From contig LSRY02000059.1 in the NCBI GenBank assembly GCA_001643675.2, positions 124,001-188,000 of the forward strand: 64,000 nt of DNA, in the 5' to 3' direction. Each line of letters begins with the position of its first letter. Within the stretch, counting starts at the first letter, position 1. The stretch comes from Monocercomonoides exilis PA203. Lineage: Eukaryota > Protista > Preaxostyla. Shown here one piece after another: positions 1-64,000 of the stretch. A model generated the notes under the pieces. It made no database searches. It was given only the letters and a program-made list of their open reading frames with translations, and was not told the DNA's origin. The position numbers were made by a program, and so were the translations under genes.

Positions 1-1
1 C

Positions 2-3000
2 TTTGTGGATCTCCATCGCCCTGCTTTTGAAAGACGCCCGTTTTGCTTCCTTGAAGCACGCTATCCAATCCGATCGCTGACACCCTTAGTAAACAGAGAC
101 GCACCTTCCGCAAAAAGAGGCATTGGAGCGAAAGGAGGTCATCTCGATGCAGTCGCAGGACGATCAGAAAATGAAAAATGTCAGGTGCACTTCCAAAATG
201 GCTTCCATAATGCTTCTTTGAATAGTGATGATCCAAGTTTCTTGACATCTGGCTCGGATTCTTCTCAAACGGACAGAAGTTCTTCAATGTGTAATACCGC
301 TGCATCTGATCAGATGAATGCTTCATCAATCATTTTAACTGTTACACCTCCGATTGCCTCGCCAATCTGGCTTTTCAAAAGATTGAAACAATCTTTCAGT
401 GCTAAACAACAGCGAAATCCACAAACCACCCCAAATACGCATAAATCAAATAAATATCCTTCTTCTTTGGCAGCCAATCAAATTCCTTCGGGTGGAAAAG
501 AAATAAAATTTAATCATTTTCTTTCTGTGCCAATTTCAGTGCCATCTTCTGCAAAAGAGAACAGCAGTTCAGATGGAGCAGACGATAAAGAAGATATTCA
601 GACTTCAACAACAACAGAACGTAATCATATTCATCCAGCCCAACACTCTTCAGTCACTCCTTCTGAAACGCCTTCGTCTCTTTCCTCGTCGCTGGACACG
701 CCTTCCTCTGGTCTTTCTCCATCTCCTTCTTCAGCAGCATCGTCGCAATCACCTTCAAATTTGCCAATGGCTTCATTTGCTCGACCAATCCATGAGCCAA
801 TGCACCGTCAGACGTTGTCTCATCATCTTCAGCCTGATGAAATGTTCAACAGAAGCTTTTCTCGCAGATTAGAAGTGGTCAGCCCAAGACAGCTTCAACG
901 AAGACAATTGGTTTTGTCTCGCCCATCTGAGAATGAAAGCAATTTGCGCATTGAATTTGCTGATATTTCCAGAGAACATTCAAAAAGAAAACGGGATGAC
1001 AGCAATCATCATCAACATGGACATCACCATAACAGTCAGCATCCGCATTTGCATGGACAAGAAGGCTCGCCAAAAAGAGGACTTGCAGAAAGATTCAACT
1101 ACAGCTGTGCAACCATCGCATATCCGCCTCGTCCACCATCGCTTACGGTAAATAAAGGAAAAGAACAAAGCACACAGGTGCATTCTTTAAAAGCACCTCA
1201 ACCTGTTCAAGTGCCAACTTCACCACTAGCAGCATTGGAAGCGTCTGCAACATCGACAATCTCAACAGGGCAGCCAAATAATGAAGCCAGAACTCAAGGA
1301 GATCCAACAAGCATAGCAAGTCCAATGCAAGCAGAGCAAAGTGCTGTTCATTCATCAGCAGAAATCTCAGTACAGCCAAATGTTGGTCTGGAGCAGTCAG
1401 TTGCATCAATTCTTCCTCACTCATTGACTCAAGCAGCTGATTCATCGTTTCTGCTACCATCTGTTTATTCCTCTGTTTCTGAGGGAATGGCTGGATCTGC
1501 TCATCACTTTACAAATCTTGTGCAGCAAGCTGGTGCTTGTGCTCTTCCATTGTCTGAACAGCATATTCCATCGCTTTCTTCAGCACATGAATTTAATGGG
1601 ACTGAATCTCCCAATCTGAATGTCGACTATGCCTCTTCCATCCCGTTGGAGAAAGCCTTCGCATTGAATGGCTCTTCGACTGGTTGGTGGAACCGCCCTG
1701 AATGTTTGGAGGAAGCCCTTCAAACGCTTCCTGGGTGGAGGAAACTGCCTCCGTTGTATGTTGCAGCAGAGGTGGAGTATGACGGTGTTGTTGTGTATGA
1801 AGTGTACCGTCAGCGTGCTGCTCTGCCAACTAACACCTCGTATGTCCCCACTCATCAGTTAGCTGAGTTCGAAGAGTCTCGCAAAATGTCTTCTTTTCAT
1901 AAACAGCTCAATTCTCATTTTGATGCTTCAAGCACACAACATCCCAGTGCCTCTTCAGCCAGTCCCCCACACCCAGCAATCATCCATCCTCCTGCTACTT
2001 TTGCTCCATCGTTGAACTCAGCTCAAAAAAGTTCTATAAGATCGAAAAACTTGTTTCTTTTGTCTCGAATGAGAACATACCTCACCCCGCCGTATGTGCT
2101 GAAAGCCTGTGTGCGCAATTGTTCAGTGGAACCAACAATTTCTCATTCATCATCTTCATCTTCGCTTCCTTTATCCAAAGCACATTCATCCTTACAGAAA
2201 GTTCGCCTTTCACTCAGGACGAGTCTGGAGTATGTTGCGCAGTATGACTCCCATCCGTTGCTCACCTCTCTCTTCCCCTTCTTTGAAGACCACCTCAATC
2301 CTTTTGCAGAAACAGAGTGGTATTACTTTGTGGGTTCGCGCCCTGTTGCCAAGGATTACACAGCCAGGCGCTTGATGGGTGTTTCTGCGATGGAATCGGG
2401 AATGATTGCAATCTCCGAAACAGACGGAACAACCACGTTTGCAAAGATGCCTCTTCAAATGCATTCGGGTGTGAGATTTTGGATCGAGGAAAGACTGAGA
2501 TATTTGCGATGGAAGGAGAAAAAAGAAAAGATCAGCAAAAGAAAAGACAGAAAGATTACTAAAAAACGCAACTCTCATGTTATGTTAGACAGCTGCAGCT
2601 GTTCGGAACTTGATGAATTTGATGACAGCAGTTTCAGCGAAGAATCAAGCGAATCAGAGGACGAAAGCGAAGATAGCGAAGAAAAAGATGATCAGCTATT
2701 TTACCTCAGAAACGAAGGAATTGTGTCAGAAAAGGATACCGTTCCGTGTTTCTGTCCGCGCTGCATGCGAACCCCTCGGCTGTACACTGACCGAGTGTCA
2801 GGTGCTGCAAGGAGCCATCGATCTACACTCTCAAGCGCTGCTGGCAAGGCAATGAACTCGTTTGTCGACGACGAAACGGAAGAGCATCTGTTGCGTTCTC
2901 TTCGTGTCGAAAGTGGAGTCTTTGAAGATTTCATGGAGCTAACAAATAGCTCGTCTCAGGAGCTCCACAATCTTGTTACTCTTGTTCCTATCACAAACTT

Positions 3001-3604
3001 CAAAACAAACAGCATCACAGTCAAAATACATTCAATTGAGCCTCAAATTGGAAGTGAATTGCTTCCTGTTCCACCGGCATCACATAACGACACAATGTCC
3101 ATCCAACGCCCGACGCTCTGCCAGCACACCCTTCGATTTGCCTTCTCCCGTTTGAGTCGTCTTCCTCTTCTTTTCGTCTCTTTGGATGGAGCAGTGCGTC
3201 TAGCTTCTCCGTGCAGCAGCTCAACACACCGCTCTTTTGCAGCAATGCAAGTTCAAACAATAAACAACCTCCTTCGCGATCTCTTTCCTCGAACACACCT
3301 GCAGCATCAGCAGCAACACCAGAAAGAGAGCACTTCTGATTCTCCTCAGTCATCTCCGCTCCGCCGTCTTGCTGAAAGAATCCAGTCGCCTGAGTTGCTG
3401 TTCGATATCGCACAGAGAGAGCTTGACGAGCAGGAGCAGAAGTCAGCAAATGCCAATCTTTTAACCTTAGCCACAGCTCGCTCCGCATCTGATCCCTTCA
3501 AAACGATTTCTCAGCCTCCACCTTTCCACTTTTCTTTGGGTTCGTGTCAGATTCCTCGGGTTATCATTGATGAAGAGTCTTGTGGCAAAAGCAATTTTTC
3601 ATAA
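2..3604 (+). CDS. Large hypothetical Ser/Pro/His-rich protein, 5' end probably outside the window
   Basis: The reading frame is open from the window edge to TAA at 3602-3604 (~1200 codons) with coding-like composition. It is mostly low complexity, with a Lys-rich and an acidic patch. No family recognised. Confidence 0.7.
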   Translation, partial: FVDLHRPAFERRPFCFLEARYPIRSLTPLVNRDAPSAKRGIGAKGGHLDAVAGRSENEKCQVHFQNGFHNASLNSDDPSFLTSGSDSSQTDRSSSMCNTAASDQMNASSIILTVTPPIASPIWLFKRLKQSFSAKQQRNPQTTPNTHKSNKYPSSLAANQIPSGGKEIKFNHFLSVPISVPSSAKENSSSDGADDKEDIQTSTTTERNHIHPAQHSSVTPSETPSSLSSSLDTPSSGLSPSPSSAASSQSPSNLPMASFARPIHEPMHRQTLSHHLQPDEMFNRSFSRRLEVVSPRQLQRRQLVLSRPSENESNLRIEFADISREHSKRKRDDSNHHQHGHHHNSQHPHLHGQEGSPKRGLAERFNYSCATIAYPPRPPSLTVNKGKEQSTQVHSLKAPQPVQVPTSPLAALEASATSTISTGQPNNEARTQGDPTSIASPMQAEQSAVHSSAEISVQPNVGLEQSVASILPHSLTQAADSSFLLPSVYSSVSEGMAGSAHHFTNLVQQAGACALPLSEQHIPSLSSAHEFNGTESPNLNVDYASSIPLEKAFALNGSSTGWWNRPECLEEALQTLPGWRKLPPLYVAAEVEYDGVVVYEVYRQRAALPTNTSYVPTHQLAEFEESRKMSSFHKQLNSHFDASSTQHPSASSASPPHPAIIHPPATFAPSLNSAQKSSIRSKNLFLLSRMRTYLTPPYVLKACVRNCSVEPTISHSSSSSSLPLSKAHSSLQKVRLSLRTSLEYVAQYDSHPLLTSLFPFFEDHLNPFAETEWYYFVGSRPVAKDYTARRLMGVSAMESGMIAISETDGTTTFAKMPLQMHSGVRFWIEERLRYLRWKEKKEKISKRKDRKITKKRNSHVMLDSCSCSELDEFDDSSFSEESSESEDESEDSEEKDDQLFYLRNEGIVSEKDTVPCFCPRCMRTPRLYTDRVSGAARSHRSTLSSAAGKAMNSFVDDETEEHLLRSLRVESGVFEDFMELTNSSSQELHNLVTLVPITNFKTNSITVKIHSIEPQIGSELLPVPPASHNDTMSIQRPTLCQHTLRFAFSRLSRLPLLFVSLDGAVRLASPCSSSTHRSFAAMQVQTINNLLRDLFPRTHLQHQQQHQKESTSDSPQSSPLRRLAERIQSPELLFDIAQRELDEQEQKSANANLLTLATARSASDPFKTISQPPPFHFSLGSCQIPRVIIDEESCGKSNFS

Positions 3605-3831
3605 ATATGTGCATACTTTACTCGAAATGAATCGTGCTGCTTGTTAGTGTTGTAAATTAATAATAATTGTTATATAATCATTTCATTATTATGTAATTTG
3701 TTTTTGATTTGCTAAAATAGAAAATGTTATCCGCATGAATCACAGCATTGATGTGTTGACAGATATATGATATACAGAAAAAACTCTTTTTGAAATGAAG
3801 AGACAAAAAAAACAAGTCAATGTGAATGTTT

Positions 3832-4546
3832 TTATTTTCTTCCCTATGAAAAAGAAACATAAGATACATAAGATAAATGGAACAAATTTTCAAAGAAAAA
3901 ATGCAAACTTCGACGTATACGCTAGATTTGTGAATAAACAAATTAATTTTTCACAAATATATTTATTTGTAAGTTTTAAAAAAAATTTCAAACATATGCC
4001 ATCCGTGAACAGTTTTAAATGGAGCACTTCTTTGTCCTACAGGAGTTGAAAAAGCGACCTCTTCAAAGGGTCCTGCCATTGCACCTCTTGGGAACCATCC
4101 AAGATCGCCTTTTGAAAAATGAATTGAGAATGTTACAAATTGCAAAATATTTCAAAACATTTCAAAAGAAAAGCAAAACCTCCATGTCTTGCTTTATCTT
4201 CTGAGTAATCTTTCGCCACATCTGGAAAGTTTTTTCCGGATTCTAGTTCTAATTATAAAGAAAATTATTCACAAAAGAAATTTTTGAAATAAAGTTGAAA
4301 ACCAGCCAAAGCTTGAAGAATCTTCGATTGTTTTTCACACAAAATATGGCGTGCGTGAACTTGTTGTGTTCATTATTTTTTTAAATTTTAAAAAATGATT
4401 GAAAAAGCAATGCATTTAAAAATAACAAAAAAAATTTATGATTCAATAAAAATGTTAACACCATGAGTACATGGGGAAAGTCCTTTATCACTTGATATTG
4501 CTTTTGATTCTTTTTTTCCACTTCCTTTTGAACCTCTTTTACTCAT
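3832..4546 (-). CDS. PIN4: Parvulin-type peptidyl-prolyl cis-trans isomerase (Pin4/Par14), 6 exons, 116 aa
   Basis: Manually spliced exons 4546-4462, 4359-4303, 4248-4180, 4108-3994, 3921-3909 and 3843-3832 (all GT-AG, 351 nt) give MSKRGSKGSGKK...[62 protein letters not shown]...FKTVHGWHIVYVEGRK*. This matches the Par14 motifs RHILCEK, YSEDKAR.GGDLGW and VEGRK. Confidence 0.95.
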
Positions 4547-4622
4547 TTTTTCAAAAAAATATCTTTTTTTGATCCATACCCTGAATATAAATTTCAATCA
4601 ATATAGTTGAAGTGTTTTTTAA

Positions 4623-4647
4623 TCGAAAGTTCAAGCTAAACTTTCGA
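4623..4647. promoter_or_regulatory. Inverted repeat centred in the 174-bp divergent intergenic region (candidate bidirectional promoter element)
   Basis: TCGAAAGTT-N7-AACTTTCGA, a perfect 9-bp arm pair, lies midway between the ATGs at 4546 (-) and 4721 (+). Confidence 0.3.
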
Positions 4648-4720
4648 CTTTTTCTTTTGTTTTATCATCTTTTATTTTCACTTCAAGTTGTTGCATATCG
4701 GTATTATTTTGAGCTTTTCG

Positions 4721-5235
4721 ATGGAAACATCAAATCCATCTCAAGGGAATGAAGATGATTTATTAATGAAAGTGAATGTGATTCATTTAAAGAAAATTGC
4801 TGATATAACTCTGCCTTGCAACGCAACACTTCTTGATTTAAAGATGGCAATTGCGTCATATCTTGGGCATTTTTCTGGTATGTTTTTATAATTTCAAATT
4901 TTTTAAAATAGCATATGTTCCAACAAATCTTGTTCAGAATATTTTGTTCCTACATGTTCTCAATTATTATTTTCATTTGAAGGAAGATATCTTCGATTTG
5001 ATGAAAAAGCTCTGAAAGAATATGGTATTGATAATCGTAATAATCAAGTCTCACTTCATACCGGTATTCCACGGAAAATGAAAAAGCATTCATGTTCTTG
5101 CTGCTCCTCAGGAAAATCTCTGGATCTTGTTGCTGATTCTCAAATGGATTCAACTCCCAACGCTGCATTTGGGGTTGAATGAGTATTTTATCTGTTAATG
5201 TTTTCTGTTAGATTACTCGTTGTGTTTTTCGTTGA
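4721..5235 (+). CDS. Small protein with a putative ubiquitin-like fold; exon structure uncertain
   Basis: Exon 4721-4877 (MKVNVIHLKK..ITLPCNATLLDLKMAIASYLG) joins through a GT-AG intron (4878-4982) to GRYLRFDEKALKEYGI, resembling Ubl TV..LK..I and G+.L.D...L..YGI motifs. It ends at 5182, or at 5235 if 5174-5211 is an intron. Confidence 0.45.
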
Positions 5236-5607
5236 TGATGGAAAGTATGTTTTTATTAATATCACAGTTTTGCTCTCATTTATTAAAACCAGTTAGGCAT
5301 ATGTTCCGTGAATCCCAATGTCAAAAAATTTTTTTTATTTGAAAACAAGAATGATGCTAAAACATTTTTGAATTTTTCCAAAAAAGAAGTTTTTAAAAGA
5401 CAGTTTTTCCCACAAAAAATCTTTCAGCAGAAATAGAAATGATTGATTAATAAGTGCACAACAATAAATATCATGCAAAATCGTTTTTTCGGAATCAAAA
5501 CGTTTTCTCACAAAAGAATATTTTCTTTCAGTGATCACAAAATAATTTGTTCTTGAAAAACAGAGTTTAATTTTTTTGTTCTGGTTACATCGTTCTTCTT
5601 TTGAGAG

Positions 5608-8600
5608 ATGACAGAACAAGGTGCAATCACAGAGCAGCAGCCAGAACTTGCACAACAAATTTCTGAATGCAGGGAAAGAGGAAATGATTTATATAGACAA
5701 CAAAATTTTGAAAAAGCAGTTGAAGTGTATTCAGAAGGACTCAATCTCGATTCTCATTCAATTCCACTTTTGGTGAATCGTGCGCTTGCAGAAATAAAAT
5801 TGCATAAATTTACAAATGCTGTTCGAGATTGTACAGATGCTTTATTCCTTGATAGAACAAACGTGAAAGCACTTGTCCGACGAGCAATGGCATGGCGTGG
5901 AAAGCATAAGCCTCAATTTGCCCTTGATGATTTGAAGCAAGCTTCAAAGCAAGCTCCGAATAATATGGAAATTCAGCGACTGTTGAGAACAGTTGAACAA
6001 GAAATAGCAAATCAGCAGCAAGAAGAGGAAACCGTAAAGCAACTACTTGTAAATGAAACTCCAGAAACAAAGATTTTACGTGAATTACAAGAAGAGCTAC
6101 CGCAAATGAGCGGAAAGCATCTTCGGCGTGGACTTTGGGCAGCCTGTGATCTTCTTTCAACTGATAAAAACAGAATATTTTTTAGAGCTATAAATGGTTT
6201 GCAAACGCTTCAAAGGTGCTTCGATAAGTGCCCCTTTGGATCTTTAACTACATTAACAGCGGCTGCCCAAGATGCTTCGTCAGCAGCTCAAGTGGCTACA
6301 GTTATGAATTTTCAGTCATTGTTGAATATTTTGAGGAAAGAACGGTGCACAGTTGAAGGAGATGGGGATCAAATTGTTGCATGTGCTCGTTTAATGAATG
6401 TGTGCTGTTCAAAGGAAGCGTTTCGTCAACAATTGTCAATGCAAATGTCACTTCAACTTGTTCAATCTCTTTTATGCCTCGTTCGACGCAACACGCCAAC
6501 TCTTTGTGGCGAAATTGACAAAAAAGCAGGAGCTTTTCCAGCAACTTCTTCGCCTTCTCCTGTCAGTACGTTTCAGTCTTCTTTATTTTCAAATCAATAC
6601 TCTTCAGCATCTCACACTTCATCAGCAATGCATTCCTTCCTCTCTTCATCTTCTGCTTCAGCGTCGGGATCATCATCATCTTCTTCTTCTTCTCAGCCTC
6701 TTTCATCTGCCTCTCAATCGCAACTGTCCTTTTTGTTTCGATGCCCTGTCAATATGTATGGCTCTCCAACTTTCTCTTTTGCTGCTGTTCCTTTCGCTCT
6801 TTCTGCGCTTGTTTCTCTTTCTGCTGATTCAAACTTTTCACTCGCTTTTCTCAACTGTGTCAAGGCAGACTCTTCTTCTTCTCCATCTCTCAAATCAGCA
6901 ACATCCACAAGCTCTGACAGCGACTCATCTTCAAATGCATCCTCCACGACCACTTCCTCTGCTAATTCCACATCACTCACAACAACATCACAGCAACCTT
7001 CTCCTTCAATTGTCACTATTTTAGCACCTCTTCTGCAGTCACGCTCTTTCATTCTTTCACTTCTCACTTCATCTCTTTTCCTCCATCTTTCAAAAGATCC
7101 CCAGTTCCGCCCTGAGATTCTTCGAATTGCTCCTTCGATGCTTTCGTTTTTGTCTAATGGTCTCAATCAGCTCATGTCAATCATCTCATTCGTCAAAGAA
7201 AACGCAATGATGAATCCCTTCTCCACTTCAACACCTTCAAATTTCTCTCCTTCTCAGCTCCCTTCTTCGACTTCGTCGTTTTCAAATGCATCTTCTTCGT
7301 CTGGTTCGTTTTCTTCTCCATCACCAAACTCCATGGGCTTCGGTTCTGGGCCTACTGGCTCTGTCACGCCACGCGGAGTGCAAATACGATCACACCCTGC
7401 CTCGTCTGCAGTTGCCTCTCACATCGACGCTCTCTCTTCTGTGTATGGCACCCCTGGCTCTAATCAAGGAAAAGGGGCAGACAGTTTGCATTTATCTTTT
7501 CTTTGTTTAACATAATTCATATTCTTATTCAACATGTATTATTATTATTATAACTCTTACAATTGTTTTGTGTGTGAATCAATAATTGAATGATGAATAA
7601 ATCAAATCACATATCAAACATTTATGTTTGCAGGACGACCATCACCTGGAATTCGGCATGCTTCTGTTGGAGGTGGAGCCTCAGTTCCTCCTCGTCCGTC
7701 GTCTGCGTCTTCAGCCTATGGCGGCTCTCAGACAGGAGCAGGCACTCTTTTGGTTGCGTCCACTTGTGCTGCGTTTGAGCACAGGGCGTCTACAACAGGA
7801 CTTGTGTGGACACACGTCTCAGCAGCAGTGCCAAGCTGTTGGGAGGAAGAGATGGACAGATGCGGTTGGCGCGACACCTCCACACACAAAGAAGAGCGCG
7901 TGGTGGCTGCTGCTGATGGAGGCTTTTCCATTTGGCAGCTGATGAATGCTGCTGAACAAGGCGAGTTTGCTGAACGGTCAACGTCAATCTGCAACATTAT
8001 GGCTGCTCTCGGAAATACAGCGCTCCTCCAGTCGTCACTTCCGAAGCTTCATCAGCTGGGCATCCTGAATGCAATGATGCCGGCTCTTGTGTCACCCACA
8101 TTCATTCCTCAAATACATCCTGCACCAAACACGGCACAGCCCAACTCCACCTCTTCCCCTGGCTCAGCAGCAGGTACAGCGTTTGTCCCAACAATTCTTC
8201 CATATGCCGTCTCTTCTTCTGCTCTTGCCCTGCTTGCACGGCTTGCTGGGCATCCGCCAGTCGCTGAGGAAATGCCAGTTGCTCTTCTTCCAGTTCTTTT
8301 GCATGGATTGACTTCACCACCGCCAACAAGAGCCCATTCGGCACACATCATTGCTCTCTTTACGCGACATGTTCAGGCTGGAATATTACCGCTCATTCGT
8401 TTCCCCACCGCTTTTAGTCGCCTTTCACAAGTTGTTCGTGAAGGAAAAGACGACGAAGCAGGAAATGCTGCTGTTGCCCTGGCTGAGTGCGCGAAAGAAA
8501 AGGAAAGTTATTCTATTCTCAGAGAGTCTGGATGCCTCGAGTCTCTTGTTCATTCGATGCAGACAAGAAGCGGACACACTCAAAGAAATGCAGCCATTGC

Positions 8601-8700
8601 TCTTGCACGTGCCTCCCAAGACCCGCTTAATCTTCAGCGAGTGCGTACATTGCACGGAATTGAGCTGATGCACATGGTTAAAACAACAGAGCAAACATGA
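5608..8700 (+). CDS. TTC12: TPR + armadillo repeat protein, TTC12-like (axonemal dynein assembly factor); intron 7484-7633
   Basis: Three N-terminal TPRs (RERGNDLYRQQNFEKAVEVYSEGL...NRALAEIKL...KALVRRAMA) and a C-terminal ARM region ending GNAAVALAEC...QRNAAIALAR...VRTLHGIELM, like the TTC12 C-terminus. The two ORFs join in frame via GTTTGC...TTTGCAG. Confidence 0.75.
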
Positions 8701-8880
8701 TTTTTTTTCAATAAATTTGCTTTTTTAATTTCTATTTCAGCAATTTGACAGTACTTAAAACATTTTTTTTATAATTATTATTTTTCAAAAATAACTTAAC
8801 ATTTGAATTTTATGAATGAAAAAAGAAAATTAATTCATAATTGAAAAAAATCACATGATTATCACATGTGTTGTGCAGAA

Positions 8881-10276
8881 GGAAACAATACACCACAACC
8901 CAAATCCATCTTATTTGTGTTCTTTATGCTTTATTGTGTTGTTTAATAACTATTTCGGCAAATGCCAACTCCAGGCTTTGAAAAAATAAAAAAACAGAAT
9001 TTATTGTGGAATTTTTCATTATTTAGGTCCAAAATGTTAATGAAAAATAGATATTTATCACAATTCAAACTTGGATGCATCCGCTCCATCGCCAGCTCCC
9101 AAAGAATCAGATTCATCTTCAGTTTCTTCATCATTTTCGTTTGAAACCTGTTCGTCACTATCGTCAGATTCTTCGGTTTCATCTTTTTCGGTTTCATCAA
9201 TAACTTTTTCATTATTAACGAGCTTATGAACAAGCAATTTTTGAACGAAGTCTTCAAATTCAAGTGTCTCTGATCTTTTTTCAACAAAGCGAGTCACAAA
9301 GTCATCAATGAGATTTTCTTTAATACAATTTTTTGAAAGAGATTTAGAAAAACTTGACCAAGTGCTTTCAATCAAATTTGTTCAAATGCCACTTTCTGGA
9401 TCCACAAAAATGTATTTGTGACAAACAGCGCAATGATCATAACCAAAGGATGATAAAGAGCTGTCGGCTTTCCACTCATCTGAGTAAATAGTTGATCCTG
9501 GAATTGTGATATCTTCGATTATTCGTATTTTTGTCTCTTTTTTTCTGTTTTTCACTCTCACAATCAAACATTTCCCTTTCTTTCTATCATGTTTTCTTTC
9601 TGTCATTCCAAATAACCATATCTGTTTCTTTCTTCTTCCTTTTCTCAACTTTCTTTTTCGTAGAATTGCTTCATCTGTTTCGATTGTTATTCCAGGATCA
9701 CAAAGCTTTTCAAAAGATGTTGAACAGCAATCAATCATGCGTGCTCTTCCAATGGAACGAAAACACACAACAGTTTGTCTTGTTTCATCAATTAGCAAAC
9801 TTTCTGAGATATTTCTATATTTTCCAGAAACACAAAAATATCATCATTTTTTCCTCCGTAGGCATTTCTGAATATTTCCAAGGAGGAACATTTATGAATG
9901 AGCACTATCTCCAGCATCTGAAATACATGTAATTTCTGCAATTGTCTCTAGCTTCAATGGAAAAAAATTTCCTTCTCTTTGGGCATCTTATGTTCACTGC
10001 GAATGGCTTAATCCTCATTATCCAATTCCATGTCGCTTCATTGTCTTGGAATAATTTTGTTTTTTTGAAAATTTTTTTGATTTGCGATCTGGAAGGAGAA
10101 ACATCAATGTGAACAAAATTGATACATCTCATAAAAAAGTTGATATTTTCCCAAATTTTTTAGTTATAATATTTCTTAAATTCCCGGAGGTTTGAAATGA
10201 TAAATTTTTTTTGAAAATGAACAATAAGTGATAAATACTGGAAAATATAGGTTTTGAATTGTGCTGTATTGTTTCC
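8881..10276 (-). mobile_element. Merlin (IS1595/ISXO2-like) DNA transposon, inactive
   Basis: Imperfect ~27-bp TIRs starting GGAAACAATACA (8881-8907 and the reverse complement at 10250-10276) enclose a disrupted ISXO2-type DDE transposase. No clear TSD. Confidence 0.85.
9058..10132 (-). pseudogene. Merlin/ISXO2-like DDE transposase pseudogene
   Basis: Motifs IETDE..LRKRK.RKGR...WLFG.TER, PGSTIYSDEW, GYDH..V.H...FVDP.SG.*TN.IESTW and an N-terminal C-P/FRC Zn-ribbon remnant. Broken by stops at 9905-9907 and 9382-9384 and a frameshift near 9860. Confidence 0.85.
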
Positions 10277-10281
10277 ATTTA

Positions 10282-10679
10282 CAGTGTTAATAATGGTGGA
10301 CACATTCAATAACTGTGGACAGTTGCATTATCTCAACAACTATTGATAGTTGCATTTCGACAATAAGCCCAATTATTCTCTCATTGAATACAAACTTGTG
10401 AGTCATACAAAAATGAAACAACTTGCTACCAAGAACAAAGAAAGAAACTATTTAAATATTCGGAGAAACTCGGAGAAATGAGATTCTCCGAGTTTATCCG
10501 AAAATGGAAAATTATTTTTATTTTATTTCATTGTGTTGGATAAGTTAAGCAAACGATTCAAATAAGTTAGTATTCAATGAGAAAATTATTGCGCATATTG
10601 TCGAAATGCAACTATCAATAGTTGTTGAGATAATGCAACTGTCCAAAGTTATTGAATGCGTCCACCATTATTAACACTA
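10282..10679. mobile_element. Non-autonomous foldback element/MITE (~400 bp, ~110-bp TIRs), probably Tc1/mariner-derived
   Basis: 10283-10397 is a near-perfect reverse complement of 10564-10678 (AGTGTTAATAATGGTGGAC...GTCCACCATTATTAACACT). The left end reads TA|CAGTG as in Tc1; the right terminal bases are degenerate. No coding capacity. Confidence 0.8.
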
Positions 10680-11029
10680 ACTATAAATGAGAAATTAACT
10701 GATAATCACAATAAAACTTTAACAAATTTTATTTTGACAAATATTGTTCGAGTCAAATACAGTTGATTTCAGTTGATCATTAAAACCTTTTAAAAGTATT
10801 TGTGAAAAACTATGCACTTGACGTCAATGAACAAACAATCATATTTATAAATAACAACATTTCAAAATGAACATACTTTTTCAATTCAGCCTAAATGTGT
10901 TGCAATCAACTTGATAAATCCAGTTGAAAAAATTGAAAAATCAAAAAGATTTCTTTTCAAAACAGAAGAAAAGAAAAAGAAACAGATTTTCAAACATGAA
11001 GGCATGTTGATTCAAAATTTCACAACATA

Positions 11030-14000
11030 TAATTAATCTTTTTTTCTTATTATAAAAACAATATTAATAAGAGGGAATTTTTTATTGAGATGATTTCAAA
11101 ATATTTTTTATACGTCAGTTGATACTCACATTATCAATATTTTTTAGGAGCAAAATTATTTTTGTTCTTTTTCAGTTTTGTTTTGCTAATGCCCTATTGT
11201 TGCGTTAAGACAATTCTGCTGTTCTTTTCTGCTTTTGCAACAATCAGCACACATGTTTCCACACACACAAATGAAGATTCAGAATGTGAAAACCATAAGA
11301 CCGTTGAATTTGACTTGATTGGTGATAGCCAAATTGCAAACTCCATAATGCACGCTTTCCCTTGTTCACATCCCTCATATTCCCACTTTCAACCGAACAC
11401 AAAACACACAGTTGCAGCAGAGTTTGTGATGGTCAATTCATCAGCTGAGCTGAAGTGGTTGAGCATTGTGCAGGTTTCAGGCAAGCGGGGAGTTGTTTGC
11501 ACAGACTCGTCAAGTGTGAGGGTGGTTGAGTGTGCGCTGAAGCTGGACAGAAGCAGCACAAAAAGCATGTTCTATGCATCCCGAGCAGCACTTGTGCTGA
11601 CAAACATCACCCTCTCATTTCCTTTCGCACACAGTGCAGCACAGCCTCTGATATCTTCACATCCACTCACACACACTGTGCAGCACAACAGCGGGAGAGT
11701 GGCTGTGGAGTCATCGCTCATTGCTTCAGTGTGTATTGGTGCTGAACCGTTTCTTTCTCCAATCCACGTGCCAGCCATCCATTTGGCAAGCACCGTGTTC
11801 ATCAATGTCACACAACCACATGCTTCATGTGCTGATGCCAAAAGAGATGGAGGGATGACAGAGGAGCAGCACACACTGATTGACAGCTGCTTGATGGATC
11901 GTGTGGAGAATGGATATGATGGTGGGATTGTGTGGGGGATGAGTGTTTGCAAAGGCAGCTTCACGGCTTGGAACTCCTCGTTTTGTCGCTCCACCAGAAC
12001 TGCCTGCCAACGAATTGAACATTCTGGCTCAGCCACAACCGATGTCAATGAATGTGCTTTTCATAATAATGAAGGTTCACAATATGGTGGAGCAATTTAC
12101 CATCAATCAACGGGAACATGCTCAATTCAAAACAGTGAATTCGATGACTGCCAAGCAAAAACAGCTGGTGGTGCGTGTAACATTATCTATTCATCAAAAG
12201 TTACCGTTGGAACCTGTGTATTTTCAAATTGTTCGGCGAATGAATGGGCTGGAACATTAAGGTTAAGCTTTATTAATCAACTGAACGTCAATCAATGCAA
12301 CACAACAAACAGTGCAGCACATTGGGCAGGAGGAACAGTTGAAGCAACAGAAATTAGAAATGGAAGTTCATTTTCGAACAACATCATAACGTCAGGCAAA
12401 GTAATTACACCAGATAACAATGAAACTGGAGGAGGGATATGGTGTTCAAATACGTTTGGCATGGTGTTTTCAGAGTGTCTGTTCAGATCGTGCTCATCGG
12501 AAAACAGTGTTGGTGGTGCAATGAGTTTCTCAACTCGAGAATATAGTTATCTTATCACAAAGCTCTCCTTCTGCTTCTTTGATGGGAATCAGGCCAGCAG
12601 CACTGGGGCTGACATCTATGCATCACAGGAGTGGAGCACGGTTCTTGTGGAAAGCAACATTGTGGAGTGTCGAACATCAACCACAGCACCAAACAGATTG
12701 TTTGTGGCTGGCAGCGACCGCAGCCACCTGATGAACAGGCTCCTCTCCCAGGCATTTGTCAGCAAGCACAACGGCTCAGACACCCCGCTCTGCGGCATCA
12801 CACTCTTTCCCTGCAGCACACTCGGCTTCTCGCTCACCCTCATCAATAGGTCTGCCCACCCGGTCTCCATCACTTTTGCTCCTGGCACTTATCCCGAGGC
12901 AGAGGCAGCTGTCGACTCGCTGGTGCTCCAAGTTGCTGGCCACAAGAGCTCCACAACCATCCTGCCAAAAGCCACCACTCGCTCTTTCGTCTCCCTCACC
13001 AGCGGACAGCTGACATTTGTCTCCTTCACTGTTGTCCACGGCTCTCCATCAGCACAGCCTGCCTCCCACCCCCTGTTTTCTGTCTCGAGCACAGCAGCTG
13101 CATGGATCAAAAACTGCCTCATCACTGCAGACACAGCACAGAACAATGTGTTTGGAGCACCCCTCATCACCATGGATGGAGGGGCATTGGCTGTCGAGAA
13201 CTGCGAGATAAACACAATCACACTCTCGGAGGCGCCTCTCATCCGCGCAGCAGTCACAGCCGAGCTGGCACTCACCAACATCACAATATCAGCGGTGCAA
13301 CGGGGTGTGGGGAGCGGTGCTGGAGCAGAGTGTGACATCGAGGATGGCGGGGCTGTGGAGATGAACAACGTGTCGCTGAGTGGGTGCACATGCTCGAAGG
13401 GGGATGGTGGGGGTGTTTGGGCGAGGCTGAGGAGTGGAGGCAGATTGCAGATGGGAGCTGTGTCAGCAGTGTCGTTTGAGGGCTGCACTGCTCCGAACGG
13501 GCAGGAGGCAAAGGGGAAGGGAGGTGGGGTGTTTGTTTCGGCTGAAGGTGGAGGATGTGCGATGGTGCTGAAGGAGATGGGCTTCTCGGGGTGTGCAGCG
13601 TGGAAGGGGAACAATGTGTTTGTGGAGGCGCCTGTGCTGCGGGTGGTTGTGAGCACCTCCTCGATGGGCTTCAGCAGGAGCGGGATGAGCGACGAGGATC
13701 TGATGGGATTCGAAGACGGGCATCGAGAAGACCCACTCCCGCTGGCACCCTTTCTGAAGGTGTTTTCACCCCCAGCGTTTGTTGGCGGAGCCAAGGGGAG
13801 AGACTTCAGCGCCTGCGGGTTTGCCGAGCACCCCTGTGTGTCCATCGGAAAGGCAGCTGGCCTGTGGTTTTCTGGCAGCAAAAGAAGCATCATCCTGCAC
13901 ACGGGGTTTGTGTGGAGAGAGGAGATCGAGCTGGGCGGCAACGAGTGGAGCATCCAGTGCGAGGAAAAAGGAGACGAGGTTGGTGTTGCACCCTCTGCAC

Positions 14001-17000
14001 CCCCTTCCCATCCTGCGCTCATCACAACCACACGCCCTGCACAGCTCATCAACGTGGTCTTTGCTCTGCCACAGACCCTTTCGCAGTCCACAACACACCT
14101 CCTGTGCTGCAAGGGTGCCACACTGACACTGACTTCGTGCGGAATCAAAACAGCTGGTGGGGTTCACTCGGTGGCGTTTGTGCCTCTTGCTGTGACAGAC
14201 GGGAAGATCGAAGCCACAAACCTTGTGTGCTCAGCAATGGCGCTGGCTGGCCAGCCACTGATGTCTGTTGCAGGTGCTGGGGCAGAGGGCGACATTGGCA
14301 AGCTGAGTGTCGAGTCTGTCAGCACAACTGCCGAGTGCGGGCTGCTCGAGGTTGCAAATGGCGGCTCCTTGCGGGTGTGGAACTCCACAGTGTCCTCGCC
14401 CACAGCACCCCTCGCATGCCCACTGCTCAGCTCTGCCTCTGCAAAGGCAATACTCCTCCAAAATAGCACCTTCGCCAACTTCGACAGAGCCAGCCGGAAT
14501 GGCGGATGCATCGAGTGCACACTGGCAGACGGATCGAGCCTGGCTGTTGCTGGGTGCACTCTGAGCGAGTGCTGCAGCAGAGGCGCAAATGGCGGAGGGA
14601 TCTGGGTCGAGATGAAGTCTGGAAGCCACTTCTCTGTGGAAGGCTCGACTGATGCTGATGCTGGTGGTGATGATGGTGATGGTAGAGTTGCAGGGTTTGA
14701 CACGTGTTCAGCATTGAAGAGCGCAGAGGGGGAGCACGGGTGTGGAGGAGGGGTGTATGTGGATGCAGAGGAGGGTGCAACCGACTTTGTGGTGGGGGAT
14801 GTGGTGTTCGCCAGCTGCACTGCCGAGAAAGGGTCCAGCCTGTTTGTCTGTGGATACGACCTGCTGGCGCTGATCAACGAGCACTCGCTCGGCGCACACA
14901 GGGAGGAGGCTGATCTGGCCAAGCTGGCTGGGTTCGAGAGGTGCGCCACAGACAGCTCGTTCTGCATCCCGCTGGTGGTGTATCTCTGGACCAACTTCAC
15001 AGCCGACGGCTTTGTGGACGGGGCTGGCGGAGGCGACTTCAGCCGGTGCGGGTTCAGCGAGGCGCCGTGCAGGACTGTCGACCACATTGTCTCCACCCGG
15101 TTCGCGCCCCTCCCCCAGCGCCCTTCCACAATCACCATCGCCTCAGGCTCCACAATCACCAAGGCACTCAACCTCCTTCCAGCTGCTGCCCCTGCTGCCC
15201 CGCAGCCGCTGCCATCCCTCACCATGCAAGGAGCAGCCCAGGCTGCCCGGCTCTCTGTGTTTGATCTCGCCCCAGCCGAGCAAGACGCCTTCCTCGCCTC
15301 GGCCATCACCCTCACCCTCCACTCCCTCGCCCTCTGCATCCCTGCTGCCCTGCGCCAGCCAAGAGCCTTCTTTTGCTCCTCATCCCGTGCGCTGTGCATC
15401 TCCGCCTGCTCGTTCGAGCTGAGAGAGGGGAGCATGCTGGCCTATTCGCTCATCCTCGTCGAGGAAGGGTCCTTCAGTGCGAGCCAGCTGGCCATCGGCA
15501 CAGACTCATCTGCAACCGCTGTCTCGTGCTTGCCACCCCTGGTTGTGATCCGCTCGTCGGGATCTGTGAGCCTGGCAGGCTGCTCGGTGGCGGGTGTGTC
15601 TCACTCCCAAGGCAACGGATCCTGGGCTGCTGCGGAGTGCCAAGGGCCGTCAGCAAGGCTCTGCATCGCCAACAGCACCGTGTGTGGATGCAGTGCAGCT
15701 GCAAGCGATGGAGCGGGTGGAGGGCTGCTGTGCAGTGCTGCTGGCGGAGCAACAGTCGAGATCAGCAACACCTCCTTCACCCTGTGCAGTGTTTCCAGCG
15801 AGGGCACACTCGCGAAGGGAGTTGGCGGAGGGGTGTTCCTCGACTGCGCTGGAGCAGCATCTGGCTTCCAGCTGAGCAACACATCGTTCGACCAGTGCAG
15901 TGCGTGGAAGGGCAAGAACCTGTTTGTCTGTGCCGACTCTCTCTCCCAGCTCGTCACCCGCACCTCCATGAACTTCACCTTCGCGATCGGCGTGGATGAG
16001 GCGCCAGACCTGGACGAGCTGAGCGGCATCGACAGGGCAAGTGCATCCCTTGTGCTCCCGCTGGTGCTCCTGCTGCGCTCCTTCGCTCGGCCCTGCGTTG
16101 TGGGGGGCGAGGACGGCGTGGATGCATCCCTCTGCGGATATCCCGACTATCCCTGCCAGACCATCCCGTATGCTGCCTCCTCCCGCTTTGGCCAGTCCCT
16201 CGCTGCCCTCCGCCTCCAGCCCCCTTTCTCCTTCAGAGACACCCTCTGCCTCTGCTCGCAGCCACTCGCCGTCGACTCTGCTGCTGCGGGCACACAGATC
16301 GACATCAGGGCTGATGGCGAAGGAGAGGGCGAGGCCTTGGTCGAAACAGGGATCGAAGTCGGCCTCTCGGGGATGTGCTTTGGCCTGCCTTCCTCCTTTG
16401 CGCCCCGCCCCCGAGCAGCCCTGTTCTGGTGCAGCGCAGCCACACTCACCTTCACCGCATGCACCACAGCTGCCCCGCCCTCTCCCCTCCAGTACTCCTT
16501 CGCTGTCGCCTCCAGTGGCACAGTGCTCCTCTGCCAGTTCGCCATGCACAGCACAGCCTTTGCTGCGTCCCCCGCATTCCTCCTCGAAGGCAGCAGTGCT
16601 GCTGGCTCGTTTGTCGAGCTGCACCTGCGCAGCACCACCACAAACGCGCCCAACGGGCTGATCCGCGCAGCATCCGGCGCCTCTCTGCGCGTGGAGAACT
16701 CGACCATCGCCGATGCCACCATGGACTCGAGCGAGGTCATCTGCTCCCCGCTCACCACCACCTTGGCGCTGAAGAACACCTCCTTCGCCAACATCACCAG
16801 GCTGCGTGGAAGCGGAGGGCTGGTGGTCGGGGCTGTGAGCGGGGGAAGGAAGTTCAGCTTCGCCAACTGCACCATGGAGAGGTGCAGCTGCATCGAGAGC
16901 GGCAGCACGCGCGGCGGCGGGGTTGTGGCCGAGGTGAAGAAAGGCGGAGAGTGGGTGTTCGAGAAGAGCACTGCAAGCGAGTGCACAGTCGACGGGCTGG

Positions 17001-20000
17001 CAGGGTGCGGAGGAGGGCTGTTCCTGCGCTTTGCGGTGGCCGATGTGCGGTACTCCATGAAGGGCATCGCCTTTGCAGCCAACGACGCCTGGCTCGGCAA
17101 AGACGTGTATCTCGTGTGCCCCGCCCCGCACGCTGCCCTCCACGCCATCTACTGGGAAGGCTCTGCCGCCGACACAGACCCCGCCACCACCAAGTGGGTC
17201 CACGACGACTCTGCGCCCCAGGGCGCCAACGTGTCCATCCTCTTCTACCTCTTCCCCCCCTCCGACGAGATCGTGTATGTGCAGAGCGGCACAGACCCCT
17301 TCCCGCAGTGCGGCAGCAAGGTGTATCCCTGCGCCACCATCCCCGTGGGTGTGGCTGCGCTGAGCGGCAACAGAACCATCGTCCACCTCACCAACCCAAA
17401 CACCCTCGCCAGCAGCATCGACCGCGACACACTCTCGCTCACCATCGAAGGAGAGCGCGGCGCACGCTCCCACCTCACCATCCAGCCAGGCGGGTGCTTT
17501 TCCCTCACCGCGGGAACAGCTGCAACCTCCTTCACCCTTTCCCAGCTCGTGCTCCTTCTTCCATGCTCCCCTCTCCAATCTGGCCTGTCTGTGCCTCCCC
17601 TCATCACTGCTGCCACTGGCCGCTTTTCGGTGGTCGACTGTCTGTTCGGCACGCAGGACGGAGCAGAAGACGGAGCAGAGGCATCCACATCCATGACTGT
17701 GGCGTCAGGCGAGGGAGGCACCATCCTCTTCGACTCCGTTGCCTTCTCCCACCTCGCCTTTGCGGGAGGAAGCCGGATTGCACACATGGGCAGCGGGAGT
17801 CTCACCATGGAGGGGTGCAACATCACGTCTGTCTCAGGCAGCGGAGGAGGGCTGGTTGCTGGAGGTGCGGGTGCAGCGCTGTCTCTGAAGGGGCTGAGGG
17901 TGCACACAACCCCAAGCACAGACGGGCACTTCCTCAAGGCCAGCTGCTCTGCCAAGGTGGAGATCGCAGACGGATGCGAGTTCGAGCAGTGCAGCTCGGC
18001 AGCGGGGGATGGCGGGTGTGTGTGGTGCCAGATGGATGGCGAGGGAGAATTGGGCATCCACAACTCCTCCATCAAGGCGTGCAGCGTCCCTGCCTCGAGT
18101 GGCAGAGGCGGTGGCATCTTCTTGCACCTGCTTGACCAGCCCAACAACAACAACAACAACAACAACTTCCAGCTGGCTGACCTGACCTTCTCAGCCAATG
18201 CAGCCCTGTGCGGGAGAGATGTGTTCCTGATGTGCACAGACCTGAACGAGAGCGTGAAGGCTGCGCGGTTTGTGTCTCTTGCTGGAGACGGAGCAGAGGG
18301 AGAGGCAGAGATGGAAGGCACAGACACACACAGGTTTGGCGATGTGCCGGTGGAGCTGCAGCTGTTTCTGAGGGTGCGGAAGGCTGGCGAAGTCGTTGTG
18401 TCTGACCAGGGATACGATGTGCTCGGGTGCGGGACACGCCAGCACCCTTGCTTTTCGTTCTGGAGAGGCCACGCAAATGCCGATGCATCCCTGCCCAGCA
18501 GGACAATGCTCGTCGCCAACTCCACCTTTGTGCAGGATGCCCTGGATGTCTCAGGCTTCCTGGTGCAGTCGTCCGACGACGCCTCATCCTGCACCATCTC
18601 TGTCCGCTCAGCCGTCTCTTCTTCCGCTGCCTCTCCTGCCTCCGCTGTCCTCGCCACAGCTGCAAAGACTGCCTTCCTCCGCATCCTCTTCGACCTTCCC
18701 TCTGCCTTCTCCTCTGGCCAATCTGTCTTCCTCTCCTCCTCTGCGCCTCATGGCGAGCTCTTCCTCACCAACATCACATTCTCTTCTGCCTCTGCTCGCT
18801 CCCTCAGCTATCTGCTCCTCAGTGCAGCCGGCCAGTCTGTGCACCTCGCCCGGTGTGTTGTCCAGTCTCTCGCCTTTCCCGACGCTCCGCTCCTGCTCAT
18901 GTGCACCTCCACCATCGCCCACTCCTCCTTCGCCAGCATATCTGCCCCGGCCTCTGCAGACGGAGGCGCACTCAAGGCGGTTCTCGCTGCAGAGCACACA
19001 CTCGCCACTGCCAACACCTCCTTCGCCCTCTGCTCCTGCTCCCCACACAGCGGAAGAGGTGGCGCCCTCTTCCTCGACTGCACCTCCTCACACACACCCA
19101 ACCCCTTTGTGCTTGGCCTGGCAACATCATTCACGCAGAACGCAGCGCCAGTCGGGAGGCATGTCTTCGTTGCCAGCCTCGACCTCAATGCCACCGTGAC
19201 CAACTCCGCCTTCGCCTTCGACTGCTCCCCCTTCGCCAGCGACCCAAACGCGTTTGTCGGCAGCGACACAGCCCACCCCGCCACTGATCTCTTCCGCTTC
19301 CTCCTACCGTATCAGGCCGACGCCATCTATCTGTCGGCTGCTGGATCCGACGTGAAGAGGTGCGGGAGCGAAGCCGATCCCTGCGAGAGCTTCTGGAAAG
19401 GGATGCAGCAGGTGGACAGCGCAGCAGCACACAAGACCATCTTCATCGACGGCCACACGCTCGTGCAGGACCCCTTCGACCTGTCCTCCTTCACCGTCCA
19501 GTCTGCCCCTGCCCTGTCTGAGGGCAGCCCTCGCCCGGCACTCAACGCCCGCAGCACCACAGACACCCGCGCTGCCCCGCTGTTCACAAACACCAGGCAG
19601 CTCCGCCTCGACTCCATCGCCATCTGCACCTCTGCCTCCTTCGCAAACGCGCTGCAGGCGGTGATCCTGAGCGAGGGCGGAGACCTCGTGCTCACCCGCT
19701 GCGCCTTCTGCTCCAACGCAACCTCCCACCAGCCAGGCGACTATTCCTTTGTGGTGTGCCGGGGCGGCACTGCCACAGCCGACAACCTCGAGATGAGCGA
19801 TGTGTGTGTGGTGCTGCCCGTGTTCCGGCTGGAAGGGAGCTGCGGATGCCTCGTGGCTGGCGCAGCAGTGCGCTCCGCGAGGATCGCCTCGGGGTGTGTG
19901 TTCTGCTTTGCCAGCGGCTCGGCCGCAAGGACGAACGGAGAGGCGCGCTTTGTCTGCACAAACTCCACCTTCGACACAGTCACACGGGAAGACGACGGGC

Positions 20001-23000
20001 CCTGCTGCGTGTCGGCCGAGCCGGGCAGTGCTGTTGCGGCCGAGATGAACAGCACAGTGCTCGAGTCGTGCAGGGCTGGCACGTCGGAGTGGGGCGGGGC
20101 GTGGCTGTGCTGGCTGAGCGGCGAGGGGCACATGCGGATGTCCCAGTGCCGCGTCGTGCAGTGTGCCTGCTCCACCCGCACCGGCAGAGGCGGCGGCGTG
20201 TGCCTCGCCTCCGACCTCTTCGGCTCCCTCGACTTCCTCTTCGCAAAGTGCGCCTTCGACGCCAACACCGCCTGGCGCGGCAGAGACATCTTCGTCCAGT
20301 GCCGCAACATCCCCTCCCAGATCAACGACACCCAGTTCCGCTTCGACCTCCAGCCCGACAAATACAACCCCGTCAACGCCATCTTCGGCGCCGACTCCCT
20401 CGCCCCCGACCCCATCGACCTCATGGACTTCATCACCGTGCTCCAGCTCAGCACCGTTGTCGTGGCCTCCGCGCAGCCCAGCCCCGGCGAAGACTCCCGC
20501 CAGTGCGGCACCCCAAAGCTGCCCTGCCGCACAGTGGGGTGCGCCCTGGCCCATGTGTACGGCGACCTCTTCCGCATGCTCGCTGTCGACGGCCAGGGCG
20601 TGGTGAACGGAGAGGCTGTGCTGGAGGAGCTGAGTGTGTGTGCGCTCGACAGGCTGAGTGCAGACATCCTGTTCGAGGGCGAGCTGGTGCAGACACGCGA
20701 CTGCCTCATCGAGGCTGTCTCTGCTGTGGCCATCGAGTGCATCTCCTTCATCCTCCCGCCCTCGCCTCCCATCACCCACCCGGCCCTGCTCCACATCCGC
20801 ACAGGCACACTCACCCTCACCAGATGCAATGTCGGTGCGCCTGCCCAGACACCCCCTCCCCGCATCCACACCTTCCTCTCAGTGGAGTCGGCTGCTTGCA
20901 CACTCCGCCAGGTGGCTGTGTGCAACCTCGCCTGCCATGCAATCGCTGCAGCTGCTGGCGGATCCCTCGTTCTGCACGAGGTCTGTGCTGCTGATGTTGT
21001 GTGCCAGAGCTGCGCCATTGCTGCCGACAGCGCAGAAGTCACCATCGCCTCCTCCCGCTTCACACAGATGATGGCTGACTCTCCCAACACATCCTCTGCT
21101 CATGCTGCTGGTGCTGCTGCCCTGTGCCTCTCCCGCTGCAACAGCCTCTGCGTGGCCAACTGCACCTTCGCTGGCTGCTCCAGCCCCTCTCCAACAGGCA
21201 TGTCTGTGCGTGTGCTGGACTCCGCAAACGCAGCAATCGACTGCTGCCTGTTCGACGGGCTCAGCCACGCCACACACAGACTCCCCCCAGGCAACACCTT
21301 TCACGAGGTGTGCAGCTGGAACGGATCGATGCTGCACCTGCAGCGCGGCTCAGCTGCCGTGAAGGACACAGCTTTCGCCAACAGCCCAGCTGGCGCACTC
21401 TCCTTGAGCAACGGAAGTGCGACTGTCGCCAAGTGCGAGTTCATGAGCAACAACCCATCCATCGAGGGCTATCCATCGCTGAGAAGAAACATCATCTGCT
21501 CTGATTCAGGATCACTGGATGTGATGAGTCTGAAAGGAGGTGATGGATTGAAGGATGGTTCATCATTGTGGATGTTGAATGATGGATGTGCATTTGATGG
21601 GATTGTTTCTGAGAGAGATTCATCATTCTTCATTCCTGTGTTGGAGAGTGTGGAAACAAAAGAAGAGGCAAATAGAATGAAGCTGACATTCAAAGGAATG
21701 CTTCTTGTTCCATGCAATCTGTCATTCTCAGTTGTGAAGAGGAAGGGAGATGAGAAAGAGATTGAACATTATGATTTTGATTCAAATGGATTCTTGTCAG
21801 AAAGAGAAGCAGAAGGAAGTGTGGCAAAAGATCTCATCAGTGGTTGTGGAAGTGAAATAGAAGTGAGTGTTTCAATTTTGTTTGGGAATTCAAATGCTCC
21901 TTCATTGACACAGCCATTCATTTTGAAGAATGCAAGTGAAGCAAAGGGAACTGGAAATGAAAGGATTGTTGAAGGTGGAAACAAAGAAATGTCCATATGG
22001 CCTTTAATAGTAATTATTGTGTGCATTGTTTGTGTAATACTGCTTGTAGTCATTGTTGTTTTGACTGTCCGATGGAAAAAGCAAAAGAGAAGAACAGAAG
22101 AATTGGAGGTGATTGTGGAAGACACAGTGAAGAAGGATCCAAAGGCGTTTGAGATGGTGACGATGGAGATGTCGCCTGAGGATCAGTGGCGAAGAGCTGA
22201 GAGGGAGGCTGAGAAGAAAAATGAAGAGAGGATAAAGAAGAGAGTGTATGAAAAAAGCTTGGGACACTCAGAGTCATCGGAGCATTTATTGAGTGAGAGT
22301 GGATCGACTGAATACATTCTGGGGAGAGACTCAGACAAGATTCCTCAATGGATGCTGGAGAAGGAAGAAGATGATGAAGAAACAAGAAAGCGAACACCCT
22401 CACCATCCGTTTCATCCACTTCAACCACAGGCACTTCAGACACAGATTCAACATTTGTTCGAGGGGAGGATCTGTGCCCCACTACTTCATCGATGTCAAA
22501 TCTTGTCGATGCAATGGCATGCTCATCCCCACATGAGAAATTGATTGTGGACTTGAGGGATTCTCTGTTCATGTTGCTTCATGGAAAGAATAAGACAAAG
22601 GAGATGGCAATAGGAACTCTGAAGGAGAGGGAGCAGACAGCTGCTCAGATTCTGTTTTGGGTGGCTAATCTTTCGCTCCATTCATTTGATGAAATGGACA
22701 ACCCTCTCTCATCTCTTTCCAATCTGAGTCCCCACCTTGTGCTATTCTCCGAGCACATGGTGATCTGCATTGTGATGCATTCTGACTTGTTGTCAGATGA
22801 TGATTCAGACTCGTCTTCCATCTCTTCGTCAACTGTTGTGACTTCAACCAGTAATGATGACAACGACTCACTACCTTCATCTGCCTTTGAAGATGAAGAT
22901 AGTTTCAAAAAAGAGTGTCTGAGGTGGAAGGCGCCAGAGCTGCTGATCAACAAGAAGATGGGCGCAACAAAGGAGTCGGTGGCATTCTCGGTCGGGATGA

Positions 23001-24336
23001 TGCTGTGGGAGTGCCTGACGCTCCAGATCCCGTTTGGTGATTATGAGGCAGAAATCGCTGGAGAAAAAATCAAAAATGGAGAGAGGCCGCCCATGCAGCC
23101 CATCGGCTCGTCTGCCTTCTCTGAGCTTGTCAAGGCCTGCCTGTCGGTGAACCCCGCCGACAGACAGACCCTCACCAGTCTCAAGCGCCTGCTCATCCAG
23201 CACTTCCCGCCTGGCGCTGCCATCCTCACCCTCTCCGATGCAGTCGACTACACCTGCTGCTCCGACAGACAGCAGCAACTCTCTGGCTCAGCCTCGTGCA
23301 GCTCCATCTCGGCCACTTTCATCTCGTAGAACACTGTTTTCCTCCTTCCCCCCCGATATCTTGTTCATCGGCGTGCAGGATTCGCTTCAACAAGGTGGAT
23401 GAGTGTTGTTGAATTCAGGGAAACAAATGATGAATTGGAACGAAACACCCAATTTGTTCCTTCCAAATACCATTTATGATTCTTGTTCTTTATTTTCCTT
23501 TTTGTTCTATCTTTTTGTTTGTTTGTTTGTGTTGTTGTTGTTGCACAAAATGCATCAGTGTTTGTGCATCTTTTTCTGTTTGTTCGCTTCTATCCCCACC
23601 GTTTTTGTTTTTGTGACACTTCACCTTTGCCATTTTCTGCTCTTCCCCATGATGCTCATCTTCTTTTGTGTTTGTCTTGTTTTTTTGTGTTTTTTCGAAT
23701 CCAAAAAATGAAGTGATTGTTGAAAACAGATAAACTCAATTCTTTGAACTTAAAAATGTCACATACCAGCAGCCATGCAGAGCTGCCCTCTTCGTCGTTC
23801 CACCTGAGAGAAAGAGGAAGAGACAAAACAAAATAATCTCAATTCCCCAGATTCATTCCCATTCGCTTTCCAAACAATTCCGAGCTGAAGGAAGAGCTGG
23901 ATGTGGTTGCTTCTGTGGAGCTGACGGAATTGGCTGGTGGGCTGGTGCCTGTGCCTCGCTGTCACTGGGCAGAAAATGTGTGAGTTGTTGTTGAAGGCGA
24001 GAAAGCACAATGGATGAAGACTCAAATTCCATCTCATCTCAAATGCCCAAGCCAGTTAAATTGGCTCTTTCTCATCGCTGTGAGCCGGAATCTGTCGCAT
24101 CCCAACGGTTTGAGACTCTCACTTCTCAGCAGTGCTCATTCACGTTCCTTCCTCAAATTGGCGCATTTCCTCCAGCTTTGCCAAACAACAAACATAAACC
24201 TTCACATCAACAAACAAAACACACACTTTGTCAAAAAGCTCGTCCAGCTTGGCCTCAACAAGAAATCTTGTTTTTGCATTTTTCAAAGCAAGCTGCTCTC
24301 GGACATTTGCTTTTAATGATGTAATAATAAGGATTA
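11030..24336 (+). repeat. Left arm of a ~13.3-kb inverted segmental duplication
   Basis: Colinear reverse-complement match to ~42405-55690, including ~150 bp upstream and ~1 kb downstream of the giant CDS. Identity decays at both edges, so the limits are approximate. Confidence 0.9.
11189..23329 (+). CDS. Giant (~4046 aa) Cys-rich beta-helix-repeat type I membrane protein with a C-terminal TKL-like pseudokinase (copy A)
   Basis: Single 12-kb ORF; the first ATG is 11189 (the track uses TTG at 11162). It has a hydrophobic signal-like N-terminus, Pmp-like GGA(I/V)/FxxC repeats, eight G.D...CG....PC modules, a TM helix at ~22004-22066 followed by RWKKQKRR, and a kinase C-lobe (RWKAPELL, AFSVGMMLWECLTLQIPF, GERP, CLSVNPADR). 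Confidence 0.9.
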   Translation: MPYCCVKTILLFFSAFATISTHVSTHTNEDSECENHKTVEFDLIGDSQIANSIMHAFPCSHPSYSHFQPNTKHTVAAEFVMVNSSAELKWLSIVQVSGKRGVVCTDSSSVRVVECALKLDRSSTKSMFYASRAALVLTNITLSFPFAHSAAQPLISSHPLTHTVQHNSGRVAVESSLIASVCIGAEPFLSPIHVPAIHLASTVFINVTQPHASCADAKRDGGMTEEQHTLIDSCLMDRVENGYDGGIVWGMSVCKGSFTAWNSSFCRSTRTACQRIEHSGSATTDVNECAFHNNEGSQYGGAIYHQSTGTCSIQNSEFDDCQAKTAGGACNIIYSSKVTVGTCVFSNCSANEWAGTLRLSFINQLNVNQCNTTNSAAHWAGGTVEATEIRNGSSFSNNIITSGKVITPDNNETGGGIWCSNTFGMVFSECLFRSCSSENSVGGAMSFSTREYSYLITKLSFCFFDGNQASSTGADIYASQEWSTVLVESNIVECRTSTTAPNRLFVAGSDRSHLMNRLLSQAFVSKHNGSDTPLCGITLFPCSTLGFSLTLINRSAHPVSITFAPGTYPEAEAAVDSLVLQVAGHKSSTTILPKATTRSFVSLTSGQLTFVSFTVVHGSPSAQPASHPLFSVSSTAAAWIKNCLITADTAQNNVFGAPLITMDGGALAVENCEINTITLSEAPLIRAAVTAELALTNITISAVQRGVGSGAGAECDIEDGGAVEMNNVSLSGCTCSKGDGGGVWARLRSGGRLQMGAVSAVSFEGCTAPNGQEAKGKGGGVFVSAEGGGCAMVLKEMGFSGCAAWKGNNVFVEAPVLRVVVSTSSMGFSRSGMSDEDLMGFEDGHREDPLPLAPFLKVFSPPAFVGGAKGRDFSACGFAEHPCVSIGKAAGLWFSGSKRSIILHTGFVWREEIELGGNEWSIQCEEKGDEVGVAPSAPPSHPALITTTRPAQLINVVFALPQTLSQSTTHLLCCKGATLTLTSCGIKTAGGVHSVAFVPLAVTDGKIEATNLVCSAMALAGQPLMSVAGAGAEGDIGKLSVESVSTTAECGLLEVANGGSLRVWNSTVSSPTAPLACPLLSSASAKAILLQNSTFANFDRASRNGGCIECTLADGSSLAVAGCTLSECCSRGANGGGIWVEMKSGSHFSVEGSTDADAGGDDGDGRVAGFDTCSALKSAEGEHGCGGGVYVDAEEGATDFVVGDVVFASCTAEKGSSLFVCGYDLLALINEHSLGAHREEADLAKLAGFERCATDSSFCIPLVVYLWTNFTADGFVDGAGGGDFSRCGFSEAPCRTVDHIVSTRFAPLPQRPSTITIASGSTITKALNLLPAAAPAAPQPLPSLTMQGAAQAARLSVFDLAPAEQDAFLASAITLTLHSLALCIPAALRQPRAFFCSSSRALCISACSFELREGSMLAYSLILVEEGSFSASQLAIGTDSSATAVSCLPPLVVIRSSGSVSLAGCSVAGVSHSQGNGSWAAAECQGPSARLCIANSTVCGCSAAASDGAGGGLLCSAAGGATVEISNTSFTLCSVSSEGTLAKGVGGGVFLDCAGAASGFQLSNTSFDQCSAWKGKNLFVCADSLSQLVTRTSMNFTFAIGVDEAPDLDELSGIDRASASLVLPLVLLLRSFARPCVVGGEDGVDASLCGYPDYPCQTIPYAASSRFGQSLAALRLQPPFSFRDTLCLCSQPLAVDSAAAGTQIDIRADGEGEGEALVETGIEVGLSGMCFGLPSSFAPRPRAALFWCSAATLTFTACTTAAPPSPLQYSFAVASSGTVLLCQFAMHSTAFAASPAFLLEGSSAAGSFVELHLRSTTTNAPNGLIRAASGASLRVENSTIADATMDSSEVICSPLTTTLALKNTSFANITRLRGSGGLVVGAVSGGRKFSFANCTMERCSCIESGSTRGGGVVAEVKKGGEWVFEKSTASECTVDGLAGCGGGLFLRFAVADVRYSMKGIAFAANDAWLGKDVYLVCPAPHAALHAIYWEGSAADTDPATTKWVHDDSAPQGANVSILFYLFPPSDEIVYVQSGTDPFPQCGSKVYPCATIPVGVAALSGNRTIVHLTNPNTLASSIDRDTLSLTIEGERGARSHLTIQPGGCFSLTAGTAATSFTLSQLVLLLPCSPLQSGLSVPPLITAATGRFSVVDCLFGTQDGAEDGAEASTSMTVASGEGGTILFDSVAFSHLAFAGGSRIAHMGSGSLTMEGCNITSVSGSGGGLVAGGAGAALSLKGLRVHTTPSTDGHFLKASCSAKVEIADGCEFEQCSSAAGDGGCVWCQMDGEGELGIHNSSIKACSVPASSGRGGGIFLHLLDQPNNNNNNNNFQLADLTFSANAALCGRDVFLMCTDLNESVKAARFVSLAGDGAEGEAEMEGTDTHRFGDVPVELQLFLRVRKAGEVVVSDQGYDVLGCGTRQHPCFSFWRGHANADASLPSRTMLVANSTFVQDALDVSGFLVQSSDDASSCTISVRSAVSSSAASPASAVLATAAKTAFLRILFDLPSAFSSGQSVFLSSSAPHGELFLTNITFSSASARSLSYLLLSAAGQSVHLARCVVQSLAFPDAPLLLMCTSTIAHSSFASISAPASADGGALKAVLAAEHTLATANTSFALCSCSPHSGRGGALFLDCTSSHTPNPFVLGLATSFTQNAAPVGRHVFVASLDLNATVTNSAFAFDCSPFASDPNAFVGSDTAHPATDLFRFLLPYQADAIYLSAAGSDVKRCGSEADPCESFWKGMQQVDSAAAHKTIFIDGHTLVQDPFDLSSFTVQSAPALSEGSPRPALNARSTTDTRAAPLFTNTRQLRLDSIAICTSASFANALQAVILSEGGDLVLTRCAFCSNATSHQPGDYSFVVCRGGTATADNLEMSDVCVVLPVFRLEGSCGCLVAGAAVRSARIASGCVFCFASGSAARTNGEARFVCTNSTFDTVTREDDGPCCVSAEPGSAVAAEMNSTVLESCRAGTSEWGGAWLCWLSGEGHMRMSQCRVVQCACSTRTGRGGGVCLASDLFGSLDFLFAKCAFDANTAWRGRDIFVQCRNIPSQINDTQFRFDLQPDKYNPVNAIFGADSLAPDPIDLMDFITVLQLSTVVVASAQPSPGEDSRQCGTPKLPCRTVGCALAHVYGDLFRMLAVDGQGVVNGEAVLEELSVCALDRLSADILFEGELVQTRDCLIEAVSAVAIECISFILPPSPPITHPALLHIRTGTLTLTRCNVGAPAQTPPPRIHTFLSVESAACTLRQVAVCNLACHAIAAAAGGSLVLHEVCAADVVCQSCAIAADSAEVTIASSRFTQMMADSPNTSSAHAAGAAALCLSRCNSLCVANCTFAGCSSPSPTGMSVRVLDSANAAIDCCLFDGLSHATHRLPPGNTFHEVCSWNGSMLHLQRGSAAVKDTAFANSPAGALSLSNGSATVAKCEFMSNNPSIEGYPSLRRNIICSDSGSLDVMSLKGGDGLKDGSSLWMLNDGCAFDGIVSERDSSFFIPVLESVETKEEANRMKLTFKGMLLVPCNLSFSVVKRKGDEKEIEHYDFDSNGFLSEREAEGSVAKDLISGCGSEIEVSVSILFGNSNAPSLTQPFILKNASEAKGTGNERIVEGGNKEMSIWPLIVIIVCIVCVILLVVIVVLTVRWKKQKRRTEELEVIVEDTVKKDPKAFEMVTMEMSPEDQWRRAEREAEKKNEERIKKRVYEKSLGHSESSEHLLSESGSTEYILGRDSDKIPQWMLEKEEDDEETRKRTPSPSVSSTSTTGTSDTDSTFVRGEDLCPTTSSMSNLVDAMACSSPHEKLIVDLRDSLFMLLHGKNKTKEMAIGTLKEREQTAAQILFWVANLSLHSFDEMDNPLSSLSNLSPHLVLFSEHMVICIVMHSDLLSDDDSDSSSISSSTVVTSTSNDDNDSLPSSAFEDEDSFKKECLRWKAPELLINKKMGATKESVAFSVGMMLWECLTLQIPFGDYEAEIAGEKIKNGERPPMQPIGSSAFSELVKACLSVNPADRQTLTSLKRLLIQHFPPGAAILTLSDAVDYTCCSDRQQQLSGSASCSSISATFIS

Positions 24337-24962
24337 TAGAGTTTTATATTGAAAAAAAAATGCATTTCCCGTTTAGAATACCTTTTACACAAGAAACCAA
24401 AATTTCTGTTTGCTCAATAATGCATATTACTATATTCGCTATACAAGATATGATTTCTTGAATCATTGACAACTTGTCAGATCTTACAATTCGTCTGAAA
24501 AAGATTTTTAAATATTGCTTAAATATTCAATGCAGATACTTCACCCATGTTTGCAATCCGAACATTTCTTTCGTACATAAATTCAAAAGATGATATTCAA
24601 CAGATATTAATTGCCACATCAACGCTGTACAATGAAAAATTATTGGAACAATAAATTCTTCAACACTTCATTAAATTTCAAGAAATTGAGCAAATAACTA
24701 TAAATTCACACGAGAAAAAGGGTCGTTTTGTGCATTCTACTATGCATTTTGCGCAATCAAATGTATCATTTAGAGTAATTGAATCATCTAAATGATTTTC
24801 ATCCATTCTCTTCTCGACAATCTTTACTGAAAATACGAAAGATTACACATTTAGAACATTTGTGTAAAACAAACATTTATCATAAAAAGAAAAAATATGT
24901 TTTCTAAAAGAGTGAATTGTCTCAACAATCATTTGATCTAACCCAACTTTAAATATGAACGG

Positions 24963-27900
24963 ATGGATTATGATAAAACGTCAAAATATAATTCGTATGA
25001 GGTTATGATATTAAATGCATATTATAAATTAACTTAAAAAGATATTTTGATACAAAGAACCACGTTTCCTCATGTTATTATGGAGAAATTGACTTCCTTT
25101 CATCATCAGAAAGTATAAAGCAGCTATTTTTGCTGCCTTTCGCAAGTCAATCTGTTACACTTTTTGTGCATAAAGTTGGAAACACAATAGTTCTTGAAGA
25201 TGCGGTGCAATTATCCGATTTTATTAGAATAGCTCATAAATGGAAGCATAAAAAAGAACAATCAGAGTCTTCAAATTCTTTGCATGGCAAACTAAAGATT
25301 AAAAAAAATACTGAAAACTCAACTACGCCTTGTGAAGCTCCGCAAACTCCAATTAACGAAATTCGAAATCATGCAACAAATGAAAGTACACAGAAAAATA
25401 ACATCAAGACACTTCTTCCAACTCCATCATCGTTTAAAACTATTCCTTCTTGTGTTCCAATACTACCACGTACTAAACCCACCACTTATCACCCTACTCC
25501 AGAAGTATTACCTTCATTCGCTCCTCCTCTTCGAGTACCAAAGCAAGTTAACCAAGAAAAACAGAGTTATAATTCCTCACCGGACATGAGAATAAAGTCA
25601 TGCCATACAAAAAAAATATTTTCATTTGAGGAAGATCTTGTGAAAATTCGTTCTGCAACATTGAGGAGTAACGTTGCATCATTATTGGACTGTCATGGAA
25701 TAAAAGTGATGCTAACTACAAATTCGTATGTCCCAAAGCAAAAAGAGAAGAAAACCAAAGAAAAAAAACGAAAATTGATTGAACTTCCACCGTCAGAACA
25801 GGTTCCCCGCGACGAGTCTGTTTCTTTGATTCGCCAGTCTTCTGTTCCTCCAACGACACACACTCTTCAGCAACTATCTCATTTTCTAGATCTTATTCTT
25901 CAGAATCCCGTTGCAACTTCAATGCTATTAAATTCACCTGTTAAACTGCATTCCTTGCCACAAAGGAATGCCACTATTCCCTCATCGTCAGAAGCTGTTG
26001 TGCCATCCGCAGTGTCGTCAACGCTCTCTCTCTTTTTGATGGGAGGCGCGCGTGTGATGGAGTGGCTAAAGGCACTTCAGCTGGAAGAAGGTCGAATGTT
26101 TTTTCTGGATAAAGAAAAAGGACGAAGAAACGTGGAGTTATACGATGTTGAGGAAGTTGTATCGTTTTTGAGAGATAAGCAGGATTCAGAAGATTGTGAA
26201 GATGATGAGGAAGAAGAAGAAGAGGAAGAGGAAGAAGAGGAGGAAGAGGAGGAAGAAGAAAGAAAAGACAGCGGAGAATCTGCAACGATAGATGAAGGAG
26301 AAAAGAATATTGAATGTAGAAGCAATTTTTGTGCAGGTGACAAAGGACACAGAGAATTTCTGCCAAAGTCATTGAAGCCAAGTTTCAGTCAAAAAGGAAA
26401 AACTGCAAAGCTTTATCAAATTGACGAAAAGGAAGAAGATGAAGAAGGAGAAATTGCAGATGAATCAACGTCATTCACGCAGCAACAATCAGTCACAGAA
26501 GATAGACACAAAAACGGAGACGAATCGCTTTTATCGACATCAGTTCTGTTTTATCTGTCGCTATCATCGTATCGAATTGCGCGTCGGCTGATGGAGTCCA
26601 CACAGGAACAAGACAGGGCAGCTGGCCAAGAGCTCATCCGCGGGTGCATCACAGCAATGGACACTGCAAAAAGGAACAGAAGTGCAGCGGAACAAGCAGC
26701 AGGAATCAGTCTGAGACACCCTTTTGAGGATCTCTTTCTGTCTCTCTGTCATTATTTGTACGCCCTCAGCTTTTTTCGCCCTTCGACTGCGTTTCCGTAT
26801 CAAATCATACCAGACCCTCTTGTTTTTCCATTCTTTTCAGCAGAATTGGGAACTTGCTCATCATCAGATAATTCATTGGCTTCTTCGCCAGCTCAATCTC
26901 ATCAGAGTCATTTCCTGTCGCATCAGACTCATCCTTCTGCAGTTGTCGATGGAACTTCTGTAACAATATTTCCTCCTTCCCCGTGGAGCAGCCAATCGCA
27001 GCCGCTGATGTCGAATTATTTGAACAGCAAATGCTCGTCATTGGATGTGCTTATGGATGTCGTGGAACAGTTGTCTTCTGCTTTGCAGTGTCTGCTGCAA
27101 CAGCACAAAACAGTCGAATCATCTTTCTTTCTCCAAACAGTTGACTCGCCACCATTTGCCTCTTTTTCCCAATCGCCAGAAGCTGCATCACTGCAGAATG
27201 TGACTGCATCTTTTCACAGCGTCTATTGCTTTCTCGCTGCTGTGTATTTTGATGCATTGTTCCGTGTGATATTTTTCATAGCATCTGAACTTATCGCTCA
27301 GAAAAGAGAGTTCGAAGCAATTCGTGTCCTGTTCCTTTTGTCATCGATGACCGAATCAAAACTGTCAAGTGAATTGGACAACATCCTTTTGGAGGTGCGA
27401 AATGGCTGCACACAAATTGATCCTTCGATACTTCTTGTCGACGAAGAAGACGAAGATTTAATCGGAAAAGAATCAAAAGTCGGAAGGCATCCAAATGAAA
27501 TTGCGTTGTGTGGAGTGTTCCCGCAGTGGATGGTTGTAAATGACAGCTGGCTAAACGTTGCGCCTGGCTTTGACATTTCTGACCCGTCGCATTGTCCCTC
27601 TGAAAACGGCATTCCTCTTTTTTACCCGAACAGAATTGTGTGTTCTTCTGCCTTACGAATTATGTACTCTCAATGTGCCTTTGCCCTTTCTCGTTCGACG
27701 CAAAGTGAAATGAAAGCAAAACACTCAACATTTTCTCCAATTTATCTTCCTTCTGTTCTTTTTGAGCATGTTTCCTTGTTTTCTCAGAGCAATGTTATCT
27801 CTTTGGAATATGAGTCTTCATCAGCATTGTCTTGTTATCCTATCTCTTCTTCTTCATCTTTCGTGTTTCCTATTTGTGATTTATCAACAGAGCAATTGCC

Positions 27901-30169
27901 TTCTTTAACATTCAATCCTCTGATCTCTTCTACTCCATCGACTTCATCTGCCTCGTCTTTTCCATCTTCTATTTTGAAAGATAGCAATTCTCGCATTTCG
28001 AATGAAGAGCAACATGAAGAAAATGCCTCTCATAAGTTTTATTCAATGCAAAAAATGAAGTTTGTGCAGTCTCCTTTGGATTGTCTTCAGTTGGCATATG
28101 CTTCGCTGATATCAGCTGCTTTGCCTCTTTCTCCTTCGCTTTCATCTCGCTTTTTGGCAGAAACATCAAACGCCTCCATAAACACACTTCTTACTCTATC
28201 TGACTCTGAAGACGACTCATCCTATCAACCTTCAGCAGATTCATTTGCTTCTAATTTATCTTCTTCTTCGTCTTCGTCTGCCTCTTCTGTTTCTTCTGCT
28301 TCTTCTACTTCTTCTTCTGCATCCATCATTCCTCAATCACTCCGCCACATTCTCCTTTCTTCTGCTGACATTCCTTCTCCTTCTTCTCCTTTCTCTTCGC
28401 CTCTTTCTCCAAACGATCCTCTTCCCATCCTGTTTCCCTCTGCTCCTTCCACTCAGCCAGAACCTGCTTATTCTTCTCTACCTTCTTCTTCGCCTCTCTT
28501 TTGCGTGTTTTCGATGCTCGGCCAGCTCGAAAACGAACGCGGTTGCCATTTTGCTGCTGAGATGCGCCACACAAAAGCCAAAGAGTCCTTTTCAACAGCC
28601 GCATACGCCTTTTATCTCTTGGGCGAAACTCGAAACTGTTCTGTTGTGCTGTCAAATATGTCGACAACAATTGCACTTCAAGCAGAAGAAAAGGAGATTG
28701 AACTAAACGGGCTGAAAACATGTTCCAAAGTTTCCCCGAATTTGTTATCTGAAACAGATGGCAGAGAAGAATTAAATTCGCTTGATGAAAAAACTGAAAG
28801 TTCTGCAAATTTTTCTTTGGTAGAAGCAGAATCATTGAAAGGGCAGCAATTGTTAGCCACTCGTCTCTCACAGGACGTCAATCTTTTGTGCCGTCTTTCA
28901 GTCGCACTGCAACTCAGAGCTCTCTTTCTGATGAAGCAGTCAACAGCGGAATGCAAATTTGCTTCAATAACAGCCATTCAAACAAATGATTCTTCTGAAG
29001 AGATACAAAGGAAAGATAACTCTCTTGGATTAAAAATAAATAGTTGTGAGTCAATTCAATCATCTGATATTTCAGCAACAAAGTCAGCGCAAAATTCACC
29101 TTCTCTTATTCCAACTTCAAAAAAGAATCTTTCAACTTCTCGTTCAGATTATGTTTGCATGTCTTCATCCATTTCATTTGTAACAAACATTGAAGACATG
29201 TTTTCTTCATCAAAAATGGCAGACAGACTGTCAGCGTATTTGATTCGATATGCTTCTTGCCTCCAAAAAGAAGATACAGCTGAATTGTGTCTGAATGTTG
29301 GAAGAGTGAAATCATATGAGAAGTCGTTTGTCGAATGGCTTTCGCTGATTGAAGGAGCTGCCGAGCTGAGCAAAGAAGGAGGCAACATTCTGAGAGAGGC
29401 TGTCTGCCATATGATGATTGGCGATGCTCTTCAGAACACAGGAGCCATGAAAGTTACTGTTGACGCTCATGCTACACACTTTAATGCATGCCCTTTTGCA
29501 TCTTTCTGCCCTTCTATTGCACAAAACATAGCAAAATACTCATTTGCACTGGCTCATTCGCTCCTTCATCTGAGCATTGCAGCAAAGTATTTCCGTTCTT
29601 TGTCTGAATATTCAAGGTTTGCCCATTCTCAAATCAGATACGCTAAAATTCTGTGGAGAATTGAACAAGGGCTAAGAAACAAATATACTTCAAATCTCTT
29701 CCCAAAGGAGATTGCAATTCCAAGTTCATTACAGCCGTTTTTCTTATCTTCTCAAACGGAGTTATGTTTGGATAAGTTTCAGTTCAATTCCGAAGAATGC
29801 ATTTCGATTGTTACTCAGTTAATAGCAATATTACTATCGTTGGGAGACACAAAAGAAAAGCTGACGCATTGCTTTGTTTCTCCTTCTTCTTGTCCCTCGG
29901 CCGAAGGTGAAAGGATAGATTTGTGGTATGAGCTTCTCCAAAAAGCGTTAAAAGAAGCTGTGCTTCTGTTCAACATCTCTTCCACAGTTCAACCGCGCTC
30001 GAGTAATTCTGCACATACTCTTCAAACAATAAAACAAATGTATCAAACAACATTGCAACTTTCCCCTCAAATTTTGTTGGATTCTTCAACGTCACTTGAA
30101 ACACTCCATCAAATCTTGCTCCAGTTGAATGTGATGATGGTAATTCTTCATTTGAATCCTTCTCCTTGA
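24963..30169 (+). CDS. EDRF1: EDRF1-like protein (erythroid differentiation-related factor 1 family); probable intron 25002-25057, start uncertain
   Basis: The frame upstream of the called ORF reads GEIDFLSSSESIKQLFLLPFASQSVTLFVHKVGNTIVLED, matching the EDRF1 motif DVVSDSENIKKLLKIPYSKSHVSMAVHRIGRTLLLDE as I recall it. VMEWLKALQLEEGRMFFLDKEKGRRNVELYDV matches LSFLKSNCTKEGHTYWLFK.SGSDIVKLYDL. The C-terminal half is helical/TPR-like. Confidence 0.7.
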
Positions 30170-30361
30170 ATTTGCATCATTTGTATATTTTTTCTCATTA
30201 ACTTTAAAAGTTTTAAAAAATTTTTTTATTTATTTACAAAAATTATTGTAAGTGAACAATTTTAAAGAAAGAATTTTCATGAAAAGGCGAAGTGAGCAAT
30301 ATTTATAACGAATAAGAGAAATGAAAGACCAAACACGAACAACATATGGATTTTCTAACAT

Positions 30362-30981
30362 TTAATGTACACTTGGAACCGCTCTGCGATTAACCATTTT
30401 TAAGAATGCTTCTTTTGCTTTTTGTTGTTCTGCTTCTGCTCCCTGAAACATTTCAGCTTCAACATTTGCAGCATCAAATGTCATTCCAATTGGTTCTTCA
30501 CTTTCATCCTTTTTATTCAATGCAAAAAGCGCTTTTCTTTTTGCAACTTGTGAAGCTCCTTCCATAACTCGCTCGCATCGAGTTAGACATTTTTGAAGGT
30601 CTCCATGATCTTTCTTTAAAATGCAATTGATAATGCATTCTGATGAATCTTCTTTAATTTCTTCAATATCTGCTGGTGCTTGAGTTAATGCTTCCGTTCG
30701 CTTCCAATCATTTTCAAAGGGTGCAAAAGATTTTGCAAATGCGGTTCTTGCGCATTCTAAAAGTGCTCGATGATCGTTTGTTGGACAATCAAGAATTGGT
30801 TTAAAAATGCTTGACTTATATGTGTCCTTTGAAATGAAAGTTCGTTTAAAAAGATATAAACCAAAATATTAAATAATTTTTTGCATACAAGAATGCCTTG
30901 TTCTTTTTCATCGAACAAAGGTCGTGAAATGTGATATGTATCACTGAAGCAAAGCGAAAGAAGAAAAATTGAAGCTAACAT
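30362..30981 (-). CDS. Small secreted Cys-containing hypothetical protein (185 aa); intron 30888-30827
   Basis: Exons 30981-30889 and 30826-30362 join in phase 0 across GTATGC...AAAG. Signal peptide MLASIFLLSLCFS; paired CxxxC motifs (ECIINCIL, KCLTRCE). Confidence 0.7.
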
Positions 30982-31410
30982 AAATAACGCTTCTCTTCAA
31001 TTACTAATTGAGTTTTTAAATAAAAGACTGTATAATAAACGTCTCATTCAATAAACATTGACATGACCATTGTCTCTACAAAATTTGTCAAGACCGCAAA
31101 AACAAAAAACACATAATTATCATATATTTGTAAAATGATAAGGCAAATAACAAATTTGCATTTATTCTGTTAAAATAATTCGCTTACAAACAATTTAAAA
31201 AAGCATTCAGGATTATCAAATATTTTATTAAGGTTATTTTTTTTTATTGTTAAAAATTCAAAAAGATATGTTTTTTGTTGTATCCAGTGTGAAAAATGAA
31301 TCTTCTTTATCGTTTGTTAAATTTTAGCATTAAACTTTATCAACATCGCAAATTGTGTTGTTAATAACTTGGCTGATCCTTTTTGAAATCATGCTTTCGT
31401 TCGAGTTTTG

Positions 31411-34400
31411 CAAACCTCCTCGTCACTCTGCCAGTGACGAGCCTTTTTTTCTTCAGTGACTGACGAATTGATAATAACTTTGTCACTTTATGATTTAATC
31501 GAAAGTTCTTTTTCTTCTGCTGGCTTGTCCATACAGAAAAATAAATTTTGTTGTCCTTTTGAAAAAATATTTATTAAAAATTTGAAACAAATAGTTTTTT
31601 ATCCAAACTTGGATCTCAATTCTAAATTTTGGATAAGAATTTTGATCTTGTCAGTTAATGATTTTTTTGATCGTAACTTTTTCAGATCTTTTGTCACTTT
31701 CCAAAAATTTGTCACTTTCGTCACTGTCAAGTCACTTGTCAATTCTTAATGCAAAACAAAATATTGGTTTCTCGGATTCGATAAATGGAGATATTTTGAG
31801 CGTTGATGAGATAATCGTGGAAATTTCAAATTCATTCATGCTCTGATAATTGAATGAAGTGCTCAAAGCTGTAAGCAATGGTGAAAAGATATTTGACTTA
31901 CTAGAAAGAATTAATTTTGAAAAATTGTTTTGTTTCAAAGAAGATATTCATTATCATGAAAAAATGAACATCAAATACGAAGGAATTCATTGGAGTATAA
32001 AAATAATTGTGCAGGTCGCAAATAACAATATTTGTGAAGCGAAGGAGGGACATGCCGATGATGATGATGCGAATTGCACGAGTTCTTTTCAGCCAGTGAA
32101 CTGAGTCTATTTTCATGTTTAAGTATTGAAAATAATGCATTTCGCAGAATATTCAATACAGTGTTCAACTATTGATATTTTCGACTGATTTACAGCATCA
32201 GAGAAACTTGATTAAACTTGTTCGGTCAAGGAAAAAAGAGCTTATTAAACTTTGTTTGTTGTCGTATTTATCAACTTTTGATAAAATGAAATGGACAAAT
32301 GCGTGATTGATGATGTTTCAAATAATCCTAACTCCATATTTTCAGAGAAAGTGATATCTTCAATATATTCTCAACATTTTTAAATGGTCCAATCCAATTT
32401 CTGTTCAGCAAATTTTTTTGAAATCGATTATTTTCAAGGGATTGCAAAGTGGTTGGGGAAAAACGTCAGAGCTTATCAATTGAGAAAAGAACTGTTTGTA
32501 AGAATTGTAACATTGTGAAAGAATCTTTTTTCAGATCATTTTCATTTCTTATTAGAAATAAACATGCGAATTTTTAATGTGATATCTCATATTTTTTCAA
32601 AACGAAAATTATTTTTCTTTCTTCAGTCAATAATCATAATTTCACCTATCTCTTCTCCTTTTCTTGCCATTTCTCTCCCGATAGGCATATTGCCTTTTTT
32701 CGCCTTCAAGCAGTTCAATCTCAATAAATGCACACGCAGTTCCTGTTGAATTCAACAAGATGATGTAATCAACCTATCTGGTGCTGCTTCAAAAAGCATT
32801 CACTCTGCTCTCTCCTCTATTTCTACAAGCGCTTGATGTGGAATTTTCTTTAGAAGCACAATACAATGAAAAATGATTATCAATGCTTCCATATTCTCAG
32901 CACTCAGCTGAAAGATGGCTGGAATCTGCTTTCGGATGTACGAGAAGCTTCTTTTACAGACGGTGTGGACGAAAGAAAGAAGAAGGAAAGGCAAGATTGG
33001 AGTGTGTGTGGAGTGTTTGAGAAAGAGAGGTGGAAGAAGTGGAAGAAAGCGATGGATGCGAAGCGGGAGGCGGTATTGTTTCCATTGAAAGAAATGCAGA
33101 GAGAAGGAAAAATTGTAATGAGTGTGTAGAAGTGGCAAATCAGCGTTTAAAGGACTTTTTGTTGATTGACAAATCTTTTATGAAAAGGAGATGATAATGG
33201 AGTATTCGAAGAGCATTATTTTCGTTTAAAGAAGAAGAAGAAGAGGAGGAGTAGAAGGAAGAAGAAGAAGAAGAAGAAGAAAAAGAAATAGAAGAGGATG
33301 ATGATGAAATTAAGTGATGGTTGTCAATTCCATCTTCGTGTGTGAAGAACCCAGGGTTTTCAATGTTCCCTGGCATGCATGGGGTAGCCTTGGTGACTGT
33401 TGCATTCATGCAGGTGTATGTGCTTGTGCTTGTTTCCGAGAAGAGAAAGGATAATGTTGCTGCTGATGTTGCTTGAAGTGTGTGGAGCCTTCTATCCACA
33501 TATTCCCCATGTTTTATATTGGCTGATATTCAAACTCAGCATTCCTTTGAATATTTGCTATGATCGGTGAGTAACACACAATCGTCCCTTGCACTGGCTC
33601 TCTTCCACAATCGTAACATCCATACTGCATCCCTCTCCGCGTGCTCCTCCATATCCTCCGTTTGTTCCTCGTTCTCCTTTTCATCTTTCTCCTCCTTCCC
33701 ATCGTCGCAAACCACTCAAATTCATCAACTTCTTCCGTGAGCGATGCCATTACCGCTTTGGCTGCTGCTGTTGTTACCGATTCATCATTTTGCATTCGCC
33801 ATTTGGATATCTTCTGCCATCTTCCACATTAAAGCTCTCCTTCAGCCTCTCCCTCTTCCTCTCCGCCAAGCAATATCTCTTTCTCTGTTGATCCCTCCTC
33901 TCTCGATTCCCCTTGACAGCCACATATCATCTGCAGCAATTTTCCTTCCCTGTCTTATCATAATAACTGATTGTGCAACAGATTCACCTGACTGCTGCTG
34001 GCTGAACGCGCTCCTTCACTGGACGTTCTTGCTCTCCTGTGCTTCCCCTCTAGTGACAGAATCTGCTCCAATTCGATTACCAAAGAACTATCCAGCTCGC
34101 GCAGTATAGCCTTCAGCTTCATCGGTGTCTCTTTTGTATCGGAGTTTTTCTTTGCAGAGATTCTCTGTGCGTTCTCTTCTTTTGCAATATTCTTCAGCTG
34201 CCGCCACATCACTGACCGATCAACAATCACACAAAACTTGTCCAACAGAGCATTGAACTGATCCATTTCCACTTTCCTCAAAAAATTCGTCCAATTATCG
34301 CATCCGACCTCTTTCTTTTGTTGCAGCTTATTCTCCCCCACCAGCTCTCTCGCTTTCCATTGATCCAGTTGCTCCACATTTCTTCTCGAAGTATCTCCAC

Positions 34401-35067
34401 TCATCGGTTCTGAGAAATATTTTCAGAGTTTCGATGATGCTCAGGCTGCTTAGGAATATGTTTAAGATAGCTTTTCACTTTTATTCTCTTCTTTCCATTC
34501 TTCTCTTTTCTTCTTCTCCAATTTCTCAAACAATCACGGTATAGTTGATTTAAACTCTTCTTCCACATATTCTCTCAAATATCCTTCGAAAAAAAAGCAG
34601 AACAAAAAGGCAATTATTCTGTCACGCAACTTGCTGGAACTGGATTGAAAGAAGAAAATGATAAAATCAATCTTTAATTACTGAATGATGACGTGTTAGA
34701 AAATGGATAGTCATGAAGAATTCCAATCCCATAGCTTGTGTTGATGGCAATGTATCTTTTTGGGGATAACGAACGATTTCGCTATGCTTTTCAACAAAGT
34801 AAATCTATCAAAAGCAGTTATTGTTCAATTTGGAATCCGGAAAAAATATACATATATTGCATGAATCTATATTTGATGTCATAATCATTTCAATAAATCT
34901 CTTTCGAAATTTGACAGAATTTATGGTGTTATTCTTTCGAAAGTCAAACGATGAATTTTGATAAATTTAATATGGGTTATGCAAGAGATAATTTCTTTGA
35001 ATATTTTGGGAATAATAACACGAATCATTTTTATGTTATTATGCCACTCAATCAATCAAATTTTTCA

Positions 35068-35105
<38 letters not shown>

Positions 35106-35156
35106 GACGAAGTGACTGACGAATAATTTTGTTTTTCGGGGTGACGCAGAGGTTTA
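31411..35156 (+). mobile_element. hAT-like DNA transposon (3746 bp), decayed, with internal cargo
   Basis: Perfect 8-bp TSD GAGTTTTG (31403-31410 and 35157-35164). Imperfect TIRs CAAACCTCCTCGTCAC / GTGACGCAGAGGTTTA. Clustered subterminal GTCAC/GTGAC motifs at both ends. The interior has only stop-riddled coding-like remnants, so the strand is tentative. Confidence 0.8.
35069..35103 (+). repeat. Poly(A) tract, 35 nt
   Basis: Uninterrupted A35 immediately inside the right subterminal repeats of the hAT-like element. Confidence 0.95.
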
Positions 35157-35689
35157 GAGTTTTGATCAAAAAATAAGTCTCAATGGGATTTTGAATAATT
35201 GAATTTTTACTGATAATTCACTTTGTTCTTGATGTTGTTATTGCAGAAACATTATTGTCACCATAATCCCATTGAGATAAAAATTTTGATCAAAACACGA
35301 ACGAACGTGTGATTTCAAAAAGGATGAGCCACGTCTTCATCCTCAACCGGATGTATTTTCACTCAAGTTTTTTCCTCAATTTTTGTCTTCAAATAACAAA
35401 TTCGAGAATCTCCAAAGAAAAAATAATTGCTGAAAACAAGGAGGCTTCAGACAATTCTTCCTTTTATCTCTCAATGAAGCTAACTGTTTTGGAGACTGAA
35501 TTGGATAAACAATATTGGATTCAGAGTCGCATATAATTTTCATGTTGTTTGTGTTCATTTTTTTATTTGGTGGTTGTGTGATATGTGATGAATGCGATGG
35601 TCGAAATACAACAATTTTTTTGGACTAGCTCTAAAGAATTTTTGTTTTTTTGAGTCGAAGCTCAGTTAGAATGGTGCAAATTTTTTTTA

Positions 35690-35810
35690 TTTATGAAAAA
35701 AATAACAATTTATTCCAAACTTTTTCTCCAACCTGATCATTATTATTCTTCCATTCTAATGTCAAAAAATATACAGAAAAATTCAAAAATTTGGACAAAA
35801 TTATTTGCTT
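35690..35810 (+). repeat. Dispersed AT-rich repeat, copy 1 (shorter, more degenerate)
   Basis: Shares TTCCAAACTTTTT..CAACCT..TCA...CATTC..ATGTCAAAAAA.ATACAGAAAAATTC with 37073-37255 and 55748-55928. Confidence 0.6.
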
Positions 35811-37072
35811 CAGGCATTTTCAGTGAAAAATTATGCACTTTTCATTGACTTTTTAAGATCAAAGAACACAATAAAAATGGGTTCATTTTTTGACATTCGT
35901 GAAATATCACAATACTTTCTGTTTTGATTTCAATGATGTCTGCTTTCGGATATGCAAATCATATTTATTTTGAAATCTGAGAAAGTGAAATAAAGTTATG
36001 AGCGAAGCAATTTTTCTAAGCCTTGTGCATCAAATGCTTGGAAGTCCATATTTTCCCCCATATCATTTATATCAGTTTATTAATTGAGAATCTTTTTTAT
36101 TCTTAAATCGAGAAAGAAAAGAAAAGTTGTGAGAAAAAGTTATTTTTTTGTTCTTTGTGACAAAAAAAACTTGAATGTTCATATTTTCCCACATATAAAA
36201 AAATGAAAGACATTCGAATGATAATTTTTGATATCAAATTTTTGATTTCAATAATTTCAGTTCGAAAATATCCCTTGAATATCAACAAAGGAACACTGAA
36301 AAATGAGAAGGCTAATAAAAGACATCTTCATCTTTATTTGAGTCAGAACATTTGTTTTTTCAAACAGTTGTGATGAAATTTCCATTTGAATACAAAATCT
36401 GTTCCCAATGACCAACAACATCTAAAAAAAATAATACCCCGAAAAAAGTTAGGATTTCAAGGCAAGTGGAGTAGATCCTGGTACCAAAGTGATCCTACCC
36501 ACTATTTATATCATTTTCATATTGAAAATCTCTTCTTGGGTTAACCCTAACACTAGTTTAACTCGTCAAAACTCTAAAACCTAATAAGCACGATAAGAAT
36601 ATTTATCAGAATATAAATAATTTAGGGAGTTGATCATGTGGAACCAGAATCTTCTTTATTTGCCAATTTCAATAAAAATAACCCATATCAAACATCACAA
36701 GTTTCATTAACTTTGCTCTTCAACTCTTTATGGATTCATTGAAAAAAATTTTTCAAATGAACATTTTACAATGATCATCAAAGAAATAAGATATATTCAT
36801 TTATTTCATATTCTTTTTTTTTGGAAAATGAGCATGATTAAATGTTTTATTGAACTCCAATGAAAGATTGATCATTTTCTGTGCGAAAAAAACAATTTTG
36901 AATTAATAAAAAAAAATAAATAAAATATTAATTTTAAAATCTGAACAAATAACTGCAAAAATTTTTGATAAACAAAAAAAAAAATGCTTTTCATTTTTAT
37001 CAGGAGAAAAAATTTTTTTATCTACAAAAATTTTTTTAAACATCCTTTTTAAAGTCTAAGAAACTATTAAAT

Positions 37073-37255
37073 AAGGCAAAATTTTTTCTTTTTTTGAAAA
37101 AAACAACCATTTGTTCCAAACTTTTTTCACAACCTTATCATAAGAAATCTAACATTCCCATGTCAAAAAAATACAGAAAAATTCCAAAACTGAGATAAAT
37201 ATTTGATAGAGTAGATTGGAACAAAATTCTTAAAGGAAAAAAATTTTTCCCAAAT
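37073..37255 (+). repeat. Dispersed AT-rich repeat, copy 2
   Basis: Aligns by eye over ~180 bp with the reverse complement of 55748-55928 (GGCAAAATTTTT...ATTTGTTCCAAA...CATTCCCATGTCA.AAAAATACAGAAAAAT). Confidence 0.7.
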
Positions 37256-37318
37256 ACAGAAATCATTAAGAATATTAATTCTTATGTTATATTAAGAACT
37301 AAAATCGGTTTCTCACAA

Positions 37319-37391
37319 GCCCTAGTAGCTCAATTGGTAGAGTGTCAGACTGAAGATCTGCAGGTAGTTGGATCGAAACCGACCTGGGGCA
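37319..37391 (+). tRNA. tRNA-Phe (GAA), intronless, atypical T-loop
   Basis: 73-nt cloverleaf: acceptor GCCCTAG/CTGGGGC, D arm GCTC/GAGT, anticodon loop CT-GAA-GA, T stem GTTGG/CCGAC, discriminator A. A T6 Pol III terminator follows at 37398-37403. Confidence 0.92.
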
Positions 37392-37728
37392 ATTTCCTTT
37401 TTTGAAGTATTTTGTCACTCTTTTATGAAAATGTTTTCAAAACATGTATTTCTTGTTTATCCGATATGTTTTTATTTATTTCAGAATTTAAATTGCTTTC
37501 ATGCAATGTTCATATTAGTGCTAACAGTCAAAGACAAGCATTAAGATTAAGAAGAAAAACAAAAATATAAAAAAATGGGTGAAATTGATGATGTGTTTAA
37601 AATGAAGAATCTCTTTTTAGAAATAATGATACATATAAAATTTGAAAAGATAAGCAATGCCTATGATTAATTTAAACTCTCGAAGAAAATGGAAAGAAAA
37701 AGAATGATAATATCCACACATCAAAAAT

Positions 37729-40700
37729 TTACAATTTCATAAGCAATCCAGTTCCATAAAATATGGTGTTAATAAGAACAAACGAAACAATTGTTACAAC
37801 GCCACCATATTTGAAAAAGTCTTTGGGTGTTAGATAACTTTCATGCTTTGAATTTTCCACAGCAAAACATGACATGTTTGGGAAAGATGCGACTGAAAGG
37901 AGCATAGGCGGAGACACATGAAGTGCACAAGCCATAAGCTATTCATTTTGATAAATAAAATAAAATAAAGAGAAAGAGAAAGAGAGAATGAAGATCAGAT
38001 AGTCAAAGAAAAGCAACATACCACCAGCTCAATATGAGGTGCAGCGTCGCCCATCACCGAATTGACAATTGGAATAAGAACAATAGCAGCCACTGTGTGT
38101 GATACAAAGATAGAGACAAAGGCAACAATGGCAGTCAAAATGAGCAGCTGGACAAAGAGATTCAAGGAAGAGAAGGTTGGTCCAAAGAGCTCTGAGATCA
38201 AGTCCAGCAGATGAGAAGATTTGATTGACTCGCCCAGTGCTCCTCCGCCCATCACAAGAAGGATCATATTCCACGGCAGCTCAGCGATGTCTGTGCGGGG
38301 CACCAAATTGAACCCGAAGAAGACACACACAGGAATCAGCCCCACAAGCGCCTCGTTGCCGAGGAAGGGGGCGTAGGGGATGATGAACCAGAACACGATT
38401 GTGATGAGAGAGACAACGGCCACAACAATCTGCTTCAGCGTCCATGGCTCTTTTGGCGCTGGCGTGTATGGCACTTCTTTGATGTCGATTTTGTAGAAGA
38501 GGAAGAGAAACAGAAAACATACAATTGTCGACACAAGAGTAACAGGAAGAGCACCGATAGTCCTAAAAATGAATGCAACATCGAAAAAAAAAATAATAAA
38601 CAAATAAACGAAGCAAAGGAGAGCATATGTTTAATTATGAAAATAAACATTTTTAAAAGACAAAATGTTGAATAAGCACAAAACACATTGAAACAGTTAA
38701 TGCAAAACAAATAAGAGAAATTACAAACCATGTTCCAAAGTTGATTTTGGAATGCTCGCCGATTGCCTTTTGGATGGAGTCCAGCCCCACCATGCTCTGT
38801 GGAGAGGCGAGCGGACAGGCCATCCCCGCCAAGTTCCCAGTCATCGCAATTGTCAGCAGAAGCATCTTTGAAAAGCCTCCTTTCACAGGCACCTCTCTCA
38901 GCACAGGGAGAACCAGAGACAGAACAAGCACAGTCGACGAGATGTTGGAGATGACCATCGTCAGCACATACTCCAGCCCCGTCGCTATCAAAAGAAACAC
39001 CACTGGCTTTCGCGCCACTTTGAACTGCAGCAGCGCAACTGCTATCTTCATGTCCAGTCCTGTATGCCGCATGGCGAGTGCAATGGTGTACCCTCCCATC
39101 GCCAAGTAAGGTGTGTCTGAGATCGTCGATTCCACCAGACGCCGGCTGTTCTCTTGGAATGTTCCCCCAAGCAGCAGCAGCCAGTTTGCCACGACTGGAA
39201 TCATCAGCCCTGTTATGTGCGTGGGCAGCGCATCAAACGCCCACAAAATGGATGCCCAGGCAAGAAGCCCCAGACATCTCATTTGAGTGGCGATTTTCTT
39301 GTTCCACGGGACGACACCCATCACAAGCAGCACCACAAAGGCGATGATGACCCAATGGTACTTCACTTTGAAATAGAGAGGAGCAGGTGCAGCAGGCGAG
39401 GAGGCAGGAGGCACCGAGGCAGAGGAAGACGAATGCGCCAATGCAGAAGATGTTGACTGAATGTCAGAAATCGAACCATTCACACTTCCTTTGAGCAGAT
39501 CAGCTGAAGAGGAGGAGGTGTGGAAGATGGACTTTCCCAGCTTTGAAGTGTTTTTGGCGAAGAATCCGTTCTTTCCGCGGTCAGCGCTCATTGAGCCAAG
39601 TCCCGATGACAGCGACTTCGAGCCAGAAATGCTCGACATCGACTTCGCCGACGTGATGCGCCTCAGACCGTTCTCGATGTCTTCTTCTTCTCTCTTCCGC
39701 TGCTCTTTTTCTTTCTGCTTTGCTTCGCTTCCTCGCTTGAAGTCGAACATCCCTTTGCTCATCATGTCCACAATCCCTGCTGGCACAGACGCCTGTTTCT
39801 GGTAAGCAAGATACTCATTCAGAATCGAGTTCTTCTTCCACGCTATCTGTGCCTCAGTCGACGAGTGGATTTCGTTCTGCAGTTCTGCTTGCAGCTGCTT
39901 CAGCCCTCCTTCGCTTTCTGGCCCGCGCTTGACAAGCCCTGAGCTGCTCGTGACAAGCGTGGCACGGCGGCGGATGGGCTCTTCTGGCTCAAACAAGTCC
40001 GTTGTGCTTTTGGAGGCAAGCGGAGATTTGCTGATAAGCTTCTTTTTTGGCTGAGAGTCCTTCTCAGTTTTCAGTGCCTCAGAAGCTGAAATAGTGCCCA
40101 GTGCTGCCATCGTTGCCCACTTACCGCTTGAAAACGTCGACACGTACAAGTCCTCGATGGTGTGGATGATTGCTGGCACGTCTCCAACAGACTCCAACAG
40201 TTCTTCAGATTCACTCTGAAGCATGTCTGAAGAGGGTTTAACAAGACATACAGGTTTTCCTGTCTGCGGATCTTGCTTTGTCACTGTCTTTCTGTACTTT
40301 TTGATCAACTTCGCAATGCCCTCCGAATTTATCATCATAAAATGTGAAAGCTCCGTAGCATCAACACAGAGATCCAAAAATGCTCTCTTCAGAACAACAG
40401 TTGTTCCGCGAGTAGCCACTTGCCGCTCAATGTCAACTCTGAGCGAAGTGACTCGCTCCATCATCGCAGATACACCTTCAGTTCCGAATTGAGTAACCTT
40501 TACCACTTCCTTCCGAAACGCTTTTTCCCATTCTGCAATTCCTTTATCAAGAAGGGCTTTCTCCTTTTCTGATAACTGAACTGAAGATATGTCATAATTC
40601 ATTGTTGATTCATCAGAGGCTTCAACATCATTTGAAGATTGATGTGCCATTGAAAAAGGCGAAGATATTTCTGTTGAAGAATTTCCATCACTTTTGACTG

Positions 40701-41293
40701 TTTGCTTTTGAAAAATTTCTGTCTCAATTATTTCACCTTGCGACTGAGACGAAGAAGCCGAGAGTTGAGGGGGATGAGGTGATTGAGATGGAGATAAAAC
40801 AACATCTCCATTGATAGAACCTGATATTTCTGTTATTGTTTCTAAATCATGAGACGAAGACGAAGAGCTTTCAGAAGCAGATGATTGTGCTGTCGTGTCG
40901 TTTGTGTCATCAATATTCTTCGACTTTTGAAGCAATGGAGTCATAAGAGAATCATTGGCATTATCAAATTTCCGCCCACCAGATTGCATGAAATTAGATT
41001 TTGAAAACCCTGAAGGATTATGCAAAGACGATGATTCAGATTTACTTTGCGAGCTATTTGAAAGAAAAAATGTGTCAGGGGAAATATGCTGGGGGCTGAT
41101 GGAATGAATCAATCCTTCCTCTTGGCCACCATTTACAAAAACTTCGAAATATTCTTTTAAAAGATGTTTCAAATGTGCATACTTCAGAATAAACATAAAA
41201 TATAAAATCATAAAATTTGCTAAAGCATACATCAACGTAGTGGCGTTTCCATCTTTCCACCATCAGAAAATTAAGTTGATGGCTAAATTTCAT
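37729..41293 (-). CDS. SPX-domain SLC13/DASS-family low-affinity phosphate transporter (Pho87/Pho90/Pho91-like), 4 exons
   Basis: Exons 41293-41231, 41181-38729, 38562-38022 and 37938-37729 (GT-AG). SPX motifs MKFSHQL...W..HYVDYAHLKHLLK and INSEGIAKLIKKY. Transporter motifs ISNISSTVL, GNLAGMACPLASPQS, LPWNMILLVMGGGALG, FVSHTVAAIVLIP and SFPN. Confidence 0.92.
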
Positions 41294-41521
41294 GTTGACT
41301 TTTGTTTGAATGGTTTATGTCCAATCGTTAAAGAAGAAAGAAAACGTTGCCTCCAAAGATGATCTAACCAAAACAAAATATAATTGATCCATATTGAATT
41401 TTTGATTCATTTCAAAATTCAACTAAAATACATAAATATAAAAGAATGTGAAGTGAAGCATTATGAAATGATAAATACGATTTATTAAAAAAATTTTTTT
41501 ATTTTAGATTCATTTGTCAAA

Positions 41522-42099
41522 TTATTCCGTTTGGCTTATATTTGTCTTATTTTTTGCTTTTTGCTTCATTCTTCGTACCTAAATACATAAAATTTAATGA
41601 ATGATAAAATAATTCAATAAATAAATACTCTCATTGTAGCAGCCTTTACTCTCTTTTTTGTTATTCTTTCGATTCTCTTAGGATTTTTCCCTCCTCCTCC
41701 AGCTGTTTGTTCAACATTTATCTGACGTCCATTAAAGTTTGTATGATGAAGATGAATTGCTTTTATAAGAGAACCAGAATCCGCGAAATCAATAAAACAA
41801 CATCCTCTTGGATCCCCATTTTTGTGCGTTAACAGTCGTATAGAAAGTATTTCACCGCATTTTGAAAAGAAGTTTTTTATTTCTTCAACTGTCGTTGAAA
41901 AGGGCAAATTTCCAACAAATGCAATATATCTTTTTTTCTGATCCTTTTTATCCTTCTGTTTTGTCGATGCTTTCAAAGTATTTTCTGTTTTCGTAGGAGA
42001 TGAAGGTTGCAACGTTTCTTTTTTTAACTTTTCACCAATAGTTTCCCCAATGTTTGTTGTTAATGGAGAAGATTTAGGAGGTTTTAGTATCTTTACCAT
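41522..42099 (-). CDS. NOP6: Nop6-like nucleolar RRM protein; intron 41628-41579
   Basis: RNP2 AFVGNLPF and RNP1 RGCCFIDF, followed by the Nop6-type INVE.T.GGGG...R.E.I..K tail and a Lys-rich N-terminus. Confidence 0.75.
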
Positions 42100-42404
42100 C
42101 AAAAAATATTTATTGAGGGAATAGTGAAGTTATTTATGATATATTTGTGAATCTTAAAATATTATCGTTTAATAAGGATTTGCACTCATTCAAAATGCTG
42201 TTTTTAAAAATATTTGCACAAAAGAATAATTGTGAACAATTAATCATTTTTTGATCATTTCTTTTCCAAATTCAGTTGAAGGATAATTATTTCCTGAAAA
42301 AACCCTGACAAATCAGAATGTTATAAATTAAAATTTAAAATTCAAAAATTGAAACGACTTAACTAAAGATTTCTTGATTTTGGAGATTATTGAGAACAAT
42401 CAAA

Positions 42405-45400
42405 ATTATCCACTTTATTTCATCTTTGAAAGCAAATGTCAGGGGGCAGCTTGCTTTGAAAAATGCAAAAACAAGATTTCTTGTTGAGGCCAAGCTGGAC
42501 GAGCTTTTTGACAAAGTGTGTGTTTTGTTTGTTGATGTGAAGGTTTATGTTTGTTGCTTGGGAAAGCTGGAGGAAATACGCCAATTTGAGGAAGCAACGT
42601 GAATGAACACTGCCGAGGGGCGAGAGTCTCAAACCGTTGGGATGCGACAGATTCTGGCTCACAGCGATGAGAAAGAGCCAATTTAACTGCCTCTTTCATT
42701 TGAGATGAGATGGAATTTGAGTCTTCATCCATTGTGCTTTCTCATCTCCAACAACAACTCGCACATTTTCTGCCCAGTGACAGCGAGGCACAAGCACCAG
42801 CCCACCAGCCAATTCCATCAGTTCCACAGAAGCAGCCACATCCAGCTCTTCCTTCAGCTCGGAATTGTTTGGAAAGCGAATGGGAATGAATCCGGGGAAT
42901 TGAGATTATTTTATTCAATCTCTTCCTCTTTCTCTCAGGAACTGTGACAAAGAGGGCTGCGCTGTGTGGCTGCTGGTATGTGACATTTTTAAGTTCAAAG
43001 AATTGAGTTTATCTGTTTTCAACAATCACTTCATTTTTTGGATTCGAAAAAACACAAAAAAACAAGGCAAACACAAAAGAAGATGAGCATCATGGGGAAG
43101 AGCAGAAAATGGCAAAGGTGAAGTGTCACAAAAACAAAAAAAGGGGATAGAAGCGAACAAACAGAAAAAGATGCACAAATACTGATGCATTTTCTGCAAC
43201 AACAACAACACAAACAAACAAACAAAAAGAAAGAAAAAATTAACAAAAATCATGAATGGTATTTGGAAGGAACAAACTGAGTGTTTCTTTCCAATTCATC
43301 ATTTATTGTCCCGAATTCAACAACACTCATCCACCTTGTTGAAGCGAATCCTGCACGCCGATGAACAAGATATCGGGGAGGAAGGAGGAAAACAGTGTTC
43401 TACGAGATGAAAGTGGCGGAGATGGAGCTGCACGAGGCTGAGCCAGAGGGTTGCTGCTGTCTGTCGGAGCAGCAGGTGTAGTCGACTGCATCGGAGAGGG
43501 TGAGGATGGCAGCGCCAGGCGGGAAGTGCTGGATGAGCAGGCGCTTGAGACTGGTGAGGGTCTGTCTGTCGGCGGGGTTCACCGATAGGCAGGCCTTGAC
43601 AAGCTCAGAGAAGGCAGACGAGCCGATGGGCTGCATGGGCTGCATGGGCGGCCTCTCTCCATTTTTGATTTTTTCTCCAGCGATTTCTGCCTCATACTCC
43701 CCAAACGGGATCTGCAGCGTCAAGCACTCCCACAGCATCATCCCAATCGAGAATGCCACTGACTCCTTTGTTGCACCCATCTTCTTGTTGATCAGCAGCT
43801 CGGGTGCCTTCCACCTCAGACACTTTTTTCTGAAGTTGTCTTCATCCTCAAAGGCTGATGAGGGAAGGGAGTCACCATCATCATTACTGGTTGAAGTCAC
43901 AACTGTTGATGAAGATATGGAAGACGAGTCTGAATCATCATCAGACAACAAGTCAGAATGCATCACGATGCAGATCACCATGTGTTCTGAGAACAGAACA
44001 ATGTGAGGACTCAAACTGGATAATGATTGAAGAGGATTTTCCATTTCATCAAATGAGTGGAGAGCAAGGTTGGCCACCCAGAACAGGATTTGGGCAGCTG
44101 TCTGCTCCCTCTCCTTCAGAATTCCTATTGCCATCTCCTTTGTCTTATTCCTCCCGTGCAACAGCATGAACAGTGAATCCCTCAGATCCACAATCAACTT
44201 CTCATGAGGCGAGGAGCAGGCCATTGCATCCACCAGATTCGACATTGATGAGGTGGTTGGGCAAAGATCCTCCCCTCGAACAAATGTTGAATCTGAGTCA
44301 GTTGAACATGTTGAAGAAATTGATGGTGATGGTGTTCTTTTTCTTGTCTCTTCTTCTTCATCTTTCTCCAATGCCCATTGAGGAATCTTGTCTGAATCTC
44401 TCCCCAGAATGTATTCAGTTGAACCACTCTCACTCAATAAATGCTCTGATGACTCCGAGTGTCCCAAGCTTTTCTCATACGCCCTCTTCTTTATCCTCTC
44501 TTCATTCTTCTTCTCAGCCTCCCTTTCAGCTCTTCGCCACTGATCCTCAGGTGACATCTCCATCGTCACCATCTCAAACGCCTTTGGATCCTTCTTCACT
44601 GTGTCTTCCACAATCACCTCCAATTCTTCTGTCCGTCTCTTTTGTTTCCTCCATCGAACAACAAAAATCACAAGTGCAATAAGAATTATCAATAAAACAA
44701 TAGCCAATATTACAACAACAACTGGCCATATGGACATTTCTTTGTTTCCACCTTCAACAATCCTTTCATCACCATTTCCCTTTGCTTCACTTGCATTCTT
44801 CAGAATGAATGGCTGTGTCAATGAAGGAGCATTTGAATTCCCAAACAAAATTGAAACACTCACTTCTATTTCATTTCCACAATTGCTGATCAAATCTTTT
44901 GCCACACTTCCTTCTGCTTCTCTTTCTGATAAGAATCCATCCTCATCAAAATCATATTGTTCAATCTCTTTCTCTTCTCCTTTCCTCTTCACAACTGAGA
45001 ATGACAGATTGCATGGAACAAGAAGCATTCCTTTGAATGTCAGCTTCATTCTATTTGCCTCTTCTTTTGCTTCCACACTCTCCAACACAGGAATGAAGAA
45101 CGATGAATCTCTCTCAGAAACAATCCCATCAAATGCACATCCATCATTCAACATCCAAAGTGAAGAATTATCCTTCAATCCATCACCTCCTTTCAGACTC
45201 ATCACATTCAGTGATCCTGAATCAGAGCAGATGATGTTTCTTCTCAGTGATGGATAGCCCTCGATGGATGGGTTGTTGCTCATGAACTCGCACTTGGTGA
45301 CAGTCGCACTTCCGTTGCTCAGGGAGAGTGCGCCAGCTGGGCTGTTGGCGAAAGCTGTGTCCTTCACGGCAGCTGAGCCGCGCTGGAGGTGCAGCATCGA

Positions 45401-48400
45401 TCCGTTCCAGCTGCACACCTCGTGAATGGTGTTGTCTGGGGGGAGTCTGTGGGAGGTGTGGCTGAGCCCGTCGAACAGGCAGCAGTCGATTGTTGCGTTT
45501 GCGGAGTCCAGCACACACACAGACATGCCTGTTGGAGAGGGGCTGGAGCAGCCAGCGAAGGTGCAGTTGGCCACGCAGAGGCTGTTGCAGCGGGAGAGGC
45601 ACAGGGCAGCAGCAGCAGCAGCATGAGCAGAGGATGTGTTGAAAGAGTCAGCCTTCATCTGTGTGAAGCGGGAGGAGGCGATGGTGACTTCTGCGCTGTC
45701 GGCAGCAATGGCGCTGCTCTGGCACACAACATCAGCAGCACAGACCTCGTGCAGAACGAGGGATCCGCCAGCAGCTGCAGCGATTGCATGGCAGGCGAGG
45801 TTGGACACAGCCACCTGGCGGAGCGTGCACGCAGCAGACTCCGCTGAGAGGAAGGTGTGGATGCGGGGAGGGGGTGTCTGGGCAGGCGCACCGACATTGC
45901 ATCTGGTGAGGGTGAGTGTGCCTGTGTGGATGTGGAGCAGGGCCGGGTGGGTGATGGGAGGCGAGGGCGGGAGGATGAAGGAGATGCACTCGATGGCCAC
46001 AGCAGAGACAGCCTCGATGAGACAGTCGCGTGTCTGCACCAGCTCGCCCTCGAACAGGATGTCTGCACTCAGCCTGTCGAGCGCACACACACTCAGCTCC
46101 TCCAGCACAGCCTCTCCGTCCACCACGCCCTGGCTGTCGACAGCGAGCATGCGGAAGAGGTCGCCGTACACATGGGCCAATCCGCACCCCACTGTGCGGC
46201 AGGGCAGCTTTGGGGTGCCGCACTGGCGGGAGTCTTCGCCGGGGCTGGGCTGCGCGGAGGCCACGACAATGGTGCTGAGCTGGAGCACGGTGATGAAGTC
46301 CATGAGGTCGATGGGGTCGGGGGCGAGGGAGTCGGCGCCGAAGATGGCGTTGACGGGGTTGTATTTGTCGGGCTGGAGGTCGAAGCGGAACTGGGTGTCG
46401 TTGATCTGGGAGGGGATGTTGCGGCACTGGACGAAGATGTCTCTGCCGCGCCAGGCGGTGTTGGCGTCGAAGGCGCACTTTGCGAAGAGGAAGTCGAGGG
46501 AGCCGAAGAGGTCGGAGGCGAGGCACACGCCGCCGCCTCTGCCGGTGCGGGTGGAGCAGGCACACTGCACGACGCGGCACTGGGACATCCGCATGTGCCC
46601 CTCGCCGCTCAGCCAGCACAGCCACGCCCCGCCCCACTCCGACGCGCCGGCCCTGCACGACTCGAGCACTGTGCTGTTCATCTCGGCCGCAACAGCACTG
46701 CCCGGCTCGGCCGACACGCAGCAGGGCCCGTCGTCTTCCCGTGCGACTGTGTCGAAGGTGGAGTTGGTGCAGACAAAGCGCGCCTCTCCGTTCGTCCTTG
46801 CGGCCGGGCCGCTGGCAAAGCAGAACACACACCCCGAGGCGATCCTCGCGGAGCGCACTGCCGCGCCAGCCACGAGGCATCCGCAGCTCCCTTCCAGCCG
46901 GAACACGGGCGGCACCACACACACATCGCTCACCTCGAGGTTGTCGGCTGTGGCAGTGCCGCCCCGGCACACCACAAAGGAATAGTCGCCTGGCTGGTGG
47001 GAGGTGGCGTTGGAGCAGAAGGCGCAGCGGGTGAGCACGAGGTCTCCGCCCTCGCTCAGGATCACCGCCTGCAGCGCGTTCGCGAAGGAGGCAGAGGTGC
47101 AGATGGCGATGGAGTCGAGGCGGAGCTGCCTGGTGTTTGTGAACAGCGGGGCAGCGCGGGTGTCTGTGGTGCTGCGGGCGTTGAGCGCAGGGCGAGGGCT
47201 GCCCTCAGACAGGGCAGGGGCAGACTGGACGGTGAAGGAGGACAGGTCGAAGGGGTCCTGCACGAGCGTGTGGCCGTCGATGAAGATGGTCTTGTGTGCT
47301 GCTGCGCTGTCCACCTGCTGCATCCCTTTCCAGAAGCTCTCACAGGGATCGGCTTCGCTCCCGCACCTCTTCACGTCGGATCCAGCAGCCGACAGATAGA
47401 TGGCGTCGGCGTGATACGGCAGGAGGAAGCGGAAGAGATCAGTGGCGGGGTGGGCTGTGTCGCTGCCGACAAACGCGTTTGGGTCGCTGGCGAAGGGGGA
47501 GCAGTCGAAGGCGAAGGCGGAGTTGGTCACGGTGGCATTGAGGTCGAGGCTGGCAACGAAGACATGCCTCCCGACTGGCGCTGCGTTCTGCGTGAATGAT
47601 GTTGCCAGGCCAAGCACAAAGGGGTTGGGTGTGTGTGAGGAGGTGCAGTCGAGGAAGAGGGCGCCACCTCTTCCGCTGTGTGGGGAGCAGGAGCAGAGGG
47701 CGAAGGAGGTGTTGGCAGTGGCGAGTGTGTGCTCTGCAGCGAGAACCGCCTTGAGTGCGCCTCCGTCTGCAGAGGCCGGGGCAGATATGCTGGCGAAGGA
47801 GGAGTGGGCGATGGTGGAGGTGCACATGAGCAGGAGCGGAGCGTCGGGAAAGGCGAGAGACTGGACAACACACCGGGCGAGGTGCACAGACTGGCCGGCT
47901 GCACTGAGGAGCAGATAGCTGAGGGAGCGAGCAGAGGCAGAAGAGAATGTGATGTTGGTGAGGAAGAGCTCGCCATGAGGCGCAGAGGAGGAGAGGAAGA
48001 CAGATTGGCCAGAGGAGAAGGCAGAGGGAAGGTCGAAGAGGATGCGGAGGAAGGCAGTCTTTGCAGCTGTGGCGAGGACAGCGGAGGCAGGAGAGGCAGC
48101 GGAAGAAGAGACGGCTGAGCGGACAGAGATGGTGCAGGATGAGGCGTCGTCGGACGACTGCACCAGGAAGCCTGAGACATCCAGGGCATCCTGAACAAAG
48201 GTGGAGTTAGCGACGAGCATTGTCCTGCTGGGCAGGGATGCATCGGCATTTGCGTGGCCTCTCCAGAACGAAAAGCAAGGGTGCTGGCGTGTCCCGCATC
48301 CGAGCACATCGTATCCCTGGTCAGACACAACGACTTCGCCAGCCTTCCGCACCCTCAGAAACAGCTGCAGCTCCACCGGCACATCGCCAAACCTGTGTGT

Positions 48401-51400
48401 GTCTGTGCCTTCCATCTCTGCCTCTCCCTCTGCTCCGTCTCCAGCAAGAGACACAAACCGCGCAGCCTTCACGCTCTCGTTCAGGTCTGTGCACATCAGG
48501 AACACATCTCTCCCGTGCAGGGCTGCATTGGCTGAGAAGGTCAGGTCAGCCAGCTGGAAGTTGTTGTTGTTGTTGTTGGACTGGGCAAGCAGGTGCAAGA
48601 AGATGCCACCACCTCTGCCACTCAAGGCAGGGACGCTGCACGCCTTGATGGAGGAGTTGTGGATGCCCAATTCTCCCTCGCCATCCATCTGGCACCACAC
48701 ACACCCGCCATCCCCCGCTGCCGAGCTGCACTGCTCGAACTCGCATCCGTCTGCAATCTCCACCTTGGCAGAGCAGCTGGCCTTGAGGAAGTGCCCGTCT
48801 GTGCTTGGGGTTGTGTGCACCCTCAGCCCCTTCAGAGACAGCGCTGCACCCGCACCTCCAGCAACCAGCCCTCCTCCGCTGCCTGAGACAGACGTGATGT
48901 TGCACCCCTCCATGATGAGACTCCCGCTGCCCATGTGTGCAATCCGGCTTCCTCCCGCAAAGGCGAGGTGGGAGAAGGCAACGGAGTCGAAGAGGATGGT
49001 GCCTCCCTCGCCTGACGCCACAGCCATGGGTGTGGATGCCTCTGCTCCGTCTTCTGCTCCGTCCTGCGTGCCGAACAGACAGTCGACCACGGAAAAGCGG
49101 CCAGTGGCAGCAGTGATGAGGGGAGGCACAGACAGGCCAGATTGGAGAGGGGAGCAGGGAAGAAGGAGCACGAGCTGGGAAAGGGTGAAGGAGGTTGCAG
49201 CTGTTCCCGCGGTGAGGGAAAAGCACCCGCCTGGCTGGATGGTGAGGCGGGAGCGTGTGCCGCGCTCTCCTTCGATGGTGAGCGAGAGTGTGTCGCGGCC
49301 GATGCTGCTGGCGAGGGTGTTTGCGTTGGTGAGGTGGACGATGGTTCTGTTGCCGCTCAGCGCAGCCACACCCACGGGGATGGTGGCGCAGGGATACACC
49401 TTGCTGCCGCACTGCGGGAAGGGGTCTGAGCCGCTCTGCACATACACGATCTCGTCGGAGGGGGGGAAGAGATAGAAGAGGATGGACACGTTGGCGCCCT
49501 GGGGTGCAGAGTCGTCGTGGACCCACTTGGTGGTGGCGGGGTCTGTGTCGGCAGCAGAGCCTTCCCAGTAGATGGCGTGGAGGGCAGCGTGCGGGGCGGG
49601 GCACACGAGATACACGTCTTTGCCGAGCCAGGCGTCGTTGGCTGCAAAGGCGATGCCCTTCATGGAGTACCGCACATCGGCCACCGCAAAGCGCAGGAAC
49701 AGCCCTCCTCCGCACCCTGCCAGCCCGTCGACTGTGCACTCGCTTGCAGTGCTCTTCTCGAACACCCACTCTCCGCCTTTCTTCACCTCGGCCACAACCC
49801 CGCCGCCGCGCGTGCTGCCGCTCTCGATGCAGCTGCACCTCTCCATGGTGCAGTTGGCGAAGCTGAACTTCCTTCCCCCGCTCACAGCCCCGGCCACCAG
49901 CCCTCCGCTTCCACGCAGCCTGGTGATGTTGGCGAAGGAGGTGTTCTTCAGCGCCAAGGTGGTGGTGAGCGGGGAGCAGATGACCTCGCTCGAGTCCATG
50001 GTGGCATCGGCGATGGTCGAGTTCTCCACACGCAGAGAGGAACCGGATGCTGCGCGGATCAGCCCGTTGGGCGCGTTTGTGGTGGTGCTGCGCAGGTGCA
50101 GCTCGACGAACGAGCCAGCAGCTTCACTGCCTTGGAGGAGGAATGCGGGGGATGCAGCAAAGGCTGTGCTGTGCATGGCGAACTGGCAGAGGAGCACTGT
50201 GCCGCTGGAGGCGACAGCGAAGGAGTACTGGAGGGGAGTGGACGGGGCAGCTGTGGTGCATGCGGTGAAGGTGAGTGTGGCTGCGCTGCACCAGAACAGG
50301 GCTGCTCGGGGGCGGGGCGCAAAGGAGGAAGGCAGGCCAAAGCACATCCCCGAGAGGCCGACTTCGATCCCTGTTTCGACCAAGGCCTCGCCCTCTCCTT
50401 CGCCATCAGCCCTGATGTCGATCTGTGTGCCCGCAGCAGCAGAGTCGATGGCGAGTGGCTGCGAGCAGAGGCAGAGGGTGTCTCTGAAGGAGAAAGGGGG
50501 CTGGAGGCGGAGGGCAGCGAGGGACTGGCCAAAGCGGGAGGAGGCAGCATACGGGATGGTCTGGCAGGGATAGTCGGGATATCCGCAGAGGGATGCATCC
50601 ACGCCATCCTCGCCCCCCACAACGCAGGGCTGAGCGAAGGAGCGCAGCAGGAGCACCAGCGGGAGCACAAGGGATGCACTTGCCCTGTCGATGCCGCTCA
50701 GCTCGTCCAGGTCTGGCGCCTCATCCACGCCGATCGCGAAGGTGAAGTTCATGGTGGTGCGGGTGACGAGCTGGGAGAGAGAGTCGGCACAGACAAACAG
50801 GTTCTTGCCCTTCCACGCACTGCACTGGTCGAACGATGTGTTGCTCAGCTGGAAGCCAGATGCTGCTCCAGCGCAGTCGAGGAACACGCCTCCGCCCAGT
50901 CCCTTCGCGAGTGCGCCCTCGCTGGGAACACTGCACAGGGTGAAGGAGGTGTTGCTGATCTCGACTGTTGCTCCGCCAGCAGCGCTGCACAGCAGCCCTC
51001 CACCCGCTCCATCGCTTGCAGCTGCACTGCACCCACACACGGTGCTGTTGGCGATGCAGAGCCTTGCTGACGGCCCTTGGCACTCCGCAGCACCCCAGGA
51101 TCCGTTGCCTTGGGAGTGAGACACACCCGCCACCGAGCAGCCTGCCAGGCTCACAGATCCCAACGAGTGGATCACAACCAGGGGTGGCAAGCACGAGACA
51201 GCGGTTGCAGACGAGTCTGTGCCGATGGCCAGCTGGCTCGCACTGAAGGACCCTTCCTCGACGAGGATGAGCGAATAGGCCAGCATGCTCCCCTCTCTCA
51301 GCTCGAACGAGCAGGCGGAGATGCACAGCGCATGGGATGAGGAGCAGAAGAAGGCTCTTGACTGGGGCAGGGCAGCAGGGATGCAGAGGGCGAGGGAGTG

Positions 51401-54400
51401 GAGGGTGAGGGTGATGGACGAGGCAAGGAAGGCGTTTTGCTCTACTGGGGCGAGATCAAACACAGAGAGCCGGGAAGCCTGGGCTGCTCCTTGCATGGTG
51501 AGAGATGGCAGCGGCTGTGAGGTGGCAGGGGCAGCAGCTGGGAGGAGGTTGAGTGCCTTGGTGATTGTGGAGCCTGGGGCGATGGTGATTGTGGAAGGGC
51601 GCTGGGGGAGGGGCGCGAACCGGGTGGAGACGATGTGGTCGACAGTCCTGCACGGCGCCTCGCTGAACCCGCACCGGCTGAAGTCGCCTCCGCCAGCCCC
51701 GTCCACAAAGCCGTCGGCTGTGAAGTTGGTCCAGAGATACACCACCAGCGGGATGCAGAACGAGCTGTCTGTGGTGCACCTCTCGAACCCAGCCAGCTTG
51801 GCCAGATCTGCCTCCTCCCTGTGTGCGCCGAGCGAGTGCTCGTTGATCAGCGCCAGCAGGTCGTATCCACTGACAAACAGGCTGGACCCTTTCTCGGCGG
51901 TGCAGCTGGCGAACACCACATCCCCCACCGCAAAGTCGGTTGCACCCTCCTCTGCATCCACATACACCCCTCCTCCACACCCGCGCTCCCCCTCTGCGCT
52001 CTTCAATGCTGAACACGTGTCAAACCCTGCAACTCTGCCATCACCATCACCAGCATCAGCATCAGTCGAGCCTTCCACAAAGAAGTGGCTTCCAGACTTC
52101 ATCTCGACCCACATCCCTCCGCCATTTGCGCCTCTGCTGCAGCACTCGCTCAGAGTGCACCCAGCAACAGCCAGGCTCGATCCGTCTGCCAGTGTGCACT
52201 CGATGCATCCGCCATTCCGGCTGGCTCTGTCGAAGTTGGCGAAGGTGCTGTTTTGGAGGAGTATTGCCTTTGCAGAGGCAGAGCTGAGCAGTGGGCATGC
52301 GAGGGGTGCTGTGGGCGAGGACTCTGTGGAGTTCCACACCCTCAAGGAGCCGCCATTTGCAACCTCGAACAGCCCACGCTCGGCAGTTGTACTGACAAAC
52401 TCGACGCTCAGCTTGCCAATGTCGCCCTCTGCCCCAGCACCTGCAACCGATATCAGTGGCTGGCCAGCCAGCACCATTGCTGAGCACACAAGGTTTGTGG
52501 CTTCGATCTTCCCGTCTGTCACAGCAAGAGGCACAAACGCCACCGAGTGAACCCCACCAGCTGTTTTGACTCCGCACGAAGTCAGTGTCAGTGTGGCACC
52601 CTTGCAGCACAGGAGGTGTGTTGTGGACTGCGAAAGGGTCTGTGGCAGAACGAAGACCACGTTGATGAGCTGTGCAGAGTGTGTGGTTGTGATGAGTGCA
52701 GGATGGGAAGGGGGTGCAGAGGGTGCAACACCAACCTCGTCTCCTTTTTCCTCGCACTGGATGCTCCACTCGTTGCCGCCCAGCTCGATCTCCTCTCTCC
52801 ACACAAACCCCGTGTGCAGGACGATGCTTCTTTTGCTGCCAGAAAACCACAGGCCAGCTGCCTTTCCGATGGACACACAGGGGTGCTCGGCAAACCCGCA
52901 GGCGCTGAAGTCTCTCCCCTTGGCTCCGCCAACAAACGCTGGGGGTGAAAACACCTTCAGAAAGGGTGCCAGCGGGAGTGGGTCTTCTCGATGCCCGTCT
53001 TCGAATCCCATCAGATCCTCGTCGCTCATCCCGCTCCTGCTGAAGCCCATCGAGGAGGTGCTCACAACCACCCGCAGCACAGGCGCCTCCACAAACACGT
53101 TGTTCCCCTTCCATGCTGCACACCCCGAGAAGCCCATCTCCTTCAGCACCATCGCACATCCTCCATCTTCAGCCGAAACAAACACCCCACCTCCCTTCCC
53201 CTTTGCCTCCTGCCCGCTCGGAGCAGTGCAGCCCTCAAACGACACTGCTGACACAGCCCCCATCTGCAATCTGCCTCCACTCCTCAGCCTCGCCCAAACA
53301 CCCCCGCCATCCCCCTTCGAGCATGCGCACCCACTCAGCGACACATTGTTCATCTCCACAGCCCCGCCATCCTCGATGTCGCACTCTGCTCCTGCACCGC
53401 TCCCCACCCCCCGTTGCACCGCTGATATTGTGCTGTTGGTGAGTGCCAGCTCGGCTGTGACTGCTGCGCGGATGAGAGGCGCCTCCGAGAGTGTGATTGT
53501 GTTTATCTCGCAGTTCTCGACAGCCAATGCCCCTCCATCCATGGTGATGAGGGGTGCTCCAAACACATTGTTCTGTGCTGTGTCTGCGGTGATGAGGCAG
53601 TTTTTGATCCATGCAGCTGCTGTGCTCGAGACAGAAAACAGGGGGTGGGAGGCAGGCTGTGCTGATGGAGAGCCGTGGACAACAGTGAAGGAGTCAAATG
53701 TCAGCTGTCCGCTGGTGAGGGAGACGAAAGAGCGAGTGGTGGCTTTAGGCAGGATGGTTGTGGAGCTCTTGTGGCCAGCAACTTGCAGCACCAGCGAGTC
53801 GACAGCTGCCTCTGCCTCGGGATAAGTGCCAGGAGCAAAAGTGATGGAGACCGGGTGGGCAGACCTGTTGATGAGGGTGAGCGAGAAGCCGAGGGTGCTG
53901 CAGGGAAAGGGTGTGATGCCGCAGAGCGGGGTGTCTGAGCCGTTGTGCTTGCTGACAAATGCCTGGGAGAGGAGCCTGTTCATCAGGTGGCTGCGGTCGC
54001 TGCCAGCCACAAACAATCTGTTTGGCGCTGTGGTTGATGTTCGACACTCCACAATGTTGCTTTCCACAAGGGTCGTGCTCCACTCCTGTGATGCATAGAT
54101 GTCAGCCCCAGTGCTGCTGGCCTGGTTCCCATCAAAGAAGCAGAAGGAGAGCTTTGTGAAAAGATAACTATGTTCTCGAGTTGAGAAACTCATTGCACCA
54201 CCAACACTGTTTTCCGATGAGCACGATCTGAACATGCACTCTGAAAATGTCATGCCAAACGTGTGTGAACACCAAACACCTCCTCCAGTTTCATTGTTAT
54301 CTGGTGTAATTACTTTGCCTGACGTTATGATGTTGTTCGAAAATGAACTTCCATTTTTAATTTCTGTTGCTTCAACTGTTCCTCCTGCCCAATGTGCTGC

Positions 54401-55690
54401 ACTGTTTGTGACATTGCATTGATCAACGTTCAGTTGATTGATTTCATTAAACCTCAATGTTCCAGCCCAATCAATTACTGAACAATTTGAAAATACACAG
54501 GTTCCAACGGTAACTTTTGAAGAATATCTAATGTTGCACGCACCACCAGCTGTTTTTGCTTCGCAGTCATCGAATTCACTGTTTTGAATTGAGCATGATC
54601 CCGTTGATTGGTGGTTAATCGCACCACCATATTCAACGTTTTTCAAACCATGAAATGCACATTCATTGACATCAGTTGTGGCTGAGCCAGAATGTTCAAT
54701 TCGTTGGCAGGCGGATCTGGTGGAGCGACAAAAGGAGGAGTTCCAAGCTGTGAAGCTGCCTTTGCAAACACTCATCCCCCACACAATCCCTCCATCATAT
54801 CCATTCTCCACCCGATCCATCAAGCAGCTGTCAATCAGTGTGTGCTGCTCCTCTGTCATCCCTCCATCTCTTTTGGCATCAGCACATGAAGCATGTGGTT
54901 GTGTGACATTGATGAACACTGTGCTTGCCAAATGGATGGCTGGCACGTGGATTGGAGAAAGAAATGGTTCAGCACCAACACACACTGAAGCAATGAGCGA
55001 TGACTCCACAGTCACTCTCCCGCTGTTGTGCTGCACAGTGTGTGTGAGTGGCTGTGAAGATATCAGAGGCTGTGCTGCACTGTGTGCAAAAGGAAATGAG
55101 AGGGTGATGTTTGTCAGCACGAGTGCTGCTCGGGATGCACAGAACATGCTTTTTGTGTTGCTTCTGTCCAGCTTCAGCGCACACTCAACCACCCTCACGC
55201 TTGACGAGTCTGTGCAAACAACTCCCCGCTTGCCTGAAACCTGCACAATGCTCAACCACTTCAGCTCAGCTGATGAATTGACAATCACAAACTCTGCTGC
55301 AACTGTGTGTTTTGTGTTCAGTTGAAAGTGGGAATATGAGGGATGTGGACGAGGGAAAGCGTGCATTATGGAGTTTGCAATTTGGCTATCACCAAACAAG
55401 TCAAATTCAACTGTCTTATGGTTTTCACATTCTGCATCTTCGTTTGTGTGTGTGGAAACATGTGTGCTGATTGTTGCAAAAGCCAAAAGGAACAGCAGAA
55501 TTGTCTTAACGCAACAATGGAGCATTGAAAAAACAAAACTGAAAAAGAACAAAAATAATTTTGCTCTTCAAAAATTTTGATAATGTGAGTATCAACTGAC
55601 ATATAATTAATATTTTTAAATCAACTCAACAAATATTTTCCTCATATAAGTGTATTGAAATTTTTTAAAAAAGATTGATTTTTAATTTTG
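42405..55690 (-). repeat. Right arm of the ~13.3-kb inverted segmental duplication
   Basis: Reverse complement of ~11030-24336. Confidence 0.9.
43400..55525 (-). CDS. Giant (~4041 aa) Cys-rich beta-helix-repeat type I membrane protein with a C-terminal TKL-like pseudokinase (copy B)
   Basis: Intact 12-kb ORF (ATG at 55525; the track uses TTG at 55552), colinear and mostly near-identical to copy A. All visible indels are in frame. Confidence 0.9.
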   Translation of the reverse strand: MLHCCVKTILLFLLAFATISTHVSTHTNEDAECENHKTVEFDLFGDSQIANSIMHAFPRPHPSYSHFQLNTKHTVAAEFVIVNSSAELKWLSIVQVSGKRGVVCTDSSSVRVVECALKLDRSNTKSMFCASRAALVLTNITLSFPFAHSAAQPLISSQPLTHTVQHNSGRVTVESSLIASVCVGAEPFLSPIHVPAIHLASTVFINVTQPHASCADAKRDGGMTEEQHTLIDSCLMDRVENGYDGGIVWGMSVCKGSFTAWNSSFCRSTRSACQRIEHSGSATTDVNECAFHGLKNVEYGGAINHQSTGSCSIQNSEFDDCEAKTAGGACNIRYSSKVTVGTCVFSNCSVIDWAGTLRFNEINQLNVDQCNVTNSAAHWAGGTVEATEIKNGSSFSNNIITSGKVITPDNNETGGGVWCSHTFGMTFSECMFRSCSSENSVGGAMSFSTREHSYLFTKLSFCFFDGNQASSTGADIYASQEWSTTLVESNIVECRTSTTAPNRLFVAGSDRSHLMNRLLSQAFVSKHNGSDTPLCGITPFPCSTLGFSLTLINRSAHPVSITFAPGTYPEAEAAVDSLVLQVAGHKSSTTILPKATTRSFVSLTSGQLTFDSFTVVHGSPSAQPASHPLFSVSSTAAAWIKNCLITADTAQNNVFGAPLITMDGGALAVENCEINTITLSEAPLIRAAVTAELALTNSTISAVQRGVGSGAGAECDIEDGGAVEMNNVSLSGCACSKGDGGGVWARLRSGGRLQMGAVSAVSFEGCTAPSGQEAKGKGGGVFVSAEDGGCAMVLKEMGFSGCAAWKGNNVFVEAPVLRVVVSTSSMGFSRSGMSDEDLMGFEDGHREDPLPLAPFLKVFSPPAFVGGAKGRDFSACGFAEHPCVSIGKAAGLWFSGSKRSIVLHTGFVWREEIELGGNEWSIQCEEKGDEVGVAPSAPPSHPALITTTHSAQLINVVFVLPQTLSQSTTHLLCCKGATLTLTSCGVKTAGGVHSVAFVPLAVTDGKIEATNLVCSAMVLAGQPLISVAGAGAEGDIGKLSVEFVSTTAERGLFEVANGGSLRVWNSTESSPTAPLACPLLSSASAKAILLQNSTFANFDRASRNGGCIECTLADGSSLAVAGCTLSECCSRGANGGGMWVEMKSGSHFFVEGSTDADAGDGDGRVAGFDTCSALKSAEGERGCGGGVYVDAEEGATDFAVGDVVFASCTAEKGSSLFVSGYDLLALINEHSLGAHREEADLAKLAGFERCTTDSSFCIPLVVYLWTNFTADGFVDGAGGGDFSRCGFSEAPCRTVDHIVSTRFAPLPQRPSTITIAPGSTITKALNLLPAAAPATSQPLPSLTMQGAAQASRLSVFDLAPVEQNAFLASSITLTLHSLALCIPAALPQSRAFFCSSSHALCISACSFELREGSMLAYSLILVEEGSFSASQLAIGTDSSATAVSCLPPLVVIHSLGSVSLAGCSVAGVSHSQGNGSWGAAECQGPSARLCIANSTVCGCSAAASDGAGGGLLCSAAGGATVEISNTSFTLCSVPSEGALAKGLGGGVFLDCAGAASGFQLSNTSFDQCSAWKGKNLFVCADSLSQLVTRTTMNFTFAIGVDEAPDLDELSGIDRASASLVLPLVLLLRSFAQPCVVGGEDGVDASLCGYPDYPCQTIPYAASSRFGQSLAALRLQPPFSFRDTLCLCSQPLAIDSAAAGTQIDIRADGEGEGEALVETGIEVGLSGMCFGLPSSFAPRPRAALFWCSAATLTFTACTTAAPSTPLQYSFAVASSGTVLLCQFAMHSTAFAASPAFLLQGSEAAGSFVELHLRSTTTNAPNGLIRAASGSSLRVENSTIADATMDSSEVICSPLTTTLALKNTSFANITRLRGSGGLVAGAVSGGRKFSFANCTMERCSCIESGSTRGGGVVAEVKKGGEWVFEKSTASECTVDGLAGCGGGLFLRFAVADVRYSMKGIAFAANDAWLGKDVYLVCPAPHAALHAIYWEGSAADTDPATTKWVHDDSAPQGANVSILFYLFPPSDEIVYVQSGSDPFPQCGSKVYPCATIPVGVAALSGNRTIVHLTNANTLASSIGRDTLSLTIEGERGTRSRLTIQPGGCFSLTAGTAATSFTLSQLVLLLPCSPLQSGLSVPPLITAATGRFSVVDCLFGTQDGAEDGAEASTPMAVASGEGGTILFDSVAFSHLAFAGGSRIAHMGSGSLIMEGCNITSVSGSGGGLVAGGAGAALSLKGLRVHTTPSTDGHFLKASCSAKVEIADGCEFEQCSSAAGDGGCVWCQMDGEGELGIHNSSIKACSVPALSGRGGGIFLHLLAQSNNNNNNFQLADLTFSANAALHGRDVFLMCTDLNESVKAARFVSLAGDGAEGEAEMEGTDTHRFGDVPVELQLFLRVRKAGEVVVSDQGYDVLGCGTRQHPCFSFWRGHANADASLPSRTMLVANSTFVQDALDVSGFLVQSSDDASSCTISVRSAVSSSAASPASAVLATAAKTAFLRILFDLPSAFSSGQSVFLSSSAPHGELFLTNITFSSASARSLSYLLLSAAGQSVHLARCVVQSLAFPDAPLLLMCTSTIAHSSFASISAPASADGGALKAVLAAEHTLATANTSFALCSCSPHSGRGGALFLDCTSSHTPNPFVLGLATSFTQNAAPVGRHVFVASLDLNATVTNSAFAFDCSPFASDPNAFVGSDTAHPATDLFRFLLPYHADAIYLSAAGSDVKRCGSEADPCESFWKGMQQVDSAAAHKTIFIDGHTLVQDPFDLSSFTVQSAPALSEGSPRPALNARSTTDTRAAPLFTNTRQLRLDSIAICTSASFANALQAVILSEGGDLVLTRCAFCSNATSHQPGDYSFVVCRGGTATADNLEVSDVCVVPPVFRLEGSCGCLVAGAAVRSARIASGCVFCFASGPAARTNGEARFVCTNSTFDTVAREDDGPCCVSAEPGSAVAAEMNSTVLESCRAGASEWGGAWLCWLSGEGHMRMSQCRVVQCACSTRTGRGGGVCLASDLFGSLDFLFAKCAFDANTAWRGRDIFVQCRNIPSQINDTQFRFDLQPDKYNPVNAIFGADSLAPDPIDLMDFITVLQLSTIVVASAQPSPGEDSRQCGTPKLPCRTVGCGLAHVYGDLFRMLAVDSQGVVDGEAVLEELSVCALDRLSADILFEGELVQTRDCLIEAVSAVAIECISFILPPSPPITHPALLHIHTGTLTLTRCNVGAPAQTPPPRIHTFLSAESAACTLRQVAVSNLACHAIAAAAGGSLVLHEVCAADVVCQSSAIAADSAEVTIASSRFTQMKADSFNTSSAHAAAAAALCLSRCNSLCVANCTFAGCSSPSPTGMSVCVLDSANATIDCCLFDGLSHTSHRLPPDNTIHEVCSWNGSMLHLQRGSAAVKDTAFANSPAGALSLSNGSATVTKCEFMSNNPSIEGYPSLRRNIICSDSGSLNVMSLKGGDGLKDNSSLWMLNDGCAFDGIVSERDSSFFIPVLESVEAKEEANRMKLTFKGMLLVPCNLSFSVVKRKGEEKEIEQYDFDEDGFLSEREAEGSVAKDLISNCGNEIEVSVSILFGNSNAPSLTQPFILKNASEAKGNGDERIVEGGNKEMSIWPVVVVILAIVLLIILIALVIFVVRWRKQKRRTEELEVIVEDTVKKDPKAFEMVTMEMSPEDQWRRAEREAEKKNEERIKKRAYEKSLGHSESSEHLLSESGSTEYILGRDSDKIPQWALEKDEEEETRKRTPSPSISSTCSTDSDSTFVRGEDLCPTTSSMSNLVDAMACSSPHEKLIVDLRDSLFMLLHGRNKTKEMAIGILKEREQTAAQILFWVANLALHSFDEMENPLQSLSSLSPHIVLFSEHMVICIVMHSDLLSDDDSDSSSISSSTVVTSTSNDDGDSLPSSAFEDEDNFRKKCLRWKAPELLINKKMGATKESVAFSIGMMLWECLTLQIPFGEYEAEIAGEKIKNGERPPMQPMQPIGSSAFSELVKACLSVNPADRQTLTSLKRLLIQHFPPGAAILTLSDAVDYTCCSDRQQQPSGSASCSSISATFIS

Positions 55691-55747
55691 AAAAAATGTT
55701 ATCACTTGTTTGTATGTCAGAAATTTTATCTCCAGAAAAAAGAAGAT

Positions 55748-55928
55748 ATTGGGAAGAAATTTTTTGATTTCTGAATTTTGTTACTATATACTCCAACAAA
55801 TATTTTTATCAATTTAAGTATTTTTCTGTATTTTTATGACATGGGAATGAAAGACTTATTGTGAAAAGGTTGTAGAAAAAATTTGGAACAAATCGTTGTT
55901 TTTTTCATTAAGGAAAAAAATTTTGCCC
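55748..55928 (-). repeat. Dispersed AT-rich repeat, copy 3
   Basis: Reverse complement aligns with 37073-37255. Confidence 0.7.
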
Positions 55929-56192
55929 TAAATGAAAAATTTTCCCATTTTTTAATCTCCACTTTTGAATACCAACTTTACAAAAAGCAAAAATACACTC
56001 ATACGGCTATTTATTATCTGATAATCAAATATACGCAACGTACAAATAAATGCACGAAGAAGAATGAATGTGCAAAAATGGAGTTTAAAAAAATTAAAAC
56101 TATAATTGAAGCGATAACGTTTGCTCAGATAAAACCGATTCAGTTCTATGAGTTTTCCGTTAAAGCTGATTACTCCTTTACCTTGATAATAC

Positions 56193-57685
56193 TTAAATGG
56201 TGAAGAAAAGTGAAAGTGCATTCTTCCGAATTGTAAGCTCGGCCTTCTTAGTGTCGGTGAAGTGGCCGTAACTCAGCATCTTCTCCAATCTTTCTTTCTC
56301 CTTTGTAATGTATTCATATCCATTCTTAATCAGAGCATCAATGTAGCGCTTGTACACTGATTTGATGAATGGTTGCTTCAAGCGCTCTTCAATAACCTTC
56401 TCTGCTTCTTCACGTGCCTTGTCAACTGGTGGAGGAGGTATTGTCTTTGGCTTGGCCTCCTCAGTCTTATTCGTCTCCTCTCCAGCAGGCTTCTCTTCTG
56501 TTGGCTTCTCTTCTCCTTCCTTTTTCTCTTCTTCTTCAGGCTTTGCCTCCTCTTCGTCGTTGGGAAGAGGGGTGTTTGTGACTGAATGAGTAAGTCTAAC
56601 CAACTCCTCAGTTATTTCCCTTTCCATTCCAGCGTCTTCATCTACATCACCTCCAACAGATCTCCATGTCCCAACACGCTTGTTGATCCAGTGAACAATA
56701 CCTGCAGCGTCCCGAGATCCATCAAATTTTTCAACTTCGTTCAATCCTTTCTTTGCTGGCTGATAATTTTCTTCATCATCTTCAGACTTTTCGTCTTTTT
56801 GCTCAGATTTTTCATCTTCCTTTTTCTCTTCCTCGCCTTCTTTCTTGGCATTTTCTTCCTCTGCTTTCTTTTTTTCCAATTCTTCCTTTTGCTTGGCTTC
56901 TGCTTCAGCTTTCTTTTTTTCCTCTTCTGCCTTCAATGCAGCAATTTTCTCTTCATCGCCTGGAGCATAAGCAGGGAAAAACTTAACAGTTGGATAACCA
57001 GCAACATCATATGGTTTTGTAAATTCGCTAAATTCATCAGCATCAATCACAGCAAACGATACATTATCGGAATCCTTAAATGAAGAAGCTGCTAATTCCA
57101 TTTGAGGCTTCAATCGTTTGCAGTGACCACACCACGATGCCGTGAATGCAACAAGCACATTCTTTGTTGGGTCCAATGCAACTTGATCGAAATTATCTGG
57201 TGTAAGAACCTTCAAATAACTTGGCTTGGGACGGAAATACACATTAATTTTTTTTGCAACCCATTCGGAGAAAGTATTGATCTCTCTTTCCTCTTCGAAT
57301 TCATCGTGGGAATCTGGTCCATTTTCGTAATAATAAAATGTCGGATAACCGCGAATATCGGCTTTATCGCAAATGCCACCTTCTTCTGTGCAGTCAACTT
57401 CAGCAAATGTGATTTTGTCTTTATGTTTCTGGAAATTTGTGGCCAATGCTTCAAAAACTGGGGCCGCATCTCTGCAATGAGGGCAAGTTGGAGAGAAACT
57501 AATTTAACAAGTAGAAAGGCAAAATACAATTTCATCAAAAGCAATAAACAATAAATTATGTCAAACTATTTTACGAAAATGTGGCCTTTAGCAATTGAAC
57601 TATCGTAATTGCTTTTGTCCAATTTCAAAACGTAACTCTCAGCAACTAAAGATGCGATAAATAATCCAATTACCGAAAAAAACAT
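56193..57685 (-). CDS. Protein disulfide isomerase, a-a'-D (ERp38/ERp29c-containing) type, 474 aa; intron 57566-57499
   Basis: Signal peptide MFFSVIGLFIASLVAES, Trx domain 1 YFSPTCPHC...IRGYPT, Trx domain 2 FTASWCGHCK...VAGYPT, and an ERp29-like C-terminal helical domain (YITKEKERLEKML...RKNALSLF). No KDEL. Confidence 0.92.
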
Positions 57686-58045
57686 CCCAACGCGAGAAAT
57701 TCGATCAGATCTAACCCATGTCACTTTGAAATCAAACATATACTTTATATTATTTTTTTGCACGTCATTTCAATTTGCAAATAATATTTGTTTGCTAATC
57801 ATTAAAGATGGAAGTAATATCTATTCTAATATCAAAAAATGAAGGCCTTGTCATTTCGGCGAAGGAAAACGATTCAAAACGAAAAAATGAAAGTTTTAAT
57901 CACAAATGAAATATTTCCGATTCTTAGAATACTAATTTTGAAACATGTTTGGAAATTTGTTGATAAAAACAGAAATAAATAAAAAGCTTTGAAGACAGTT
58001 TCATAACCCATAAAACACTTTTTTTATCTTTTATTTGTCGGAATC

Positions 58046-61000
58046 ATGGAACAAAAAGATGAAGATACTAAATCAGTAACTCGTAGTGTATCTTCTGAAT
58101 CTAATGCAGCGACAGCTATATCTGTTGTTAGATTCAATGTTGTTGACGATACGTTTGCTTTAATGGACTTATTTTACTTATTTTGTAGTGTTTACAAAAA
58201 AATATTAGATTATTTTCACTGTTGTACAATTTTCATAGAGTGTGCATTATATATTTTTTATATTCAGAAACATTTATTTTTGAATTTAGGAGCAACAACT
58301 TCCTCAACTTTTTGATATTTCATGGGTTATCTTAACGGCAATTCAACTAATTGGAACAGCTGTCTATTTTCACTCATGGCCATTGGCTAATTCCTTTCGA
58401 AATGGTGTTATTGAATTTTTTGGATATCTCAATTTTTCAGTGTCATGGAGAAGTGATCCTTTCCTTTTGGTGATGAACATTGTCAGTGTACTTATTTGCT
58501 TTTTAACGATTGCAGGTCTTGTTTCAATCACTATTTTTAGAGAAAAGCAATCTCCTGTTGCAGAAGGTCTTTCTAAGACCGTTAATATAACTGGACAATT
58601 TTTAGCACATTGGTTTTATCTGCCACTAGTAAATGTATTTTGTGGAAATTATTTATGTTATGCAACAACAAAAAGTGTTTCAATAACCTGCAAAAATTCT
58701 GAGCGCATTGCGTTAGTCATTGTTGGTACAATTTTTCTTGTTCTAATTTTCTTCTGGGCCCTCATTGTCAGACTGTTCATATTCCATCATGACTGGAAAA
58801 AGGGAAGATACTTTGCCACACAGAGCGGGATTTATTCGGCTGCAATGCTGGTGTTTTCCACGATCGTTGTGATTCTTCATGTCTTTCTGAATGGAAGTCC
58901 CATTATAACTTCAGTGATTAGCTTGGTTATTTCTGGGCTGATGCTTATAATTGTGTGTGTTGGGCAGCCGTACGTGCACTACGCTGGCAATATGCTTTGG
59001 AGCATGGCGTGGGCTGCGGTGTTTGTTTCGTTTGTCGTGTCGCTTCTTTGCGATGTGCTGGGCACGCAAGTCACTTGGATCAATGCTATCATTTGGGTTG
59101 TGTTCGGCGTCGGAGGCGTCGGATTTGCCGCATTGATGGCGCTTGCGTCGATGAAGCGGGCGAAGCTGCTTTGGGCGATGCGTCCAGGGGAAGCGATCCC
59201 AGTTGTGAAGGAGCGGAAGAACGAGATGGTTATTCTGTCGTCCAATTCCTATCTGATGAGCTCTTCACCCATGTCGGGTGCTGCCTCTTCGTCGCTGGGC
59301 AGCATGATCTACCCGAACTACGGGCGCACTCCGCGGGGCATCGCACCAGCTGCCTCTGGAATGACGTATTCTACGCCTCGTGTGGTGGCACCGTCGACGC
59401 TGGCTGCTTCGTCGCCTTCGACTGCTCATCTTCCGCCTACCGCTGCACAGTCGCAATATTCTGCTTTTGGAGCATCACCAGCTGTCTCAACAGGAACAGG
59501 AGATGCTTCAATGAATGCATCTGTTGCATCTTCCAATGCAGCAAGTGGATGTCTGACGCCACAAACATCGGCTGCTGATGCAAATGCGTCAGGCTCTTCT
59601 TCTCCTTCACTCACACCTCCTCCTTCAATTGCTGTCCCACAAACTGTTCCTTTGCTTGCACCTTCATCTTCTGTTGGTAGTATTGGCTCTTCTACTTCTT
59701 CATCATCATCATCTTCTTCTTCTTCTGCTGCTGCTTCTGCTGCTTCTTCTGCATCATCTTCATCTTCGTCAACTTCTACAACAAATATTTCTACTGTTCC
59801 TTCTTCATCATCCTCTTCTTCTTCTCCTTCGAATCAAATTCAGAGTCCATTGAGCAAAACGCTCTCTCCAATGAACCAGTCCTCACATCTGTTTGCCAGT
59901 TCTTCTTTTCTCTCCACCAGCCAATCAACACTGCCACCTGTCAGCGGAGGAGAGCGGTCATTCCAATCGTCACAGACACAAATCCCACCTTTGCGTGTGG
60001 CGACCAGCTCAGCCAAGCTGAAGAGCCCACTCCCAGCCACACAGATAGGCAGCACCAGCCTCAGCCACACGCTCTCCACGTCGTCCACAGGGCAGCTCTC
60101 TTCCCTCGCAAACTCTGACCAAACAGCCGCCGAGCGCAAACCACAGCCAGCCGCGCGCATTCTGCCGAAGATGCGGTCGGTTTCGGCTGTCCAGCGGTCG
60201 ATCCGCTTTATGAGCGACAAGACGCTGCGGAAGGACCAGAACAGCATTGCCCTCTGTGAGAACATCCTGACAGCTGCACAGAAGCGGATGTCTGGCTCAT
60301 CGAGTCTGTGGATCACGATTGCGCTGTTCCACCACTCGTACACACACAACGACGACCACATGGGCGATGCCCTCAGGTCAGCCAAGCAGTGCATCCCGAA
60401 TGTGATTGAGCGCTGGGTCATCTACGCCCTCCTGCACGACATGGAGCGGAAGACAGCGCGATCGCAGTCGACGCCTGGCGGAGTGTCATTAGGAGTGCAG
60501 TTCAAGCTGCAGTTTGCAAAGGGCACGAAGGCACACGAGATGAGCAGGGCGTATCTGAGCCAGGCGTATCTGATGCTGTCGAAGGAGAACTTGGATCTGG
60601 AGAAGATCCAGCTTTTCCTGGAGAAGGCCATCAAGTACGAGCAAGAGGCACATCTGACATTCTCTGCCATGCTGAAGAAGTACCCTTCGTCTGCACAGCT
60701 GCTGCGGGCGTTTGGGGCACTTTTGAGGGACATCTACCGCGACGACGAGACGGCCACGCTGCTGTTCACAGAGGCGAATGCGATCGAAGACGAGTCGCTG
60801 GAGTCGATCGACGAGTCCCACGACAACCGCAGCAGAGCCAGCGGCGGCAGCAAGCTCTCTTCTCTCGCTGGGCGCTCATTGGACATCCGCTCGTCTGCTG
60901 GAGTGAGCATCGGAGGCGCTGGTGGAAGCATCCTCGCGAGAGAGGAGAAGCGGAAGAAGAAGAAGAAGCACACAGGGAGATCGGCCACGCTGATGATTGA

Positions 61001-64000
61001 GGAGTCGAAGAAGAAGCTGTTGCCGTATTTCCTGCCGCTCATTGTGATCTCGATGATTGTGATGATTGCCAGCCTGATTGCATCGTTTGTGCTGGCAATC
61101 GTGAACTTCTCCACATCCACCACGAGCGTCAACGCCATCACCGGAAGCACAGGAATCATCCGTTCTTTCTGCGAAGTGCTGATGAATGCAAAGTATCTTT
61201 CGCTGAGGCGGATGAACGAGTCGGCCACACCGCCAAACCTGGACATGACGAACATCACCTACGTGCAGTCGTATGCTGAACTGTGCACTACGCTTTTGGA
61301 TGTGATGAAGTCGATTTCGACGTCGTTGTGTGATGTGTACGGGCTGACAGACAAAGAGGAGCATTTTGAGCAGTGGGAACAGGATGACATCCCGCAGCTG
61401 TGGCTGGAGGTGCTGCGGAATCCAGTCACATACGTCGATGAAGTGCAGACAATCACACAGTCACACACCAATCTGATCGATCTCGTGACGTCTTCAGCGA
61501 ACATTGCGTATGACTTGGTGGAGTCGTGGGACATGGACGATCCCTCAGTCAACAGCTGGCTCTACTACATGCGAGCCAATGCGCCTGTCACAGGCACAGA
61601 AGCCATCAAGAAGATCGCCATCAACTACTCCATCTCTTCCAAGGAGAATGCTGTGCTGATTGGAGTCATCATCCTCATCATCGGCAGTGTGACACTGATT
61701 GTCCCGCTGATTGCAGTGACTGTGCAGTACTTGATCACATTCCGCATGCTGAAGAAAGGCAGAAACGAGATATTCCTTCAGATCTGCATGTCGCCAAAGG
61801 ACGAGATTCTGCAGCTGAAGAGGCGGCTGGACGAGTCTGAGCACGACGACGACGAAGACACCACACTCAGAGTGGACTCAGTCACAGCCACGACAACCGC
61901 ACACGATGCAGAAGTGACTGAGCGCAGCATCTCTTCTGAGGCAGGGAACGCGAACGGGGCAGAGAACAACACGGAAGAAGAAATCAGCCACTATGTGGAG
62001 ATTGGCGTGAGGGAGCATGCGAAGACTCCGCGTGTGTCGAACATGAACGGTTTCTTTGGTGCCAACCACCGCGACTCGATGGTGATGGGTGGGTCGATGG
62101 TGTCTGTGGTTGGGCAGCCGAGTGAGATGGCCTCTGTGCGCACAATGGACTCCTTCGTGTACAATCCCACCGCTGGCGCCATGAACAGCTTCGGAGAGAC
62201 ACCCCGCCTCGCATTCAGCGACTCACTCGCACTGACACAGATGGCAAATGCATACAGCAGCAGTCAGCTGGACCTCGCTAACGGAGGAATGGGGATGGGC
62301 AGCGGAATAGGAAATGCCGGAACGAGCAACGGAGGAGGCCTCTCGCAGATAACAACAAGTGCATCGATGCCGTTTCTGGGTGTGTCATCTACTCCAAGGA
62401 GCATAGCTGGGCTGGGAATGGGAGGAGGGATGGGCATCCAGCAGCAGTACACATCCACTCCTCGTTCACAAGTGCTGTTTGGAGACATCGGGCTGAGTGG
62501 AATGCCCATCGGCAGCACGCCACGTAGTGTGTCTGGGCTGAGTGCGATGGGCAGGCTGAACGGAATGAGCAGCCAGAGCCAGCTGGGCATGGGGCAGAGA
62601 GGGAGAGTAGGCATCAGCTCGACACAGTCCCTCTTCCAAGACATCACTCCACCAATGACAAACACAATGCAGCTATCGGCACCGATGGACCAGCGGCCGT
62701 TCAGCCAGTCTCTCACTGAGCACTGCCAAGGATACATCCAGCCGCAGATGTCGCAGCCGATGTCGATGCAGGATGCAGCTGTGACAGAGCCATTGAATTT
62801 TGGGATGGGGCAGGAGTACGACACACTCAACAACGCCAACTCGCACAAGGAGTCTGTCAACGAGAGCCTGACAGAGCATTCAAAGTCGATCAGGCAGAGG
62901 CAGCTGGAGGAAGAGCTGCAGAGAGAAAAAGACAAAGAGAACGAAGAGAGAGAAGAGGAGAAAGCAGAACTTGAAGAGAAGATTAGAAAGCTGTCGCTGC
63001 TTCCGTTATCATTCTACGCAAAGGCGATTTTGGGTATTTTAGTCATTGTTGGGTTTGATCTTGGCTTCTACATTGTGACATTCACGTGCCTGCAGTCAAT
63101 CACTCGATACAACAACTCCCAGTTCCTGTCTGGCTATCGCTCTGTGCTGATGAACATCATCGTGATGCTCAGCCTCAACTTGGCTGACAACACAATCGCC
63201 CCTCTGCCGCAGAACAACTTCACCGTCCCCTTTTCGACGAATCCTGTTTGGAACGACCTGACGCATCTGTCGCACAACCACACTGAGATCCAGATGCTGG
63301 TGCAGCGTCTGTACCAGTTCGTGTCCATCCTCAACACGAAGATTCTGATGGGCTCGAAAGCCAACGACCCGGCTGTGCAGACTGGAGACACCCTCATCGA
63401 CCCCCTCGACACTCCGAAGCTGCTCACGGAAGGGTCAGCGGTGGTGTCTCTGATGTACACAGAAGTCGACTGCCTGATGATGAAGCGCGAGACATGCACG
63501 CCAGGCAGACTGTACGGCATCACAGGCAACTTCACTGGACTCGATGCGCTGATGACAAAGTTCGACTTGGCTGTCATCTTTCTGATGAACACCACAAACG
63601 ACCCAGCGCTGATGGACTTCCGCACAGATGAGATTCAAGTGGTCAACTCGCTCATCCAGAATGATCTGCTGGGCGGACTGGCAAAGTTCAGAACAGCCAT
63701 CAAAACGCTGCAGAGTCAAAACATCGACCGGAGTGAGACGATGCTGTACACCTTCTTTGCACTGGCCATTGTGTTTATGATGATCGGGTTCCTCTGCTGT
63801 CTCATTCCAACTAAACAGGATCTGTTTTCAGTGGCAAATTGCACGATGAAGATGGCAGACCTCGACCCAGCAGCTGATGTGGCTGAGCGGACAGGGATGG
63901 GCACAGCCAGTTGGAGAGAGTCGTACACGAGTGACTGCATCCGGATGGACAACGAGCACAAAGAGATTCTGCTGTGGTTGGCGATGGCAGCAGCATCGAT
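58046..64000 (+). CDS. TmcB/TmcC-like polytopic membrane protein (>1950 aa) with the start of a hemerythrin-like domain; 3' partial; intron 58190-58289
   Basis: Absent from the ORF track because no stop is reached; the frame from 58290 appears open to the window end. It has about 8-9 N-terminal TM helices, a TPR-like segment (FSAMLKKYPSSAQLLRAFGALLRDIYRDDETA) typical of TmcB/C, further TM pairs near 61020, 61660, 63000 and 63740, and ends WRESYTSDCIRMDNEHKEIL. Confidence 0.8.

Follow-up and report, generated by a model that had tools for sequence, protein, structure and literature searches.

Close paralogues in a large family of giant receptor-like genes of Monocercomonoides exilis appear to have had their framework homogenized by gene conversion while a short cassette in the membrane-distal head retained older divergence, a reading to which we assign a probability of roughly 0.6. 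An earlier note on a 64,000-nt stretch of strain PA203 (contig LSRY02000059.1, positions 124,001 to 188,000, forward strand; here called the window) had drawn attention to a divergent patch in the head of two such genes and interpreted it as a ligand-binding face under diversifying selection or patchwork gene conversion in a protist. The organism is indeed a protist, and the patch proved to be one instance of a zone that recurs across the family.

Three mosaic genes and their divergent patch

The two genes in the window, copies A and B, sit in 13-kb inverted arms that are ∼98% identical and 18 to 20 kb apart; their open frames extend over 11162 to 23329 (+, 4,055 aa) and 43400 to 55552 (−, 4,050 aa), respectively, and a 4,046-aa database protein (P0001) is identical to copy A. 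These had been taken for a pair of near-identical receptors, but there are three: copy C lies outside the window, 60 kb upstream (G000:C57:64617-76796, −). Copy A has a signal-like N terminus, a beta-helix ectodomain, one membrane span at about 21990 to 22070, and a kinase-remnant tail (Table 1).

The tail match to Pfam PF07714 scores 35.2 to 39.6 bits (cutoff, 23.1), above the Pfam threshold, placing copy A in the TKL "tyrosine kinase" family. An annotated member of that family, MONOS_886, shows 93% identity and has PF07714/PF00069 matches. We did not find a complete kinase domain, since only profile positions 161 to 257 of 258 were matched; inspection by eye upstream of the APE-like WKAPE revealed no Gly loop, HRD, or DFG.

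Table 1. Features of copies A and B in window coordinates
Feature	Position	Strand	Remarks
Copy A, giant receptor-like gene	11189..23329	+	Probable ATG at 11189, giving 4,046 aa
Copy B, inverted tail-to-tail paralogue of A	43400..55525	−	Core 98% identical to A
N-terminal, membrane-distal right-handed parallel beta-helix, copy A (predicted)	11834..12745	+	aa ∼225-528; 27-aa rungs; AlphaFold2 model
Variable zone ("island"), copy A; the flagged patch	12040..12560	+	aa ∼294-467; five or six rungs; from site density and dS
Same variable zone, copy B	54154..54674	−	A and B coordinates sum to 66714
A-only micro-tract, turn before first GGAI	12065..12080	+	13/16 bases differ from B/C; NNEGSQ vs GLKNVE
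B-only micro-tract, first strand of rung	12267..12274	+	RLSF/KVSF vs RFNE
C-only micro-tract, inserted loop of rung 388	12403..12421	+	ITPDN vs NVSND
Three-state micro-tract	12540..12546	+	EYS / EHS / VHD
GC-rich homogenized ectodomain core, copy A	12561..21480	+	More beta-helix modules; 98% identical among A/B/C
Second divergent zone, copy A: ectodomain end, membrane span, cytosolic tail	21481..23160	+	dS 0.40-0.49, omega 0.12-0.14
Kinase-like C-lobe remnant, copy A	22904..23191	+	Pfam PF07714 profile positions 161-257 only

Differences between A and B concentrate in 12050 to 12560, confirming the observation that started this work: this interval holds 56 nucleotide and 25 amino acid differences in 513 nt (10.9%) versus 167 and 85, respectively, in 8,907 nt (1.9%) of the core (12561 to 21480). 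With copy C included, the density of variable sites is 175/kb in the variable zone and 29/kb in the core. All of the amino acid swaps listed earlier are present (HNNEGSQY/HGLKNVEY, IYH/INH, NIIY/NIRY, SANEW/SVIDW, RLSFI/RFNEI, CSNT/CSHT, and REYS/REHS), although the copy B coordinates given for them were ∼6 nt off. Structural Cys, Phe, and Gly residues had been described as untouched; within the patch this holds in A/B/C for 10 of 10 Cys, but for only 17 of 19 Gly and 9 of 12 Phe.

Nor is the patch the sole divergent zone, as had been supposed, because the 3′ part (21481 to 23160) is more diverged still. The tail of copy A is 85% identical to that of B, to that of C, and equally to those of at least five other family genes. 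Since the three tails are no closer to each other than to other members of the family, A, B, and C are chimeras whose ectodomain was recently homogenized. GC content at third codon positions is 0.6 to 0.95 in the homogenized core versus 0.24 to 0.34 in the island (Spearman rho, −0.58; p 1e-8), a contrast consistent with GC-biased conversion of the core.

A variable zone at one position across the family

Among 32 close, non-identical paralogue pairs, drawn from 50 heads out of roughly 900 and in many cases not independent, the island was less alike than both flanks in 30 and more alike in none. Median nucleotide identity in these pairs was 0.835 in the island versus 0.954 in the flanks; by nearest neighbor, the island reached 0.869 identity and equal-sized windows beside it 0.951 to 0.964. 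Family-wide, the variable zone covers aa ∼298 to 474, a stretch of five or six rungs in the N-terminal beta-helix. Its extent varies by pair, with starts at aa 298 to 413 and ends at 314 to 474, all nested in the one zone; encroachment of conversion tracts from either side would be expected to give this pattern. Other family pairs are, like A and B, inverted neighbors. Relaxed constraint was considered as a cause of the variability and rejected: in a comparison of 21 distant family representatives, much of the ectodomain was conserved no better than the zone.

In an 18.3-kb duplicate (G000:C67:2-18267 and C35:29742-48005), 179 of 196 mismatches lie in one ∼460-nt island. The flanks of this 40%-diverged island are 100% identical, intergenic DNA included; its edges are razor sharp, and it contains two in-frame 3-nt indels and keeps the GG, C, and F motifs. 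The sharp edges, in-frame indels, and kept motifs argue for old, selectively filtered sequence rather than fresh mutation.

The explanation we favor would treat the A/B/C patch as this trio's instance of the variable zone of a family of giant surface proteins with a beta-helix, a single span, and a kinase remnant. Gene conversion would hold neighboring, often inverted paralogues near-identical over most of the ectodomain; in the head zone homogenization would regularly fail, or be selected against, and older sequence of greater divergence would therefore persist there. For A/B/C this zone would itself be largely homogenized, and the remaining tracts would be what exchange had left of three originally distinct cassettes. 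We infer that conversion of the flanks, not import into the island, was the main process. A passive divergence barrier to recombination is insufficient by itself to account for an island at one place in different subfamilies; this fixed position argues for some position-specific force.

Predicted fold of the head

Modeling predicts that the head is a right-handed parallel beta-helix of the pectate-lyase-like type. The AlphaFold2 model (pLDDT, 85; pTM, 0.84) consists of regular three-strand coils, whose pattern bears out the ∼27-aa rungs first proposed from the sequence. VIA-align comparison of model residues 1 to 303 matched AlgG, GH87, tailspikes, Vag8, and PfbA (Z, 20 to 23; root mean square deviation, ∼3 Å over ∼250 residues), and ESM Atlas matches had TM scores of 0.61 to 0.75; Foldseek against the PDB gave weak matches only (E ≥ 0.011), all of them to beta-helices. 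The VIA-align and Atlas matches gave the fold without a function. Rung motifs in the head comprise one GGAI together with GGAC, GGAM, GGTV, and GGGI, and the partner motif is F-x-N/D-C instead of FxxN. Pfam searches of the heads yielded no family above threshold: PF02415 scored 19.3 bits at aa 298 to 314 of copy A, below its cutoff of 20.6, and was found at E ≤ 0.01 in 1 of 27 family heads.

Selection on the variable zone

Diversifying selection on a ligand-binding face, acting either by favoring variants or by removing conversions that make heads alike, is an unlikely explanation, albeit the strongest of those that compete with ours. It would accommodate the recurrence of the island at one place in different subfamilies (30 of 32 pairs), which would not be expected from a neutral barrier, and adhesins and glycan-binding tailspikes have this fold. 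Moreover, of the 34 in-register variable residues of A/B/C, where all Cys are kept, 19 map to the turn that precedes GG or to the strand that follows it; these two elements account for 8 of the 27 rung phases (binomial p = 0.0013, with phases chosen post hoc and sites non-independent). In seven other pairs, however, changes spread across all non-structural rung phases. The proposal that changes stack into one face is thus weakly upheld for the trio and does not hold in the seven other pairs, with face and exposure judged by rung register and strand pattern.

Substitution rates also speak against such selection. In pairwise comparisons of A, B, and C, omega was 0.30 to 0.41 in the patch versus 0.29 to 0.40 in the core, as estimated by pairwise Nei-Gojobori counts, which are crude when changes come as multi-base tracts. 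Synonymous divergence was 0.22 to 0.31 in the patch versus 0.034 to 0.041 in the core, and dN and dS both rose 6- to 8-fold over aa 296 to 470 in all three comparisons; accordingly, the ratio of nonsynonymous to synonymous changes was alike in patch and core (Fisher p 0.25 to 0.66), with dS 6 to 8 times higher in the patch (p < 1e-9). The earlier note was therefore wrong in describing the changes as mainly nonsynonymous, because synonymous sites increase equally, and its case for diversifying selection on point substitutions falls by the comparison it had itself proposed, patch dN/dS being equal to that of the core. Across 15 pairs, island omega was 0.23 to 0.44; a search of these pairs for omega above 1 in the most variable rung phases, picked post hoc, reached a maximum of 0.86. 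These pairwise counts gave no instance of dN/dS above 1, the mark that recognition families under diversifying selection bear at exposed residues, although for old cassettes that recombine pairwise dN/dS is a blunt instrument.

We infer a binding function for the head and some benefit from its diversity. Judged by the sequence comparisons, the family looks like one that retains head diversity without sign of fast adaptive change. It is doubtful, though conceivable, that the head zone is a recognition cassette maintained by selection. If it were, M. exilis would possess hundreds of giant receptors with freely homogenized frameworks, nearly each with a different five-rung module, and this germline-encoded variable receptor repertoire, built on a beta-helix, could discriminate gut bacteria, glycans, or host surfaces.

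Conversion tracts, donors, and authenticity of the sequence

The A/B/C patch is composed of short tracts in which the odd copy out alternates among A, B, and C. Site patterns in the island form 33 runs versus 60.6 ± 4.4 expected, which points to a gene-conversion patchwork; neighboring variable sites number 32 versus 15.7 expected, and runs tests indicated tract clustering of site patterns in all parts of the A/B/C genes. The patchwork tracts are 4 to 50 nt long with a local divergence of 36 to 44%, and this micro-tract divergence (0.36 to 0.44) equals that of full islands (0.38 to 0.43). Outgroup paralogues resemble the B/C state at the A-only micro-tract, and the copy C version of the C-only micro-tract occurs once in the genome. 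Elsewhere in the family, the tree of the island conflicts with that of the flanks in one group of four loci (L016/L019/L028/L031), and the pair L062/L063 shares a copied ∼1-kb head tract (97 to 100% identity) within flanks at 86 to 88%. The A/B/C tract runs, the discordant trees, and this head tract support patchwork gene conversion, the other option raised at the outset; conflicting variant tracts, island/flank discordance, and the chimeric tail are the marks of mosaic, concerted evolution. As the pair L062/L063 illustrates, the head tract itself can be copied, which counts against our main explanation.

Recent import, in which short-tract conversion places an island or micro-tract from a diverged member of the family into a young duplicate, seems to us less probable than diversifying selection. 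The copied head tract of L062/L063 speaks for it, whole-codon and multi-base replacements are present, and the identical 18-kb flanks of the C67/C35 duplicate suggest a very recent duplication in which the island was then replaced, more than they suggest two separate flank conversions. Such import calls for a donor, and none was found in the 82-Mb assembly, where the islands of L008 and L009 match only each other, at 68%. An 801-nt query spanning the patch matched only A, B, and C in the whole genome, and none of the family loci compared contained the core words of ten micro-tracts in exact form. When 23-nt patterns from the A-only and C-only tracts were searched genome-wide with up to 3 mismatches, matches did not exceed the control level. 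The search for donor paralogues carrying the exact patches, proposed at the outset, thus came up empty in the sequence covered.

Targeted hypermutation or programmed diversification of the head, whether DGR-like or by somatic cassette assembly, is very improbable. Sharp island edges and a position fixed across the family would suit it, but the edges differ between pairs, indels are in frame, motifs are conserved, the youngest duplicates (L012/13, L021/22, and L031/32) have identical islands, and genome searches found no donor arrays. Illumina contigs from DNA runs (2016 and 2022) and from the 2024 RNA libraries of another study showed 0 differences from copy A over 12010 to 12541, so the copy A patch was stable from 2016 to 2024 at the level of contigs, which drop rare variants. 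Rather than a one-sided spectrum, substitutions in the islands include all types without an A bias. Base composition at identical and differing sites rules out a DGR-like adenine bias.

An artifact of assembly or polishing in a repeated gene family can be set aside almost entirely: the assembly is Nanopore based with ten rounds of Pilon polishing (PMC8767320), which could blur paralogue differences in near-identical flanks, but the independent DNA and RNA contigs match the A-specific patch exactly, every version keeps its reading frame and structural motifs, and 460 nt of homologous, 40%-diverged sequence is beyond what polishing can invent.

Relation to known systems

[quoted passage not shown] A term search of these two genome papers found no mention of a beta-helix or variable head, and a literature search for Monocercomonoides and beta-helix returned nothing related. 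As in Entamoeba transmembrane kinases and protist TKL receptors, a variable ectodomain is joined by one span to a TKL-type tail, and the family is massively expanded; unlike in those kinases, the ectodomain comprises ∼3,600 aa of beta-helix modules and the C-lobe alone is recognizable as kinase.

The head also resembles the chlamydial polymorphic membrane proteins and the Pmp-like and BspA-like surface proteins of Trichomonas (PMC11166332, PMC10715098, PMC6701047). Its coils resemble those of the Pmp and Pmp-like proteins in part, with turns akin to GGA(I/L/V) that precede a motif approaching F-x-N; the proteins likewise form a large, polymorphic surface family in a host-associated microbe, and the nearest named Atlas folds bear Chlam_PMP repeats. 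In contrast to Pmps, the M. exilis head has a subthreshold Chlam_PMP score and an F-x-N-C rung motif with conserved Cys, and the protein ends in a single hydrophobic span plus a kinase-like tail, not in an autotransporter barrel.

Taken alone, the comparison of A with B is a modest finding. M. exilis was the first eukaryote recognized as having no mitochondria; the family as a whole occupies several percent of its genome and is recorded in the genome papers just as "tyrosine kinases," and the beta-helix is an unusual scaffold for variable receptors. An island of old sequence in freshly homogenized genes offers a clean example of how conversion and the retention of diversity can partition a receptor gene. 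It also marks a segment of ∼145 residues as the most likely to decide what each receptor recognizes, making head-swap binding tests feasible.

In clustered plant resistance and receptor-like genes (such as the "type I" RGC2 genes of lettuce) and in the MHC, exchange makes the framework uniform but leaves the recognition part diverse, with omega above 1 at exposed recognition residues. The M. exilis family is likewise large and clustered, with mosaic conversion tracts and structural residues kept, and its close paralogues are least alike in one solenoid segment. It differs in its scaffold, a right-handed beta-helix and not LRR or Ig, and in its omega of 0.3 to 0.4, never above 1.

The arms of primate Y-chromosome palindromes undergo gene conversion, and the 13-kb inverted arms bearing A and B, about 98% identical, have a similar layout. 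Unlike the uniform near-identity of the Y palindromes, conversion between A and B leaves an island at a fixed position and a diverged tail.

Gene and protein architecture

The patch lies in the head of copy A, a giant receptor-like gene of the Nanopore-based M. exilis PA203 assembly (PMC8767320), which comprises 82.3 Mb in 101 contigs. Copies A and B form inverted, tail-to-tail arms of ~13 kb each (11067-24337 and 42405-55647). The earlier note had placed the patch of copy B 6 nt off and counted two copies only; a third near-identical copy, C (L034, L035), lies ~60 kb upstream of A; with it the comparison becomes three-way, and all three heads differ. The spacer between A and B holds two more long open frames, at 25130-30169 (+; 1679 codons) and 38653-41235 (−; 860 codons).

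Positions and properties of the features of copies A, B, and C (window coordinates unless a contig or residues are given)
Feature	Position	Strand	Properties
Copy A open frame, with patch	11162-23329	+	4055 aa; probable start 11189
Copy B open frame, partner of A	43400-55552	−	4050 aa
Copy C open frame	C57:64617-76796 (outside the window)	−	4060 codons
Patch	aa 296-470		dS 0.22-0.31; dN 0.087-0.094; omega 0.30-0.41
Core	aa 471-3440		dS 0.034-0.041; dN 0.012-0.015; omega 0.29-0.40
A-only tract	12040-12091		16 sites, including 13 of 16 bases at 12065-12080
B-only tract	12267-12274		6 sites
C-only tract	12403-12421		10 sites
Second divergent zone (ectodomain end, membrane span, cytosolic tail)	21481-23160 (A); 43570-45250 (B)		dS 0.40-0.49; omega 0.12-0.14
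Kinase-like C-lobe in tail	22904-23191		PF07714 profile positions 161-257 only; WKAPE present

The copy A protein has a hydrophobic N-terminus, an ectodomain of ~3,600 residues with subthreshold Pfam Beta_helix matches, and a single hydrophobic span near residue 3610-3635; the patch-bearing domain shares 93% identity with MONOS_886, an M. exilis database protein. Upstream of the C-lobe match in the copy A tail we saw no Gly loop, HRD, or DFG, and a Ser/Asp-rich stretch occupies the expected place of the activation segment; the region is probably a pseudokinase. In the genome papers the family figures solely as 332 "tyrosine kinases," most of them TKL, that make up the largest gene family (PMC6759080) and overlap "unclassified repeats" (PMC8767320). 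Our literature search found no description of this architecture, or of the variable head, for M. exilis.

Residues 225-600 were modeled with AlphaFold2 from an alignment of 27 family heads (pLDDT 85, pTM 0.84); the model predicts a right-handed parallel beta-helix of regular 27-residue coils with three short strands each, in agreement with the ~27-aa rungs first read from the sequence. VIA-align matched the model to AlgG, a GH87 glucanase, tailspikes, the Vag8 autotransporter, and the PfbA adhesin (Z 20-23); in the Atlas, the nearest named clusters after one Preaxostyla cluster are methanogen adhesin-like proteins with Chlam_PMP repeats (TM 0.61-0.69). The GGA-I ... F-x-N-C coil motif is similar to those of chlamydial Pmps (GGA(I/L/V)/FxxN; PMC11166332, PMC10715098) and of Trichomonas Pmp-like proteins (PMC6701047), but the family falls below the Pfam threshold and lacks an autotransporter barrel.

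Divergence and selection in the patch

Copies A and B differ at 56 nt and 25 aa over the 513 nt of the patch (12050-12560), versus 167 nt and 85 aa over 8,907 nt of the core (12561-21480); among all three copies there are 175 variable sites/kb in 12040-12560 versus 29/kb in the core. Every motif swap listed earlier between A and B was found, and the structural Cys residues said to be untouched are invariant (10 of 10). The proposed concentration of changes at particular rung positions stood in part, since the pre-GG turn and the strand after GG hold 19 of 34 variable residues (binomial P = 0.0013, with phases chosen post hoc and sites that are not independent). The patch is not the sole divergent segment, because divergence is stronger still in a zone made up of the ectodomain end, membrane span, and tail.

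Nor are the changes mainly nonsynonymous. By Nei-Gojobori counts in each pairwise comparison of the three copies, synonymous and nonsynonymous sites are both 6 to 8 times more diverged in the patch than in the core (Fisher P < 1e-9), and the ratio of nonsynonymous to synonymous changes does not differ between the two (P = 0.25 to 0.66). Thus, dN/dS is no higher in the patch, the outcome that the earlier note had itself set against diversifying selection. At the 10 rung positions of highest family-wide entropy, chosen post hoc, omega ranged from 0.24 to 0.86 among 15 paralogue pairs and never exceeded 1. That omega is unchanged speaks against classical positive selection on point changes; where changes come as multibase tracts, pairwise counts are crude, and these values represent absence of evidence for selection rather than proof of neutrality. 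An omega above 1 is the signature of clustered plant resistance genes and the MHC, which the family resembles in evolutionary mode but not in this signature.

Exchange among A, B, and C

We labeled each variable site by which of the three copies is the odd one out. Island labels fall into 33 runs, versus 60.6 ± 4.4 expected from shuffling, and labels cluster likewise in the core, the N-terminus, and the 3′ zone. Several changes are whole-codon swaps (e.g., GTG to ACA), and copy C alternates between states, having HGLKNVEY in common with B and NIIY, SANEW, and SFI in common with A. These runs and alternations uphold the patchwork gene conversion suggested earlier: the island patchwork is a product of exchange among A, B, and C. 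Divergence within micro-tracts (0.36-0.44) matches that of full-length islands of other pairs (0.38-0.43), as expected of tracts that are either leftovers of fully diverged cassettes or pieces taken from them.

In the cytosolic tail, A shows equal identity (85%) to B, to C, and to at least five more genes of the family; there, the trio are thus not each other's closest relatives. A, B, and C are chimeras of nonsister tails and a recently homogenized ectodomain core. In the trio and the L016 and L019 subfamilies, GC3 is 0.6-0.95 in homogenized parts and 0.24-0.38 in the island; along gene A, whose island has a GC3 of 0.24-0.34, GC3 correlates negatively with divergence (rho = −0.58). The contrast, absent in the L008/L009 pair, may reflect GC-biased gene conversion.

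A fixed-position island across the family

A head-domain search of the genome gave at least 125 matches (925 candidates); they lie in giant open frames 2,400 to 4,100 codons long, and 50 heads were compared with 1.5-kb flanks. Of the 32 close, nonidentical pairs (identity ≥90% in each flank), 30 are less alike in the zone homologous to A residues 325-470 than in either flank, and none is more alike there (median identity, 0.835 versus 0.954). Nearest-neighbor identity is 0.869 in the zone versus 0.951-0.964 in adjoining windows of equal size. Island limits vary by pair (start, residue 298-413; end, 314-474), but all lie within a stretch bounded by two conserved blocks.

The pattern is most extreme in an 18.3-kb duplication (C67:2-18267, in L036 and L037, C67:1-20000; C35:29742-48005, in L038-L040, C35:26000-55999), possibly longer in full since C67 begins inside it. 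Of its 196 mismatches, 179 lie within one sharply bounded ~460-nt island, ~40% diverged, which has two 3-nt indels that keep the frame, substitutions of every kind, and intact GG/Cys/Phe motifs; the few differences elsewhere are mostly single-base gaps in AT-rich intergenic DNA.

The best-supported reading is that the framework would undergo concerted evolution by gene conversion, while a head cassette at a fixed position would escape homogenization and hence retain older divergence; in A, B, and C the cassette would have been mostly homogenized, leaving remnant tracts. Escape may be enforced by selection for different heads: the island keeps its position from one subfamily to another, which argues for a position-specific force of some kind, although omega in the patch equals that of the core. 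It may instead follow mechanically from the high divergence between conserved anchor blocks. Some islands may have been imported from donors since lost; searches for the donor paralogues proposed earlier turned up none for any of the islands or tracts. Targeted hypermutation is poorly supported, given the absence of an adenine-specific spectrum in the C67/C35 island and the identical islands of very young duplicates (L012/13, L021/22, and L031/32). An assembly artifact is also poorly supported, because independent Illumina contigs (DNA runs of 2016 and 2022; RNA libraries of a separate 2024 study) match copy A at 12010-12541 with no differences; the patch is thus real, stable, and present in RNA libraries, where a match is not proof of transcription. 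Outside the island (11200-12000 and 12600-14000), short-read contigs on A carry B- or C-type letters (e.g., at 11902, 11923, 11965, and 12688), and inside it they fragment into short A-specific pieces, which indicates that the de Bruijn contigs of these runs merge paralogues where these are nearly identical.

Head tracts can be copied too: L062/L063 (C36:261899-265582 and C60:204179-207862) run counter to the usual pattern, with 97 to 100% identity in the head region (A aa 241-560) and 86 to 88% in the flanks. Island grouping also differs from flank grouping in the L016/L019/L028/L031 group. Close paralogues are often inverted neighbors 30 to 90 kb apart (A/B; C47:633833/665254; C58:1139076/1173521; C7:643569/730652; C46:286825/333020), an arrangement that would favor intrachromosomal conversion.
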